A stretch of 64,000 nucleotides of DNA from Flaviramulus sp. BrNp1-15 (GTDB lineage: Bacteria; Bacteroidota; Bacteroidia; Flavobacteriales; Flavobacteriaceae): NCBI RefSeq assembly GCF_022259695.1, contig NZ_CP092099.1:168471-232470 (forward strand). Reading direction: 5' to 3'. The stretch's first letter is position 1, and each line of letters starts with the position of its first letter. The notes beneath the pieces were generated by a model that worked only from the letters and a program-made list of their open reading frames with translations, had not been told where the DNA came from and did not search any database. Positions 1-64,000 of this stretch are shown here, piece after piece. The position numbers were made by a program, and so were the translations under genes.

Positions 1-83
1 TTTACAGTAAGACAGCTTTCCCCATTCTTGCGCAATTCTTAAATAAGCTTTGTCGTACTTAAGTTGTTTATTTTTTAGCATTA
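1..83 (-). CDS. dCMP deaminase-like (CMP/dCMP deaminase zinc-binding family), N-terminal 27 codons only; gene continues off the window start
   Basis: Reverse-complement translation MLKNKQLKYDKAYLRIAQEWGKLSYCK is open to the window edge. The pattern (Y..A...S..S.C) matches the N-termini of ComEB/dCMP deaminases. Confidence 0.45.
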
Positions 84-421
84 ATTTATTCTACAATTAT
101 GGCGTTACCCATCCCGATAGCTATCAGGATGCGTCAGGCTTTTCGTTTCAATCTTTTTTATATGTACTAGATACATCCCGATTTAAATCGGGGCACTCGA
201 AATAACATAAAAAAGGATTTACACTGCAATCCTTAACGCGTAAACAATATAACGAATATACTAGCTTCGTATTTTAATTACAACGCAAGTTCGTTAAAGT
301 TTTATGAAAGTTTGTGTTAATTATATATAATTTTAATTTGAATACGTCTTTGCGTTAGGGATTGCAGCAAGCTACCGTGTAGCGCAGAAAGTCCGACCCA
401 AAGGGTAACGCCCAAATAAAA

Positions 422-1012
422 TTAGGCTAAGAAATCGCTATTCATAATCATTGGAATAACCAAGCCTACTACCACAGCAGAAATTACCATAATCCAATCG
501 CGTTTTGAAAATCTGAAAATGGTTTGAAACAGAAAGCCTAAAAACAAAACCATGAACACAATTATTACTTGTGCCAATTCTATACCTAAAGCGAATTCTA
601 ATAACAAAACTAACTTATTATCAGATTCTCCCAGAAACATTTGGAACTCGCGAGCAAACCCCAAACCGTGAATTAAACCAAAGAATAATGTTGATAAAAA
701 TAACACTCCTACTTTTTCTTTACGAGCGCCTTTCCCTGCCGTAAACACATTAAAAAGTGCAACAACCAGTATGGTTACAGGAATTAAAAACTCAACTATG
801 GTAGCGTTTACATGTACAACACTGTAAGCAGCCAAAACTAAAGATAGGGTATGCCCTAATGTGAACATAGAAACCAGTAATAAAACACGTTTCCAATCTT
901 TAAACACATAAGGAACCGTTAAAACTATAAGAAATAAAACATGATCGTAGGCATTAATATCGAGTACATGGTTTATGCCGTATTGAACATTAAACCAGAA
1001 ATTTTCAAGCAT
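422..1012 (-). CDS. HupE/UreJ family Ni/Co transporter membrane protein
   Basis: 196-aa polytopic membrane ORF. The N-terminal GINHVLDINAYDHVLF motif is characteristic of HupE/UreJ. Confidence 0.7.
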   Translation of the reverse strand: MLENFWFNVQYGINHVLDINAYDHVLFLIVLTVPYVFKDWKRVLLLVSMFTLGHTLSLVLAAYSVVHVNATIVEFLIPVTILVVALFNVFTAGKGARKEKVGVLFLSTLFFGLIHGLGFAREFQMFLGESDNKLVLLLEFALGIELAQVIIVFMVLFLGFLFQTIFRFSKRDWIMVISAVVVGLVIPMIMNSDFLA

Positions 1013-1048
1013 GGTAATTAAGATTTAGGGATGGTTTCATTTTAATTG

Positions 1049-1231
1049 TTAATTAGTAATTTGCTTTTTATTTTTAAAGACTTTAAAAACAAGCGAAATA
1101 TTGACAATAAATGCGGGAATAATAAAAACATCTATAACTGTATTTAATTCTAATATATCATATTGAAGTAATACTATTGATGAAAAAATTATAACTGTAG
1201 AAATTATTAATCCTATTTTAAAGTAATCCAT
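1049..1231 (-). CDS. small hydrophobic hypothetical protein (60 aa)
   Basis: Single TM-like ORF, co-directional with neighbours; no recognisable domain. Confidence 0.25.
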   Translation of the reverse strand: MDYFKIGLIISTVIIFSSIVLLQYDILELNTVIDVFIIPAFIVNISLVFKVFKNKKQITN

Positions 1232-1286
1232 TTTTTAAATGTTTTTATTAAACCTTAAGCAACTCAAATATACAATTAATTAGATT

Positions 1287-2249
1287 TTATTTGAATTCTC
1301 CTTTATACTTTTTACTTAATTGTAAAAGCATCTCTTTAGTAATATCTTCCAGAGTAAAAGTATGTTTCCATTTCCAGTCTTGTCTAGCATAAGAATCATT
1401 TATACTTTTAGGCCAACTATTAGCAATCTCTTGTCTATAATCTGGATTATATTCTACTTCAAATTCTGGCATATGGTTTTTAATTGATGCCACCACTTCT
1501 TTGGGCGTAAAACTTATAGCTGCAAGATTGTAAGACGATCTTATTTTAATATGCTCTGGTTTTGCACTCATGATATCTACTGTAGCTTTAATAGCATCGT
1601 CCATAAACATCATGGGTAATTCGGTATCTTCTTTTAAAAAGCATTCGTAAAATTTGTTTTTAATGGCTTCATGATAAATTTCAACAGCATAATCTGTGGT
1701 ACCTCCTCCAGGTAATGTTTTCCAACTTATAATTCCTGGGTAGCGCAAACTACGAACGTCTACACCGTATTTATTATGGTAATACTCACACCAACGCTCG
1801 CCAACTTGCTTAGTTATTCCATAAACTGTTGATGGCTCCATAACGGTATATTGTGGTGTGTACTTTGTCGGTGTTGTTGGTCCAAAAACAGCTATACTGG
1901 ATGGCCAAAATACTTTTTTAATAAATTTGGCACGCGCTAAATTTAATACATGAAACAAGGAGGTCATGTTTAAATCCCACGCTTTCATTGGGTATTTTTC
2001 TCCTGTTGCACTTAATATAGCGGCCATTAAATATACCGTATCTATATTGTATTTTTCTACACAAACTTTAATACTAGCATAGTCTTGTGCATCAACAATT
2101 TCAAAAAGACCGGTATTTACAATGTCTGGATTGTTATAACTAATGTCGCTTGCAATCACATTATCATTACCGTAAATGCTTCGCAGCTTAAATGTTAATT
2201 CTGAACCTATTTGCCCGCAAGCACCAATAATTAATATTTTAGAACCCAT
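1287..2249 (-). CDS. NAD-dependent epimerase/dehydratase, L-threonine 3-dehydrogenase-like (UDP-glucose 4-epimerase fold)
   Basis: Rossmann motif MGSKILIIGACGQIGSELT. The length and conserved segments resemble short-chain TDH of Flavobacteria. Start set at the internal Met (MGSKIL), not the upstream extension in the ORF track. Confidence 0.7.
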   Translation of the reverse strand: MGSKILIIGACGQIGSELTFKLRSIYGNDNVIASDISYNNPDIVNTGLFEIVDAQDYASIKVCVEKYNIDTVYLMAAILSATGEKYPMKAWDLNMTSLFHVLNLARAKFIKKVFWPSSIAVFGPTTPTKYTPQYTVMEPSTVYGITKQVGERWCEYYHNKYGVDVRSLRYPGIISWKTLPGGGTTDYAVEIYHEAIKNKFYECFLKEDTELPMMFMDDAIKATVDIMSAKPEHIKIRSSYNLAAISFTPKEVVASIKNHMPEFEVEYNPDYRQEIANSWPKSINDSYARQDWKWKHTFTLEDITKEMLLQLSKKYKGEFK

Positions 2250-2413
2250 TAAAAACCATATATGTAAGGATTTTTCAAAAATAACAAGATTTTGATGATA
2301 ATATGATATTTTAAATATCAAATATTCTTCAATTTGATTACTTTGTAATTCGTCTAAAAAATCAAGTATTACTTATATCTTTGTAGAGTGATTCTATTAC
2401 TAAATTAAACTCT

Positions 2414-2929
2414 ATGAGAATTAAAGTTTTAAGTATTTTAAGCCTAATCGTTTTGTTAGTTTCTTGTAAAAAAACACAAGAAACTCCAACAGATAATATT
2501 GAAGAACAACAAACCCAAGATATTACCGAACAAGATATTGCTAAGCTTAAATTTATAGACTATGCTTTAGACTCTAAAACAGATGAAGCTATAAAAGATT
2601 GGAAAGAATACTTCGAGTTACAGGATGTTATAACTAATGTAAAGAAAGCGGATTTAGTTTTTTTTAATGATAATGAAGAGAATGTAAAACTTCTTGCTAA
2701 AAAGCTAAAAGAAAATATTCCAAATACGTTAAATTCTGAGCCTGTTTTAGCTAGAATGTTGGTTTTAGAAACCAAAATTTTTAAGCTTGAAAGTTTATCT
2801 AATTTATCTACAACAAGCAAAGAAGAACTTTTAAATACTATAAAGGAATTTTTGGTAGCATTTTCTAATCTTAACTTTCAAATGAATAAAAAAGTTGAGT
2901 TTGATAATCGTTCTATTGAAAAGCCTTAA
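2414..2929 (+). CDS. lipoprotein, hypothetical
   Basis: Signal peptide plus lipobox (LLVSC); acidic, low-complexity mature region. Confidence 0.5.
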   Translation: MRIKVLSILSLIVLLVSCKKTQETPTDNIEEQQTQDITEQDIAKLKFIDYALDSKTDEAIKDWKEYFELQDVITNVKKADLVFFNDNEENVKLLAKKLKENIPNTLNSEPVLARMLVLETKIFKLESLSNLSTTSKEELLNTIKEFLVAFSNLNFQMNKKVEFDNRSIEKP

Positions 2930-2980
2930 AATATATTCTTAATAATAAAAAGGCTCGATTTTAAAATCGAGCCTTTTTAT

Positions 2981-3682
2981 TTAATTTTTAGGTTGTTGTA
3001 AAGCTTGCTTTTGCCTTAACAACTCCGATTTAGTTAACTGAACTAAATTAAAGTTTGGTGCTATTTTTAAGGTAGCATCCAAAATATCTACAGTTGCATC
3101 TATATTTGCTTTTTTGTCTTTATTATAAACAGATAGTGCATTTAAATACATAAAAGCTGCTTTTAATGACACTTCATACGGTTGTTGAGATTCATAAAAT
3201 GCTTTTTTCATATCATCTTTAGAATTTACTATACCATAATTTATATGCTTTTCGGCTTCAGCTAATTTTTGAATTTGTAAATTAAGTTCAGCCAATTCAT
3301 AAGCGACTAAAGCATTTGGGGTTCTTTTAAACATTTCTTCAAAAAGACCAATTGCTAATTCGGGTTGTTTTACCGCTTTTAACGATACTGCTTTAACCTC
3401 AACGGCAATATCAGAGTCTGTTGAATTTCTTTCATAACCAATAGTATTAAGAGCTTGCACATATTTACCTTCGCTCATATAAATGTAGGCTAAAGTGTCT
3501 TTTCTTTCTTGAGAAGGCGATAAAACATTTAGGTGCGTCATGCCGTTTATAATACCCTGTACATCACCCTGTGCTTTCATTTGGTTATAATAAGCCTCAT
3601 AGTGTTTTATTAATTCTGAGTTAGTTTGTGCACTCAACATAAAACTGCTCATTAGTAAAACTAATCCAACTAATTTTTTCAT
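2981..3682 (-). CDS. secreted TPR-like hypothetical protein
   Basis: N-terminal signal peptide (MKKLVGLVLLMSSFMLSAQ); helical-repeat composition. Confidence 0.5.
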   Translation of the reverse strand: MKKLVGLVLLMSSFMLSAQTNSELIKHYEAYYNQMKAQGDVQGIINGMTHLNVLSPSQERKDTLAYIYMSEGKYVQALNTIGYERNSTDSDIAVEVKAVSLKAVKQPELAIGLFEEMFKRTPNALVAYELAELNLQIQKLAEAEKHINYGIVNSKDDMKKAFYESQQPYEVSLKAAFMYLNALSVYNKDKKANIDATVDILDATLKIAPNFNLVQLTKSELLRQKQALQQPKN

Positions 3683-3952
3683 CTTTTTTTAATTTATTTT
3701 TTCGTGAGCTAAAACTATAAAAAATTAACATTTAAACACTTAAAAGAATGCTAATTATTTCTATTTAAATTAAATACCCTAGTTAAGCTAATTAAAGATA
3801 TATTGATATGTGAGTTTATATTATTAAAATCTCAAAATTTTAAAATTAAGTTACATAATATTTAAATTTCTAATAATTAAGGACTTGAAAAATACATTTT
3901 TAGGAAAATCGAAAAATAATATCTATATTTAAGATTACTAAATTTATAGATT

Positions 3953-4420
3953 ATGGGAATAAAAAGTTTTCAAGGCGCTAGAAGATCCAAGTCTGCAATT
4001 ACAGATAGTACACCTTTAAAGGTTAGTGACTACATGACAACTAATTTGATTACGTTTACTCCTGATCAAACTATAGAAAGTGTTATGCAATCTCTTATTA
4101 AGCATAGAATTTCTGGCGGACCTGTTGTTAATGAAAAAAATGAATTGATTGGAATTATCTCTGAAGGTGATTGTATTAAACAAATTAGCGAAAGCAGATA
4201 TTACAATATGCCAATGCAGGATAAAACCATAGAAAAGCACATGGTGCAAGATGTTGACACCATAGATGGCAATATGAATATTTTTGATGCTGCCAATAAA
4301 TTTTTAAATGCTAAACGTCGTCGTTTTCCAATAGTTGAAAATGGCAAATTAGTTGGTCAAATAAGTCAAAAAGATGTCCTAAAAGCCGCCATGAAATTAA
4401 AAGGACAAAACTGGAAATAG
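3953..4420 (+). CDS. CBS domain-containing protein
   Basis: Tandem CBS-pair signatures (ISGGPVVNEKNELIGIISEGD ... RRFPIVENGKLVGQISQKDVL). Confidence 0.7.
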   Translation: MGIKSFQGARRSKSAITDSTPLKVSDYMTTNLITFTPDQTIESVMQSLIKHRISGGPVVNEKNELIGIISEGDCIKQISESRYYNMPMQDKTIEKHMVQDVDTIDGNMNIFDAANKFLNAKRRRFPIVENGKLVGQISQKDVLKAAMKLKGQNWK

Positions 4421-4421
4421 C

Positions 4422-5135
4422 TTAAAGTCTATCGTTTACTCTTAATAAAGCTTTTGGTTCATCAGTAATCAAAAGCTTTTCTTTTTTATTTCCTGTAAGT
4501 GTTAAAATTTTTGAATAGGAATAACCTTCAATAGGTTCGTTTAAGGCTTTCCAATTAGCAACTCCTTTTACAGCAATAGTTTCGTCTAATTCAATAACAC
4601 CTTCGCTGTATCTCATACTTTTGTTTATACCTAAAATACCTGTGCTTTTTTTATTATGAGATATTAAATACTGTTCTAATTTTTCTGGAGCATCATTTCT
4701 AAAACCCGATTTTTCTTTGTGGTCTTTAACTAAATGAAATCGCATAGAACTTTTATTTAAATTGGAGGATTTAACAATAGTCATTTCAGAATTGGTCTCA
4801 ATAAAAAAATCTTGAGTTTTTACATCGTCTATTATTTTCCGCCAGTGTTTATCGCCTTTAACCTCTATAATAATATGGTAGTAAACACATTGTCTTCCGC
4901 TAAGTGGAGCAATTAAAGGCTGGTTTACATATTTAGCTTTACCAATTACTTTTGCATATTCGTTTTGTTGAATACTATTTATTGATTTTTTTCTACTTGT
5001 CTTAAATGCTCTAAGCAATACACTTTTGTTGCTGTAGTAATAAGATATAAACCCAATTACTGCAACCGCCAAAAACATGGCTATAGGAATTAGTATTTTT
5101 GAGTTTTCTTGTAGTAACGATAAAATGTCTTCCAT
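4422..5135 (-). CDS. membrane-anchored hypothetical protein (N-terminal TM helix; possible GIDE-like soluble domain)
   Basis: 237-aa ORF with a single N-terminal TM segment. It lies 9 bp downstream of a Zn-ribbon ORF, in an apparent three-gene operon with a DinB-family gene. Confidence 0.5.
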   Translation of the reverse strand: MEDILSLLQENSKILIPIAMFLAVAVIGFISYYYSNKSVLLRAFKTSRKKSINSIQQNEYAKVIGKAKYVNQPLIAPLSGRQCVYYHIIIEVKGDKHWRKIIDDVKTQDFFIETNSEMTIVKSSNLNKSSMRFHLVKDHKEKSGFRNDAPEKLEQYLISHNKKSTGILGINKSMRYSEGVIELDETIAVKGVANWKALNEPIEGYSYSKILTLTGNKKEKLLITDEPKALLRVNDRL

Positions 5136-5143
5136 AAAATTAT

Positions 5144-5491
5144 TTATTCTCGTTTAACCAAAGCATAAAAATCGTTTTCTAAAGGTAAATACCCTTGGTC
5201 GTAAACAAAATAATAAATGGTTCCTGCTTTTGTGGTGTATATACTTGTAAAGTAATTAAAATCAAATCCAGCTTCAATAAGTTTTGCTCTAGACGTTTTT
5301 GTTTTTTTATCTGGATTAAGTGTCTCTAAAATTCTGTAATTTTTACGAAGTCTATTATTTGTATTACGAATTAAATTCTTGCTGTCTTTATTTACACGAT
5401 TATTATAAGCGTTTCTACAGCCATCACTACAGAATTTTTTATCAATTCTACCTATAATTTTATCGCCACATTCTAAACACTTTTTTTGCAT
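5144..5491 (-). CDS. zinc-ribbon hypothetical protein
   Basis: C-x2-C ... C-x3-C arrangement near the N-terminus (CLECGDK...CSDGC); 115 aa. Confidence 0.5.
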   Translation of the reverse strand: MQKKCLECGDKIIGRIDKKFCSDGCRNAYNNRVNKDSKNLIRNTNNRLRKNYRILETLNPDKKTKTSRAKLIEAGFDFNYFTSIYTTKAGTIYYFVYDQGYLPLENDFYALVKRE

Positions 5492-5499
5492 AATCTTAT

Positions 5500-6039
5500 T
5501 TAATTAAGAATTGAAAGGTAAGCTTTCCAAGGTCCTACTTCACTTTTATATTGCTTCGCCATAACTCTTGAAATTTGTGCAATATGTCCTAAATCATGAA
5601 CCACCCACGAAGCCAATAATTGTTTTAAAGTTACTTCGCCTAAGTGCGGATGCTTTCCTGTAAAATTATAATTTGATTCGGTTATAGAAACAGATTTTAA
5701 ATACTCTAAATTTTTCTCACGTAATTTTAAAAACTCACTTAAAAGCTGAGACATTGTTTTTCCTTTTGAAATTTCAAATTGAGCAAACCTATCAAACGGT
5801 TCAAATGTTTTATCTTCTGAGTTAGATAAAATAATTTTTGCCCTAGTAACCCAATCACATTTTTCACAATGTATTAAATGCCCAATTACATCAAAAGGGC
5901 TCCAGGTATCTTCACCTTCATTAGAAAAAACCCATTCGTCTGATAAGTTTGACAACATTGCTAATAATGTTTTTGGTGTTCGTTCTAAAATCTCAAAAGA
6001 CTGATTTATATTGTATTCCATAACACAAATATAAGGCAA
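5500..6039 (-). CDS. DinB/YfiT-like putative metal-dependent hydrolase
   Basis: DinB_2-type His motifs (HLIHCEKCDW ... VVHDLGHIAQI). Confidence 0.7.
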   Translation of the reverse strand: MPYICVMEYNINQSFEILERTPKTLLAMLSNLSDEWVFSNEGEDTWSPFDVIGHLIHCEKCDWVTRAKIILSNSEDKTFEPFDRFAQFEISKGKTMSQLLSEFLKLREKNLEYLKSVSITESNYNFTGKHPHLGEVTLKQLLASWVVHDLGHIAQISRVMAKQYKSEVGPWKAYLSILN

Positions 6040-6237
6040 CTATATACTTTAAGGGACAAATCCAGTGACACGTGTCTTTTAAATTAAAATTTTAATAGTC
6101 TAAAATTAAGGAAAAATAACCGAGTACAAACGTATATAAAATACTAAGAAATGAATAAAAAATTTACATTTAGAGAAAGGAAGTTGATAAAAGTTATTTT
6201 TATAAGCGTTGTATTATTAATGCTTTTAATTGTAATT

Positions 6238-6669
6238 TCACTTGTTTTTTTCAGGGATAAATTCTATTATTAATACTACAATATTTATCAAAAAAAATAT
6301 AATAATATACCAATAGAAATATATATAAGCGTTACAAAAAAAACCTACAGAATACACTACAAATAATAATATTGATTTCCATATAATTAATATAAGTGCA
6401 GACACTGAAACGCTTTTTAGTATGCGGTCTTCTTCGTTTTCTTTCTCTTCTTTAAAATCTTCAGTTAATAATAATATAAACGTCATAAAAAACACAGAAA
6501 CAAAACTCAAAGTGCCAGATAAAACTATTAAAACTGTTCCATTTGTGTTTTCGTAGAAGTTATTATTTAAAAAGAAAATCGACAAATACCATAATGGAGA
6601 TATTAATAATGATATTACAAATGATTTTAAAAACTCGCTAGATTCTTCTATATCTTTTAAATACGACAT
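6238..6669 (-). CDS. polytopic membrane hypothetical protein
   Basis: 143-aa ORF, 3-4 TM segments, very AT-rich; sits in a gene-poor accessory stretch. Confidence 0.4.
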   Translation of the reverse strand: MSYLKDIEESSEFLKSFVISLLISPLWYLSIFFLNNNFYENTNGTVLIVLSGTLSFVSVFFMTFILLLTEDFKEEKENEEDRILKSVSVSALILIIWKSILLFVVYSVGFFCNAYIYFYWYIIIFFLINIVVLIIEFIPEKNK

Positions 6670-7168
6670 GAATTATAATTTATTCATCAATTTACAACAA
6701 AAGAATAAATATCCTACAAAAAAAGCCACTCTATTAACTTATATACTCCATAAATAGCACCAAACAATAAAGCCCACAATAAGCCACCTAAAAAGTTTTG
6801 TTTGTGTCTATTTGTGTAATTATCGTAATAATCGTTTTCTAGTTTATTCTTTTTTTTAAACAAATTTATTTGGTTTTATATCAGTAACAGTGTGCTTTTC
6901 AAAGGTATATAAAATATCTTTGTTAAAAACTTGTTGACAACGTTTTTAAAACCCATTTTCTAAATCAAAACATATCCACTAGCTTTACAAACACATCAGA
7001 AAACCCTTCCGCAAGCACTGGTGTTAGTGAAAATTCATATTAACTAACTAATTTAATTTAGAGGTATATCCTTATTTGTATTAAACAAATAAAGGAGATG
7101 CTGTAACATCTCCTTTGCGGACTAGGAAAGTCCTAGTCTTTAATTTTATTAATCTAACACTATTCACA

Positions 7169-7237
7169 GTGAAAGTAAGAAGAACTGTACGTACAACCCG
7201 TACAATCCGTATTACAAGAAGAGTTACCCGTAGGTAA
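7169..7237 (+). other. candidate 22-codon Arg/Thr-rich mini-ORF (GTG start), or non-coding tandem 9-bp repeat array
   Basis: VKVRRTVRTTRTIRITRRVTRR. Three tandem 9-mers (CGTACAAC-CCGTACAAT-CCGTATTAC) lie between two perfect hairpins (7091-7116, 7120-7138) and a terminator (7254-7286). Confidence 0.2.
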
Positions 7238-7253
7238 TTAATCTTAGTAACCC

Positions 7254-7286
7254 AAAAGGGGCGAATAATAGTACCCCCTTTTTTTA
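7254..7286 (+). terminator. rho-independent terminator
   Basis: AAAAGGGG-loop-CCCCC hairpin followed by T7. Confidence 0.6.
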
Positions 7287-7387
7287 AGTTTTAGTTTTGA
7301 GAGATTGAAGTCAGTCTCATTAGCTGTTCCTAAATCGAGTTTAGTAGACTCAATCTTAAATCTAAAACTTTTTAATTAAACGCCAAT

Positions 7388-7418
7388 GTCCGACATTGGC
7401 GTTTTTTCATTTGTAAAT
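7388..7418 (+). terminator. rho-independent terminator
   Basis: AAACGCCAATGTC-CGACATTGGCG perfect hairpin followed by T6. Confidence 0.65.
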
Positions 7419-7521
7419 ATACAAATAAATATTTTATGAGTCAATAAAATATTAGTATATTTTACTATTTTTATTCACAATTTTTAGCATATTTTACTAA
7501 AAACTGCTTATTTTTGGTCTT

Positions 7522-7743
7522 ATGAGTAAAAAACCAAAGGATGTTTTCATAGCCTTATGCGATAATAGGATAATATGTTATCATGTGAAATTAGAGCCTT
7601 TTTACAAAGAACTCAAAACCATAGAGCCAGATATAAACAGCTTATCTTATTATCAAAAAGAGTTTAAAAAAAATAATGAGATAGGATATATGAATGTAAA
7701 AGACAGAAAAACTTATTACTTAATACGTTTAAGTTCTCAATAA
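7522..7743 (+). CDS. hypothetical small protein (73 aa)
   Basis: ORF adjacent to the IS1595 transposase; converges on, and overlaps by 7 nt, the minus-strand 68-aa ORF. Confidence 0.3.
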   Translation: MSKKPKDVFIALCDNRIICYHVKLEPFYKELKTIEPDINSLSYYQKEFKKNNEIGYMNVKDRKTYYLIRLSSQ

Positions 7744-7943
7744 TGCTTAACCTTATGAATTCTGTAATTCATAAACTCGATCGGGAATTTCTTTTTTCTT
7801 ATTAAAGTCCAATAACTAGGAAAATTATCATCTTCTACTATTTCAGTAATCTTTTTTAGGTTTCCGAACGTACCTAAAACTTCACCGTCTTTGAGAAGTA
7901 CATAACTATACTGGTTTTCCTTTCTCTCTTTATATGTAGTCAT
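7737..7943 (-). CDS. hypothetical small protein (68 aa)
   Basis: ORF convergent with 7522..7743; no known domain. Confidence 0.3.
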   Translation of the reverse strand: MTTYKERKENQYSYVLLKDGEVLGTFGNLKKITEIVEDDNFPSYWTLIRKKKFPIEFMNYRIHKVKHY

Positions 7944-7949
7944 GTTACA

Positions 7950-9010
7950 AAACTACAAAATATATCAATATAACCGTAAATATTTGTATATTTTATTTGT
8001 ACATGTCAATATATTCGGTTATATTTGTATAACTAATTAAATCAACGACCATGAATTTCAAATCTTTACCACAGCTTTTAGATTACTTCAAAGAAGAAAA
8101 GACTTGTATTGAGTATTACGAGCAAATTCGTTGGGACGGTAAGCCTGTATGTCCTCATTGTGGTTGTGAGAGAACATATAAAACCACAAGAGGTTATAAA
8201 TGTGCTAATAATGAGTGTTACAAAAAGTTTACTGTTACCGTTGGAACAATCTTTCATGGTTCTAAAATATCTTTAAGAATATGGTTCGCAGCTATCTATT
8301 TAGCGACTACACATAAAAAAGGCATTAGTTCGGTTCAATTAGCTTTAGATTTAGGTATCACGCAAAAAACCGCATGGTTTGTATTGCATAGAATTAGAGA
8401 AATGCTAAAAGACAAAGCACCGCAAATGTTAGGAGAAAACAATATGGTAGAAGTTGATGAAACTTACATAGGTGGTAATAATAAAAATAGACATTACGGT
8501 AAAAAGCGTTCGCAAGTGGATAACACTTTAACCAATAGCGGTGAAGTGTACCAACCTAAAAAAATGGTAGTAGGTATTATTGAGCGTAACGGCAAAGTAG
8601 CTTTAAAACACGTTCCGAGTGCTGATTTAAACAATATCGGTGCATTGATTAGTAAACACGTGCCTAAAGGTTCTACAATCTATTCAGATGAAGCACCTGT
8701 ATATAGTCATTTAAAAAAGTATTACACGCATGACAACGTTAAACACTCTTTAAATGTTTATGTTGAAAACGGTGTACATACTAATACTATTGAGAACTTC
8801 TGGAGCGTTTTAAAGCGTGGTTTGTACGGTGTTTATCATCAAGTAAGCGCAAAGCATTTAGAACGTTATTTAGACGAATATAGCGCACGTTTTAATACTA
8901 GAGATTTATCTAGTCAAGAGCGTTTTGAAAAGTTTTTAATTGATAGTGAGAGTGTGTTGAGTTATAAGAGACTTACAAATATTAATAAAGCCTCTTAAAA
9001 AAAGAGGCTT
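7950..9010 (+). mobile_element. IS1595-family insertion sequence (boundaries approximate; terminal inverted repeats not resolved)
   Basis: A single transposase ORF is flanked by AT-rich DNA. The upstream region carries an inverted/direct repeat (ATATAACCG...CGGTTATATTTGTATA) at 7960-8035. Confidence 0.35.
8051..8998 (+). CDS. IS1595-family transposase (N-terminal zinc-ribbon plus DDE domain)
   Basis: N-terminal CPHCGC...C zinc ribbon and ISXO2-like DDE segments (VDETYIGG ... TNTIENFWSVLKRG). Confidence 0.8.
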   Translation: MNFKSLPQLLDYFKEEKTCIEYYEQIRWDGKPVCPHCGCERTYKTTRGYKCANNECYKKFTVTVGTIFHGSKISLRIWFAAIYLATTHKKGISSVQLALDLGITQKTAWFVLHRIREMLKDKAPQMLGENNMVEVDETYIGGNNKNRHYGKKRSQVDNTLTNSGEVYQPKKMVVGIIERNGKVALKHVPSADLNNIGALISKHVPKGSTIYSDEAPVYSHLKKYYTHDNVKHSLNVYVENGVHTNTIENFWSVLKRGLYGVYHQVSAKHLERYLDEYSARFNTRDLSSQERFEKFLIDSESVLSYKRLTNINKAS

Positions 9011-9252
9011 TATTTTATTTTAATAAGATTAAATTTACTATCCACCTGTTTTGTCATTACAATTAATTCCATTTCCTAAAATTTTAAATTGATTTTTCAT
9101 GTTTATTTATTTTTAATTAGTGTTTTTTTTTAATTCGTTGCGTTAAATTACTATTATATTAGTAAAAAACAATACTTTCTTTAATAAAAAAATCTATTTT
9201 TATAGATATATTAACAAAATAATCGACAAAATACATGTTTTTAATCGTTTAA

Positions 9253-9810
9253 CTACTTTATTTCAAAATCCTTGCCAAATCCGAAATGACCATTTTTTAC
9301 ATCTGCTAAAATAGAAAATTCTCTTTTAAACATTTTAGATAATCCACTAAAACCATTTTTAGCCATAAGTGTAAATTCTAATTTGTTATTATGAACTTTT
9401 AAAATTGATTTTAAATCATGCGTGGTTCTAAATATAAATGCATTTTTACCATCATTTTTAAAAGGCTTATATCTGTCAAGAATATTAGTTGAAGGGTCAA
9501 TAAATTTAATATCAACAGCCCTATCATTAGTCCCACAATTTACATTGTAAGGAGTTAGGCTTTCTAAATTAGCTACAATATCATATGCAACAAACAGTGA
9601 ACGATTAGTAACCTTAATTAAATACGAATTTTTTAGCTCTGGTGAATAGTTATCTGTGTCAACAAAAGCTATTTCTTCAGAAATTTTAAATTTTGGTTTA
9701 GCAAATACAAACAAAAGAAGTATTAAAACTAAAGATCCTAAAAAACTTGCTAGAGCACCTATCCAAAAAGTAGTATCTGCAATAAAAATAAGGTATGTAA
9801 GTGAAAACAT
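9253..9810 (-). CDS. membrane-anchored hypothetical protein
   Basis: N-terminal TM segment then a ~150-aa soluble domain with no recognisable family; next to the IS. Confidence 0.45.
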   Translation of the reverse strand: MFSLTYLIFIADTTFWIGALASFLGSLVLILLLFVFAKPKFKISEEIAFVDTDNYSPELKNSYLIKVTNRSLFVAYDIVANLESLTPYNVNCGTNDRAVDIKFIDPSTNILDRYKPFKNDGKNAFIFRTTHDLKSILKVHNNKLEFTLMAKNGFSGLSKMFKREFSILADVKNGHFGFGKDFEIK

Positions 9811-9888
9811 ATTAAATATTTAAACATTCTAAGGAAGAGATTGTAAATATTAATATATTTACGTAATTAATTGTATTTTTTTGACAAA

Positions 9889-10013
9889 ATGACAGAAAAA
9901 ACAGATAAAAAGCAAGTAAAGCCCTCAAAATCAAAAGAAAAGGCTTTAAAAATTAATACATCATTAGACGAAGTATTAAAGGCTTCCGTTCCTAAGCCTA
10001 AAAATAAGGAATA
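9889..10013 (+). CDS. possible small basic protein (41 aa)
   Basis: MTEKTDKKQVKPSKSKEKALKINTSLDEVLKASVPKPKNKE. An ATG ORF too short for the supplied track, which appears to omit ORFs under 60 aa; weak support. Confidence 0.2.
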
Positions 10014-10462
10014 GCACCGATTTTGGTCGTATGTTAAGACTATCATGTATTAACAAGTGCAACACGTTATTTGAGATAAAACAACCTTTAATTTGAACTA
10101 TTCGGCAAGATGCTCACGCTCTGGATTTCTGAATAAGTAGATTCTAATCGTGGATTAAAGGACTTCACTCAAAAAAAATAACCGCTCTAGGTTATGTTAA
10201 ATTACTATTCTTTCTTGTCCCTTGTTGTATATAGATGCCAAATATAATAAAAATTATTCGTTTACAAACGACTACAAACATTTACAAACGATTTTAAATA
10301 AGTAATAACCGAATAAAATTTTGATGCTACCAGATATTTGCACTGTCGAATTTATGTTGGACTTATTTCAGCAACTTATTCACAAATCAAGTATTAAATA
10401 AAAAGATCCTGAAACGAGTTCAGGACAAAGTATTAACTGTTTAACGATTAAAATTTAAAATT

Positions 10463-10795
10463 ATGAACACACTTAGAAACAAAGTACAGTTGATTGGTAA
10501 CTTAGGAAACGACCCAGAAATCATCAATCTTGAATCAGGAAAAACATTAGCAAAATTTAATATTGCAACTAACGAAAGTTACACCAATAATAAAGGTGAA
10601 AAAATAACAGATACCCAGTGGCACAATATAGTTGCATGGGGAAAAACAGCTCAAATTATTGAGAAGTATGTAACTAAAGGTAAAGAAGTTGCTATTGAAG
10701 GGAAATTAACTTCTAGAAGTTATGACGATAAAGATGGAAACAAGCGCTACATTACAGAAGTCGTGTGTAGCGAACTACTTATGTTAGGTAAATAA
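10463..10795 (+). CDS. ssb: single-stranded DNA-binding protein
   Basis: OB-fold SSB signature (VQLIGNLGNDPE ... WHNIVAWGKTAQ), 110 aa. Confidence 0.85.
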   Translation: MNTLRNKVQLIGNLGNDPEIINLESGKTLAKFNIATNESYTNNKGEKITDTQWHNIVAWGKTAQIIEKYVTKGKEVAIEGKLTSRSYDDKDGNKRYITEVVCSELLMLGK

Positions 10796-10805
10796 AAACC
10801 TAATT

Positions 10806-10848
10806 TATTTACATTTATAAGTGAAGCTTTTTTGAAGCTTCACTTATT
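10806..10848. terminator. bidirectional terminator between ssb and nadB
   Basis: AAGTGAAGCTTTTTTGAAGCTTCACTT hairpin flanked by A/T runs on both sides. Confidence 0.6.
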
Positions 10849-12403
10849 TTTTTACGTTATCAATATTGTAATACCCGCCTTTATTCTCGGTTCTATCTAA
10901 AGATTGCCTTATAATTAAGTGAGCAACGTTAACCATATTTCTTAATTCACAAAGTGATGTTGTTATTTTTGATTCACGATACAATTCCTCTACTTCATTA
11001 TAAATTAAATCTAAATGTTTTATAGCTCTTTTTAAGCGCTTATTACTTCTAACAATACCAACATAATCGCGCATTAAAGCTTGCAATTGTTTAAGATTAT
11101 GTTGTACTAAAACATGCTCTTTAGGAATAATTGTTCCTTCATCATTCCATTCTGGAATAACAAGTTCAAAAGGTTTAGCTTCTTTCTTGCTATGGTATTT
11201 AAAAATATTATGTGCATACACCAAAGCCTCCAATAACGAATTAGATGCGAGCCTGTTAGCACCATGCAAACCTGTTCTAGAACATTCTCCACATGCAAAT
11301 AAATTAGTAATAGTTGTTTCCCCTTTTTTGTTCACTTTAATACCTCCACACAAATAATGTGAAGCTGGTATTACAGGTATCCAATCGGTTTTAATATCAA
11401 TATGATGTTCTAAACACGCTTTGTAAATATTAGGGAAATGCTTTTTAAAAGCATCTATATTTAAATGTGTACAATCTAAATACACATGAGTTTCTCCAGA
11501 TTTTTTTAATTCGTTGTCTATACTTTGTGATACAATATCTCGTGATGCTAATTCGGCACGTTTATCATAATCTGGCATAAAACGATATCCTGATTTATTT
11601 CTTAAATAAGCTCCAAAACCCCTTACGGCTTCAGAAATTAAAAATGATGATTCACCTTTAGCTTCATAAAGTGCTGTAGGATGAAATTGCACAAACTCCA
11701 TGTCTTTAATTTTAGCTTTTGCTCTATAAGCCATAGCAATCCCATCGCCTGTTGCAATAACCGGATTTGTTGTGTGTCCATAAACACAACCAATACCACC
11801 TGTTGCTAGTAAGGTATTATTAGCTATTATTGTGAATATTTTACCCGTTTTTTCATCTAAAACATAGGCGCCATAACACGACAATTCTTTCTGCTCACTG
11901 TTTTTAATATGGTGATTTGTAACCAAATCAATAGCAAAATGATGTGATAAAATAGTAATATTTGATAATTGATGAGCGCGCTTTAATAAAGCACGTTCTA
12001 CCTCATAGCCTGTGATGTCTTTATGATGCACCACACGATATTCTGAATGCCCACCTTCTTTTCCTAAATCGAAATCACCACTAGAATCAACATCAAAATT
12101 AGCGCCCCAAATCATTAATTCTTGAAGTCTATTTGGGCCTTCTTTTATAACCATTTCAACTACATCTTCATTGCACAAGCCATCGCCTGCAATTAAAGTG
12201 TCTTCAATATGTTTTTTAAATGAATCTTTTTCTCTGTTTAAAACAATAGCAACACCGCCTTGAGCATATTTAGTATTCGATTCGTCTTCATTGCCTTTTG
12301 TAACAATAACTACATTTCTATCAGGGAATCTCTTCGCTATTTTAACCGAAAATGTTAAACCTGCTATCCCCGAACCTATTACTAAATAATTTGCTTCTAT
12401 CAT
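10844..12403 (-). CDS. nadB: L-aspartate oxidase
   Basis: FAD-binding GSGIAGL; fumarate reductase/succinate dehydrogenase flavoprotein family; 519 aa; adjacent to nadA. Confidence 0.9.
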   Translation of the reverse strand: MIEANYLVIGSGIAGLTFSVKIAKRFPDRNVVIVTKGNEDESNTKYAQGGVAIVLNREKDSFKKHIEDTLIAGDGLCNEDVVEMVIKEGPNRLQELMIWGANFDVDSSGDFDLGKEGGHSEYRVVHHKDITGYEVERALLKRAHQLSNITILSHHFAIDLVTNHHIKNSEQKELSCYGAYVLDEKTGKIFTIIANNTLLATGGIGCVYGHTTNPVIATGDGIAMAYRAKAKIKDMEFVQFHPTALYEAKGESSFLISEAVRGFGAYLRNKSGYRFMPDYDKRAELASRDIVSQSIDNELKKSGETHVYLDCTHLNIDAFKKHFPNIYKACLEHHIDIKTDWIPVIPASHYLCGGIKVNKKGETTITNLFACGECSRTGLHGANRLASNSLLEALVYAHNIFKYHSKKEAKPFELVIPEWNDEGTIIPKEHVLVQHNLKQLQALMRDYVGIVRSNKRLKRAIKHLDLIYNEVEELYRESKITTSLCELRNMVNVAHLIIRQSLDRTENKGGYYNIDNVKK

Positions 12404-12404
12404 A

Positions 12405-13331
12405 TCAATTAGATAATTCTAACATACGTTCAATTGGCAATAAAGCACGTTCTATAATATGTTCTGGTACTTCTATTTTAGGTGTTTCATGTAATAAACA
12501 ATCATATAGTTTTTGTAGCGTATTCATTTTCATAAAATGGCATTCGCTACAAGCACAAGTGTTATCTTCTTCTACTGGTGCAGGAATTAAATCTGTGTTT
12601 GGCACTTCCTGTTGCATTTTATGCAAAACACCTGCTTCTGTTGCAACAATAAATTTTTGGTTTGGATGTGCTTTTACATAATTTATCATTCCTGTTGTAG
12701 AACCAATATATGTTGCTGTTTTTAATATATGTGTTTGAGATTCTGGATGTGCTATAATTTTATAATCTGGATGTTTTTTATGCAACTCTATTAACTTATC
12801 CATAGAAAAGGCTTCATGAACCACACAGCTACCATCCCAAAGCAACATGTCTCTGCCTGTTTCAGCAATTATATATTTACCAAGGTTTTTATCTGGCGCG
12901 AAAATAATTGGTGTTTCTTTTGGTACAGATTCTACAATTTTTAAAGCATTTGATGATGTACAAACAATATCGCTCAACGCTTTTATTTCGGCCGAACAGT
13001 TTACATAAGTAATTACCAAGTGATTTGGATGTTCTTTTGTGAATTTTTCAAAAGCTTCTGGTAGGCAAGAGTCTGCCAAAGAGCATCCTGCATTTAAATC
13101 GGGCAAAACAACGGTTTTAGTTGGATTTAATATTTTGGCTGTTTCTGCCATAAAATGCACCCCTGCAAATACAATAATATCTGCATTTGTCTCTACTGCT
13201 TTTTGCGACAACCCTAAACTATCTCCCACATAATCTGCGATATCTTGTATTTCTGGTACTTGGTAATAATGAGCCAGAATAACAGCATTCTTCTCTTTTT
13301 TAAGACGTTGTATTTCTTTTACTAAATCCAT
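12405..13331 (-). CDS. nadA: quinolinate synthase A
   Basis: AVILAHYYQ motif and the three conserved Cys segments of NadA; 308 aa; 1-nt spacing to nadB. Confidence 0.9.
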
Positions 13332-13381
13332 TTTAATTGCTTTAGGTAACTCTAATTATTAAAACAAAAAATAATATCTAC

Positions 13382-15187
13382 TTACACCCTAACGGTTAAG
13401 CTTTGAATGTCTAGTTGAATTTGATTTAAGGTTATTTCATTTTTTTCTAATTCTTTTAAAACTCCTATTTTAATATCTTCGAAAGTATTTTTTACCCCTT
13501 CAAATAAATTTTGATAATAAGAAACGCCTGCTTTCATATTATTAGTAAATGCTAGCAAATATTTCTCTTCCTTTTTACTCATTGATATTTTTGCTTCATC
13601 TAATTTATTTTTCAGGTAACCCATATAAATCTGCAATTCTTTTACAAATAAATTAGGACGATCTGTTCTTGATATCATATTTCCTCTGCCGTAAATATGG
13701 TCGGTAATATTTTCAAGACTCATAATTTTAGAATAATAAGCCATATTTGGACCTGGACAAACAGAAACACCTTCGCCTTCAACTTTAGTATCTAAATTGT
13801 AGGCCAATAAAGCCGATGTTCCTAAACCAACACAAGTACAGGATTTCTCAACAATTTTATTGAATTGTTTTTTATAGTCTTCCTCTGAAAACTCTTGCCT
13901 ATCTAATTCTTTTATTTTTAAAAATTGATACTCTCTAGATGCAGTACAAATACCCGTTTCTTTAAACTCTTTATTTAAAGCAACAAACTTTTTGGGGCAA
14001 GAGCTTCCTGGTCTACCTTTATTAATTAAAACCGTTTTCTCTAAATCTTTTGTATTGTCTCTTAAATTATTAAACGGTATTCCTAAAGGTGAAATATCGC
14101 TTAAATACAAATCGTCTTCTTTAGCTTTTACTAACTTATTTAAAGTTTTTTTATCTACAGTTGTTGCTTCTGGAACTAGCAAAAAAGGAGTACCCCAACC
14201 AACAGAATCTAAATTGTAATGATCTAATAAAAAATTGTGTTCTTCTTGGGTTCCTACGCCTCCTTGAGCTGTAATCTCAAAAGATAATGCCCTTGGTACA
14301 ATTCTATTTTGATTTTCAAGCTCTTGATTTAATATAGTTTGTATGGATTTTTTTAGTTCTTCCCGTTTTTCTTTAAACTCTGCCAAAACCGGCCCTAAAA
14401 GATAACCGTCTGTAGCAAAAGCATGTCCACCACAGTTAAGTCCAGATTCAATTCTATACTCTGAAACCCACAAACCTTTTTTAGCCAAAAATTTACCCTG
14501 AATTAATGCAGATCTATAATCGCTTACTTTTAAAATAATACGCTTTTTAAAAACTCCCGTTTCATCTGGAAAAAAATCATCAAACCGACTCATGTAATGA
14601 TATAATCTAGGATTAAGTCCAGCGGAAAGTACAACAGATGAATTTAGTTTACTATTGGCAAACCCTCTTAAAGCGGCATGTGCATCATTATATTCTGAAG
14701 TTAATTTTTCTTGCTCTTTATAATTGTCTTTATCAACTTTGGTCATAATATTAACATCAATATTACCCATGGTTAAATTCTTAGAAGCCCATTTCTTAAT
14801 TTCAGAAAAATCAAATCCATTTAATGTTAATTTTTTAAACTCAGCCTTTAAACCAGAAGTATCTGGTAACATGTTTATATAACCTAAAAATTCATCGCTT
14901 TTTTCTGTGGTTATATTTTTTAATAACTCAAACTTTTTATCAGCTAAATCACTAATTAAATTTAAATAAGACGTGATTCTTTTAGCTCTAAAATCATCTA
15001 TTTTATTTGTAATTTCATTGTAAGGAATTTTGAATTTCTCGCTATACATTTTTCTTAATTTTTCTAGTAAAATATCATCAACTAAAGAAATTACAGAGTC
15101 CATGCCATATTGTGCCACTTTTAAAGGCGTATCAATTGTAAATCCAATACCCATTACAGGAATGTGAAACGAATGTGTTTTTTTCAT
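13382..15187 (-). CDS. conserved hypothetical protein (601 aa), co-directional with and 50 bp upstream of nadA-nadB
   Basis: Long ORF with good coding statistics. Features include a Gly-rich N-terminus (IPVMGIGFTIDTP), an LNCGGHAFATDG segment and GICTAS/CTCVGLG/VCPGP Cys-containing loops. No family could be assigned from memory. Confidence 0.6.
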   Translation of the reverse strand: MKKTHSFHIPVMGIGFTIDTPLKVAQYGMDSVISLVDDILLEKLRKMYSEKFKIPYNEITNKIDDFRAKRITSYLNLISDLADKKFELLKNITTEKSDEFLGYINMLPDTSGLKAEFKKLTLNGFDFSEIKKWASKNLTMGNIDVNIMTKVDKDNYKEQEKLTSEYNDAHAALRGFANSKLNSSVVLSAGLNPRLYHYMSRFDDFFPDETGVFKKRIILKVSDYRSALIQGKFLAKKGLWVSEYRIESGLNCGGHAFATDGYLLGPVLAEFKEKREELKKSIQTILNQELENQNRIVPRALSFEITAQGGVGTQEEHNFLLDHYNLDSVGWGTPFLLVPEATTVDKKTLNKLVKAKEDDLYLSDISPLGIPFNNLRDNTKDLEKTVLINKGRPGSSCPKKFVALNKEFKETGICTASREYQFLKIKELDRQEFSEEDYKKQFNKIVEKSCTCVGLGTSALLAYNLDTKVEGEGVSVCPGPNMAYYSKIMSLENITDHIYGRGNMISRTDRPNLFVKELQIYMGYLKNKLDEAKISMSKKEEKYLLAFTNNMKAGVSYYQNLFEGVKNTFEDIKIGVLKELEKNEITLNQIQLDIQSLTVRV

Positions 15188-15520
15188 AATTAATTTTTAC
15201 ACTCTTAAATGTTTTTAATAGTTAATTCAAACATTCAATTGTAGATTAATCTGTAAAGATATTTTACATGAAAATCATAGAATATGATATATATCATACA
15301 ACGAATTCTCTATTACCTTAAAAATTTAAATTTAGACGATTAAAAAGAAGCTAATCTCTAATGATTAATCAATTAGAAAAACACAGGGATAGTAAAGATT
15401 TTTTTAATTATTCATAATTTGAATTCATCAAAGTAATAAAAATGATAAATTTTTATCTAGAACAGCTTGATTAATTTAAGCTTTACTACTTTTATAAAAA
15501 ATTTTCAATAGAAAAATAAG

Positions 15521-18112
15521 ATGTCTGTAGAGCCAAAATTAACACGATTTAAGCAAAACGTAATGTCTAAATATCAAATATACAATAGTATATTTATGAC
15601 ACTACCTTTTGATGCTGTAACAAAAACAGGAGTATTACTTCCCTTATTTCATGAAACATGCGAAAAAGGATTTGCAAAAGGTGATGATCCTACCACAATA
15701 GTAGATACATTTTTTAAAAAATACCAAGCGCGTCGCTCTAAAGAAAGTCAAATAAATCTTTTGTTTAGGTTTATTCAATACATTGAAAGACAAGTTGTTT
15801 TATTTGATGCTATTGAAGATGCGGCATTCCCAATTGTAAACAATATGGATGGCGTTGGTACTTTAAGAAATTTAAAGGGAACTGCTGTTTCAGAAAATAA
15901 ATTAGAAGATCTAAAGAATTATTTAGATGAGTTTAAGGTTAGAATTGTTTTAACAGCACATCCAACTCAATTCTATCCAGGTTCTGTTTTAGGAATTATT
16001 ACAGATTTAACTGAGGCTATAAAAGAAAACAACCTATCTGAAATCAATAATCTGTTCGGTCAATTAGGAAAAACACCTTTCTTTAAAAGAGAAAAACCAA
16101 CACCTTATGACGAAGCTAAGAGTTTAATTTGGTATTTAGAAAATGTATTTTATACTTCGTTTGGCGAAATATACAATTACATTCAACAGAATATTTACGA
16201 TGATGGTAAAAAACATAACGAAATTATCAATCTTGGTTTTTGGCCAGGTGGAGATCGTGACGGAAACCCATTTGTAAAACCAGATACTACTTTAAAAGTA
16301 GCCGCAAAGCTAAAACAAGCCATTTTAAAGAAATATTATGCTGATCTTAAAAACTTAAGACGAAAATTAACTTTTAGAGGTGTTGAAGAGCGTGTAGTTA
16401 GACTAGAAACTATTTTATATGATTATAGTATAGATTTAGATTCACCAGATGCTATTACATCAAAAGAACTCATAAGAGAATTACTTAGTATTAGAAACCT
16501 TGTTGTAAAAGAGCATCAATCTCTATATGTTGGAGAAATAAACAATCTAATAAACAGAGTTCATTTATTTGGTTATAATTTTGCAACACTAGATATTAGA
16601 CAAGATAGTAGAATACATCATACTGTTTTCACAAAAGTTATAGATTACTTAATTAAAACTGGAAATTCATCATTCCCAGATAATTATCACAGTCTATCTG
16701 AAGCTGAACAAATTGAAATATTATCAAAAGCTAATGACAGTATTCCAGATTTAGATGTTTTTGAAGATGAAATGGTAAGGAATACATTAAAAACTATTGC
16801 TATTATTAAAGACATACAAAAAAGCAATGGTGAACGTGGTGCTAATAGGTACATTATAAGTAATAACCAAACTGCTTTAAATGTGATGCAACTATTTGCC
16901 ATGCTAAAAATAGTTTCTTTTAAAGATGAATTAACAGTAGATGTTGCGCCATTGTTTGAAACTATTCCTGATTTAGAAAACGCTCCAGGAGTTATGGAAC
17001 AACTATATACAAACCCAGAGTATATGGCACACTTAAGAGCTAGAGGTAGTAAACAAACTATCATGCTTGGTTTTTCTGACGGTACAAAAGATGGTGGTTA
17101 TTTAATGGCAAACTGGGGAATTTATAAAGCCAAAGAATTGCTTACTGAAATGTCTAGAAAATATGATATTACTGCCATATTTTTTGACGGTCGTGGTGGA
17201 CCACCAGCCCGTGGTGGTGGAAAAACACATCAATTTTATTCTTCTTTAGGACCTACTATTGAAGATAAAGAGGTTCAATTAACTATTCAAGGACAAACTA
17301 TTAGTTCTAATTTCGGAACTTTAGATTCGTCTCAATACAACTTAGAGCAATTAATAAGTTCTGGTATTAATAACAGAATTAGTAGCGAAAAAAACAAAAT
17401 GTCTGATGAAGACAGAGTTGTTATGAACGATTTGGCCGAAACAAGTTACCAAACATATAAAGATTTTAAAGGTCACCCTATGTTCATTCCATATTTAGAA
17501 CGTATGAGTACTTTAAAATACTATGCTAAAACTAATATTGGAAGTAGACCATCAAAACGAGGTACTTCAGATAAATTAGTGTTTTCAGATTTAAGAGCCA
17601 TACCATTTGTAGGTTCTTGGAGCCAGTTAAAACAAAATGTACCTGGATTTTACGGTGTTGGTACTGCATTGAAAAAGTATGAAGATAAAGGTGAATTTGA
17701 TAAAGTAGAACAGCTATACAAAAACTCTAAGTTCTTTAAAACTTTACTAGAAAATAGTATGATGTCTTTAACAAAATCGTTTTTCGACTTAACAAAATAC
17801 ATGTCTAAAGATGAAGAGTTTGGTGATTTTTGGAATATTATTTATGAAGAATATCTAACAACCAAAAGATTACTTTTAAAAGTTACAGGTTATAAAGAGT
17901 TGATGCAAAATGAGCCTTCTGGTAAAGCGTCAATTGAAGTAAGAGAATCTATAGTCTTACCTTTATTAACTATACAACAGTATGCTCTTAAAAAAATTCA
18001 AGAGTTAGAAAAAGCTGGTGTTTCTCCAGATGATGAGCAAAAGAAAATCTACGAAAAAATCGTGACGCGTTCTTTATTTGGAAATATTAATGCTAGTAGA
18101 AATTCGGCATAA
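15521..18112 (+). CDS. ppc: phosphoenolpyruvate carboxylase
   Basis: VLTAHPTQ, GFWPGGDRDGNPFV and FFDGRGGPPARGGG motifs; 863 aa. Confidence 0.9.
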   Translation: MSVEPKLTRFKQNVMSKYQIYNSIFMTLPFDAVTKTGVLLPLFHETCEKGFAKGDDPTTIVDTFFKKYQARRSKESQINLLFRFIQYIERQVVLFDAIEDAAFPIVNNMDGVGTLRNLKGTAVSENKLEDLKNYLDEFKVRIVLTAHPTQFYPGSVLGIITDLTEAIKENNLSEINNLFGQLGKTPFFKREKPTPYDEAKSLIWYLENVFYTSFGEIYNYIQQNIYDDGKKHNEIINLGFWPGGDRDGNPFVKPDTTLKVAAKLKQAILKKYYADLKNLRRKLTFRGVEERVVRLETILYDYSIDLDSPDAITSKELIRELLSIRNLVVKEHQSLYVGEINNLINRVHLFGYNFATLDIRQDSRIHHTVFTKVIDYLIKTGNSSFPDNYHSLSEAEQIEILSKANDSIPDLDVFEDEMVRNTLKTIAIIKDIQKSNGERGANRYIISNNQTALNVMQLFAMLKIVSFKDELTVDVAPLFETIPDLENAPGVMEQLYTNPEYMAHLRARGSKQTIMLGFSDGTKDGGYLMANWGIYKAKELLTEMSRKYDITAIFFDGRGGPPARGGGKTHQFYSSLGPTIEDKEVQLTIQGQTISSNFGTLDSSQYNLEQLISSGINNRISSEKNKMSDEDRVVMNDLAETSYQTYKDFKGHPMFIPYLERMSTLKYYAKTNIGSRPSKRGTSDKLVFSDLRAIPFVGSWSQLKQNVPGFYGVGTALKKYEDKGEFDKVEQLYKNSKFFKTLLENSMMSLTKSFFDLTKYMSKDEEFGDFWNIIYEEYLTTKRLLLKVTGYKELMQNEPSGKASIEVRESIVLPLLTIQQYALKKIQELEKAGVSPDDEQKKIYEKIVTRSLFGNINASRNSA

Positions 18113-18121
18113 TAAATAGTT

Positions 18122-18165
18122 TTATATACACATAGAAAAGCCAGTATTTTTTAAATACTGGCTTT
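18122..18165 (+). terminator. rho-independent terminator after ppc
   Basis: AAGCCAGTATTTTTTAAATACTGGCTT hairpin followed by a T-run. Confidence 0.6.
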
Positions 18166-18195
18166 TTATTTTGCTTACATTATCATTAAAAATAA

Positions 18196-18236
18196 AAAAG
18201 GATGACATACAACTATTGGTATGACATCCTTCTTCT
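18196..18236 (-). terminator. terminator after amt (minus strand)
   Basis: AGGATGACATAC...GTATGACATCCT hairpin with a T-run on the minus strand. Confidence 0.5.
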
Positions 18237-18270
18237 AACACTAACTAAATATTATTATTCACATTTTATT

Positions 18271-19515
18271 TTAATGCTCATTTAATCTAAAGTCTGGGTA
18301 GGCATCCATACCATGCTCGTAACCATCTAAACCTTCTAATTCTTCTTTTTCAGACACTCTAATTCCCATCGTTTTCTTCAAAGTGAATATGATGATAAAT
18401 GCTGTTACTATACAAAATACTGCATAACATCCTACACCTATTAATTGTATCATAAATTGTTCGAAACCAGCTTTAGCACCAAAAATTCCAACTGCTAATG
18501 TTCCCCATATACCACAAATAAGGTGTACTGCAATAGCTCCTACAGGATCATCTAATCTTAATTTATCTACAAACCTTACTGCGAATACTATTAAAGCTCC
18601 AGCTATTGCTCCAATTAAAATAGCATCTGTTGGACTCATTTGGTCTGCACCAGCAGTAATACCAACTAAACCACCTAGTATACCATTTAAGAACATAGTT
18701 AAATCTAAGTTTTTATACATTGCAGTAGACACTAACATAGAAACTACACCTCCAGCTGCAGCAGCTAAACAGGTAGTAACTAATGTTAAAGAAGTTCCTG
18801 CTGGGTCTGCAGAAAGTACAGAGCCTCCATTAAACCCGAACCATCCTAACCATAATATTAAAACACCTGCAGTTGCTAATGGAATATTATGACCTGGAAT
18901 AGCTTGAGGTTTTCCATTTTTAAATTTCCCAATTCTAGAGCCTAATAACCAAACAGCTATTATTGCTGCCCAACCACCTACAGAGTGCACTAAAGTAGAT
19001 CCTGCGAAATCATAAAAACCTTCAGTTTCACCAAATTCTAATGTTGATAAGAAACCTCCACCCCATTGCCATGAACCAGCAATTGGATATACAAATCCTA
19101 CGTAAACTACTGTAAAAATCATGAATGGTAAAATTTTCATACGCTCTGCTACTGCTCCAGATACTATAGTTGCTGCAGTTGCTGCAAACATACCTTGAAA
19201 TAAGAAATCTGTCCAATAGGTGTAACCTTCGTTATAGGTTAAATCTAAAGCACCCTCTGCAGTAAGTGGTGAATCTAAACCAATACCTGCAAAACCTAAA
19301 AATCCGTTGAATTCTCCTGGATACATTAAATTAAAACCAACTAAGCAATATAAAAGAAGCCCAACTGTGATTATAAAAATATTTTTAAAAAGTATATTGA
19401 TTGTATTTTTTTGTCTTGTTAATCCGATTTCTAAAAATGCAAAACCCAAGTGCATAAAGAAAACCAGTGCTGTACAGATCATCATCCATACATTATTTGT
19501 TGTAAGTAATTCCAT
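18271..19515 (-). CDS. amt: ammonium transporter (Amt family)
   Basis: 11-TM Amt/MEP signature with conserved His pair; 414 aa. Confidence 0.9.
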   Translation of the reverse strand: MELLTTNNVWMMICTALVFFMHLGFAFLEIGLTRQKNTINILFKNIFIITVGLLLYCLVGFNLMYPGEFNGFLGFAGIGLDSPLTAEGALDLTYNEGYTYWTDFLFQGMFAATAATIVSGAVAERMKILPFMIFTVVYVGFVYPIAGSWQWGGGFLSTLEFGETEGFYDFAGSTLVHSVGGWAAIIAVWLLGSRIGKFKNGKPQAIPGHNIPLATAGVLILWLGWFGFNGGSVLSADPAGTSLTLVTTCLAAAAGGVVSMLVSTAMYKNLDLTMFLNGILGGLVGITAGADQMSPTDAILIGAIAGALIVFAVRFVDKLRLDDPVGAIAVHLICGIWGTLAVGIFGAKAGFEQFMIQLIGVGCYAVFCIVTAFIIIFTLKKTMGIRVSEKEELEGLDGYEHGMDAYPDFRLNEH

Positions 19516-19536
19516 GAAATATTTTTTAGATGTTTA

Positions 19537-19875
19537 TTATTTTAAAGTGTCTCCTCCTTTTTCTCCTGTTCGTATTCTGTAACATTCTTTAACGTCTGAT
19601 ACAAAGATTTTTCCATCTCCAACTTCTCCAGTTGCTGCAGATTTAATTATTGTTTTGATAGTTACTTCTTCAAAATCATCGTTAACTACTATAGACAGGT
19701 ATCTACGTTGAATATCACTTGTACTATAAGAAACACCTCTATAAACATGCCCCTCTTTTTCATTTCCTAAACCGGTAACATCCCAGTAAGAAAAAAAGTT
19801 TACTCCAACATCGTGTAGTGCTTCTTTTACTGCACTATACTTTGATTTTCTAATAATTGCTTCAATTTTTTTCAT
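19537..19875 (-). CDS. glnK: nitrogen regulatory protein P-II
   Basis: 112-aa P-II; T-loop YRG motif; immediately upstream of amt. Confidence 0.9.
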   Translation of the reverse strand: MKKIEAIIRKSKYSAVKEALHDVGVNFFSYWDVTGLGNEKEGHVYRGVSYSTSDIQRRYLSIVVNDDFEEVTIKTIIKSAATGEVGDGKIFVSDVKECYRIRTGEKGGDTLK

Positions 19876-19967
19876 AATGTCATTAATCTTATAAGTTTTT
19901 AGTTAGTTAAAATATTAAAATTCTTTAAATATGTAATTAATTGTTTCTTTACTTATACTCATATAAA

Positions 19968-20013
19968 AATCTAAAAGACGCCTCTTTTATTATAAGGCAT
20001 CTTTTAGATTTAA
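19968..20013 (-). terminator. long hairpin terminator between the two amt-containing units
   Basis: 15/16-bp stem (AAATCTAAAAGACGCC...GGCATCTTTTAGATTT) followed by TTTTTAT on the minus strand. Confidence 0.55.
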
Positions 20014-20045
20014 CTCTAATGTTATTTACTAAATAACAGAGATCT

Positions 20046-21350
20046 TTAATCTTCCATTTCTCTTTGTCTCTTACCTGGGTAAGCTATTGATCCGTGTTCA
20101 GAAATATCAAGACCTTGAATTTCTTCTTCTTCAGTAACACGTAAACCAAATGCTGCTTTAAGTATACTGAATACTATGAATGATAAAACTACAGCCCAAA
20201 CTGCATAAGCTAAAACACCTATAGCTTGTGCTCCTAATTGAGCGCCACCGCCACCATTAAAAAGGCCAATTCCAGTGTCTCCATCAACTCCCCAAAGACC
20301 AATTACTAAAGTACCCCATGCACCGGCAACACCGTGTACAGATGCAGCACCAATAGCATCATCAATTTTAAGTTTTTTCTCTATAAATTCAATTGAGAAT
20401 ACTACAATTATACCTCCAATAAGACCTGCTAATACAGCTCCTGGAGCAGTCATGTTTCCACAACCAGCAGTAATACTCACTAAACCAGCTAAAGTACCAT
20501 TTAAGGTTTGAGCTAAATTAGGTTTACCGTACCATATCCATGTAGTAAATAAAGCACCCAAACCACCTGCAGCTGCAGCTAAGTTTGTTATTAGCACCAC
20601 TGTAGAAGCTCCGGTAGCATCATCACCACCCCAAGCTAATTGAGAACCACCATTAAATCCAAACCATCCTAACCAAAGAATGAATACACCTAATGTTGCT
20701 AATATTTGGTTGTGCCCTGGTATAGGCATAACTTTTCCATTTACATATTTACCTATTCTTGGTCCTACCATAAATGCAGCTACAAGTGCAGCCCAACCAC
20801 CCACAGAGTGAACAATTGAAGAACCAGCAAAATCGATAAACTCAGCAGGCATAATACCATCTGTATTATTTAACCATCCGCCATTCCATTCCCATCCACC
20901 AGCTATTGGATAGATAAGTGCAGTCATAACTAATGAAAAGATAGCATAAGTAGTATATTTAGTTCTTCCAGCTATAGCTCCAGATACAATAGTTGCAGCA
21001 GTAGCAGCAAACATAGTTTGGAAGAATAAATCAGCACCTTCACCTTGCATGAACCCGCTCCAGAAAAACCATCCGTTTGAGCTTTCTCCATACATTAATG
21101 AGTAACCTACAAACCAGAAACTCAATGAACCTACACAGATATCAAGAAAGTTTTTCATGGCTATATTTACAGCATTTTTAGATCTTGTCATACCAGATTC
21201 TACCAACGTGAATCCTGCTTGCATAAAGAATACCAGAATACCAGATAGTAACATCCATAGCATTCCCATATCGCCTTTGATAGACTCAGCTAATGCATCA
21301 ACTGCAGAGGTATCTTGAATTATAAGGGGCATGTTTAATAATAAAGACAT
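20046..21350 (-). CDS. amt: ammonium transporter (Amt family), second paralog
   Basis: 434-aa Amt/MEP family; ~45% identical to the downstream copy by eye. Confidence 0.9.
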   Translation of the reverse strand: MSLLLNMPLIIQDTSAVDALAESIKGDMGMLWMLLSGILVFFMQAGFTLVESGMTRSKNAVNIAMKNFLDICVGSLSFWFVGYSLMYGESSNGWFFWSGFMQGEGADLFFQTMFAATAATIVSGAIAGRTKYTTYAIFSLVMTALIYPIAGGWEWNGGWLNNTDGIMPAEFIDFAGSSIVHSVGGWAALVAAFMVGPRIGKYVNGKVMPIPGHNQILATLGVFILWLGWFGFNGGSQLAWGGDDATGASTVVLITNLAAAAGGLGALFTTWIWYGKPNLAQTLNGTLAGLVSITAGCGNMTAPGAVLAGLIGGIIVVFSIEFIEKKLKIDDAIGAASVHGVAGAWGTLVIGLWGVDGDTGIGLFNGGGGAQLGAQAIGVLAYAVWAVVLSFIVFSILKAAFGLRVTEEEEIQGLDISEHGSIAYPGKRQREMED

Positions 21351-21434
21351 ATGTTATAATTTTAATGGTTAGTAATTTATTTTAACATACACATACCCGC
21401 TTTTAATAAACGGGTATGTGTATAAATTTATGTA

Positions 21435-22490
21435 TTAGAATGAGTAGATTGCAGCTAATACAAAAGAACCTAAACTTTTAGATCCAGCTAAATCATTATC
21501 AATAAACGCTTCTTCGGAAGCACTATCTAATCTAATTTCTGGTTTTACAGTCAAATTATCAATTGCAAGACTTCCTGTTAAAGTAAGTGCAAACACAGAA
21601 GCATCTCCATCAGCATCACTTGCTCCGATAGCTCCAAAAAAGTCAGTCTCAGTAAAGTACTCACCTCTTAAACCAATAGTAAAAGAATCTGAAGTAGCTA
21701 ATTGAGGGTATAAAGCAGCTCCAGCAAAAGAACCTCCGTCATCTTCTACAGTTAAATAAGCAGCATTAATTCCTAAAAAGAAATCATCAGATAAGTCAAA
21801 TCCTCCTGTATAGTCAATTTCAGTGAAAGAAGGATCTAGTAAGAAATTTAAATATTGTCCAGCATAACCTAATTGAGCACCGAAAGCATAATCTCCTGTT
21901 GGGTTAAATTCTGTTAAGTCAGTATCATTCATGACACCTAACATTAAACTAAAATCATCACCTAATGCAATATCTGCTTTTAAACCAGTATGACTGAATG
22001 GTCCATAAGAAAATAAATAAGATGTGCTATAGTTAAAGTTAGCTGTTGGAGAAATAACTTCATAACCTAAAAAGGTATTAAAGTTACCCATGGTTAATGT
22101 TACAGATTCACTTACATTCCAGTATGCATACAATTGATTTACAATGTTACCTGTACTAGAAATCACATCGTTTCTAGAAGAATACATTGGTGAAGCGAAA
22201 ATAGCATCCGTCCCTCTTGGGCCAAATACTAAATCAGCAACAAATCCCGCTTTCTCGCCTTCATAACTAAAAACTACATTGGCCATACCTAAAGCAAAAC
22301 CAGGTAATTGTGCAAATGATGATCCTGGTGCAATAGCATTTTCATCATTTGGCGCTGTCAAGTTAGCTCTATAATAAGCATCAACACTACCACTTATTGT
22401 GAATGAAGGAGTTGAATCTTCCTCTTCCTGTGCAAACAAACTACATGTACATGCTATAAAAAACATTGAAAGTGTAATAATTTTTTTCAT
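21435..22490 (-). CDS. outer-membrane beta-barrel porin-like protein, first gene of the amt cluster
   Basis: Signal peptide, alternating amphipathic beta pattern, C-terminal Phe. Confidence 0.55.
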   Translation of the reverse strand: MKKIITLSMFFIACTCSLFAQEEEDSTPSFTISGSVDAYYRANLTAPNDENAIAPGSSFAQLPGFALGMANVVFSYEGEKAGFVADLVFGPRGTDAIFASPMYSSRNDVISSTGNIVNQLYAYWNVSESVTLTMGNFNTFLGYEVISPTANFNYSTSYLFSYGPFSHTGLKADIALGDDFSLMLGVMNDTDLTEFNPTGDYAFGAQLGYAGQYLNFLLDPSFTEIDYTGGFDLSDDFFLGINAAYLTVEDDGGSFAGAALYPQLATSDSFTIGLRGEYFTETDFFGAIGASDADGDASVFALTLTGSLAIDNLTVKPEIRLDSASEEAFIDNDLAGSKSLGSFVLAAIYSF

Positions 22491-22949
22491 AATCGTTTTA
22501 ATTTTTGGTTATTAAATTTTAGTTAATTTTTCCTTAAGAATGAATCAAATCTATGTCAAAAAGATTTAACCCCCATAAAAAATAGGGGTATTAGACTTAC
22601 TTTTATCAATATTCTAATTTTTACCCCATTTTTTTATAGGTATTCTTGTAATTTTTTAATTTTTTGGTTTTTTAACAACATAGTTATTTGAATTATTGTC
22701 AGTTTTTTCTAATTTTTCATGATATTATTTTCATTAATTAAAATATTTATTAGCATAAATTCATATATCTGTATTTATCATTAAATTTTATGAATTGAGT
22801 ATTTATTAAAAAAAGAGTTTAATATTGATATATAATTATTTTTATCAAGAGTTCGCTTCTAAAATCGAAATAATGAAATACCCCTTATTGTAATTCAAAT
22901 TCTAGTACATATCTTTACGTTTCAACTCAATTTTTTAAACCAAAAAGCG

Positions 22950-25900
22950 TTGATTATGCTGAAGAAACAAGGTCTTTATTTACCAGAATTTGAACATGAA
23001 AATTGCGGGGCAGGTTTTATTTGTAATCTTAAAGGAGAAAAAACAAATCAAATCATTCATGATGCCTTAGAAATTCTAGTAAAATTAGAACATCGTGGTG
23101 GTGTTAGTGCAGATGGAAAAACCGGTGATGGTGCTGGATTATTAATAGATATTCCTCATGAGTATTTTGTGAGGGTGTGTGATTTTAAAATTCCTGCTGC
23201 AAGAGAGTATGCCGTAGGTATGATTTTTCTACCTAAAACCAAAAATCAATACCAATTTTGTAAAGATATTTTAGAGAATGAAATAAAAGCTCAAGGGCTT
23301 TCTGTTTTAGGGTGGCGAAAAGTGCCTGTAGACTCCTCTAATTTAGGAGAAATCGCAAAGGCTTCAGAACCTATTATTGAACAAATTTTTATTGGCAAAA
23401 CCGAGGATATTGATGAGGCTACCTTTAAAGCCAAATTATACGCAGCTCGTAAGATTGCAGAACATACTATTAGAAAATCAAAAATATCTGAAAGCGGTTA
23501 TTTTTATGTGCCTAGTTTATCAAACACAACGCTTATATATAAGGGTATAATTATGCCCGAAGATATTGGACCATATTATACCGATTTACAGCAAATTGAT
23601 TTAGTTACTCGTTTAGCTTTAGTGCATCAGCGTTTTTCAACTAACACTATGCCTACATGGGAGTTAGCACAACCATTCCGCTTTATGTGTCAGAACGGTG
23701 AAATTAACACCTTGCGTGGTAATGTGAGTAGAATGCGCGTGCGTGAAGAAATCATGAAAAGTGATGTTTTCGGACCACAAATAGATAAATTATTTCCAAT
23801 AATTCTTCCAGGAAAATCTGATTCTGCATCTATGGATATGGTTGTAGAATTATTAACTCATACAGGACGCTCATTACCAGAAATTATGATGATGATGATT
23901 CCAGAAGCATGGGAAAAACACAAAACCATGTCTGAAGAGCGCAAAGCGTTCTATGAGTACAATGGCTGCATCATGGAGCCTTGGGATGGACCTGCATCTG
24001 TACCTTTTACAGATGGTGATTACATTGGTGCTTTATTAGATAGAAATGGTTTAAGACCATCAAGATATACGGTTACAAAAAGTGGTAAGTTAATTATGTC
24101 TTCTGAAATTGGAGTTGTAGATATTGCTCCAGAAGATATAGAAAGTCATGGACGTTTAGAACCAGGAAAAATGTTCTTGGTAGACATGAACGAAGGTCGT
24201 ATTATTAAAGATGAGGAAATTAAAAGTAAGATTGTTTCAGAAAGACCATATAAAGCATGGTTAGACAAAACGCGCTTACATTTAAGAGATGTGCCTTACA
24301 CCAATACAACCTGCCCGATTGAAACCATTGATATAAAAACAAGACAACGTATATTTAACTATACATTTGAAGATATTCAAGAGGTAATAACTCCTATGGC
24401 TATTGTAGGTAAGGAAGCTTTAGGCTCTATGGGTACCGATACGCCTTTAGCAGTTTTATCAGATAGACCTCAACTTATTTCTAACTATTTTAAACAATTA
24501 TTCGCACAGGTTACTAACCCACCTTTAGATGGTATTCGTGAAGAAATTGTAACCGATATTAGTTTAAATCTTGGCAAAGACCGAAATATTTTCAGCATTA
24601 CAGAAAGACAATGTAGAAAATTAAGGATTCAAAATCCTGTGATTTCTAATGCCGATTTAGAAAAAATAAGAACCATTCAAATTGAAAGTTTTAAAGCTGA
24701 AACTATTCAAATTTTGTATCCAAAAGCTCAAGGTCTTAATGGATTAGAAGAAGCTTTAGATGATATTATCAGACAAGTTGAAAAAGCTTTAGAAAGAAAA
24801 ACAAACATAATTATTCTTTCTGATAGAGGTGTAAACAAAGATTTTGCTCCTATTCCAGCTTTATTAGCCTGTTCTTATGTAAACCATCAAATGAATCGTT
24901 TACGTAAGCGTTCTTATTTCGATATTATTATTGAATCTGCAGAACCTCGCGAACCGCATCATTTTGCAACCTTATTTGGCTATGGCGCAAGTGCTATAAA
25001 CCCGTATATGGTTAACGAAATTATTAGAATGCAGGTTAAAGAAGGCTTCATAAGTGATATGAACGAGCAACAAGCTGTTGATAATTTCAATAAAGCTATT
25101 GGGAAAGGTATTCTTAAAATAATGAACAAAATAGGAATCTCTACACTACATTCATACAGAGGTTCTCAAATTTTCGAAATTGTTGGTTTTAATTCTTCAT
25201 TTGTTGAAAAATATTTCCCTTATACAGCATCAAGAATTGAAGGTATTGGGTTGTACGAAATTGAAAGAGAAATTGACCAACGATACAAACAAGCATATCC
25301 AGATAATGCTGTAGATAAACATTTTGGTTTAAGCTTAAATATTGGTGGCGATTACAGATGGAGACGTAATGGTGAAAGACACCTTTTTAACCCAACAACA
25401 GTGGCAAAATTACAGCAAGCTGTTAGGTTAAGCGACCAAGCTAGTTATGATGTTTATGCAAAATCGATAAATGAACAATCTGAAAACTTAATGACCATTC
25501 GAGGGTTATTTGAGTTTGATAATTTAGATCCAATTCCTATTGATGAAGTGGAGCCCTGGACAGAAATTGTAAAGCGATTTAAAACTGGAGCCATGTCTTA
25601 CGGATCTATTTCTCGTGAGGCTCATGAAAATTTAGCTATTGCCATGAACAGAATTGGTGGTAAATCTAATTCTGGTGAAGGTGGTGAAGACAGAAAACGC
25701 TTCCATCCAGATGTGAATGGAGATAGTCGTAATTCGGCAATAAAACAAGTGGCTTCTGGTCGTTTTGGAGTAACTTCACATTACCTTACAAATGCCAAAG
25801 AAATTCAAATAAAAATGGCTCAAGGTGCAAAACCTGGTGAAGGTGGTCAATTACCAGCACACAAAGTTTTACCTTGGATTGCAGCTGCAAGAAATTCAAC

Positions 25901-27476
25901 GCCATTTGTGGGCTTAATTTCTCCTCCTCCACATCACGATATTTACTCTATTGAAGATTTAGCGCAGCTAATTTTCGACTTAAAAAATGCAAATCGCGAT
26001 GCGAGAATTAACGTAAAATTAGTATCAGAAGTTGGTGTTGGTACTATTGCTGCCGGAGTTGCTAAAGCAAAAGCAGATGTTGTTCTTATTTCAGGTTATG
26101 ATGGGGGTACAGGAGCATCTCCTTTAACCTCATTAAAACATGCAGGTTTACCATGGGAACTTGGTTTAGCAGAAGCACAACAAACACTGGTTTTAAACAA
26201 TCTTAGAAGTAGAATAGTTGTAGAATGCGATGGTCAGTTAAAAACAGGACGCGATGTTGCTATTGCTGCATTATTAGGTGCAGAAGAATTTGGGTTTGCA
26301 ACGGCACCATTAGTCGCTTCAGGATGTATTATGATGCGTAAATGTCATCTAAATACGTGTCCTGTAGGTATTGCAACTCAAGATAAAGAGCTACGTAAAA
26401 ACTTTAAAGGCACACCAGAACACGTTATTAATTTCTTCTATTACATAGCCGAAGAATTAAGAGGTATTATGGCGCAATTAGGTTTTAGAACTTTAGGTGA
26501 AATGGTAGGTCAAACTCATAAAATTAATGCTAATAAAGCTATAAAGCATTATAAAGCTAAAGGTCTAGATTTATCGAGTATTTTACATACACCAAGTGTT
26601 TACAGACAATTAATTGTAAAGAATACAGAAAAACAAGACCACAATCTTGAAAATGTTCTGGACTTTACAATTCTTAAAGATTCTCATAGAGCGCTTTACA
26701 GAAAAGAAAAAATGACGCTTGAGTATCCTATAAGGAATATTAACCGTACCGTAGGTGCTGTGGTTAGCAACGAAATTTCAAAAATATACGGTCATTTAGG
26801 ATTGCCAGAAGATACCCTAAACATAAACTTCACAGGGTCTGCAGGACAAAGTTTTGGAGCTTTTGGTGCACATGGTTTAACTTTTACTTTAGAAGGAAAC
26901 ACCAACGATTACCTTGGTAAAGGACTTTCTGGAGCTAAATTAATTGTAAAAAAACCAGCAAAAGCTGATTTTATTGCCGAAGAAAACATAATAATCGGTA
27001 ACGTTTGTTTATTTGGTGCGGTACATGGTGAAGCTTACATAAACGGAATTGCAGGTGAGCGTTTTGCTGTTCGAAATTCTGGAGCAACTGCTGTAGTTGA
27101 AGGTGTTGGAGATCATTGTTGTGAATATATGACTGGTGGAAAAATAGTTGTGCTCGGTAAAACGGGTAGAAACTTTGCTGCTGGTATGAGTGGTGGTATT
27201 GCTTATGTTTACGACCCTGAGAATAAATTTGTAAACGGTTTATGTAATACCGAAACTATTGAATTTGAAGATATTTCTACAGAAGATTCAGTTGAATTAA
27301 AAGGGTTAATAGAAAAGCATGTATTATATACAAACAGTAAATGTGGTAACAGACTATTAGAAAACTGGGAAACCAGCCTAGGTGATTTTGTAAAAGTGAT
27401 GCCTACTGAATACAAACGTGCTCTAAAACGTTTAGAGACTGAAGAACCAATGGTAGAAGAATTAGAAATAGCATAA
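22950..27476 (+). CDS. gltB: glutamate synthase large subunit
   Basis: N-terminal Cys amidotransferase (ENCGAGFI), FMN and 3Fe-4S domains, GXGXG C-terminal domain; 1508 aa. Confidence 0.95.
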
Positions 27477-27480
27477 TGAC

Positions 27481-28944
27481 ATGGGAAAAGTAACAGGATT
27501 TAAAGAATTTGAAAGACAAGATGAAACTTACACGCCTGTTGAAGAACGTGTAAAACATTATAAAGAATTTACAGTACCACTAAGTGATACTGAAATCAAA
27601 AAACAAGGGTCGCGTTGTATGGATTGCGGAATACCATTTTGCCATAGCGGTTGTCCACTTGGAAATCTAATTCCAGATTTTAACCATATGGTACATCAAG
27701 GGGAATGGCAAAAAGCTTCTTGGATATTACATTCAACAAATAATTTTCCAGAATTTACAGGACGCTTATGTCCTGCACCATGTGAAAAATCATGTGTTTT
27801 AGGTATTATTGAAGACCCGGTTTCTATTGAAAATATTGAAAAAAATATTGTTGAACGTGCATTTAAGGAAGGATGGATTAAACCTCAGCCTCCAAAAACA
27901 CGAACTGGTAAAACTGTTGCTGTAGTTGGTTCTGGACCTGCTGGTTTAGCTGCCGCACAACAATTAAACAGAGCTGGACATACGGTAACTGTTTTTGAAC
28001 GCGATGATGAAATTGGTGGTTTATTAAGATATGGTATTCCTAATTTTAAAATGGAAAAGGAGATTATAGATCGTCGTTTAGCCATTTTAAAAGCAGAAGG
28101 TATCACTTTTAAAACCGATGTAAATGTTGGTGTTAATTACGATGTAAAAGAACTTAAAGCCTTTGATTCTGTAGTTTTATGTGGTGGCGCTACCGAAAGA
28201 CGTAGCTTACCAACTCCAGGTATTGATGCAGACGGTGTCGTACAAGCTATGGATTTTTTAACCCAACAAACCAAAGTATTGTTTGGTAAAAAAGTAGAAA
28301 ACCAAGTTATGGCTACAGATAAAAATGTGATTGTAATTGGTGGTGGAGATACAGGTTCAGATTGTATAGGAACCTCTAATCGTCATGGAGCAAAATCGGT
28401 TGTGAATTTTGAAATTATGCCGAAACCTCCAGGACATCGTTCACCAACTACGCCATGGCCTTATTGGCCACTTCAGTTAAAAACATCATCTTCTCATCAA
28501 GAAGGTGTTGAAAGAAACTGGTTAATAAACACTAAAGAGTTTGTAAAAGATAAAAACGGTAAACTAACCGCCTTAAAAACGGTAAATGTTGAGTGGAAAA
28601 TGGTTCCTGGACAGCGTCCACAACTCGTTGAAATTGAAGGTACCGAGAAAAAATGGCCTTGTGATTTAGCATTATTAGCCTTAGGGTTTACAGGACCTGA
28701 AAGTACACTGGCTGATAAATTAGGCATTAAAACTGATGCGCGATCTAATTATAAAGCAGAATACGGTAAATACCAAACTAACATTCCAAATATATTTGCC
28801 GCCGGCGATATGCGTCGCGGACAATCGTTAATTGTTTGGGCCATATCTGAAGGTAGAGAAGCTGCTAGACAGGTGGATATTTATTTAATGGGTAAATCAG
28901 ATTTACCATCAAAAGATGTTGCTGGCGATTTAGTGGCGATGTAA
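27481..28944 (+). CDS. gltD: glutamate synthase small subunit (NADPH)
   Basis: 2x[4Fe-4S] Cys clusters plus FAD/NAD Rossmann folds (VAVVGSGPAGL); 487 aa. Confidence 0.9.
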   Translation: MGKVTGFKEFERQDETYTPVEERVKHYKEFTVPLSDTEIKKQGSRCMDCGIPFCHSGCPLGNLIPDFNHMVHQGEWQKASWILHSTNNFPEFTGRLCPAPCEKSCVLGIIEDPVSIENIEKNIVERAFKEGWIKPQPPKTRTGKTVAVVGSGPAGLAAAQQLNRAGHTVTVFERDDEIGGLLRYGIPNFKMEKEIIDRRLAILKAEGITFKTDVNVGVNYDVKELKAFDSVVLCGGATERRSLPTPGIDADGVVQAMDFLTQQTKVLFGKKVENQVMATDKNVIVIGGGDTGSDCIGTSNRHGAKSVVNFEIMPKPPGHRSPTTPWPYWPLQLKTSSSHQEGVERNWLINTKEFVKDKNGKLTALKTVNVEWKMVPGQRPQLVEIEGTEKKWPCDLALLALGFTGPESTLADKLGIKTDARSNYKAEYGKYQTNIPNIFAAGDMRRGQSLIVWAISEGREAARQVDIYLMGKSDLPSKDVAGDLVAM

Positions 28945-28967
28945 AACATTATTTTCAACTAAAAAAC

Positions 28968-29003
28968 TAACCCTTTATTCAATTGATTAAAGGGTTTTTT
29001 ATT
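28968..29003 (+). terminator. rho-independent terminator after gltD
   Basis: AACCCTTTATTCAATTGATTAAAGGGTT hairpin followed by T6. Confidence 0.65.
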
Positions 29004-29075
29004 TAATGCAACTATGTATATCTACTAAATAAAATTTGGAACTTATATCTTAAAAACCTGATATTTGTATCGTAA

Positions 29076-29198
29076 ATGAGAAAAAAAATAGTACATATAG
29101 CTCCTGGATCACTGTTTAGTCAGTGTGATTATCGAAAAAATGAAATGAATATTTTTATCGAACAAGGACGTAATGTATCTATTATTAATGATTTATAA
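29076..29198 (+). CDS. possible small protein (40 aa)
   Basis: ATG ORF MRKKIVHIAPGSLFSQCDYRKNEMNIFIEQGRNVSIINDL, followed 35 bp later by a strong terminator (29234-29262). Confidence 0.2.
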   Translation: MRKKIVHIAPGSLFSQCDYRKNEMNIFIEQGRNVSIINDL

Positions 29199-29233
29199 AC
29201 AAGATTTAAATTAATAAAACCTATAATATTTAC

Positions 29234-29262
29234 AAGCGTCCAAGAAATTGGACGCTTTTTTT
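29234..29262 (+). terminator. rho-independent terminator
   Basis: AGCGTCCAAGAAATTGGACGCT hairpin followed by T7. Confidence 0.6.
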
Positions 29263-29610
29263 ATGAAAAAAATTAAACTAATTTGAATATAAATTTTAAC
29301 AATTAAAATAGTAAGCATTGAAGAGTAAGCAATTGGTAGACAGACTTTTGCCATTTATCTCAATAATCTGCAATAATGCGGACAGGAATTTCTATGCTTA
29401 AATTTCAATACAACTAACTGATTATCAACAATTTAAATGTAATTTTATTTGTTTAATTAAAAAATGTGTTTAATATTTGCACCGCAGTTTTAAAGAATAG
29501 CTGTAAACAAAAAAACAAATTAAAAACAAGAAGCCATGCTTAAATATATGTTAGCATTTCAACCATTTAGTAATGACGTTGAGTCATTAAGGCTTCGGTA
29601 TATTTTTCTG

Positions 29611-29659
29611 TAGAGTTACTTCCCAGAAAAAAAATCCGAAGCAAAATAACTGTTTCGGA
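29611..29659 (+). terminator. rho-independent terminator, possibly the 3' end of an unannotated small RNA
   Basis: AATCCGAAGCAAAATAACTGTTTCGGATT hairpin followed by T8. No protein-coding gene lies upstream within 350 bp. Confidence 0.55.
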
Positions 29660-29660
29660 T

Positions 29661-29689
29661 TTTTTTTATTCAGATTCCCATTTTCATGG
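29661..29689 (+). repeat. copy 1 (diverged) of the GGATTCCC-N-GGGAATGACAA hairpin repeat family
   Basis: AGATTCCCATTTTCATGGGAAGAACAATT; 7-bp stem TTCCCAT/ATGGGAA. Confidence 0.5.
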
Positions 29690-29770
29690 GAAGAACAATT
29701 CAAGAATACATTAATCTGAACAGTTTTTAGGCATACGAAAATCGTGATGCTTATAAAACAGTAACAATTT

Positions 29771-30322
29771 ATGAATAACATCATGGGAAATAATTTACAC
29801 AATAGTTATGTGTTTCAGGCTTTAGATGCTTATCCATATAACTTAGAAGAAACATTAGAAGCATTAAACTATGCTTTATCATATAACGAAAAAGATGCGC
29901 AAGCACTTTGCTTAATGGGACGTGTTTATGCTGAACAATTAAAAAATTACGAAACAGCTAAACACTATTTTGCAGAAGCTGTTACACAACATATGGAAAT
30001 GCCAAAAACATATCCATACTACATTCAAACTTTACTGTGGAATGAAGATTATGTTGAAGCACAAAAGTTGTTAGATTTTGCACAAACTGTAAAAGGCGTA
30101 GATAAAGCATTGTTAGAATTAATGCAAGGGATTTTATTTGAAAAACTGGGTCAATTTAAAGTTGCTATTAAAATTTTTAAAAGAGCAAAAAAAACAGCTA
30201 CAAATAACGGTTTTATAGACTATGTAGATAATGAATTGTCTAGAGTTAAGAAGAAGATGAACCCTAAAAAGAAATGTAAAAAAAAAAAGAAGAAGTTAAA
30301 TAAAAAAAGAAAGGAGAAATAA
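29771..30322 (+). CDS. TPR-like protein with poly-Lys C-terminal tail
   Basis: Helical-repeat body; C-terminal KKKMNPKKKCKKKKKKLNKKRKEK encoded over A11 and A7 homopolymers. Confidence 0.5.
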   Translation: MNNIMGNNLHNSYVFQALDAYPYNLEETLEALNYALSYNEKDAQALCLMGRVYAEQLKNYETAKHYFAEAVTQHMEMPKTYPYYIQTLLWNEDYVEAQKLLDFAQTVKGVDKALLELMQGILFEKLGQFKVAIKIFKRAKKTATNNGFIDYVDNELSRVKKKMNPKKKCKKKKKKLNKKRKEK

Positions 30323-30354
30323 GAAAATCGGTAAACCAAGTTTGCCGATTTAAT

Positions 30355-30436
30355 GGGAATTCGTCAGCGTTGGAGAGCTGAGGCAGTCTGTAAAACTGTT
30401 ACTTGCGTTGAGAAAGTTCGAATCTTTCAATTCCCA
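30355..30436 (+). tRNA. tRNA-Tyr (GTA), type II with long variable arm; atypical C8
   Basis: Hand-folded: 7-bp acceptor GGGAATT/AATTCCC, D-arm TCAG/CTGA, anticodon loop CTGTAAA, 12-nt variable arm, T-arm GAAAG-TTCGAAT-CTTTC. Position 8 is C, not U, and GC content is only ~42%. Confidence 0.6.
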
Positions 30437-30441
30437 CAAAA

Positions 30442-30511
30442 GTGTTTATAGTGTAACGGCTCGCACGAGAGGTATATCCTCTAAGATCAAGTTCGACTCT
30501 TGATAAACACT
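30442..30511 (+). pseudogene. degenerate tRNA-like unit (70 nt) with truncated anticodon loop
   Basis: Acceptor GTGTTTA/TAAACAC, D-arm and T-arm (TCAAG-TTCGACT-CTTGA) are intact. The anticodon arm is a 5-bp stem with only a 5-nt loop TATAT (or 4 bp plus GTATATC, anticodon ATA). Confidence 0.4.
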
Positions 30512-30515
30512 TAAA

Positions 30516-30588
30516 GGAATAGTAGCAAAGTTGGTCAATGCGTCAGACTGAAAATCCAAAAATATAGGTTCGATTCCTATCTGTTCCA
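30516..30588 (+). pseudogene. degenerate tRNA-like unit lacking an anticodon stem
   Basis: Acceptor GGAATAG/CTGTTCC (with G-U), D-arm GCAA..TGC, and canonical T-arm ATAGG-TTCGATT-CCTAT. The 21 nt in the anticodon position (TCAGACTGAAAATCCAAAAAT) cannot form a 5-bp stem. Confidence 0.4.
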
Positions 30589-30699
30589 CATTAAAATATC
30601 AAGCTAGTCTTGTTGGGTGTTTCGGTATAGCACTATTGTATAAAACGTTGCAGAAACGCATCATGTTTTTATGTTCAACTAGACTTGAAGGTTTGGGTT

Positions 30700-30755
30700 T
30701 AATCCAAAAAAATCCACCAGTTCTATGTACGTGAGTTCGAATCTCACCTTCTCTG
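30700..30755 (+). other. tRNA 3'-half fragment (T-arm plus acceptor 3' strand only)
   Basis: GTGAG-TTCGAAT-CTCAC T-arm followed by CTTCTCT; no complementary 5' acceptor strand upstream. Confidence 0.35.
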
Positions 30756-30759
30756 AAAT

Positions 30760-30825
30760 GAAGAAGTAGCTTAGCGGTGAAGCAGTAGATCGTAGCTGTC
30801 ATCGGTTCGAATCCGGTCTTTAACT
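30760..30825 (+). pseudogene. degenerate tRNA-like unit (D-arm and T-arm intact, acceptor stem unpaired)
   Basis: TA-GCTT-AGCGGTG-AAGC D-arm and ATCGG-TTCGAAT-CCGGT T-arm. The 5' GAAGAAG cannot pair with 3' CTTTAAC. Confidence 0.35.
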
Positions 30826-30838
30826 TAGGAAATCCTTG

Positions 30839-30911
30839 GTTATTGTAGCTCAGTTTGGTTAGAGCACTACTCTGTTAAAGTAGGTTATGGACTTATAATC
30901 CATCAACACCA
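30839..30911 (+). tRNA. tRNA-Asn (GTT)-like; anticodon and D arms canonical, acceptor stem 5/7 bp and atypical T-loop CTTATAA. Possibly a pseudogene.
   Basis: TA-GCTC-AGTTTGGTTA-GAGC D-arm, CTACT-CTGTTAA-AGTAG anticodon arm, ATGGA-CTTATAA-TCCAT T-arm. Confidence 0.4.
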
Positions 30912-31239
30912 AAGCTTATCATCTTGTAAAACTGATAGCCATGTAGTTTGTCTCTCTACTCTAAAAAAATTGACAATAATAGTGGATTGCAAATTGGCTT
31001 TAAATTTTTGCTTTCGTGAGAATGAGAAAATTGAAGCAATCTGGATAGTACTTTGAAATACTGATTTTTAATTGTTAGATATAACACGTGTTTTGTTTTC
31101 AGGTTTTAAAACGACGTATCAAATTATTGATATGGGCTTTTGATTTCTCAATACATAACACAAATTATTGAGGCTTTTAATATGAGTATTTCCGTACTAG
31201 AAAGATGATTTGTAATCTGCTGTTTTTTTAAATAACGAT

Positions 31240-31335
31240 GAATCGCGTGAAGGATAGAAGTGGCATCCTTTTTTGATTTTTTTCAAAAAAGATATAACGG
31301 ATAGCCTGTTGCATTTTTTATGCACACGCCCAAAA
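31240..31335 (+). repeat. copy II of a ~90-nt stem-closed structured repeat (5' box GCGT.., central A/T hairpin TGGCATCCTTTTTTGA..AAAAAAGATATAA, 3' box ACGCCCAAAATA)
   Basis: Shares the TGGCATCCTTTTTTGA...AAAAAAGATATAA core and the ACGCCCAAA(A)TAT 3' box with 43829-43933, and the 3' box with 340-423. Confidence 0.45.
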
Positions 31336-31450
31336 TATACTTTAAATCATAACAAACTCGTAGTTATGAATTGAAGTTGGTAACCCTTCCTTTACAGGTT
31401 TTACCAGTTCCTTAATTGGAAAAATTTAATGTTTAATTTAAAAATTAGAA

Positions 31451-32551
31451 ATGATGAAACGAGTAAGAATTAATGCAGGAAAAGTAGGTTTGGTTTTCAA
31501 AAATGGTAACTATTTAAAAGTAATTACCGAAGGAAAACACTGGTTAGGTTTTAATCAACGTGTGTTGGTTTATGACCTTGCGAACACCTTTGCGACTCCT
31601 ATAGCGTTAGAGCTCTTACTAAAAGACAAAACGTTGGAAGCGATGTTAGATGTGATTGAGGTTAAAGACGGTGAACTGGTTTTGGTTTACGAAAAAGGTA
31701 ACTTTAAAAACACACTTGCTGCTGGACGCTATGTGTACTGGAAGGGTTTGATTGAACGTGAATTTGTTCGTGCAGATTTAAGCAAAATTTATATTACTGA
31801 GAAGATTGACAAAGCATTATTCAGCAATTATGAATTGAGCAAATACATTAGAACTTTTGAGGTTTCGGCTTACGAAAAAGCTGTGCTTTTAGTTGATGAT
31901 GTATATACAAAGACGCTTGACGGCGGAACTTACAGATTCTGGAGAAATGACACAACAATTAAAATTGCAAAGGCTGATTTGCGTCAGTTGCAATTAGAAA
32001 TTGCTGGACAAGAATTGTTAACCAAAGATAAAGCTGCAATTCGTATAAACTTTTATACACAGTATAAAGTTACAGATATTGAAAAAGCTTTACTTGAAAA
32101 CAAGGATTACGAAAAGCAATTATACATTGCTATGCAATTGGTACTACGTGCTTATGTTGGTACGTATACTTTAGATGAGCTTTTAGAACGTAAAGAGAAT
32201 ATTGCGGAAGCGGTTTTTGAAAACGTTAAAACTAGTGCAACTAAATTAGGTGTTACGGTTTTAAACTGTGGTATTAGAGATGTGATTTTAACTGGAGAAA
32301 TGAAAGAGATTATGAATCAGGTTCTAGTCGCACAAAAGAAAGCTCAAGCAAACGTTATTATGAGACGTGAAGAAACTGCTTCTACTCGTAGCTTGCTAAA
32401 TACGGCAAAGTTAATGGAAGAGAATGACATGCTGTACAAGCTAAAAGAAATGGAGTATGTGGAAAAAATCGCTGAGAAAATTGGTGAAATCACAGTTTCA
32501 AATAATGGTGGTGTTGTTACACAATTGAAAGAGATTTTCTCTGTAAAATAA
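31451..32551 (+). CDS. SPFH/band-7 (stomatin-like) domain protein
   Basis: 366-aa ORF. The central region resembles SPFH and the C-terminal coiled-coil resembles stomatin/HflKC; assigned by composition and motif resemblance only. Confidence 0.45.
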   Translation: MMKRVRINAGKVGLVFKNGNYLKVITEGKHWLGFNQRVLVYDLANTFATPIALELLLKDKTLEAMLDVIEVKDGELVLVYEKGNFKNTLAAGRYVYWKGLIEREFVRADLSKIYITEKIDKALFSNYELSKYIRTFEVSAYEKAVLLVDDVYTKTLDGGTYRFWRNDTTIKIAKADLRQLQLEIAGQELLTKDKAAIRINFYTQYKVTDIEKALLENKDYEKQLYIAMQLVLRAYVGTYTLDELLERKENIAEAVFENVKTSATKLGVTVLNCGIRDVILTGEMKEIMNQVLVAQKKAQANVIMRREETASTRSLLNTAKLMEENDMLYKLKEMEYVEKIAEKIGEITVSNNGGVVTQLKEIFSVK

Positions 32552-32598
32552 GTGGTGTTTAATAGATGCGTTAGTGTAAAAAGCTAACGCATTTTTTA

Positions 32599-33603
32599 TT
32601 AAACATTCTGCATAAACCCTTCACACTTTTCAACCATATTTTTACTTCCGCAAATAAAAGGTGCTCGTTGATGAAGTTCTGTAGGTTCAATATCCATTAT
32701 TCTTGTAAAACCATCACTTGCTTTTCCATTTGCTTGTTCTGCTAAAAATGCCATAGGATTACATTCGTATAACAACCTTAATTTTCCATTAGGGTTTTTA
32801 GAGCTTTTTGGGTATAAATAAATACCGCCTTTTATCATATTTCTATGAAAATCGGAGACTAAAGATCCTATGTATCTAGAGGTATAAGGTCTATCGTCTT
32901 CTTCTTGCTGGCAATATTTAATATAATTTTTTACGCCCTGTGGGAAATGAATATAATTGCCTTCGTTTACAGAATAAATCGTGCCATCCTCAGGAAATTG
33001 CATATCTGGATGCGATAAATAAAACGACCCAATGGCCGGATTTAAAGTAAAACCATTAACACCATCGCCTGTAGTGTAAACCAACATGGTAGACGTACCA
33101 TAAACCACATAACCGGCAGCAACTTGCTGACTTCCTTTTTGTAGAAAATCCTTTAAAGTTACAGGTGTTCCAACAGGAGTAACGCGTCTATAAATTGAAA
33201 AAATGGTCCCTACAGAAACATTCACATCAATATTTGAGGAGCCATCTAATGGGTCAATTAAAACAACATATTTATTTTGATGGTTTTCATCTTGACTATT
33301 AATAGCAATAAAATCATCTTCTTCTTCACTGGCAATTCCACAAACAATATTCCTGTTAGTTAGGGTTTGTATAAACTTATCATTGGCATAAACATCTAAT
33401 TTTTGCTGATCTTCACCTTGAATATTGGTATCGCCTATAGCGCCTATAATATCAACCAAACCAGCTTTATTAACTTCATGATTTACAACTTTAGCGGCTA
33501 ATCTTATGGAATTTATTAAACTGGATAATTCTCCTGATGAATATTTAAACGATGTCTGATTTTCGATAATAAATTCTCCTAAAGTCTGTTTTTTATGCGT
33601 CAT
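32599..33603 (-). CDS. fbp: fructose-1,6-bisphosphatase class I
   Basis: [12 protein letters not shown] metal-binding motif; 334 aa. Confidence 0.9.
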
Positions 33604-33705
33604 AAATAAAAGTTGATTTGTTTGTACAAATATCTTATAAATTTTAACTAACTACAACGTTTTCGCTGAAGAATACTCTATGATATATTCAACTTTAAAC
33701 TATAT

Positions 33706-34206
33706 TTGAAATATTTTAAAAATATTATGAATTTCACAATAAGAGAAGCTAGAAAAAATGATATGCCACAAGTGCATAGCCTAATAAAGGAATTGGCTGA
33801 ATTTGAAAAAGAAGCTCATGCTGTTGAAGTTACTGTAGCCGATTTAGAAAATGATGGCTTTGGAAAACATCCTGCTTTTCATTGTTTTGTTGCAGAAATA
33901 AACTCTAAAGTTGAAGGCATTGCTTTGGTTTATAATAGATATTCTACCTGGAAAGGAAAAATTATACACTTAGAAGATTTAATTGTTAGTCAATCTATGC
34001 GAGGTTCTGGTATTGGTACAGCGCTTTTAGACGAAGTAGTAAAATATGCGTATAAGTTAGGAGTTAAGCGCATTAATTGGGAAGTTATAGATTGGAATGA
34101 ACCAGCCATTGCATTTTACGAAAAAAAAGGTGCCAAAGTATTACGCGATTGGGATGTAGTTTGGCTAGATGAAATAGGTATTAATAATTATGTAGCTAAT
34201 TTATAA
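33706..34206 (+). CDS. GNAT family N-acetyltransferase
   Basis: Acetyl-CoA binding motif RGSGIGTALL; 166 aa. The true start may be the internal Met at 33727. Confidence 0.7.
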   Translation: MKYFKNIMNFTIREARKNDMPQVHSLIKELAEFEKEAHAVEVTVADLENDGFGKHPAFHCFVAEINSKVEGIALVYNRYSTWKGKIIHLEDLIVSQSMRGSGIGTALLDEVVKYAYKLGVKRINWEVIDWNEPAIAFYEKKGAKVLRDWDVVWLDEIGINNYVANL

Positions 34207-34207
34207 T

Positions 34208-35458
34208 ATGCAAGTATTTAAGTTTGGTGGAGCTTCAGTAAAAGATGCAAAAGGGGTTAAAAACTTGGTGTCTGTATTACAAAAAGTAGGCTTTAAAAAT
34301 ACCCTTATTGTGGTTTCTGCCATGGGAAAAACCACTAATGCTTTAGAAGCTGTTATTAAAAATTATTTTGAAAACAAGAAGGAATTACAAAGCTCGCTTC
34401 AAGATGTAAAAAAATATCATAATGAAATTCTTTTAGATTTATTTGAAAACGAAAATCATCAAGCTTTTAAAAAAGTTGCTGCGCTTTTCAATGAATTAAA
34501 TGATTTCCTAAAAACGAATAAATCACCTGATTATAATTTTGTTTACGATCAAACTATTGGTTTTGGTGAGTTAGTTTCAACAACTATTATTAGTGAGTAT
34601 TTAAATGCCATTGGGTTACACAACAATTGGTTAGATGTTAGAGATTTTATTAAAACCGATAATTATTACAGGCGTGCAAATATTAATTGGGAAGCCACCC
34701 AAAGTTTAATATCATCAAACTTAAACCCATCTGTTTTAAATATTACTCAAGGCTTTTTAGGTAGCGACTCAAATAACTTTACAACTACACTTGGTAGAGA
34801 AGGTAGCGATTATACAGCCGCTATTTTTGCCTATTGTTTAAATGCAGAACGTGTAACTATTTGGAAAGATGTTCCAGGTGTATTAAATGCAGACCCGCGT
34901 TATTTTGATAATGCCAAATTATTAAACAAAATATCGTATACCGAAGCTATAGAGTTGGCCTTTTATGGAGCGTCGGTAATTCATCCAAAAACATTACAAC
35001 CTTTACAGGGAAAAGAAATTCCGCTATATGTTAAATCGTTTTTAAATCCTGAAGCCTCTGGAACAAGAATAGGTAAAAATGTAACTCTTGAACCTATGAT
35101 TCCTTGTTTTATTGTAAAGAAAAACCAAATATTGATTTCATTATCATCATTAGATTTTTCATATATCGTTGAAGAAAATATTAGTGAGATTTTCAATCTT
35201 TTACATCATTACAAAATGAAGGTTGATGTTATTCAAAATTCAGCCATTAGTTTTTCAGTTTGTGTTGATAATATTTATAATAATCTAGATAAATTATTAC
35301 ATCATTTAAAAGCAAAATTTAAAGTAACATACAATGAAAATGTTTCTCTTTATACTATTAGGCATTATAATGAACAGGCCATTAATCAAATTGAAACAGG
35401 TAAAACCGTGTTATTAAAACAATTAACTCAAGAAACCGTTCAAATAGTAACTAAATAG
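34208..35458 (+). CDS. lysC: aspartate kinase
   Basis: VFKFGGASV ... VVSAMGKTTNALE amino-acid kinase signature plus C-terminal ACT domains; 416 aa. Confidence 0.9.
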   Translation: MQVFKFGGASVKDAKGVKNLVSVLQKVGFKNTLIVVSAMGKTTNALEAVIKNYFENKKELQSSLQDVKKYHNEILLDLFENENHQAFKKVAALFNELNDFLKTNKSPDYNFVYDQTIGFGELVSTTIISEYLNAIGLHNNWLDVRDFIKTDNYYRRANINWEATQSLISSNLNPSVLNITQGFLGSDSNNFTTTLGREGSDYTAAIFAYCLNAERVTIWKDVPGVLNADPRYFDNAKLLNKISYTEAIELAFYGASVIHPKTLQPLQGKEIPLYVKSFLNPEASGTRIGKNVTLEPMIPCFIVKKNQILISLSSLDFSYIVEENISEIFNLLHHYKMKVDVIQNSAISFSVCVDNIYNNLDKLLHHLKAKFKVTYNENVSLYTIRHYNEQAINQIETGKTVLLKQLTQETVQIVTK

Positions 35459-35479
35459 TTTATTTAGTACATTTACCGC

Positions 35480-37309
35480 ATGACCAAACAACAAGATACC
35501 GGGTTAGTAACTGCCAAAGAAGTGGCTAAAGCCATTCAATTAGACAAGTATGGTTTTATTGGTACTTTTGTTGGCTGGCTTTTAATGAAACTGCTTAAAA
35601 TTTCTAAGCTTAATAAAATTTATAATCGCAATAAACATTTAGAAGAATTGCCTTTTTTAAATGCGATTTTAAATGACTTTCAAATTAAATTTGAAATCCC
35701 TGAAGAAGATTTAAAACGTTTACCAAAAGATGGTGCTTACATTACCATTTCTAATCATCCTCTTGGTGGTATTGATGGTATTTTGCTATTAAAATTAATG
35801 TTAGAGCAACGCAAAGATTTTAAAATAATTGCCAACTTTTTATTACACAGAATTGAGCCTTTAAAGCCATACATTATGCCTGTAAATCCTTTTGAAGACA
35901 GGAAAGATGTTAAGTCTAGTGTAACAGGTTTTAAGAATTCTATTTTACATTTAAAAGACGGACATCCTCTTGGTATTTTTCCTGCTGGAGAAGTATCAAC
36001 ATATCGTGATGGTAAATTGGTAGTTGATAAACCTTGGGAAGAAGCTGCTATGAAATTAATAAAGAAAGCAGAAGTTCCTGTAGTTCCTATTTACTTTCAT
36101 GCCAAAAACAGTAAGCTATTTTATAAGCTTTCAAAAATTAATGACACGTTTAGAACAGCTAAATTACCTTCGGAATTATTAACTCAAAAAAGACGTGTTA
36201 TAAAGGTTAGGATTGGCAGACCTATTTCTGTTGACGACCAAAAAGAGCATACGGCTATAGATGAATTTTCAGAATTTTTAAGAAAAAAAACTTATATGTT
36301 ATCTAATTCTTTCGAGGATAAATCGAAAATATTAGATAATATTTCTTCTACTTTAAAAGCGCCTAAAGCACCAAAAAGTATTGTCACTCCAGTTGATACT
36401 ACGTTAATGACTAAAGAGGTTGATGCGCTTCGAGAAAATGATTCCAGACTTTTAGAAAGTAAAAATTACGAGGTGTTTTTAGCACAAGCAGATAAAATTC
36501 CTAATGTTTTACGAGAAATAGGACGTTTACGAGAAATTACATTTAGAGAAGTTGGTGAAGGCACAAACGAAGCTATAGATTTAGATACTTTTGATAATTA
36601 TTACCACCATATGTTTTTATGGGATAATGAACGAAAATTGCTTGCCGGTGCTTACAGAATGGGATTAGGTTCCAAAATATATGAGCAATTTGGTATTGAT
36701 GGTTTTTACCTTCAAGACTTGTTTAGGTTTGAACCCGAATTGCATAAAATGATGAGCCAGTCTATAGAAATGGGACGCGCATTCATCATTAAAGAATATC
36801 AACAAAAACCAATGCCTTTATTTTTACTTTGGAAAGGTATTGTGCATACTACTTTACGCCACCCAGAACATAAATATTTAATTGGTGGGGTTAGTATTAG
36901 TAATCAGTTTTCAAATTTCTCAAAATCCTTGATGATTGAGTTTATGAAATCGCATTACTACGACCCATACATTGCCCAATATGTTCGTCCTAAAAAAGAG
37001 TTTAAAGTAAAGCTTAAAGACGCCGATAAGGACTTTGTTTTTGATGAAACCGAAGCCGATTTAAACAAGTTTGACAAATTTATTGATGAAATAGAACCAG
37101 GAGCATTACGTTTACCGGTTTTACTTAAAAAATACATTAAACAAAATGCTAAACTGGTAGCGTTTAATGTAGATCCTTTGTTCAACAATTCGGTTGATGG
37201 TTTAATGTACATTAAAATTGCCGATTTACCCGAAAGCACTGTTCGCCCTGTTATGGAAGAGTTTCAGGCAGAATTGGAACGTAAGTTTGCTGAAAATAAT
37301 GGTGGTTAA
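35480..37309 (+). CDS. bifunctional acyltransferase, OlsF-like (N-terminal PlsC-type O-acyltransferase with HX4D motif; C-terminal hemolysin/OlsB-like N-acyltransferase)
   Basis: HX4D motif in ITISNHPLGGIDG and second motif FPAGEVS in the N-terminal domain. The C-terminal ~300 aa resemble lyso-ornithine/glycine lipid N-acyltransferases. The 609-aa length matches Flavobacterium OlsF. Confidence 0.5.
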   Translation: MTKQQDTGLVTAKEVAKAIQLDKYGFIGTFVGWLLMKLLKISKLNKIYNRNKHLEELPFLNAILNDFQIKFEIPEEDLKRLPKDGAYITISNHPLGGIDGILLLKLMLEQRKDFKIIANFLLHRIEPLKPYIMPVNPFEDRKDVKSSVTGFKNSILHLKDGHPLGIFPAGEVSTYRDGKLVVDKPWEEAAMKLIKKAEVPVVPIYFHAKNSKLFYKLSKINDTFRTAKLPSELLTQKRRVIKVRIGRPISVDDQKEHTAIDEFSEFLRKKTYMLSNSFEDKSKILDNISSTLKAPKAPKSIVTPVDTTLMTKEVDALRENDSRLLESKNYEVFLAQADKIPNVLREIGRLREITFREVGEGTNEAIDLDTFDNYYHHMFLWDNERKLLAGAYRMGLGSKIYEQFGIDGFYLQDLFRFEPELHKMMSQSIEMGRAFIIKEYQQKPMPLFLLWKGIVHTTLRHPEHKYLIGGVSISNQFSNFSKSLMIEFMKSHYYDPYIAQYVRPKKEFKVKLKDADKDFVFDETEADLNKFDKFIDEIEPGALRLPVLLKKYIKQNAKLVAFNVDPLFNNSVDGLMYIKIADLPESTVRPVMEEFQAELERKFAENNGG

Positions 37310-37319
37310 ACTACTTTTG

Positions 37320-37360
37320 AAGAGTTAAATATTTTTCTAAAAACTCTTTGTTTGTTTATT
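37320..37360 (+). terminator. rho-independent terminator after the OlsF-like gene
   Basis: AAGAGTT...AACTCTT hairpin followed by a T-rich tail. Confidence 0.5.
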
Positions 37361-37401
37361 TAGTATTTTATTTAGGTTTTGACTACCGCTCAACTTGACA
37401 T

Positions 37402-37893
37402 TTAACTTAGTATTTTACTTCGTCTTTCTAAAAGCTGGTTGTCGTACCATCTTCCTTTTAATTTTCCAATTTTTTCGCGAACACCAACAATTCTAAATCC
37501 ACATTTTTGATGCAGATTAATACTCGCTAGATTTTCACTAAAAATATTAGCTTGTAAGGTCCAAAAACCTGCGTCCTCACTTTCTTTAATTAACTTACTC
37601 AGTAGTAATTCTCCAATATGATGTCCTCTAAATGCTTCTGAAATATATACGCTAACCTCTGCAACCCCTTTATAAACTTCTCGTTTTGAAACTGCTGACA
37701 AAACAGCAAATCCAATAACATTCTCTTTATAAACAGCAACTATTCTGCATTTAGAAATGTATTTGTTATCCCATTTTTCCCAATCAGGGCATTCAGTTTC
37801 AAAAGTTGCAATACCCGTAGTAATACCTTCTTTATATATTTTTGAAACGGATAACCAATCGGTTTCTAATAATGGTCTAACAACAATTTCCAT
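37402..37893 (-). CDS. GNAT acetyltransferase, phosphinothricin-acetyltransferase-like (ArsN1-like candidate)
   Basis: PAT-family GNAT motifs (RGHHIGELLL); lies in the ArsR-DUF6428 operon. Start placed at MEIVVRP. Confidence 0.6.
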   Translation of the reverse strand: MEIVVRPLLETDWLSVSKIYKEGITTGIATFETECPDWEKWDNKYISKCRIVAVYKENVIGFAVLSAVSKREVYKGVAEVSVYISEAFRGHHIGELLLSKLIKESEDAGFWTLQANIFSENLASINLHQKCGFRIVGVREKIGKLKGRWYDNQLLERRSKILS

Positions 37894-38371
37894 CTGGTGA
37901 ACAACATGGTGCATCACTAGTAACTGTCTCTACTACTTCAGGAACAACACAAATTTCTTTTGCTTTACAATCTGTTTTTTCGATTGCTAATTTGATTATT
38001 AAATTATCATTCTGTATTTCAAAATCGTTAACAAATAATTGTGCAGTATGAAAGTTTGCATTGCTATATTCAAACTTAACTTCGGCATCTAGAACATAAG
38101 GTTTCATTTTTCCAACTTTTTTAAGAATGGCAAGAGCTTTAAAAGTAGACATATAATCTCTTTTTCCTAATTCCTCTGGGCTTTCCCATAATTGAATTAT
38201 AGTTTCTTTCCAAGCATCGGTTTGCGAACCACAATCAACAGCATCTATAGCTATATGTTTTACTTCAGTTATGTGATAATTAGCTCCTACTAATAAATTT
38301 GGTGCATATTCAAATAATAAAGATTTCTCTTTGTTACCTTCTAGTAATGTGAATAATTCTTGTGTTTTCAT
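37877..38371 (-). CDS. DUF6428-like protein with C-terminal Cys cluster (CCSPDGNCC)
   Basis: 164 aa. Cys-rich tail; co-operonic with ArsR. Confidence 0.5.
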   Translation of the reverse strand: MKTQELFTLLEGNKEKSLLFEYAPNLLVGANYHITEVKHIAIDAVDCGSQTDAWKETIIQLWESPEELGKRDYMSTFKALAILKKVGKMKPYVLDAEVKFEYSNANFHTAQLFVNDFEIQNDNLIIKLAIEKTDCKAKEICVVPEVVETVTSDAPCCSPDGNCC

Positions 38372-38404
38372 GATATTAAATTTTTATATGCGTATTAGGT
38401 TTGT

Positions 38405-38436
38405 GGATTCCCGCTTTCTCGGGAATGACAAATAAT
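38405..38436 (+). repeat. copy 2 of the GGATTCCCG-N6-CGGGAATGACAA hairpin repeat
   Basis: GGATTCCCGCTTTCTCGGGAATGACAAATAAT; sits in the arsR to DUF6428 intercistronic gap. Confidence 0.6.
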
Positions 38437-38438
38437 GA

Positions 38439-38762
38439 TTAACAACAATTAGATTTAGTTTTATTAAAAAAAGTGTTTAATTGGTTTTGTAAAGCAGTCC
38501 AACGTTCTACATTAATACAATAACACATGCTCTTACCTTCAACTTCACCAGTAAGTAACCCAATGCTTTTAAGTTCTTTTAAATGCTGAGAAATAGTGGC
38601 TTGGGCTAATCCAATTTCCTCAACCAAATCGCTACAAATACATGCATTTTGATTACTTATATACTGAAGTATAGCAACTCTTGCAGGATGCCCTAGCACT
38701 TTAAAAAACTGTGCTAAATCATTTTGGTGATCTGTAAATATTTGTGTTTTTGTTACACCCAT
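38439..38762 (-). CDS. arsR: ArsR/SmtB family metalloregulator
   Basis: HTH (LGHPARVAILQYI) plus metal-binding CICSDL (cf. ELCVCDL). Start placed at the internal Met, giving 107 aa. Confidence 0.75.
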   Translation of the reverse strand: MGVTKTQIFTDHQNDLAQFFKVLGHPARVAILQYISNQNACICSDLVEEIGLAQATISQHLKELKSIGLLTGEVEGKSMCYCINVERWTALQNQLNTFFNKTKSNCC

Positions 38763-38850
38763 GTTATTAATTATATATTGCAATGTTACGATGTTAAATT
38801 TAAATAAAAAAGTCAAAATTGATTTTTTTGACTTTTTATATATTATTTAA

Positions 38851-39303
38851 TTAAAACCAAGGTTTTTTTCCAGCTTGGTAGGTGTTATAAAATTCTTCAT
38901 CAGATTTTGTTAAATAGACTATGCCTTCAATTAATCCAATAACTCCAGTTATTCCAGCCCCTAAACCACAGGTAATAAAGCCTAAAACAAAAGTAACAAC
39001 TAACAAAATTATACCTTCCTTATTATAGCCTAGTATAAATTTATGTACTCCCAGAGACCCTAATAAAATTGCTAAAACACCAGCTAAGATTTTTTTATTT
39101 TCTCCTGTTACATTATCGAAAGTTTCTTTAGCGTTTTCTGCAAACTCTGAAGCTGTTTCTTTCGCCTCATCTGCAAATTCTTTAGCCTTTTCTTTTGCTT
39201 CTTCAGCAAATTCTTCAGCTTTATCGGCAGCTTTTTTTGCGCCTTCTTTTGCATCACCTAACATATCATTTAGGTCGTCGCTTAAATTTTTTTCATCTGA
39301 CAT
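38851..39303 (-). CDS. TM2 domain-containing protein with acidic A-x-E-F-A repeat N-terminus
   Basis: C-terminal two-TM TM2 module (GVHKFILGY ... ITCGLGAG). Confidence 0.5.
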   Translation of the reverse strand: MSDEKNLSDDLNDMLGDAKEGAKKAADKAEEFAEEAKEKAKEFADEAKETASEFAENAKETFDNVTGENKKILAGVLAILLGSLGVHKFILGYNKEGIILLVVTFVLGFITCGLGAGITGVIGLIEGIVYLTKSDEEFYNTYQAGKKPWF

Positions 39304-39399
39304 AATAGTTATTTTTTTAATTAGTGGTTTTAAAGGTAATAAAAAATTAAACTCACTTTAACTATAGGTCATTCAAAATATAATAACGTTACAAATAAA

Positions 39400-40164
39400 T
39401 TATCTAAACAATAAAATAATGCCTCCAATAGCAGTGACTATTAAAATAAAACGTCTGTAATTTACATTAGAAATGAGCTTCACTATACGTGCGCCAATAA
39501 AAAAACCAATGATTACTGCTGGTACTAAAACCGAATTGAGTACTAGTGTTTCTGGAGTAACTGTTTTCCAAACAAAAATATGAAATGGTAATTTGAATAC
39601 ATTTATTATAAAAAACAACCATGCAGCCGTACCAATAAATTCATTTTTTGGGAAACGCATAGCTAGGAAATAAATATTGGCCACTGGGCCTGCCAAATTA
39701 CCAATCATAGTTGTGAATCCTGCCAAAAAACCCATAGTACCAGAAAACAGCTTACTTTTAGGAACACTGTTAGAGTTTTTGTGTTCAGAATATATCATTA
39801 GCAATACTGAACCAATTATAATAATTGCCATGAGCCTTTTAAAAATACGTTCTGAAATTTCATCGCCTACCCAAACACCTACTAAAACACCAATTATCAT
39901 CCAAGGTATAAGCTTTTTTATGTACTTCCAATTGGCATGTCTGTTATAATAGGTAACTGCAAAAACATCGGCAGTAATTAACATGGGCAGCAAAATACCT
40001 GTTGATGCTTTTTCTCCAAAAACAAAGGCTAGAATAACAACAATAATAATACCTATGCCTTTTATTCCGGATTTAGATAAACCCAATAAAAAAACTGCAA
40101 TACCAACAGCTACCCATTGTATTGCAGTTAAATTAAAAGATTGTAGTATTTCTATATAAGACAA
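39400..40164 (-). CDS. sulfite exporter TauE/SafE family membrane protein
   Basis: DUF81 duplicated 4-TM repeats with Gly-rich helices; 254 aa. Confidence 0.75.
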   Translation of the reverse strand: MSYIEILQSFNLTAIQWVAVGIAVFLLGLSKSGIKGIGIIIVVILAFVFGEKASTGILLPMLITADVFAVTYYNRHANWKYIKKLIPWMIIGVLVGVWVGDEISERIFKRLMAIIIIGSVLLMIYSEHKNSNSVPKSKLFSGTMGFLAGFTTMIGNLAGPVANIYFLAMRFPKNEFIGTAAWLFFIINVFKLPFHIFVWKTVTPETLVLNSVLVPAVIIGFFIGARIVKLISNVNYRRFILIVTAIGGIILLFR

Positions 40165-40266
40165 TTAGAGTTTTGTTTTTAAGTGAAAACTTAAATTTTA
40201 AACAATAAAAGTACAAAATAGGTTTCGACTGCGCTCAACCTAACACGGTAAGTTGTTTTTAATTTA

Positions 40267-40650
40267 TCAAAAAGCAGTATCTATAGGCTCCCAAAGCTCA
40301 ATTTTATTTCCGTCGTTATCTAAAATCCAACCAAACTTTCCATATTCATATTCTTCAACTTCTCCAACAACAGTTACGCCTTCTTCTTTTAAAGCTTTTA
40401 ATAGCTCATGTAAATTTTCAACACGATAATTAAACATGAAATCTTTTTTGGAAGGCTCATAATATTTGGTGTCTTCTGTAAACGGACTCCATTGTGTTGA
40501 ACACTTTTTTCCTTCATTATCTTTCCACCAAAATGTACATCCGTAATCATCGGTATTAAAACCTAAGTGTTTTTTGTACCAATCTTTTGTAGCTTTAGGA
40601 TCTTTGGTTTTAAAAAATAATCCGCCTATTCCTGTTACTCGTTTTTTCAT
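40267..40650 (-). CDS. VOC (glyoxalase/bleomycin-resistance) family protein
   Basis: 127-aa beta-alpha-beta-beta-beta module (GIGGLFFKTKDPKATKDWY). Confidence 0.7.
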   Translation of the reverse strand: MKKRVTGIGGLFFKTKDPKATKDWYKKHLGFNTDDYGCTFWWKDNEGKKCSTQWSPFTEDTKYYEPSKKDFMFNYRVENLHELLKALKEEGVTVVGEVEEYEYGKFGWILDNDGNKIELWEPIDTAF

Positions 40651-40701
40651 TTTATATCCTTGAAGTTAATCGTTTTTTTTTTACTTTAAAACTTGATTTA
40701 T

Positions 40702-40756
40702 GGATTCCCATTTTAACGGGAATGACAATTTAAACCGAAACCTCGATTTAATCGAG
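40702..40756 (+). repeat. copy 3 of the GGATTCCC..GGGAATGACAATTT repeat plus an adjacent second hairpin (CTCGATTTAATCGAG)
   Basis: GGATTCCCATTTTAACGGGAATGACAATTTAAACCGAAACCTCGATTTAATCGAG. Confidence 0.6.
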
Positions 40757-40770
40757 AAGTTATTTTTTAA

Positions 40771-41142
40771 TTACACATGTTGATCGATAAGTATTGTATT
40801 TCCATCTGGATCATACATTACAATACTAGCAGGACCAGAAGTAGATTCATCGGCTTCTCTTTCTAATTTTATATTGTTATTTTTCAAATGTTTTTGAATT
40901 GCTCTTACATCATCAAAAGGTTCTACTTTATTAGCGTTTTCATCCCAACCTGGATTAAAAGTTAAAATGTTATTTTCAAACATGCCTTGAAACAGACCAA
41001 TAAGTGCGTTGCCATTTTTCATGATTAAATAGTTTTTCTCCATTTGACCTGCATATACAGAAAACCCAAGTGTTTCGTAAAATTCTTTTGAAGCCTTAAT
41101 ATCTTTAACACTAAGACTTGCTGAAAATGCTCCTAATTTCAT
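40771..41142 (-). CDS. VOC (glyoxalase) family protein
   Basis: 123-aa glyoxalase-fold ORF. Confidence 0.7.
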   Translation of the reverse strand: MKLGAFSASLSVKDIKASKEFYETLGFSVYAGQMEKNYLIMKNGNALIGLFQGMFENNILTFNPGWDENANKVEPFDDVRAIQKHLKNNNIKLEREADESTSGPASIVMYDPDGNTILIDQHV

Positions 41143-41239
41143 AATTCAAGTTTTTGTTGATTATTTTTTATTGCTGTTTAATTCGATGTATCTATTTGTT
41201 TTTTTAAGGTCTCATTGAACTCACATTTAATAATCTTTT

Positions 41240-41704
41240 TTAACGAGAAGATTTATTTATGTTCGTTTCATAAATATTAATCCATTCGTCAACGGTTATT
41301 TTTTTGGTTAATTCAGCTATTAATTCATAAGGTATTTGATCTATTTTTTTAAACCGAATGCAACTTTTACCCATATCTAATTTTGTTTTACAATGTTTTG
41401 GGTATTCTTTTACAAACCAATCATGCAACTCTGGCTTTGAATAGATACCCATATGATAAAGGTTAACAGAGTTTTTTTGTGATGCAAAACTCATAAAAGG
41501 TAAAGGCTCTTTAGGATTACAATGATAACCATCTGGATAAACCGAATGTGGCACAAAATAACCTATCATATCATATTGTATACCTTCTTCAAAACCTTTT
41601 GGCAAATTATCATTAATAGCTTTTCGCAGCTTTTTTAAGGTTACTTGGCGCTCTTCTGGAACCTGACTTATATAATCTTCTGGTGATGTTGCTTTATACT
41701 GCAT
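41240..41704 (-). CDS. DUF1801 (YdhG-like) domain protein
   Basis: 154 aa; motif resemblance to the DUF1801 family. Confidence 0.45.
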   Translation of the reverse strand: MQYKATSPEDYISQVPEERQVTLKKLRKAINDNLPKGFEEGIQYDMIGYFVPHSVYPDGYHCNPKEPLPFMSFASQKNSVNLYHMGIYSKPELHDWFVKEYPKHCKTKLDMGKSCIRFKKIDQIPYELIAELTKKITVDEWINIYETNINKSSR

Positions 41705-41705
41705 A

Positions 41706-42212
41706 TTATTTACGTTGAAGAATTAATCCTGAAATTAAAGATATAACAAAACCTATAAGCACCACAGTAAAAAACATTAAAAAAGCCATAAATCCAGAAC
41801 CTCCATAATCTTGCATTTGCTGAGTAAGTTCAGCTTTTTTAGTTTGAAATTCCTCAGGTGATAATGTTTTTTCCATAGTTTTTAAACTGGTTTCTAAATA
41901 CTCATTAGCAAAATCTGGATTAATTATTGTTGTATAAATATAATCTGCAATTCCAACTCCAACTCCAACTAAAACTGATATTAATACTCCTATTGCTAGT
42001 GACTTTCCAATTGATAAAACACCATTGTTTACATGATCTCGATAATGTTTTATTCCAAAAAAAACAAAGGATAAACATGCAACCATAGAAACATAACCTA
42101 GAACTTCTTGTGTTGAATAACTTAACCCTTTACCTAATAAAATTGCAGCTAAAAAAAGTATAATACCCGTGATTAAACCATATAATCCATACTTAATAAT
42201 TGTGTTTTTCAT
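41706..42212 (-). CDS. DUF4199 membrane protein
   Basis: 4-TM small protein typical of Bacteroidetes DUF4199. Confidence 0.5.
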   Translation of the reverse strand: MKNTIIKYGLYGLITGIILFLAAILLGKGLSYSTQEVLGYVSMVACLSFVFFGIKHYRDHVNNGVLSIGKSLAIGVLISVLVGVGVGIADYIYTTIINPDFANEYLETSLKTMEKTLSPEEFQTKKAELTQQMQDYGGSGFMAFLMFFTVVLIGFVISLISGLILQRK

Positions 42213-42317
42213 AAAATTCGTTTTTAAGATTGATTAAGTAAAAGTAGATTTTACGGGGAATATTGAAGTCATACTAAAGTACCAAAACACTCATATTTAA
42301 GTCTAAAAATAACAATT

Positions 42318-42728
42318 TTAAATAATTTGTAGAGATTTTGCTATTTGCAACGCTTGTGTACGCCGTTTTGCATTTAGCTTAACTAGTAAATTTGAAACAT
42401 GGGTTTTTATAGTACTTTCTGAAAGAAATAATTTATCTGCTATTTCTTTGTTTGATAAACCTTCTGAAATAGATTGAAGCACCTCATATTCGCGCGGTGT
42501 AATTTCTAGTTCAGATATTTTTTTGTGGTTTATTTCTTTAGAATCTACAACCGATTTATGAAGACTTTTTTTATTAATATAAATGCCTACAATAAAAAAC
42601 ACAATAGCTATGATTGCAACAGCAAATTCCATTTTTAAATTTCCAGAATTTATAGAGTAACTACTAATTTGAAATAGTAGTATTAATGACAAAATAAGCA
42701 GTGAAAAAACAAGAACAGTTTTCTTCAT
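42318..42728 (-). CDS. LuxR-family HTH regulator with two N-terminal TM helices
   Basis: C-terminal GerE/LuxR HTH ([28 protein letters not shown]). Confidence 0.7.
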
Positions 42729-42841
42729 GCTTTAAAATTAACAAAAATCTATGTCAGTTTGAGTGATTTTGATAAAATCAAAATTGTATCGAAAACAAAT
42801 AGTGTTATAACTTCTCGATACGATTCCGAGTAAAAACGGAA

Positions 42842-43807
42842 TCACTCGAAGTGACAAAATTTCGCTTTAATTTTATCTACAATGGTTTGTGCTAGCTTTT
42901 CTTTGCTTTCAATAGTCCAACCTGCAACATGTGGTGTTAATAACACATTTTCAGCATGTATTAAATATTGAAATGCCTCTGGCATCTCGACTGCGCTCGA
43001 TGTGACATCTTTTTTAAAAAGGTTCTCAAATGATGCTTTTTCATATTCTAAAACATCGAGTCCTGCACCTAAAATTTTACCAGATTTTAATGCCGAAACT
43101 AAATCTTTTGTTACTACACTTTTACCTCTTGCTGTATTAAAAAACCAAAATGGCTTACTAAATTGATTAATAAATTCTTGATTAATCATGTTAAGCGTAA
43201 GTGGTGTTTGTGGAGTGTGTAAACTAACAACATCTGCTTTTTCTTGAAATCCTGTTAATGATACTTGTTTTGCATTGGCATCTCCAACATTAGGTTTAAT
43301 ATCGTAGCACAACACCTCAACATCAAAACCACGTAGTTTTTTAGCAAAGGCTTTACCCATGTTGCCATAGCCAATAAGTCCAACTGTTTTACCATCTAAT
43401 TCTATACCTCTATTGTCTTCTCGTAGCCACTTACCTTGGCGAACCTCGCTATCAGCTTTATTAAGTTTATTGAATAATGATAATAACATACCTAACGTAT
43501 GTTCGCCTACAGCATTTCGGTTTCCTTCTGGTGCAGAAATTAAATACACGCCTTTTTGTTGAGCATAATCACAATCTATATTTTCTAAACCTGCACCAAC
43601 GCGACCTATAAATTTTAAGTTTTTTGCAGCATCTAGAAATTGTTTATCGATAGAAAAACGACTTCTTATAATAATACCATCATACTTATGGATTTTAGTC
43701 TCAATTTCTTTTTTGGAAGATGTGTAATCTTCATCATTATTAAACCCTAGAGTGTTTAATTGATTAATTAATAATTCGTGATTTGTATCGAGGTGAAGGA
43801 TTTTCAT
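42842..43807 (-). CDS. D-isomer-specific 2-hydroxyacid dehydrogenase (phosphoglycerate dehydrogenase-like)
   Basis: NAD-binding GLIGYGNMG plus catalytic R/E/H triad segments; 321 aa. Confidence 0.8.
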   Translation of the reverse strand: MKILHLDTNHELLINQLNTLGFNNDEDYTSSKKEIETKIHKYDGIIIRSRFSIDKQFLDAAKNLKFIGRVGAGLENIDCDYAQQKGVYLISAPEGNRNAVGEHTLGMLLSLFNKLNKADSEVRQGKWLREDNRGIELDGKTVGLIGYGNMGKAFAKKLRGFDVEVLCYDIKPNVGDANAKQVSLTGFQEKADVVSLHTPQTPLTLNMINQEFINQFSKPFWFFNTARGKSVVTKDLVSALKSGKILGAGLDVLEYEKASFENLFKKDVTSSAVEMPEAFQYLIHAENVLLTPHVAGWTIESKEKLAQTIVDKIKAKFCHFE

Positions 43808-43828
43808 GTCTTAAAATTAGTCTGTAAA

Positions 43829-43933
43829 ATTACGAAGTTTTGCGTTAGCGATTGAAATGGCATCCTTTTTTGAGATACGAAAAAAAGATATAATGAAAAG
43901 CGCGACCCTTGTGGTAACGCCCAAATATTAAAT
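43829..43933 (+). repeat. copy III of the ~90-nt stem-closed structured repeat; its 3' box abuts the mgtE stop codon
   Basis: TACGAAGTTTTGCGTTAGCGATTGAAATGGCATCCTTTTTTGAGATACGAAAAAAAGATATAATGAAAAGCGCGACCCTTGTGGTAACGCCCAAATAT. The 5' GCGTTA can pair with the 3' TAACGC. Confidence 0.5.
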
Positions 43934-45298
43934 ACCTAGAATTAATTTGGCTATCCAGAAGTAAATGAGGATACCAAAAATATCGTTACTGGTTGTTATA
44001 AAAGGCCCTGTGGCTATGGCAGGATCTATACCTCGTTTATTTAAAAATAAAGGTACAAATGTGCCGATTAAACCTGCAACAATAATTACAACTACTAGTG
44101 ATACCGAAATAGCAAAAGCAGTATTTATTTCACCTTTGGAGATCCAAACAAAAACAAATAGAAAAAGTGCTAGGATAAAACCATTTAATGCTGCTAAAAG
44201 CATTTCTTTTATTAAACGACTATTTATACTTCCTTTTACATCGTCGTTTGCTAAACCTTGTACAATTATAGCACTTGATTGCACCCCAACATTTCCCGCC
44301 ATTGCAGCTATTAGTGGCGTAAAAAAGAATAATACAGCATATTTATTAAACGTATCTTGAAAACCTTCCATAATTAAAAAGGCACCTATACCACCTACTA
44401 AACCTAAAAACAGCCATGGCAAACGTGCTCTTGTAAGTTGTAAAATACTATCATCTGCTTCTACATCTCCTGTAATACCAGCTGCTAATTGGTAATCTTT
44501 ATCGGCTTCTTCTTTTAAAACGTCTACAATATCATCAATGGTAACTCGCCCTAAAAGTGTTTTGTTTTCATCAACTACAGGTATGGCTTCTAAATCGTAT
44601 TTAGCCATAACTTTTGCTACTTCTTCAACATCTTCATTTACATCAACATAATCTACATTAGATATATAAATATCTGCTATTTTTTGCTCGTTTTTGGCTG
44701 TAATTAAATCTTTTAAAGAAAGGCGCCCTATCAGTTTATCTTGCTTGTCTACTACGTAAATGGAATGTACTCTGGTAACATCTTTTGCTTGTCCTCTAAT
44801 TCTACGAAGGCATCCGGCAACTGTCCAGGTTTCATAAACTTTAACCAACTCTTTTGCCATAAGTCCACCTGCTGTATCTTCGTCATAGGCAAGAAGTTCT
44901 GTAATTTCAGCTTTATGCTCTTCGTCTTCAATTTGAGCTATTACAGCTTGTTGACGTTCTTCTGGTAACTCTGAAATAATATCGGCAGCATCATCGGTAT
45001 CTAACTCCTCTACTTCTTCAGCGATTTCTTTAACCGAAAGGTTTTTTAAGACCTTTTCTCGGTTATCTTCATCAAGCTCCATTAAGATATCTGAAGTCGT
45101 TTCAGAATCCAGAAGTTTAATAACATACATCGCCTCTTCTAGATTTATTTCATCTAAAATTTCAGCAATATCTGCATAGTGAAACTCATCTAACAACACT
45201 TTTAGGTCCTTATCTTTTTGTTCTTCAATAAGACCTTGTACTTGCTCTAGAAGTTCTTTTGTTAAATTGAATTGTATGTTTTCTTTTTCTTCTAACAA
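43928..45298 (-). CDS. mgtE: magnesium transporter MgtE
   Basis: N-domain, tandem CBS pair and 5-TM MgtE channel domain; 456 aa. Confidence 0.9.
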   Translation of the reverse strand: MLEEKENIQFNLTKELLEQVQGLIEEQKDKDLKVLLDEFHYADIAEILDEINLEEAMYVIKLLDSETTSDILMELDEDNREKVLKNLSVKEIAEEVEELDTDDAADIISELPEERQQAVIAQIEDEEHKAEITELLAYDEDTAGGLMAKELVKVYETWTVAGCLRRIRGQAKDVTRVHSIYVVDKQDKLIGRLSLKDLITAKNEQKIADIYISNVDYVDVNEDVEEVAKVMAKYDLEAIPVVDENKTLLGRVTIDDIVDVLKEEADKDYQLAAGITGDVEADDSILQLTRARLPWLFLGLVGGIGAFLIMEGFQDTFNKYAVLFFFTPLIAAMAGNVGVQSSAIIVQGLANDDVKGSINSRLIKEMLLAALNGFILALFLFVFVWISKGEINTAFAISVSLVVVIIVAGLIGTFVPLFLNKRGIDPAIATGPFITTSNDIFGILIYFWIAKLILGI

Positions 45299-45318
45299 AT
45301 TGAAAACTTTAAAAAGGT

Positions 45319-46113
45319 TTAAACGTCTGTTTCAATTAATTGTGTAAGCTCTATGAACTCTTTTACATTTAATTGCTCCGGACGCTTGCCAAATATACTA
45401 TTTGCTTTTAAATTATCTGATAAATTAAATGTTTTTAAACTGTTACGAAGTGTTTTTCTGCGCTGTTGAAATGCTGCTTTCACTACTTTAAAGAAAAGTT
45501 TCTCATTACATGCTAAGTTATAATCTTCTTTTCTTGTAAGTCTTAAAACTCCTGAATCTACTTTTGGTGGCGGATTAAAAACATTTGGCGGTACTGTAAA
45601 TAAGTATTCTGCTTCATAAAATGCTTGAGTTAAAACAGATAAAATTCCATAAACTTTACTGCCTTCTTTTGAGCAAATGCGTTGTGCTACTTCTTTTTGA
45701 AACATTCCTGAAAACTCAGGAATTTGATCGCGCATTTCTAAGGTTTTAAATACTATTTGAGTTGAAATATTATATGGAAAATTACCAATTATTGCAAATG
45801 GTTCTTGCTTAAAAACTTCGTTTAAATCGTACTTTAAAAAGTCTTTTTCTATAATTCGTGGGGCAAGGTTTAAATAGTTTGCTTGTAAATATTCTACCGA
45901 TTCGGTATCAATTTCTATAACGTATGTCGTGATATCCTTTTTGAGTAAATATTTGGTAAGCACACCCATGCCTGGACCAATTTCCAAAACATTTTTATAA
46001 TCTTTTAGAGTTAATGTGTCTGCTATTTTTTGTGCCACAGATTCATCATTTAAAAAATGCTGCCCTAAGTGCTTTTTTGCTTTTACTTGATGTTGGTTTC
46101 TGTTATTTGCCAC
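45319..46113 (-). CDS. rsmA: 16S rRNA (adenine1518/1519-N6)-dimethyltransferase
   Basis: KsgA/Dim1 SAM motif ([11 protein letters not shown]) and [11 protein letters not shown]. Confidence 0.9.
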
Positions 46114-46181
46114 GAATTTTTGAATGTTTTATAACGTTACGAAGTTAATCTACTTAAACCTTCCGTTATTGTTTTTTTTAA

Positions 46182-46634
46182 TTAAAATTGCATTTTCATG
46201 CCTTCATGTGATGCTGTAAACCCCAAACTTTGATAAAATTTTATGGCTTCTGGTCGTTTTTTGTCTGTAGTTAATTGCAAAATACAAGCTTTTTTTTCTT
46301 TTGCTCTATTAATTGCCCATTCGAACATATTCTTACCCAAACCTTGTCCTCTGTGATTTTTTTTAATTCTTACAGATTCTATTTGGGCTCTTAAGCTTCC
46401 TAATCGGTTTAAATATTGTATGTAAGTAAGTTGTAAAGTTCCTATTACTTCTTTGGTCTCATTTTCTACAACTATAAGTTCTTGGTTTTTATCGGCATTT
46501 ATTTTTTTAAAAGCATCAATGTATAGTTTTGGCAATGGAATTTGATAATTCTCTCTTGTTTTACCAAGTTCGTCATCGGCCAACATTGCAACAATATCTG
46601 GCAAATCATTTTCTGTTGCTTTTCTAAATATCAT
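46182..46634 (-). CDS. GNAT family N-acetyltransferase
   Basis: RGQGLGKNMF acetyl-CoA motif; 150 aa. Confidence 0.7.
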   Translation of the reverse strand: MIFRKATENDLPDIVAMLADDELGKTRENYQIPLPKLYIDAFKKINADKNQELIVVENETKEVIGTLQLTYIQYLNRLGSLRAQIESVRIKKNHRGQGLGKNMFEWAINRAKEKKACILQLTTDKKRPEAIKFYQSLGFTASHEGMKMQF

Positions 46635-46644
46635 ATGTTTTTGC

Positions 46645-46968
46645 CTATTTAAAATTCACAGTATACTCATCAATTATTTGAAGTTCTGTTCTAAATGCTA
46701 GCATTTTATCAGCAAATTTTTTCATGCCATCATTTCGTAGTTTTTCGGCGTCTTCTCTATAATAAGCATCTAAAGCTTCTCTTGAGTACGAACGATATTG
46801 AATAGAATATGTAACTCCTCCCATATCTTCTTCTACCAAAACTTTGGTTAATGTTGCTTTTTCAAACTTTCCAGTTCCTAATACTTGCGGAATATGCTCT
46901 TTTATCCATGCTAACCATTCTTCATGGATAGATTCGTCTATGTTTACAGTTACGTTATAAATATACAT
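46645..46968 (-). CDS. DUF4286-like small protein
   Basis: 107 aa; conserved Bacteroidetes small-protein features. Confidence 0.4.
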   Translation of the reverse strand: MYIYNVTVNIDESIHEEWLAWIKEHIPQVLGTGKFEKATLTKVLVEEDMGGVTYSIQYRSYSREALDAYYREDAEKLRNDGMKKFADKMLAFRTELQIIDEYTVNFK

Positions 46969-46970
46969 GC

Positions 46971-47483
46971 CTATAAGTTTTTTGCAAATAACAGGAGTTC
47001 TTCTCCATCTTCAAAGGGTTTTATTCTTTTTTCAAAATTAAACCCTAATTTTTCTAATAACTTAATTGAATTTTTATTTTCTGGGGTGGTTATTGCAGCT
47101 AGTCTTTTTAAATTGAATTGATTTTTAGCAAGTTTCATGATTTCAACTGAGGCTTCAAAACCATATCCTTTTCCTTCATATTCTGGCAAAAAAGCAAAGC
47201 CTATATCAACATCATCTAACTCTTCTCGTTTTATGAGTCCGCAAGTGCCAATGGATTTATTATTTTCTTCTTTTAATAAAAGTTTATAAAACCCAAAACC
47301 AAACTCTTTATAATTTTTTAAATGCCCTTTTGTTATGCGTTCTTCAGCATCTTTAATGGTTTTTGTGTTTCTATCTCCAATATATTTTATCCAATTTGGA
47401 GAATTCACTAATTCTAAAAAGAACGGTGCATCTGTAATTGAAAATTTAAAAATTTTAAGGCGCTTGGTTTCAGCAACAATCAT
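46971..47483 (-). CDS. GNAT family N-acetyltransferase (RimJ/RimL-like)
   Basis: 170 aa; GNAT fold motifs (YEGKGYGFEA). Confidence 0.7.
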   Translation of the reverse strand: MIVAETKRLKIFKFSITDAPFFLELVNSPNWIKYIGDRNTKTIKDAEERITKGHLKNYKEFGFGFYKLLLKEENNKSIGTCGLIKREELDDVDIGFAFLPEYEGKGYGFEASVEIMKLAKNQFNLKRLAAITTPENKNSIKLLEKLGFNFEKRIKPFEDGEELLLFAKNL

Positions 47484-47487
47484 AGTA

Positions 47488-49263
47488 TTAATTTATTGCA
47501 TCTCCACGTAATGCTCTAAAACGTTTTCTAGCTTCTACAAAATAAATGCTATCGGCATGATTAAAAATAATTTGCTCGTATAACTCTTTAGCTTTTTCTG
47601 GCATGTTTAATTGTTTCTCATAAATTTCTGCCAGATTAAAATAGGCATCATCAATTAAAATACCGTCTCTATAATTTGCAATAATTGTTTCGTAGTTAGC
47701 TTGTGCTTTTTCAAATTCGTTTTTCTGACCAAATAATTGGGCTTGCTTGTATAACGCTTGTGCAACAATAGGCTCTGTTTTGTGGTCTTTTAAAATTTTA
47801 TAAAGAAGTTTAATAGCTTCATCCTTTCTATTTTGAAAAGCTAACAAGTCTGCTTTTGCATAAAGTTTTAGCGCCGTTTGAAGGGAATCTTCGTATTTAT
47901 TATCTGAAATAAGAAGTTTTAAATCCAAGGCATCGTTAGCTATTAACTGCGATGTAGAAGCTTTTAAAATTTTAAGTTGTGATTCTGCCCACTTAAAATC
48001 TCCTTTATAATAACTTGCTTTAGCTACTTTATACCTTGCTTCCTGCGAAATTGTACTGTTCTTTAAATTACGTTGAATTTGAGTATAATAAATTAAAGCT
48101 TTATTGAATTTTTCCTGTAACACTAAAATATCGCCAAGTTCTAGCTTCACTTTTGCCTTTTCTAATTCTGATAAAGGTAGTTGTAAAGCATCCTCTAAAA
48201 ACTTAGTGGCTTGTTCTGTTTCATTTAAATAAAATGCTAAAAAATGTGCATAGGAAATTTGTAAATTTAATGTTTGCGAATAGGTTCCATACTCTTCAAT
48301 AAGCTCTAAATATTTGTTTTTAATACTCTGGTAATTATCTATTGAGCTTCCTTGAATTTCTAATTGCAATAAATTGTAATGAGCCTCTAATTTAGTGTCT
48401 GCATACTGAGCAGTTTCAATAATGTAATTATATATTTCTTTGGCAATTTCATTTTCGTTTTCGTTAGATGCAATTAACGCTAGTTCTTCTATTCTACTTA
48501 AACTTTCTGGATTTCTATTAAAAATTGCTTTTTCCTGTATGAATGATTTTCTAAAATCTTTTTGCTGAATAAATAACCAACTTAACAACTCGTTCCATAA
48601 CAAATTTGGTTCTTGCTGTATTTTTTTTAGCAGAATTTTTCTGAATAAAATGTTATTTTCATTAGTGCTGTCTTCGCTAATAAAATCGTTTATAGCTCGT
48701 TTAATATTTGACAAACTTACCCTATTAGTTTCAGCAAAATCTACATAACTGTTTAGCATTTTTTCTATATCGCCCTGCTCTCCATAAATTTGAGCCAACT
48801 GTAAGTTAAAATTATAATCTGGGTTTAAAACCATGCCTTTTTCATAGGCAATTATGGCTCTATCTAAAATGGAGTGGTTTTGAAAACTACGTGCTACTGC
48901 AAATACATTGCTTGGTTTTACATCAATACTTTCAATGGCTTTTTGATAATAAATTTCTGCGTTTTCTAAATCGTTTTTAAGTTGATGGTTATATCCTAAT
49001 TCAACTATAAATGCAGGGTAATTTATACGTTCCATCAATTTTAATAAAAAAGCTTCAGCTTTATCATATTGTTCTAATTGTTGATGCGCACTGACTATTT
49101 GATTGATATAGGTGATATTAGATGGTGACTTTGTATGAAGTTTTTCGTACTCATTTAAAGCCTTCTCAAAATCGCCATTTTTAAAATATTCTTTGGCAAC
49201 AATATCATTTTGCGAAAAAGCGATTGCTGATATAAAAAAACATAAAATAAAGCGTATTCTCAT
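47488..49263 (-). CDS. secreted multi-TPR repeat protein
   Basis: Signal peptide plus numerous TPR-like 34-aa repeats; 591 aa. Confidence 0.6.
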   Translation of the reverse strand: MRIRFILCFFISAIAFSQNDIVAKEYFKNGDFEKALNEYEKLHTKSPSNITYINQIVSAHQQLEQYDKAEAFLLKLMERINYPAFIVELGYNHQLKNDLENAEIYYQKAIESIDVKPSNVFAVARSFQNHSILDRAIIAYEKGMVLNPDYNFNLQLAQIYGEQGDIEKMLNSYVDFAETNRVSLSNIKRAINDFISEDSTNENNILFRKILLKKIQQEPNLLWNELLSWLFIQQKDFRKSFIQEKAIFNRNPESLSRIEELALIASNENENEIAKEIYNYIIETAQYADTKLEAHYNLLQLEIQGSSIDNYQSIKNKYLELIEEYGTYSQTLNLQISYAHFLAFYLNETEQATKFLEDALQLPLSELEKAKVKLELGDILVLQEKFNKALIYYTQIQRNLKNSTISQEARYKVAKASYYKGDFKWAESQLKILKASTSQLIANDALDLKLLISDNKYEDSLQTALKLYAKADLLAFQNRKDEAIKLLYKILKDHKTEPIVAQALYKQAQLFGQKNEFEKAQANYETIIANYRDGILIDDAYFNLAEIYEKQLNMPEKAKELYEQIIFNHADSIYFVEARKRFRALRGDAIN

Positions 49264-49417
49264 ATTGTAAATATAACAAATGTGTGTTCTAGATATTAGC
49301 GTGTTTTGATATTTTTATGAATTTAATATTCATTATATTTCTTAAGAGATTCTGATATTCATCAGGATTAGCTCAACTAACTAATATGTATTGGTCAGAA
49401 AAGATTTCACAAATTAG

Positions 49418-49447
49418 AGTTTCACTAAAAAAAATGCCCGAAATAAA
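49418..49447 (-). terminator. rho-independent terminator downstream of serS
   Basis: TGCCCGAATTTTATTTCGGGCA hairpin followed by T8 on the minus strand. Confidence 0.65.
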
Positions 49448-49605
49448 ATTCGGGCACTTAACCAACCAAAAATAAATTTTCTATTAACTACTGTTAATTA
49501 AATACTCGATTGGGGACAGTCTTAAATTTCTGCATAAACAGAAATGACTATTTTCAAAAAAATCTTTTTACAATTGCATCAAGAGATTTGCTTTGAATAA
49601 AACCC

Positions 49606-49728
49606 CTATTTACTCACAATGGCTGTTTCTTTATCTTCAGATTTAAATATCTCAAAATCTGAGGATAAAACTTTGCTTGCGAAAAAAATTAGAGCGATTA
49701 ATAGCACTAGGCGTTTAAAATTTTTCAT
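49606..49728 (-). CDS. possible small secreted peptide (40 aa)
   Basis: MKNFKRLVLLIALIFFASKVLS signal-peptide-like N-terminus; weak support. Confidence 0.2.
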   Translation of the reverse strand: MKNFKRLVLLIALIFFASKVLSSDFEIFKSEDKETAIVSK

Positions 49729-49894
49729 GATTAGTAGGTTAAATAGATTTGGGATAGCTAACTTGATGAATAAATTTTAAAACTCAAAGAAAATGACAAT
49801 AAAATCGTTAAACAGCGGTTTTATTTTACATTTTATCGAACAAAATAACAATATCTTACAATTTTTGTAAGATTTTGTATACATATATTGTTTT

Positions 49895-51169
49895 TTAATC
49901 TATTATTTTAAAACCTGTATATGGTTGAAGAACATCTGGAATTACTATACCTTTTTCGGTTTGGTAATTTTCTATAATACCCGCCAGTACTCTAGGTAAT
50001 GCTAAAGAACTTCCATTTAAGGTATGTGCCAACTCGTTTTTCCCTTCACTATTTTTAAATCGAAGCTTTAATCGATTTGCTTGAAAGGTTTCAAAATTTG
50101 AAATAGATGAAATTTCTAACCATTTATCTTGTGCTGTAGAAAACACTTCAAAATCGTATGTTAATGCAGATGCAAAAGAGGTGTCTCCACCACATAAACG
50201 TAATATTCTGTAAGGTAATTTTAATTCTTTAAGAATGCTTTTTACATGTTCTACCATACCATCTAAAGCGTTGTATGAGTTACTAGGGTGTTCTACTCTA
50301 ATAATTTCTACTTTATCAAATTGGTGCAGCCTATTTAAACCTCTTACATGAGCTCCGTAACTTCCTGCCTCACGACGAAAACATGGTGTATAGCCAGTTA
50401 TACCAATTGGTAAATCACTTTCATTATGCAACGTATCTCTAAAAATATTTGTTCCTGGCACCTCCGCAGTTGGTATTAAATACAAATCATCTTCACCTAC
50501 ATAATACATTTGTCCTTCTTTATCTGGTAATTGACCTGTACCTGTTGCAGAATCTGAATTCACCAAATGTGGCAATTGATATTCAGTATAGCCAGCAGCT
50601 GTATTTTTATCTAAAAAATAAGTAATTAAAGCTCGTTGTAACCTAGCGCCTTTGCCTTTATAAACTGGAAACCCTGAACCTGTAATTTTAGCTCCTAATT
50701 CAAAATCAATAATATCATATTTTTTAGCTAATTCCCAATGTGGAAGCGCATTTTCATGTAAAACAGGTTTATTGCTTTCATCAATAAACACTTCTTCATT
50801 ATCCTCTTCAGATTTACCGGGTTTTACTAAGTCGTGAGGAACATTTGGAAGCTCAATTAAAACATTATACAATTTAACATCGCAAGCATCTAGTTCATCT
50901 GCTAATTTTTTTGAAACTTCTTTTAATTGACTCGTTTTGTCTTTTAAAACATTTGCCTTTTCTGCCTCACCAGATTTATACAAATTCCCAATTTCTTTAG
51001 ATAATTTGTTAGACTCTGCTAAAGTGTTATCTAATTCTGTTTGAAGGCGTCTTCTTTCCTCATCAAAAGCAATAACATCGTTTATCATTTTTGTAGCATC
51101 AATATTTCGCTTTTCTAAACGTTGAATTACTAATTCTTTGTTTTCTCTAATAAAGGGAACTTGTAACAT
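49895..51169 (-). CDS. serS: seryl-tRNA synthetase
   Basis: N-terminal coiled-coil and class II core motifs; 424 aa. Confidence 0.95.
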   Translation of the reverse strand: MLQVPFIRENKELVIQRLEKRNIDATKMINDVIAFDEERRRLQTELDNTLAESNKLSKEIGNLYKSGEAEKANVLKDKTSQLKEVSKKLADELDACDVKLYNVLIELPNVPHDLVKPGKSEEDNEEVFIDESNKPVLHENALPHWELAKKYDIIDFELGAKITGSGFPVYKGKGARLQRALITYFLDKNTAAGYTEYQLPHLVNSDSATGTGQLPDKEGQMYYVGEDDLYLIPTAEVPGTNIFRDTLHNESDLPIGITGYTPCFRREAGSYGAHVRGLNRLHQFDKVEIIRVEHPSNSYNALDGMVEHVKSILKELKLPYRILRLCGGDTSFASALTYDFEVFSTAQDKWLEISSISNFETFQANRLKLRFKNSEGKNELAHTLNGSSLALPRVLAGIIENYQTEKGIVIPDVLQPYTGFKIID

Positions 51170-51213
51170 GGTATTAAAATTTAAGGGACAAATTTAATGA
51201 ATTAGACACATAA

Positions 51214-52542
51214 TCACTCTTGTTTTGAAGGTAAAATCCAAGGGCTATGTTTTAAGGCTTGCCACTCTACACTTGCCAAATCTATTTCTGGCTTTATTAA
51301 GGGTTTATATGGCTTACCATTAATGCTTACTTTACAATCTACAAATACTGCTACATCTTGTCCTTCTTCACTAAATTTTTGCTTTAGTTTTTGTGCAAAT
51401 TGCCAAATAATATCTGGTTTTGTGCTAGCTGTTCTTTTTTGTTTTTCAGACAGATAATCATCTAACTTAACAACAGTACTTTTGCCTGTGGTTTTATTAT
51501 TAACCCGATATGTAGCATAACCACTTTTAGCTCTTAGCATCATGCGCCATGAAAGCCTGTGACCTTCTTCTGTCCAAAGCACATTATCTTCAAAAAAATG
51601 ATGTCTTAAAGGCAAACCTATTTGAATTAAAAAATAAATTGAAAAAACAATAAATAAAGGTGTTTTTAACTTTGGAATAATAACTTCTTCATCAACATAC
51701 AAAGGCTTCCTTTTTAAAAACAGTTTATTAATAGTTTTGGATTCAAAAAAGAACAATGCAAATGCTAATGACAAATACGGAAATATGCCTATTTGAAGTA
51801 CAAACGAATTAAACAAATGAAAAAAAACAGAAACTATAAAGGCATATTTTCGAGTGGGTTTATAAAGGAGTAAAGGCACTATTAAACCGTCAAACAAAAT
51901 ACCTCCATAAACTAAAATATAATGCACCCATTTTTGTTGAAGCAAGTTCCCAACTAAAACATAGTCTTTTTTACTCTTCATTAATAATTCCACAAATGTA
52001 GTATCTAACCAATCTGGGTAAAACTTAGCTATTGATGCGTAGGTATAAACTATAAAAAGTTGTAAAACAATAACCCATTTACACCACTGCGGCATAGAAA
52101 AACTCTTAATTTCTGGATTGAGTTTTACATCTATTGATGCATATTTGTGAGCGGGAAGAATTACCATTATACTACTTATAAGAATTAATAAATAGTAATG
52201 ATTATTATACGATGATTTTTGCATGAGGTAAGTGGCTGTCCACATTAACGTAAAGCTAATGATGCTTAATCTATATTTATAGCCAACCATAATAAGTAGT
52301 CCAAAAACTCCCATTAAAACATAATAATAATACATGCCATGACCTGGCAGTGGTTGCAACCATTCAAAACCTATAAAAGAAAATGTAAATTCTGGTTCAA
52401 CTAGAGTTCGTTTTACCCAACCTGTAAAAATGGCGCCTACAGATTCTAAAAAACAAAGTGCACCAAAAATGATTCTAAATACTATTAATGCAGAATTATC
52501 AATATGTTTGAACAACCATTTGCTAAGCATGTTGATTTGCAA
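51214..52542 (-). CDS. HTTM (vitamin K-dependent gamma-carboxylase-like) domain membrane protein
   Basis: N-terminal LIVFRIIFGALCFLES HTTM signature; polytopic; 442 aa; overlaps ribF by 20 nt. Confidence 0.6.
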   Translation of the reverse strand: MQINMLSKWLFKHIDNSALIVFRIIFGALCFLESVGAIFTGWVKRTLVEPEFTFSFIGFEWLQPLPGHGMYYYYVLMGVFGLLIMVGYKYRLSIISFTLMWTATYLMQKSSYNNHYYLLILISSIMVILPAHKYASIDVKLNPEIKSFSMPQWCKWVIVLQLFIVYTYASIAKFYPDWLDTTFVELLMKSKKDYVLVGNLLQQKWVHYILVYGGILFDGLIVPLLLYKPTRKYAFIVSVFFHLFNSFVLQIGIFPYLSLAFALFFFESKTINKLFLKRKPLYVDEEVIIPKLKTPLFIVFSIYFLIQIGLPLRHHFFEDNVLWTEEGHRLSWRMMLRAKSGYATYRVNNKTTGKSTVVKLDDYLSEKQKRTASTKPDIIWQFAQKLKQKFSEEGQDVAVFVDCKVSINGKPYKPLIKPEIDLASVEWQALKHSPWILPSKQE

Positions 52543-53458
52543 TATAATCCATTGCGATTTGTTTATCTTTTGCTAATTGAAATTTTAGAGCTTCAACCGA
52601 TTCGAATTTGCTTTCATCACGAATTCGATGCAATAATTCTATCTGAATTTCTTTACCATAAATATCGGTATCAAAATTAAAAAAATGAACCTCTATGGTT
52701 TGTGTACTACCATTTACTGTAGGATTTACACCAATATTCATCATTCCGTAAACAACTTTATCATCAATTAAAGCCTTTACAATATAAGCGCCTTGTTTTG
52801 GTATAATTTTATAATCTTCTCTTATATGAATATTAGCGGTAGGGTATTGTATTTTTTTACCTAAGCCTTTACCCTTAACAACAGTTCCGTTAAGCATAAA
52901 ATTATAGCCTAAAAACTTATTAGCTTTAGTAATATTACCTTCTAATAAAGCTTTTCTAATTTTTGTTGAACTTACAGAAACATCATTTATGTCTTGAGCC
53001 GAAATTTCTTCAACTTCAAAACCATAGGTTTCTCCAAAGACTTTTAAATCGTTAATATCTGCTTTTCTGTTTCTACCAAATCTGTGATCGTAACCAATAA
53101 TTACTTTTTTTGCATTTAATTTTTCAACTAAAATTTGCTTTACAAAATCTTCTGCAGAAAGCCTGGAGAATTCTCTAGTAAACTCTTTAATGAGTAAGTA
53201 ATCTAATCCTAAAGCGTCTAAAATTGCATAACGTTCATCAATAGTATTGATTAACTTAATATTGGAGTCTTTTTGCAACACCATACGCGGATGGGGAAAG
53301 AAAGTTAGTATTACAGATTTTAAGCCTTCTAATTTTCCTGTATTAATTAAACGCTTAATTATTTTTTGATGTCCAAAATGTACACCATCAAAAGTACCAA
53401 TGGTAACAACTGTTGGCTCGTTAGACTTGTAAGTTTCAATATTTTTTGCTTTGCTCAT
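52523..53458 (-). CDS. ribF: bifunctional riboflavin kinase / FAD synthetase
   Basis: GTFDGVHFGHQ nucleotidyltransferase motif and C-terminal riboflavin kinase domain; 311 aa. Confidence 0.9.
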   Translation of the reverse strand: MSKAKNIETYKSNEPTVVTIGTFDGVHFGHQKIIKRLINTGKLEGLKSVILTFFPHPRMVLQKDSNIKLINTIDERYAILDALGLDYLLIKEFTREFSRLSAEDFVKQILVEKLNAKKVIIGYDHRFGRNRKADINDLKVFGETYGFEVEEISAQDINDVSVSSTKIRKALLEGNITKANKFLGYNFMLNGTVVKGKGLGKKIQYPTANIHIREDYKIIPKQGAYIVKALIDDKVVYGMMNIGVNPTVNGSTQTIEVHFFNFDTDIYGKEIQIELLHRIRDESKFESVEALKFQLAKDKQIAMDYIANQHA

Positions 53459-53541
53459 TTAATATTCAAAATTGTATAAATGACTTAAAAAAGTTAGATT
53501 TGTTAAGTTTAGCATAACAAAATAGCTTCAAAATCTTCTTT

Positions 53542-56364
53542 ATGAAAACAAAACTACATTATGTTTTATCAATTGCAATGCTTTTGTCTGTATTTTCAGT
53601 TAAAGCACAAATTTCTTCATTTAAAGAAGTTAAGACAATTAAAAATTCTAAAGACCTATCCAAATTTAACCTAGACAAAAGTAAAGTTCATTTCTTTGAA
53701 TTAGATAGGAATCTATTTAAAAAAAACACTTTAACTGCTACTTTAAGAGGTTCTCAAAAGAAAAAAAAGAATACTGTTATAACAATTCCGGGAATTAATG
53801 GTACAATGGAATCTTTTAACATTTACGAAGCACCTGTTTTTTCTCATACATTAGCTTTAAAATATCCCAATATCAAATCTTATGTTGGTTATTCAACAAA
53901 TAAAAATGGTGCTAAATTACGAATGAGTATCTCACCTCAAGGAGTGCATACCATGATTACTTTTTTAGATAAATCAACTGTTTTTATGCAGCCTACAAAA
54001 AAAGGTTCTAATCAATATGTGGTTTATGATAGAGGAATGAAAGTAAATTCTTTATCTACATTTAAATGTGGAACCATTGAAAGTATTAATCAATTATTTA
54101 ACAAAACAAATACATCATCAAAAATTGATGAGGGTGGCGCTAATAATAAAACCTTACAAAAATTTAGAATAGCTATTTCCACAACTTCAGAATACACAGC
54201 ATACCACGATGATGGGATTTCAGGAAATGGTGACGCAATTAGTGATGCACTTTCTGCTATTAATGTAACTCTTTCTAGAGTAAATGAGGTTTTTGAAACT
54301 GATATGGCAGTTACTTTTGAGTTAGTAGATGCCACTCAATTAATATATAACAATGCGGCAACTGATCCTTATTCAGATGCTAGTATTGGAGCTAATCAAG
54401 ATAATTCGGATGAGCTATTTGGTTGGAGTTTACAATTACAGAATACTTTATCATCCTCCAGCGCATTAGGTAATAATTTAACCGAACGCAACAATGCTTA
54501 CGATATTGGACATTTATTTGGTGATTCAGGAGGAGGAGGAAATGCCGGTTGTATAGGCTGTGTATGTAGTAATGATACAGCTTCTAATGCTGATAAAAAC
54601 AAAGGAAGCGCATTTACATCACCTGCTGACGGTATTCCTGAAGGTGATACTTTTGATATAAATTATGTTGTTCATGAAATAGGACATCAAATGGGTGCTA
54701 ATCATACATGGGCATTTACAACCGAAGGCACTGGTGTAAATTCAGAACCTGGAAGTGGCTCAACAATTATGGCTTATGCTGGTATTACAGGACCTGATGA
54801 TGTTCAGACTAATAGTGATGATTATTTTCATTATCATAGTATTAAACAAATTTTGGATAATTTGAGTACAAAGAGTTGTCAAACTATTGAACCTATTTCC
54901 AATAATCCTCCAATTGCTGATGCTGGTAATAATTACATAATTCCAGCAGGAACTCCATACATACTCAAAGGAACAGCTACCGGTATTGAATCTGGTGAAA
55001 GCTTTACTTACTGTTGGGAACAAATAGATAGTGGCAAAACAGATTATCTGAATTTTGGTCCTGATTTAGTATTAGGCTCTATGAACAGATCTTTACCTCC
55101 TTCATCATCACCAGATAGATATATACCGAGATTAAGTAGCGTTCTAAATGGTAATATTACACAAACTAACCCTGGTCTTGGTAGCGACTGGGAAACTGTT
55201 GCAAATGTTGATCGAATTTTAAATTGGGCATTAACCGTAAGAGATAGAGAACCAATCGCAACAGGTTTAGGTGGACAATCTAGCTATGATACTATGCAAA
55301 TTCAAGTTACAGATGGCTCAGTATCCACACCAATAGGACCGTTTATAGTTACTTCGCAAAATAGTTATATTAGTTACCCCATTGGAAGTTCTCAAATGGT
55401 AACATGGGATGTTGCTAATACCAATTTAAGCCCTATAAACACAGCCTTAGTAAACATACGTTTATCCACTGATGGAGGATTAACTTTTCCAACAATATTA
55501 GTATCTAACACAAGTAATGATGGAACAGAGAACATTAATCTTCCAATGGGTGTGTCAGCTCCTTTTTGCAGAATTATGGTAGAACCTGTTGGAAATATTT
55601 ATTACGGCGTTAACAGTACGGATTTTTCAATTGGTTATACCGTTTCAACAACCTGTAATCAGCAATTTAGTTCTAATTCTAATTTAAACATAAGTATTCC
55701 AGATGAAGGGACAACCAATGATATTATTAATGTCCCCGTTAACGGTGTTATTAGTGATGTTAAAATAAATGTTGATGTAACACACTCTTTTATAAGTGAT
55801 TTAACACTAACTTTAACACACCCTAATGGCACAACAAGCACTGTTGTATGGGAAGAAAATTGTTTTATTAATACAGGCTATGAAGATTTTGATATTATAT
55901 TTGAAGATGGGGCTTCGGCTGTAGTTTGTGCATCACCTACTACAGGAACTTATATTCCTGCAAATTCATTAAGCATTTTTGATGAATTAGAAAGCTCAGG
56001 AGATTGGACCTTAACAATTTCTGATGGTTTTCAATTCGATACTGGAAATTTAAATGATTGGTATTTAGAATTTTGTCTTAAAACTGTTACTCTTAGTAGT
56101 TCAAATGATATTGAATTTTCTGAGTTCAAAGTTTACCCAAACCCAAACAACGGAGAATTTACTCTTAAGTTGAATATTAATTCATCTAATACTATTAATG
56201 TTGAAGTTTATGATTTAAGAGGGCGAATAATTCACAAAAAAACTTTTGAAAATACAGGAGATTTTAATAAAAAAATAACCTTAAACGACATTCAATCTGG
56301 CATGTATATTTTAAGTGTTAGTGACGGTATAAGAAAATCTACAAAGAAAATTGTAATAGAATAA
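53542..56364 (+). CDS. secreted zinc metalloprotease (metzincin HExxHxxGxxH) with proprotein-convertase P-domain and T9SS C-terminal sorting domain
   Basis: Signal peptide, HEIGHQMGANH, a P-domain-like segment, and a C-terminal YPNPNNGEF...KIVIE T9SS type-A tail; 940 aa. Confidence 0.75.
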   Translation: MKTKLHYVLSIAMLLSVFSVKAQISSFKEVKTIKNSKDLSKFNLDKSKVHFFELDRNLFKKNTLTATLRGSQKKKKNTVITIPGINGTMESFNIYEAPVFSHTLALKYPNIKSYVGYSTNKNGAKLRMSISPQGVHTMITFLDKSTVFMQPTKKGSNQYVVYDRGMKVNSLSTFKCGTIESINQLFNKTNTSSKIDEGGANNKTLQKFRIAISTTSEYTAYHDDGISGNGDAISDALSAINVTLSRVNEVFETDMAVTFELVDATQLIYNNAATDPYSDASIGANQDNSDELFGWSLQLQNTLSSSSALGNNLTERNNAYDIGHLFGDSGGGGNAGCIGCVCSNDTASNADKNKGSAFTSPADGIPEGDTFDINYVVHEIGHQMGANHTWAFTTEGTGVNSEPGSGSTIMAYAGITGPDDVQTNSDDYFHYHSIKQILDNLSTKSCQTIEPISNNPPIADAGNNYIIPAGTPYILKGTATGIESGESFTYCWEQIDSGKTDYLNFGPDLVLGSMNRSLPPSSSPDRYIPRLSSVLNGNITQTNPGLGSDWETVANVDRILNWALTVRDREPIATGLGGQSSYDTMQIQVTDGSVSTPIGPFIVTSQNSYISYPIGSSQMVTWDVANTNLSPINTALVNIRLSTDGGLTFPTILVSNTSNDGTENINLPMGVSAPFCRIMVEPVGNIYYGVNSTDFSIGYTVSTTCNQQFSSNSNLNISIPDEGTTNDIINVPVNGVISDVKINVDVTHSFISDLTLTLTHPNGTTSTVVWEENCFINTGYEDFDIIFEDGASAVVCASPTTGTYIPANSLSIFDELESSGDWTLTISDGFQFDTGNLNDWYLEFCLKTVTLSSSNDIEFSEFKVYPNPNNGEFTLKLNINSSNTINVEVYDLRGRIIHKKTFENTGDFNKKITLNDIQSGMYILSVSDGIRKSTKKIVIE

Positions 56365-56397
56365 AATAAAAAAAGAGGAGCATGAAACTTCTCTTTT

Positions 56398-56964
56398 TTA
56401 TTTACCATTAAATGTATTCATGGTAATATTAACTCCTGCTAGTGCAAAGGACTTTATAAGGTCTACAGATTTATCTAATCGCTCTTTTAGGTTTTTATTT
56501 TCTTCATCTGTCCATTCTCCTAAAACATAGTCTATTTGTTTTCCTTTGTTAAACGCATCACTAATTCCAAATCTAAATCGGTTATATTTTGTAGTATTTA
56601 GTTTATCTTGAATATCTTTTAAACCGTTATGCCCACCATCGCTTCCTTTTGTTTTTAACCTTATGCTTCCAAAAGGTAAGTTTAAATCATCGGTAATAAT
56701 TAATAGATTTTCTAACGGTATTTTTTCTTTTGTCAACCAGTATAAAACTGCTTTACCGCTTAAATTCATATAGGTATTCGGTTTTAAAAAGATAAAGGTT
56801 CTTCCTTTTAATTTATAAGTAGTTACGTCTCCTAGTTTTTGAGTTTCAAACGTTAAATTCTCTTGATTAGCAAAATAATCTAACACTTTGAAACCTATAT
56901 TATGACGTGTGTTTTCGTACTTTTCTCCAATGTTTCCTAAACCAACTATTAAATACTTTTTCAT
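56398..56964 (-). CDS. pth: peptidyl-tRNA hydrolase
   Basis: LIVGLGNIGEKYENTRHNIGF signature. Start set at the internal Met (MKKYLIV). Confidence 0.9.
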   Translation of the reverse strand: MKKYLIVGLGNIGEKYENTRHNIGFKVLDYFANQENLTFETQKLGDVTTYKLKGRTFIFLKPNTYMNLSGKAVLYWLTKEKIPLENLLIITDDLNLPFGSIRLKTKGSDGGHNGLKDIQDKLNTTKYNRFRFGISDAFNKGKQIDYVLGEWTDEENKNLKERLDKSVDLIKSFALAGVNITMNTFNGK

Positions 56965-57145
56965 AGAATCTTGTTCTTCTATATGCTTATTTCTATTAAA
57001 CAACTTTCTTAAAAACTGACACATAAAAGTTTCTTTTTTGTAAAAATAAAGAATTTATCAAAGTTGACTATTTCTAACTAAATTGTAGATGTTTTTTGTT
57101 TCGTTTTTTATCTTCTTAGCTCTAAATAAAAATTCTTTTATTTTA

Positions 57146-57210
57146 GATTCCCGATTTCTCGGGAATGACAATTTTAAATGAAACCTCGTTCAAAAAAGTC
57201 CGAGGAGCCT
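57146..57210 (+). repeat. copy 4 of the GGATTCCCG-N6-CGGGAATGACAATTTT repeat plus adjacent second hairpin (CCTCG...CGAGG)
   Basis: AGATTCCCGATTTCTCGGGAATGACAATTTTAAATGAAACCTCGTTCAAAAAAGTCCGAGG. Confidence 0.6.
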
Positions 57211-57274
57211 TTCTTAAATAAAAAAGCATCCTGAATTATACAGAATGCTTTTAATTATTTGATTAAGAATAATT

Positions 57275-57928
57275 CTATTCTTGAGCTGCAGGTGCTTCTG
57301 CTGCTGGAGTTTCTCCTCCTTCAGCTGTTGCTTCTGCTCCTTCTTCTCCTTCTTCTTCTTCATCCTCATCATCAATAATAGCAGTTCTTGCTGTTTTGAT
57401 TTGACAAACTACAGTATTATCTGAGTGTAAGAAAGTATATTTTTCACTTGGTAAATCTCCAACAGCTACCTTATCACCAATTTTTAATGGTGTTATGTCG
57501 ATTTCAATAAAATCTGGTAAGTTTGCTGGTAAAGCTTTTATACGTAACTTTCTATTGTTTCTTCTTAAAACACCACCGTTTTTAACACCTCTTGAATTTC
57601 CAACTAGGTTTACAGGAATATTTAAAGCAATTTCTTTATCTTCAAATAATTGATAGAAGTCTACATGTAAAATTCTGTCTGTAACAGGGTGAAATTGAAT
57701 GTCTTGAAGTACCGCATTTAAGGTTTCTCCATTGTCTAAAGCAATCACAACTGTATGCGCATTTGGCGTGTATACAAGTTTAGAGAAAGCTAATTCTGGT
57801 GCAGAGAAATGCACTGGTTTATCTCCTCCGTATAATACGCAAGGAACCTGACCAGCATTACGTAAGGCTTTTGTTGCTTTTTTGCCCACGCTTTCTCTTT
57901 GAGATCCGTTGATTGTAATTGATTTCAT
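57275..57928 (-). CDS. rplY: 50S ribosomal protein L25 / general stress protein Ctc
   Basis: L25/Ctc N-terminal beta-barrel (VPCVLYGG) and acidic C-terminal tail; 217 aa. Confidence 0.9.
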
Positions 57929-57992
57929 TTTCTATTTATATAATTTAATTAATATTCATTCTTTAATTAACCTTAACATTCATTTGATAAGA

Positions 57993-58934
57993 TTACATAA
58001 CAAATTTTGAACTAATAGATTGATTATTGTGAACCTTATCCATAACATCAGCAAACAAATCTGCACAACTTAAAACCCTAATTTTATCACTTAAAGGTTT
58101 TACTGGAATAGAATCTGTTACTATTAATTCTTCTAATTTAGAGTTATTTATATTATCGTAAGCTTTACCAGATAAAATTGGATGTGTACAAATAGCTCTT
58201 ACACTTAGTGCACCTCGCTCTATCATTAAATCTGCAGCTTTAGTTAACGTTCCAGCTGTATCAACCATATCATCAACTAACACCACATTTTTACCAGTAA
58301 CATCACCTATAAGTTCCATATGCGAAATAATGTTGGCTTTAGCGCGTTGCTTATAACAAATTACCACATCACTTTGTAATGCTTTGGAATAAGCATAAGC
58401 TCTTTTAGAACCTCCCATATCGGGTGAAGCGATGGTTAAATTATCTAAGTTTAAACTTTTTAAATAAGGAAGAAAAATTGTAGATGCAAATAAATGATCT
58501 ACTGGTTTTTCAAAAAATCCTTGTATTTGATCTGCGTGTAAATCCATTGTGATAATACGCGTAGCTCCTGCTGCTTCCAACATTTTAGCAATCAATTTTG
58601 CAGCAATTGGCACTCTAGGTTTATCTTTTCTATCTTGTCTTGCCCATCCAAAATATGGTAAAACTGCTGTAATATGTCTTGCCGAAGCACGTTTTGCCGC
58701 ATCAATCATTAACAACATTTCCATTAAGTTTTCTGGTCCTGGATTAGTAGAACCAATAATGAAAATTCTTGTGCCACGAATAGACTCTTCATAAGATGGT
58801 TGAAACTCCCCATCACTATAAGTAGAAGTAATTACCTTACCTAATTCTGCACCAAATGCCTTAGCTATTTTTTCACCAAGAACCTTACTTTGGGTACATG
58901 CAAAAATTTTAGCTTCTGTTATCACAATTGGCAT
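57993..58934 (-). CDS. prs: ribose-phosphate pyrophosphokinase
   Basis: PRPP synthetase signature (DLHADQIQGFF, VLVDDMVDTAGT); 313 aa. Confidence 0.95.
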   Translation of the reverse strand: MPIVITEAKIFACTQSKVLGEKIAKAFGAELGKVITSTYSDGEFQPSYEESIRGTRIFIIGSTNPGPENLMEMLLMIDAAKRASARHITAVLPYFGWARQDRKDKPRVPIAAKLIAKMLEAAGATRIITMDLHADQIQGFFEKPVDHLFASTIFLPYLKSLNLDNLTIASPDMGGSKRAYAYSKALQSDVVICYKQRAKANIISHMELIGDVTGKNVVLVDDMVDTAGTLTKAADLMIERGALSVRAICTHPILSGKAYDNINNSKLEELIVTDSIPVKPLSDKIRVLSCADLFADVMDKVHNNQSISSKFVM

Positions 58935-59081
58935 AGTTAACTTATTGTTTTAGAGTATACAAACACAGCGTGTTTTTTAACGAGGTGCAAATTTATACAT
59001 TTATTTTAACCTAAAAAGTATATTGACTAGTATTTTTGCGATTAATCTGGAAAAAATATATATTTTTGCTGTCCAAAATTA

Positions 59082-59163
59082 GCTCAAGTGGCGGAATTGG
59101 TAGACGCGCTGGATTCAAAATCCAGTTTCTTCGGAAGTGTGGGTTCGATTCCCACCTTGAGTA
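59082..59163 (+). tRNA. tRNA-Leu (CAA), type II
   Basis: Acceptor GCTCAAG/CTTGAGT, U8, D-arm GCGG..ACGC, anticodon loop TTCAAAA, long variable arm, T-arm GTGGG-TTCGATT-CCCAC. Confidence 0.8.
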
Positions 59164-59168
59164 CAATA

Positions 59169-59208
59169 AAACTCACAATCTTTTTTAGATTATGAGTTTT
59201 ATTTTTTT
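59169..59208 (+). terminator. terminator after tRNA-Leu (also serves the convergent esterase gene)
   Basis: AAACTCACAATC...GATTATGAGTTT hairpin followed by T8. Confidence 0.6.
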
Positions 59209-60341
59209 ACAACCTTAAATAATCTTTCATTTAGTTTAAAAAAATAAATTCCTGTATTTAGTTGAGCAACATCTATTTCTTGTTCAGCTTGAAATGAGTT
59301 AAAATTAAATGAAGAGACTAAAGCTCCAAAAACTGAATAAATTTTAACTCTTTTAGCTTTTAATCTCTCATTATTAAAACACAAAATATTATTCACTGGG
59401 TTAGGGTATACTTTAATAAACTTATTTTCAATAGAATTTGAATTAGACAAACTATTTATAAAAACATATTGTAAAGCATCATTTGCCATTTGTTGCGCAT
59501 TATGACTAACTCCTGATACTTCTTGCTTTTCCCAATTAAAAGGAACAGACATAGTTTGGGAAGTTGATTGACTGGTATCAAAAAAATACTGCCCTCTTAG
59601 ATACCTGTTTAACCCTTGTTGATTATCAACAATTGAATTATGTCTTAATCCAGCTGAATTTTGATTAGTATCATCTTGCCCTAAATGAATAATCAATTTT
59701 TTAGCAAAGGCATCTGGTAATGTTGTGTTAGATAATTGCCCATTTTTAATCCCATACGGAAAATTTACAGTGTTTTCTGGAACTGTGTACCAACCTGCAT
59801 TTGAACAAACAGCAATTTCTAATTTACTATTAGGCATATACATGACAAAACGATGTAAAAATTGAGCGCCACCAGAATGTCCCCATGCTTTGTATGTTTC
59901 TTGTGTTCCGGAAATATCAGCTTTTATATATTCAAATAAAGAATCTATAAAAGAAAATGTCCATTCATTTTGGTTATTTAAAGTTCCCAAACTTGGGTTG
60001 TCTCCATCATCAAAAATATTTGCCAATTGATATTTATCTCCTCCAGGATAATTACTATCTGAGAATTCTGGAGCAAACACCATAAATTCGTTCACATTTG
60101 CCATATTTATCCAATAATCTCTATAATCAGAAGCATTTCTATTCGCACCATGAAAAGACATAACTATTGGCATTACAGTGATATCTCCTTCTGGGATGTG
60201 ATAGAACACCTCAACAGTTTTTGTGTTTAAAGGGTTTTCTGGTGTATAAATAAAAGAACTTGTAGTATTAGAATTTAAATTCTGACCAAAACTTAATAAT
60301 GAAAAGAATATAAAACCAAATTCTATTTTAAGGTTTTTCAT
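59199..60341 (-). CDS. secreted alpha/beta-hydrolase (esterase / PHB-depolymerase-like) with T9SS C-terminal sorting domain
   Basis: Signal peptide; GHSGG nucleophile elbow; C-terminal KVYPNPVNN...FKVVKK T9SS tail; 380 aa. Confidence 0.6.
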   Translation of the reverse strand: MKNLKIEFGFIFFSLLSFGQNLNSNTTSSFIYTPENPLNTKTVEVFYHIPEGDITVMPIVMSFHGANRNASDYRDYWINMANVNEFMVFAPEFSDSNYPGGDKYQLANIFDDGDNPSLGTLNNQNEWTFSFIDSLFEYIKADISGTQETYKAWGHSGGAQFLHRFVMYMPNSKLEIAVCSNAGWYTVPENTVNFPYGIKNGQLSNTTLPDAFAKKLIIHLGQDDTNQNSAGLRHNSIVDNQQGLNRYLRGQYFFDTSQSTSQTMSVPFNWEKQEVSGVSHNAQQMANDALQYVFINSLSNSNSIENKFIKVYPNPVNNILCFNNERLKAKRVKIYSVFGALVSSFNFNSFQAEQEIDVAQLNTGIYFFKLNERLFKVVKK

Positions 60342-61559
60342 TTAAAAAATTATTTGAAAAACCAATTCCCCAATGGTTTGGTTATTTCCTTGGGCTAAAT
60401 CAATAGTTGTTAAGGAAGCTTGCATTTTTAGATTGTTATTATCAAAATATTTTGTTATTCCGAAAGTATAACTACTTGCATCACTTAATATTGAATTTAA
60501 GTTAGATTCAAACTCAGGTGTTGCACTTTCGTATCTAAAATCAACACTAAACCCTTTTTCGGTTACATATCCTGCTTGAACGTTATAACTATCACCTAAA
60601 ACTAAATATTCACTAATTTGTTGAGGAGCTAAAACTGTTAGAGCAGTTTCATCAACATAAACCAAATCTAAACCTTCTGCACTGGCATTAGCATATTCTG
60701 CCAACAATGAAAATCCTTTATATTTTAATAATACATCTATATACATTTGAGAATAATCGGGTAAATCATTTTTTCCGTTTGCATCATATAAAAAGAAATT
60801 ACCATGACCTTCGCCAACTGCATGACTTGCTCCTTTATTTTTACTTGCAGCAGCACCAATGACTAGTTTTAAGTTTTCTTCATGAGCTAAATCTGCACTA
60901 AATAAGTCATTTCCTTGAGTAAAAAATCCTAAGGGATAAATATCTAAACGACCACCAATTTTTAAACCTCCTAAATCTGAATCACGAGAATCGCCACCAA
61001 ATGAATTTCTTCCGTCTCCAGAAGTTATTGCAAGCATTGGTGCTATACCAAACTTATTTCCAAATTTTGTTTCTACAAACAATCCAAATTCTCTCCCCGT
61101 ATTGCTTAAATTTTGGCTTAATAAACTTCTATCTGTAAACTGTAACCTGTCTTCTCTATATGTCATTTCTCGATTGTTTACAAACGTTTGTTTTTGACCA
61201 ACAGTTACAATTGTGTTTTTAAATGGATGATAAGCTAACCAAGCATCTAATAATGGTTGCGATTTACTGTAATCTGTTTGAATTAGAAAACTTACTTTTT
61301 CTTTTACTGCTTTTCCGCTAATGATTAAAAACGCATTTTTAGCATTGAATTCATTATCTGCATCGGCTCCTTTCACTTTTGAATAATTAAAAGCTGGTTG
61401 TATAAACCCCCCAAAATTAAATTGATAATCCCCTTCGTTAAAAGAGAAATTTAATCCGCTTCCAAGTTCAAAGCTTGCAACGTTTTTATCTTTGTTTTCT
61501 TGCGCACTTAATAGTAATGATATACAGAAAAATATACTAAATAATGATACCTTTTTCAT
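60342..61559 (-). CDS. outer-membrane porin-like protein (phosphate-selective porin O/P-like)
   Basis: Signal peptide, beta-strand periodicity and C-terminal Phe. It is a paralog of the ORF at 63113. Confidence 0.5.
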   Translation of the reverse strand: MKKVSLFSIFFCISLLLSAQENKDKNVASFELGSGLNFSFNEGDYQFNFGGFIQPAFNYSKVKGADADNEFNAKNAFLIISGKAVKEKVSFLIQTDYSKSQPLLDAWLAYHPFKNTIVTVGQKQTFVNNREMTYREDRLQFTDRSLLSQNLSNTGREFGLFVETKFGNKFGIAPMLAITSGDGRNSFGGDSRDSDLGGLKIGGRLDIYPLGFFTQGNDLFSADLAHEENLKLVIGAAASKNKGASHAVGEGHGNFFLYDANGKNDLPDYSQMYIDVLLKYKGFSLLAEYANASAEGLDLVYVDETALTVLAPQQISEYLVLGDSYNVQAGYVTEKGFSVDFRYESATPEFESNLNSILSDASSYTFGITKYFDNNNLKMQASLTTIDLAQGNNQTIGELVFQIIF

Positions 61560-61578
61560 GTGTTTGTTTTTTGCTTAA

Positions 61579-63111
61579 TTAGTTTGTTACTCTATAAATT
61601 GGCAATATTTCTTGTTCGTTAGTATTTAATACACCAAAAGACACAAAGCTATTTGGTGCTTCTGGTTCTAAAACTTCAGGAATTATATTTGCTCTTCTTT
61701 GATTCATTGATATTTTAAAAGTTCCTTTAGGAAAAAGAATTGTTTTCTTTTCAATTTTAGCTTCAACTGTTTGAAGATTCATTTTTTCATATTTTTTTGA
61801 ATCTTTTTGATATGTTGAAATCAAATAAGCTTCAACTTCTATTTCTTGGTCTTCTGTTAAAGTTTCAAGTTTTACACCTAATGTTTTTAATTTTTCTATA
61901 ATCTCTTTTTGATTAGCGTCTATTAAATATGCTATTGGCCGTTTACGTACCAATTTTGGTTTAGATTTTAAAGCATCTCTAATGGTAACCTCTAAATCTA
62001 TCATTTCATTAGAGTCTAAATCTATAGCCTTTATGTTGTCTTTGTAAATAGATTTTGAACTTGTTACAATAACCTCATTATGTTGCTCATTAGCTTTTTT
62101 AATTTCATTTTTAACACGTTCTATATTATTGTAAGCTGTTTCTAAATAAGATACTGCTATTAAAAAAGTTGTATTTATGCGTCTTTTAAATGACGTGCGT
62201 CCCAAACCAACACCTCTTACTTCTATTAGTGTTGAAATGGTATTAGCCAACGCACAATTTGTTGCGCTTGAACGTGAGTTTGTTGCTCCTTGATTAAAAT
62301 GAATTTCGCCGCCAAACTTTCCTGTTGACATATAATCATGATGCATTAGACCATTTTTGTCAAGCACTTTTCTTGCATTTTCTACAAAAAGGTTATTGGT
62401 AATTTCTCTTATGTTTTTTGGTACATTTAAGTTTCCTGTATATAAAAACATAATGTCGTAAATAGAGGTAATCCCAAAATCGCTAAACTGTGAAAAATCT
62501 TTACGATAAGGTCTATATTCATGAAAGTCTACAACTACTTCAGGATTAAAATTTGAAAATGCTTGTTTTAATACTACACTTTCTGGTGCCATTAACTTGG
62601 TTTGATCTCTATTTAGATCCAAGCCATTTGCAGCATACCTGTTTTGCTTTAAATACCCATCAATATTTGACATAGGAACAATTGCTAAATCAACATTGTC
62701 TAACAAATAAGTATAGTCTGTGTCATTTAATATTTTGTCTAACAAATAAAGTAAACCTTCTGTACTTGCAGGCTCATTACCATGTAAGCCACCTTGCATC
62801 CAAACTTTAATTTTTTCGTTTGTATTTGGTGTTGTTAATCTAACTAATGGAATTTTATACCCTTTTTGGCTTTCTCCAATAAAACTTAGTTTAATCTTAT
62901 CAGGATGTTTCTTTACCAAACTATTTAGAAATGAAATAAGCTCATCATAATTAGTAAACCCCTTCTTTTTTTGTAAAGCTGGTGTTATATTTTCTAAAGC
63001 TTCATACTCTAGAAAAAACTTCTGAGTTATTTTTTTTGATTGTGGACTTATTTGCGCATAAATATGTCCTGCAAATAATAAAAAAACTAATATGTATACT
63101 TTTTTAATCAT
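61579..63111 (-). CDS. M14 family zinc carboxypeptidase, secreted
   Basis: Signal peptide; HGNE zinc-binding motif of M14; 510 aa. Confidence 0.8.
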   Translation of the reverse strand: MIKKVYILVFLLFAGHIYAQISPQSKKITQKFFLEYEALENITPALQKKKGFTNYDELISFLNSLVKKHPDKIKLSFIGESQKGYKIPLVRLTTPNTNEKIKVWMQGGLHGNEPASTEGLLYLLDKILNDTDYTYLLDNVDLAIVPMSNIDGYLKQNRYAANGLDLNRDQTKLMAPESVVLKQAFSNFNPEVVVDFHEYRPYRKDFSQFSDFGITSIYDIMFLYTGNLNVPKNIREITNNLFVENARKVLDKNGLMHHDYMSTGKFGGEIHFNQGATNSRSSATNCALANTISTLIEVRGVGLGRTSFKRRINTTFLIAVSYLETAYNNIERVKNEIKKANEQHNEVIVTSSKSIYKDNIKAIDLDSNEMIDLEVTIRDALKSKPKLVRKRPIAYLIDANQKEIIEKLKTLGVKLETLTEDQEIEVEAYLISTYQKDSKKYEKMNLQTVEAKIEKKTILFPKGTFKISMNQRRANIIPEVLEPEAPNSFVSFGVLNTNEQEILPIYRVTN

Positions 63112-63112
63112 C

Positions 63113-64000
63113 CTATAAGGCTAATGTTAAAATAAGTCTTGCTAAAGTTTCGTTTCCAGAAATAGGATTTCCGTTATTATCGTTTATTCCATCACTTCCA
63201 TCAACATAAGTCCAAGATGCCTGAATTTTTGCACCATAACTTCTAGACAGGTATTTGCTTATTCCAATAGTGTAATAATTTGGCCTGTTGTAAAAAGTTG
63301 CATTGTTTAAAAATGAATGTTCATCTGCATTTAAATGCGTATATCGTCCATCAATAGAAATACCATTTTTAAACACATAGCCCATTTGAATATTAAAAGC
63401 ATCACCTAACATCATTCTTCCTTTTACATAATTTTCTACATCTTGAATACCATCTACCTCAAAATTTGTTGAAATTGAGCCACTATTAAGTATGCGTTGA
63501 GTTATATCATCAGGCACTGTTGCTTTTGTTTTTACATATTCTCCAAGTACCGAAAAACCGCTATACTTTAACATAAAATCAACACCATATTTTGTGAAAT
63601 CTGGCAACGATTCTTCATTAGCATCATTTAAATAAATAATATCTCCACTTCCCCTTCCTCGTCTACTACTCATCCCATTATTATGACTAAAGTTTACGCC
63701 TACAACTAATTTTGGTGCCGATTCTCGAACTATATCTGCTTGTCTAAATTGTCCGAAATTTGTAAACAATCCAAAAGGCAAATAATCTATTCTGCCACCA
63801 ACTTTTAATCCTCCGTGGTCTTTTCCAAGAACATTACCGCCATCGCCATTTGTTAAAACAAAATATGGTCTTAAATAAGAGCCTCGACCCGATCTGAAAT
63901 TTCCTGACATAAATAAACCAAACTCACGTATGCTTGCAAATGCTGAAGTAACTCTACTACGCTCAACCAACTGAAGTGTGTTTGAGGCCATAAACAATTC
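63113..64000 (-). CDS. outer-membrane porin-like protein, paralog of 60342..61559; 5' end lies beyond the window
   Basis: Alignable to 60342..61559 (REFGLF...GDG..GG.K.GGR.D..P.G.FT). The reading frame is open to the window edge. Confidence 0.5.
   Translation of the reverse strand, partial: ELFMASNTLQLVERSRVTSAFASIREFGLFMSGNFRSGRGSYLRPYFVLTNGDGGNVLGKDHGGLKVGGRIDYLPFGLFTNFGQFRQADIVRESAPKLVVGVNFSHNNGMSSRRGRGSGDIIYLNDANEESLPDFTKYGVDFMLKYSGFSVLGEYVKTKATVPDDITQRILNSGSISTNFEVDGIQDVENYVKGRMMLGDAFNIQMGYVFKNGISIDGRYTHLNADEHSFLNNATFYNRPNYYTIGISKYLSRSYGAKIQASWTYVDGSDGINDNNGNPISGNETLARLILTLAL

Follow-up and report, generated by a model that had tools for sequence, protein, structure and literature searches.

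Among bacteria, long accessory arrays of tRNA genes ('L-arrays') have been described by Santamaria-Gomez et al. 2021 (PMC8421152), and tRNA islands with GOLLD RNA have been reported for Mycobacterium arrays (PMC6582537) and in a cryo-EM paper on GOLLD (PMC12286853); arrays and GOLLD-like RNA of such a kind are usually seen as horizontally transferred (PMC8421152, PMC6582537, PMC12286853). At the level of single RNAs, the bacterial Y RNA YrlA features a tRNA-like domain composed, in order, of a T-arm, a closed 'acceptor' stem-loop, a D-arm and a closing stem (Chen et al. 2014, PMC4201824), along with a Ro-binding motif, GNCGAAN0-1G, in its Ro60/Rsr-binding stem (PMC4201824). The locus presented here shares features with both. 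It further recalls the circularly permuted tRNA genes that Soma et al. reportedly described in 2007 from the red alga Cyanidioschyzon merolae. The permuted genes of that alga give rise to normal tRNAs via circular intermediates, through the action of eukaryotic enzymes.

We analyzed a window of 64,000 nucleotides from Flaviramulus sp. BrNp1-15 (NZ_CP092099.1), in which tRNA-shaped elements are found on the + strand at 30355–30911, well above chance expectation. The earlier note had read them as six head-to-tail units of a single array. While the tRNA-shaped elements do exist on this strand, that parsing was wrong, and the units fall into two entities that split at ~30590. It is highly probable that two unrelated RNA loci meet at this point, namely the remnant of a tRNA array and, downstream of it, a separate conserved structured RNA (Table 1). 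The neighboring genes, by Pfam matches across ten ORFs at 20046–37309, are of the housekeeping type (gltB/gltD, a TPR protein, an SPFH protein and FBPase), in agreement with the prior observation that TPR and SPFH genes, rather than integrase, phage or IS genes, flank the units. The TPR gene forms a conserved boundary on the left of the locus in closer relatives, and the palindrome that follows it shows an inverted-orientation self-match also in L004 and L022 in BLAST-type comparisons with relatives. Our comparison set comprised 80 syntenic loci (L001–L080) and 111 metagenome contigs recovered by an RNA-first scan; homologous sequence on the upstream (TPR) side is present in most of the former and in part of the latter.

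Table 1. Features of the locus, in window coordinates; paired strands are separated by a slash.
Feature	Position	Strand	Basis
TPR-repeat protein, Lys-rich C-terminal tail	29771–30322	+	Pfam TPR matches, translation
Palindromic hairpin AAAATCGGTAAAC..GTTTGCCGATTT, immediately 3' of TPR stop codon	30325–30351	.	sequence reading
Unit 1, array tRNA-Tyr(GTA), 'C8-G9, 5-bp D-stem' type	30355–30437	+	ARAGORN Tyr(gta)
Unit 2 ('X'), tRNA-His paralogue, 5-nt loop TATAT	30441–30512	+	ARAGORN, alignment to tRNA-His
Unit 3, array tRNA-Phe(GAA), usually terminal array gene	30516–30589	+	ARAGORN Phe(gaa); Rfam 62.3 bits (30516–30588)
5' domain, three-way junction then separate hairpin	30594–30716	+	80-locus conservation, RNAalifold
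P1, with bulged A	30599–30608 / 30678–30688	+	5' domain
P2	30617–30621 / 30629–30633	+	5' domain
P3	30638–30648 / 30663–30674	+	5' domain
P4, GAAA loop cap	30649–30652 / 30657–30660	+	5' domain
P5 hairpin, loop AAUCCAAAA	30695–30700 / 30710–30715	+	5' domain
tRNA-like domain A, circularly permuted (unit 4 plus 5' half of unit 5)	30722–30789	+	pair counts, CM
Domain A closing stem TCTAT / GTAGA, anticodon-stem equivalent	30722–30726 / 30785–30789	+	
Domain A variable loop	30727–30730	+	
Domain A T-arm	30731–30747	+	
Domain A closed acceptor hairpin, loop GAAAT	30748–30754 / 30760–30766	+	
Domain A U8-A9	30767–30768	+	
Domain A D-arm	30769–30783	+	
tRNA-like domain B, circularly permuted (3' half of unit 5 plus most of unit 6)	30801–30883	+	alignments, pair counts
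Domain B T-arm	30801–30817	+	
Domain B long closed acceptor hairpin, 5/7 pairs	30818–30824 / 30839–30845	+	
Domain B acceptor extension AGG / CCT	30827–30829 / 30834–30836	+	
Domain B D-arm	30848–30865	+	
Domain B anticodon-like hairpin, loop CUGUUAA	30867–30883	+	
Hairpin ATGGA-CUUAUAA-TCCAT, loop consensus CUNAAAA (unit 6's 'non-TTCRA T-arm')	30887–30903	+	homologous hairpins
Hairpin GCTTATCA / TGATAGC, loop UCUUGUAAAAC	30914–30939	+	RNAalifold, 49 loci
Hairpin GTAG / CTAC, loop consensus YUGUCAC	30943–30959	+	RNAalifold
Further conserved blocks toward slipin, e.g. 31036–31072 and 31177–31232 (with TTTCCGT)	30965–31235	+	conservation profile, BLAST blocks
Flavo-1 RNA motif	31240–31315	+	Rfam RF01705, 53.4 bits
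Slipin gene, stomatin-family SPFH protein	31451–32551	+	Pfam Band_7

In many Flavobacteriaceae a tRNA array lies between the same TPR and slipin genes. Across the 80 syntenic loci it runs on the + strand with 0–18 tRNAs in a conserved order, starting near Tyr and ending in ...His-(X)-Phe, so that the Tyr-X-Phe trio of the window corresponds to the opening gene plus the two closing genes of an array that can reach 18 genes. L008 carries the same trio at 85% identity. Relatives possess 10–18 good tRNAs at the locus, with Rfam tRNA scores of 45–79 bits and spacers of 2–10 nt. In many lineages the array is visibly eroded, its count ranging from 0 to 18 with intergenic gaps of 80–300 nt, and 27 of the 132 loci with enough upstream sequence lack tRNAs altogether; such complete loss in several species indirectly suggests that housekeeping copies make these tRNAs redundant.

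The presence of C8 in place of U8 in tRNA-Tyr was correctly noted; however, C8-G9 is common to 27 of the 47 array tRNA-Tyr genes, whose acceptor, D and anticodon stems show compensatory changes, and is, on this alignment, a conserved trait of this array tRNA and not decay. Its low Rfam score (18.2 bits, 30373–30436) stems from the atypical D arm, and the tRNA is apparently intact and looks functional. In unit 2 (X) the previously reported 5-nt loop does replace the 7-nt anticodon loop, with the acceptor, D and T arms intact, and ARAGORN forces a 'Tyr(ata)' call upon it. X can be aligned to the tRNA-His(GTG) of L009, L026 and L042, its orthologues directly precede tRNA-Phe in at least 20 loci, and it coexists with a true tRNA-His in L005, L016, L021 and L022. 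Judged by its predicted fold, X cannot decode, and it is a conserved odd member of the array.

The third member departs from its orthologues. The anticodon stem of tRNA-Phe, earlier described as missing, is weakened rather than absent: TCAGA/TCCAA forms three of five pairs, with two window-specific mismatches, C-A and A-C, at a stem that is paired in orthologues such as L053 (TCAGA/TCTGA) and L036 (TCGGA/TCCGA). The best explanation, which we hold to be highly probable as part of the two-locus account, is that this gene has begun to decay in the window. The proposal of a decaying array can be kept for units 1–3 only, in the form of a large internal deletion, which in the lineage of the window would have taken out the genes between Tyr and X, together with the two tRNA-Phe mismatches; it does not extend to units 4–6. 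The homologous loci hold an ordinary tRNA operon of the same sequences in part, namely for units 1 and 3, and not for units 2, 4, 5 and 6.

With respect to L-arrays and GOLLD islands, the relatives show the characteristic co-oriented, close-spaced and patchily distributed supernumerary tRNAs, including pseudogene-like members, and in 19 loci a GOLLD-like RNA adjoins the array between tRNA-Phe and the conserved RNA. RF02032 scores this element at 138.6 bits in L012 (E 1e-36) and 119.1 bits in L036 (E 9e-31), just below the gathering score of 150. Unlike L-arrays, the Flavobacteriaceae array occupies one fixed chromosomal site bordered by the same two genes in many genera, and we saw no homing endonuclease at it. 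An insertion of ~1 kb within Aquimarina arrays encodes a membrane protein on the minus strand rather than an endonuclease. The window, with its three members, holds a remnant; it has neither an Rfam match to GOLLD nor BLAST similarity to the GOLLD-like element of relatives. A fixed site of this kind is more suggestive of vertical inheritance, accompanied by recurrent erosion, or of homologous replacement than of horizontal insertion at scattered places.

Four nucleotides after tRNA-Phe begins the second entity, a conserved structured RNA of at least 366 nt (30594–30959), which contains units 4–6. It is present in 79 of the 80 syntenic loci, inclusive of loci free of any array, such as L007, L062, L067, L069, L071, L073 and L075, and units 4–6 remain 70–93% identical in such loci. 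In all, their conservation with compensatory changes spans ~190 loci. In the 5' domain most columns between 30598 and 30700 exceed 90% identity over 80 loci, the junction residues being almost invariant, and compensatory changes are seen in 15 of the 29 pairs predicted by RNAalifold; a hairpin with a CCAAAA loop follows the junction. The RNA strand is the + strand, since the 5' domain contains many G-U pairs. The motif of this domain occurs once in the window, and an Rfam scan of 30250–31350 (E up to 10) yielded no match to it, the only matches in the region being tRNA fragments and weak ones to YrlA and tmRNA. A single-sequence fold of 30594–30965 was uninformative, being no better than that of shuffled sequence (z = 0.06).

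Downstream of the 5' domain lie two circularly permuted tRNA-like domains, which the reading as units 4–6 had cut out of phase. First, the 3' strand of each acceptor pairs with the 5' strand of the next unit, so that, unlike in a tRNA, no 3' end is left free. Consistent with this, the T-arm-proximal strand of the conserved RNA forms 7/7 pairs with the downstream strand in 72 of 187 cases and with the canonical upstream strand in only 3 of 187, as opposed to 478 canonical versus 22 downstream pairings among 772 array tRNAs; within each of units 1, 2 and 3 the acceptor pairs canonically at 7/7 positions. Second, across 63 copies of domain A, 97.2% of cells are paired and 18 of 21 pairs show compensatory change, the closing stem being 97.5% paired; controls with one strand shifted by 1–3 positions give 40–50%. 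In the count on 53 domains 98.5% of cells are paired (31–50% for shifts of 1–3 positions across both count sets), with the acceptor-helix percentage being partly circular, as domains were pre-selected for at least 5–6 pairs, which does not apply to the covariation or the T-arm partner counts. Third, G15/C48 (the Levitt-pair equivalents), U8, A14, GG (G18G19) and TTC are nearly invariant across the alignment of tRNA-like domains, and A58 is also kept. CM R1 scores domain A of the window, a seed sequence, at 54 bits and loci outside the seed at 70–86 bits; it failed to recover domain B of the window, whose acceptor has only 5/7 pairs and a 14-nt loop. Most acceptor hairpins are closed by loops of 3–5 nt, often UUCG.

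Unit 4 is, as described, a T-arm plus a 3' acceptor strand (30731–30754). The acceptor of unit 5, earlier held to be unpaired, can pair its ends at 5/7 positions, and the 5' strand of unit 5 really belongs with the 3' strand contributed by unit 4. The GTT loop, the perfect D and anticodon arms and the non-TTCRA hairpin of unit 6 are all borne out; the loop triplet differs between species, with TTT, CAT or AAG elsewhere, and the hairpin is homologous to AAUAGA-CUCAAAA-UCUAUU in distant copies. A 7-nt loop on a 5-bp anticodon stem is present in units 1 and 6 and absent from unit 2; the unit 3 stem has 3/5 pairs and domain A has no such loop. The units are AT-rich, as stated before, with a GC fraction of 0.39–0.46 versus 0.51 for the tRNA-Leu(CAA) of the window. 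Toward the 3' end, the hairpin at 30914–30939 has compensatory changes in 4/4 predicted pairs (e.g., GC 21, UA 20 and CG 4 at one pair in 49 loci), and the innermost pair of the one at 30943–30959, the last element with covariation evidence, varies between CG 21, UA 19 and AU 3. In these alignments, compensatory base changes support every helix of the conserved RNA. The suggestion of tRNA-like structured RNAs is upheld for units 4–6, with such changes and conservation extending to array-free loci.

The RNA is consistently associated with the slipin gene, which lies on the same strand 560–900 nt 3' of it wherever the downstream sequence suffices, with L151 as a single unexplained exception. This linkage persists down to 45–58% protein identity and includes Chryseobacterium; it is highly probable, on comparative grounds, that the RNA has been vertically conserved upstream of the stomatin-like gene throughout Flavobacteriales, across at least two families. 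The slipin is 100% identical to 'slipin family protein [Flaviramulus sp. BrNp1-15]', has an extra N-terminal all-beta domain and shows no predicted membrane segment (maximum 19-residue hydropathy 1.33). It matches stomatin in PDB (2e-14), Foldseek confirms the SPFH family only, with a marginal vault match (E 4e-3), and its AlphaFold model is poor (pLDDT 52) except for the N-terminal beta domain. PADLOC gave no defence-system match for the protein, and a search of part of the literature found nothing on a tRNA-like RNA beside slipin/SPFH genes in Flavobacteria.

With RF00005 (gathering score 29), unit 3 (62.3 bits) and the unit 6 stretch at 30839–30911 (37.3 bits) lie above threshold, unit 5 (27.6 bits, 30760–30825) and unit 1 (18.2 bits) lie below it, and units 2 and 4 are not matched. 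The conserved RNA as such matches no Rfam family at threshold and is apparently an undescribed family. It resembles the C. merolae permuted tRNA genes in that the 3' half, with the T-arm and the 3' acceptor strand, lies upstream of the 5' half, the acceptor strands are complementary, and the 3' half is followed by ACCA in some species. It differs from them in that the acceptor hairpins are mostly loop-closed, domain A lacks an anticodon loop and the domains are parts of a larger RNA. Like the tRNA-like domain of tmRNA, it has a T-arm stacked with an acceptor within a larger RNA and lacks a normal anticodon arm, but free 5'/3' acceptor ends, a tag reading frame and pseudoknots are all missing from it; ARAGORN found no tmRNA in the window, and RF00023 gave only local matches of 6–13 bits there, on the T-arm.

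Beyond the conservation, strand, helices, permuted topology and slipin linkage demonstrated by these comparisons, a mechanism may be proposed. In the window, the conserved RNA would be co-transcribed with the upstream tRNAs, a view suggested by the spacing of only 4 nt between it and tRNA-Phe, and would be freed by tRNA end-processing. Domains A and B would then fold into tRNA-shaped elbows. As their acceptor ends are joined, they should not be aminoacylatable, and we therefore infer that the RNA acts by molecular mimicry of tRNA, docking on a factor whose recognition target is either the elbow of tRNA or the stack of T-arm and acceptor stem. The 5' domain would bind a specific partner, with the soluble SPFH protein of the adjacent gene as the leading candidate. 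Proteins of the SPFH group assemble into closed cages, and the eukaryotic vault protein has a shoulder domain that resembles SPFH. By analogy, the RNA might be an RNA subunit or a dedicated regulator of the membrane-anchor-less SPFH protein, in a soluble vault- or Ro-like ribonucleoprotein of a kind that, to our knowledge, is not known in bacteria. The strict linkage over two families, the lack of a membrane segment, the aptamer-like junction and the closed acceptor stems are all consistent with such a complex, which we regard as a doubtful possibility. In a related reading, the three-way junction of the 5' domain may be a sensor of a ligand or protein that governs the exposure of the tRNA-shaped domains.

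Alternatively, the conserved RNA might not be free-standing but belong to the slipin mRNA as a long 5' leader acting in cis, serving as a sensor or processing platform through which slipin expression is controlled. The position of slipin downstream on the same strand, the conserved islands that run up to its start codon (e.g., TTTCCGT and GACACGCCCAAAAT) and the resemblance of the junction, with its invariant residues, to an aptamer speak for it. Nevertheless, the conserved block just upstream of slipin could be the promoter of the gene itself, the RNA would be >1 kb into a tRNA transcript in array-bearing genomes, and we identified no terminator/antiterminator alternative. Moreover, Flavo-1, a dispersed element with three copies in the window that is found at this site in only some relatives and without conservation in the 80-locus alignment, has been inserted before slipin with its hairpin and U-run in the window and several relatives, leaving the arrangement undisturbed. 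Such a terminator-like hairpin between the RNA and slipin in some genomes argues against obligatory co-transcription and is silent on a complex. We consider a leader rather unlikely.

Among described RNAs, the tRNA-like domain of YrlA (RF02553) appears to be the closest analogue: the order of T-arm, stem-loop in place of the acceptor, D-arm and closing stem in place of the anticodon stem is identical to that of its tRNA-like domain (PMC4201824), and the nucleotides of the tRNA tertiary interactions are kept. The YrlA model matches the window at 30774–30894, covering domain B (23.1 bits, E 0.033), and relatives at 27–40 bits (E 3e-5 to 2e-4, over model positions 23–88). It is nonetheless improbable that units 4–6 are a bona fide Y RNA of the YrlA family working with Ro60/Rsr. 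All scores (23–40 bits) are far under the gathering score of 69, and even the best matches, in L004 and L036 (37–40 bits), cover only model positions 19–90. On inspection, 30594–30959 contains no Ro-binding motif, its sole CGAA occurrences being the two T-loops TTCGAAT, and no long Ro-binding stem is visible in the RNA. Unlike YrlA, it has two tandem tRNA-like domains, one with an anticodon-like arm, a large unrelated 5' domain and an SPFH neighbor in place of rsr/rtcB, and none of the ten ORFs at 20046–37309 has a TROVE or RtcB domain.

The idea that the six units together form a single tRNA operon, now degenerating in situ into pseudogenes, draws on the large array of relatives, its erosion in many lineages and the two stem mismatches of tRNA-Phe. 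As units 4–6 sit 3' of tRNA-Phe, the last array gene, and are kept in array-free loci with compensatory changes that preserve a non-tRNA topology, we judge it very improbable; pseudogenes would not retain 7-bp closed acceptor hairpins with UUCG caps across two families. For units 4–6 decay is refuted by their conservation in loci without an array. Scarcely credible is the earlier suggestion of scars left where mobile elements had repeatedly integrated and excised at a tRNA attachment hotspot, which might be evoked by the variable presence, at one fixed site, of an array and a GOLLD-like RNA of a kind usually deemed horizontally transferred: the flanks have no integrase, phage or IS genes, we saw no att-like duplication, direct repeats of tRNA 3' ends or island variation, and the units, far from being partial duplicates of one tRNA, each have their own orthologues in a fixed order across genera. 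The 5'-domain motif is also absent from 2.9 million viral contigs, and the array with GOLLD-like RNA of a relative, compared with 50,697 phage records, matched them only generically, at single tRNAs. Finally, a small protein, for instance from the 67-codon minus-strand ORF at 30599–30802 of the window, can be dismissed with near certainty, as the absence of a conserved ORF in 185 copies (median longest stop-free run of 32–41 of 110 codons in any of six frames), indels that are not multiples of three, compensatory helix substitutions and + strand G-U pairs refute a coding reading.

Returning to a conserved RNA with two permuted tRNA mimics beside an array remnant, one consequence concerns annotation. 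The tRNA finders and Rfam break this RNA up into "tRNAs" of low score and pseudo-tRNAs whose anticodons are arbitrary, giving calls of Asn in the window and of His, Arg, Ile or Lys, 82–96 nt long, in relatives; many annotations of marine Flavobacteriaceae and Chryseobacterium probably carry spurious tRNA or pseudogene calls at the locus. The array site in turn offers a chromosomal comparative series, from 18 genes to none, for the retention and loss of arrays and GOLLD. The RNA itself, which appears to be unregistered, joins two circularly permuted tRNA mimics to a junction domain reminiscent of a sensor, and its genomic companion is a gene for a soluble stomatin-family protein. This RNA would extend tRNA mimicry of the YrlA type past the Ro/Y RNA systems, with a testable handle on both the RNA and the slipin, and its conservation spans two families or more of the Flavobacteriales, an ecologically dominant order.

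The locus lies in a window of 31% GC amid housekeeping genes, namely gltB/gltD, a gene for a TPR protein, the slipin gene, FBPase and aspartate kinase. Where the earlier note described six head-to-tail elements (units 1 to 6, 30340-30960, + strand), tRNA-shaped elements are genuinely present, as attested by ARAGORN calls and Rfam tRNA scores. The unit-by-unit descriptions were mostly accurate, but two points need correcting: in unit 3 the anticodon stem, reported as absent, is weakened to 3 of 5 pairs, and the acceptor strands of unit 5, reported as unpaired, pair at 5 of 7 positions. Overall, the observation was confirmed in part and its interpretation partly supported. Part of the locus is ordinary, a leftover of an accessory tRNA array of a type already known; the interest lies in the other part, a structured RNA that is widely conserved and apparently unregistered, contains two circularly permuted tRNA-like domains (A and B) and adjoins a hotspot for tRNA arrays and a GOLLD-like RNA.

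Features of the locus and its relatives (bare coordinates refer to the window; L001-L080, syntenic loci; higher L numbers, metagenome contigs)
Feature	Location	Strand	Remarks
Basic tail of TPR protein	30247-30322	+	C-terminus, strongly basic, KKKMNPKKKCKKKKKKLNKKRKEK; could bind nucleic acid
Tyr(gta), unit 1	30355-30437	+	ARAGORN call; Rfam tRNA model only 18.2 bits
'Tyr(ata)', unit 2 (X)	30441-30512	+	ARAGORN call
Phe(gaa), unit 3	30516-30589	+	ARAGORN call; Rfam tRNA 62.3 bits
Conserved RNA	30594 to at least 30959	+	
Domain A	30722-30789	+	
Domain B	30801-30883	+	
Rfam tRNA model match	30760-30825		27.6 bits, just under threshold
Rfam tRNA model match	30839-30911		37.3 bits
TTTCCGT	31190-31200		~250 nt before slipin start codon; kept in most distant copies
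GACACGCCCAAAAT	31327-31345		~110 nt before slipin start codon; kept in most distant copies
Slipin gene	31451-32551	+	
Flavo-1 motif RF01705	128-245	-	~53 bits
Flavo-1 motif RF01705	31240-31315	+	~53 bits; upstream of slipin gene
Flavo-1 motif RF01705	43837-43911	+	~53 bits
GOLLD-like RNA	L012:3355-3859; L036:3530-4010		17 further loci, e.g. L001, L006, L008, L016, L023, L033
Weak domain-A model matches within GOLLD-like RNA	e.g. L012:3422-3500		tRNA-like piece
Insertion of ~60-130 nt in T-loop of X	L010:~1331-1460; L015:~184-300; L027:3945-4075		
T-loop insertion in a tRNA-Gln-like gene	L153:~4362		The one other tRNA with this insertion
Type II (tRNA-Leu-like) module	L002, L003, L005, L006, L035, L041, L049, L054, L063, L068, L072, L074, L076 (each ~4350-4650)		Long variable arm
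'tRNA-Stop', anticodon TTA	L030:4001-4072		ARAGORN call, Winogradskyella sp. R77965; usual tRNA-Gln(TTG) array slot
288-aa ORF in Aquimarina array	L044:2187-3053	-	Between Thr/Ile/Met gene and tRNA-His

With the slipin protein as query, we collected 80 syntenic loci, one genome per species. The region corresponding to 30590-31230 is conserved in 79 of the 80, always ~650-900 nt ahead of slipin, and this extends to loci free of the array (L007, L062, L067, L069, L071, L073, L075); in such relatives the TPR gene directly abuts the RNA (in L007 the ORF ends and the RNA starts at 4228). Within it, 30598-30700 shows over 90% identity in most columns across genera. A conserved reading frame is absent on either strand among 185 copies, the median longest stop-free run being 32-41 codons. 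For the 5' domain (30594-30722), RNAalifold on 80 sequences recovered 29 pairs, 15 of them with compensatory changes (for example, UA 35 / AU 23 / GU 16 and AU 46 / GC 27), and the many G-U pairs fix the + strand. The fold is a three-way junction in which P1 closes P2 and P3-P4, with P4 GNRA-capped and junction residues nearly invariant, followed by a hairpin with CCAAAA in its loop. Hairpins at 30914-30939 and 30943-30959 covary as well; thus, the conserved RNA extends over at least 366 nt. The 5' domain matched no Rfam 15 family, and the RNA was not found in a full-text literature search, which is suggestive of novelty but not conclusive.

The part of the RNA between the 5' domain and these hairpins departs from tRNA organization in its connectivity: the strand after each T-arm bypasses the 5' strand of its own unit and pairs with that of the following one, forming a closed hairpin, as in CTTCCCC...GGGGAAG (L016), TCCCGAA..TTCGGGA (L004) and CATAAAC..GTTTATG (Tenacibaculum). 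Each domain therefore runs T-arm, closed acceptor stem, U8-A9, D-arm. Among 187 T-arms of the RNA, with a downstream partner counted only if U8-R9 comes next, that partner matched at 7/7 positions in 72 and at 6/7 or better in 101, versus 3 with a 7/7 canonical upstream partner; 772 array tRNAs gave the opposite outcome (canonical 478, downstream 22). Domain A is closed by a 5-bp stem, in the window TCTAT/GTAGA, whose two strands precede the variable loop and follow the D-arm, placing the "ends" at the would-be anticodon loop. In domain B, the anticodon-like hairpin is local and follows the D-arm, so the break falls in the variable region. Units 4 to 6 resolve accordingly: the T-arm half of domain A makes up unit 4; unit 5 joins the D-arm half of A to the T-arm half of B; and unit 6 runs from the D-arm half of B through the anticodon-like hairpin of that domain (loop CUGUUAA) to the hairpin that follows.

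Covariation bears out these helices. Across 53 domains, 98.5% of cells were paired and 14 of 15 pairs compensated, falling to 31-47% paired when one strand was shifted by 1-3 positions; since the domains were pre-selected on acceptor pairing, the percentage for the acceptor helix is partly circular, a circularity from which the diversity of its pair types and the result on the 187 T-arms are free. In 63 domain-A copies, metagenomes included, 97.2% of cells were paired and 18 of 21 pairs compensated. The closing stem, which had no role in choosing these sequences, was 97.5% paired, with UA 35 / GC 10 / AU 6 and AU 48 / GC 14 at two of its pairs. The elbow nucleotides U8, A14, G15 with C48, GG, TTC and A58 are invariant or nearly so. 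UUCG often caps the acceptor hairpins of distant copies, an argument for hairpins that are meant to remain closed. A minority of copies, those of L002, L005, L019, L030 and L035 among them, have an acceptor loop of ACCA and a short spacer, which would be the expected residue of a permuted tRNA that originated by tandem duplication. A domain-A covariance model, whose seed includes the window sequence, scored 54 bits there and 70-86 bits at loci outside the seed; matches of at least 50 bits lie at the expected place in ~75 of 79 loci, and the points where ordinary array tRNAs adjoin yield no more than 30-49 bits. Some species have, as one domain of the RNA, a type II module whose "anticodon" varies by genome (TCG, TTG, AGG, ATG, TAG, AAG, GAA, TAA) and which ARAGORN reports as odd 82-96-nt tRNAs (His-atg, Arg-tcg, Ile-gat, Lys-ttt).

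The closest analogue of these domains is the tRNA-like module of YrlA, a bacterial Y RNA, with its T-arm, stem-loop at the acceptor position, D-arm and closing stem. In M. smegmatis YrlA, a 7-bp version of that stem-loop is cut by RNase P and gains CCA (PMC4201824). The YrlA model matched the domains with E of 3e-5 to 2e-4 in relatives and 0.033 in the window, all scores lying far under the family threshold and covering the tRNA-like part alone. Unlike YrlA, the conserved RNA has neither the Ro-binding motif, nor the single-domain layout, nor an rsr neighbour. By analogy, it may work like a YrlA-type tRNA mimic, yet it is not classed as a Y RNA.

Units 1-3 are the two ends of the tRNA array of relatives. 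In most Flavobacteriaceae genera among the 80 loci, including Hanstruepera, Winogradskyella, Jejuia, Seonamhaeicola, Aquimarina, Tenacibaculum and Dokdonia, slipin is preceded by a + strand array in which as many as 18 closely packed tRNA genes follow the conserved order (Lys Ser Ser Asn Cys) Tyr (Trp Arg) Asp Ser Pro Glu Val Ile/Met Lys Leu Leu Arg Gln His (X) Phe. At 45-79 bits, the array members score as sound tRNAs, and erosion is very uneven, from 0 to 18 tRNAs, with none in 27 of 132 loci. The "tRNA-Stop" of one Winogradskyella array could be an ochre-suppressor-like variant inside an accessory array. The ORF that splits the Aquimarina array encodes a very hydrophobic, transporter-like protein, and equivalent gaps of ~1 kb occur in L047, L050, L055, L057, L059 and L070.

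Unit 1 belongs to one of two tRNA-Tyr types of the array. Its C8-G9 and 5-bp D stem are common to 27 of 47 array Tyr genes, and this type shows compensatory changes in the acceptor, D and anticodon stems; hence, C8 is a conserved peculiarity rather than damage, and the low Rfam score stems from the atypical D arm. Unit X aligns to the array tRNA-His(GTG), without the His-specific extra 5' G and with a 5-nt loop (TATAT) where a 7-nt anticodon loop is expected; it cannot decode. It stands directly before tRNA-Phe in at least 20 loci of several genera, beside a true tRNA-His in four of these. Its arms are as well conserved as those of its neighbours, the loop-adjacent stem is mismatched in some lineages, and a small insertion interrupts the unit in three loci; X may be a functional or a slowly decaying paralogue. 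The T-loop insertions begin ...GTTCGAA|ATGC(A/T)..GCATTCATGA, which points to a miniature element with T-loops as its target. Unit 3 closes the array, and its anticodon stem (TCAGA/TCCAA versus, for example, the paired TCAGA/TCTGA of L053) shows genuine incipient decay, judging from comparison with orthologues. The Tyr-X-Phe trio recurs at 85% identity in L008, a MAG labelled Winogradskyella, and thus the three-gene state is real and persistent.

In 19 Flavobacteriaceae loci, an ORF-free element of ~925 nt follows tRNA-Phe and precedes the conserved RNA. It matches GOLLD (RF02032) with 138.6 bits (E 1e-36) in L012 and 119.1 bits (E 9e-31) in L036, a little short of the gathering score of 150. 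Both the middle of the array and this element are missing from the window. Long accessory arrays ("L-arrays"), pseudogene members included, are found in Bacteroidetes, and the association of GOLLD with tRNA islands is already known (PMC8421152, PMC6582537, PMC12286853). The Flavo-1 motif before slipin is present in only some relatives (e.g., L004, L006, L012) and thus behaves as a dispersed or mobile hairpin element.

The window contains a single copy of the 5'-domain motif, which is also present on 111 metagenome contigs and absent from 2.9 million viral contigs. Metagenome contigs that reach far enough carry slipin on the strand of the RNA, 560-900 nt beyond the start of the latter, with one exception (L151, ~1.4 kb of downstream sequence and no slipin match). 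Even at 45-58% protein identity this linkage persists; since Chryseobacterium is one of the distant groups, RNA and slipin occur together in Flavobacteriaceae and Weeksellaceae at least. Distant copies have a promoter-like region with the palindrome TACGCAA-N5-TTGCGTA ~90 nt upstream of the RNA, then a CTTTG box, which together look like an operator and a Bacteroidetes-type promoter; the palindrome is carried, at ~60-100 nt, by Chryseobacterium-type and other distant copies (L084, L087, L098, L100, L109, L122, L140, L153, L167, L186). In the window, 4 nt separate tRNA-Phe from the RNA, and co-transcription with the tRNAs, with tRNA 3' processing then releasing the RNA, would be the simplest reading. 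The main rival to a tRNA mimic is a cis-acting leader for slipin expression, which we consider rather unlikely.

The protein encoded by the slipin gene is 100% identical to a Flaviramulus sp. BrNp1-15 "slipin family protein". It is a stomatin-family member that carries an extra beta domain at its N-terminus, lacks a predicted membrane segment and matched none of the defence-system models. Alongside what is observed of the RNA—its helices, permuted topology, strand, conservation and slipin linkage—we propose that both domains would fold into tRNA-like L-shapes for which aminoacylation should be impossible. They would thereby mimic tRNA towards a factor that recognizes either the elbow or the stack of T-arm and acceptor, candidates being RNase P, T- and D-loop modification enzymes, the ribosome or a dedicated protein. 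The invariant three-way junction, in turn, would bind a specific partner, with the soluble SPFH protein encoded next to the RNA as the obvious candidate.
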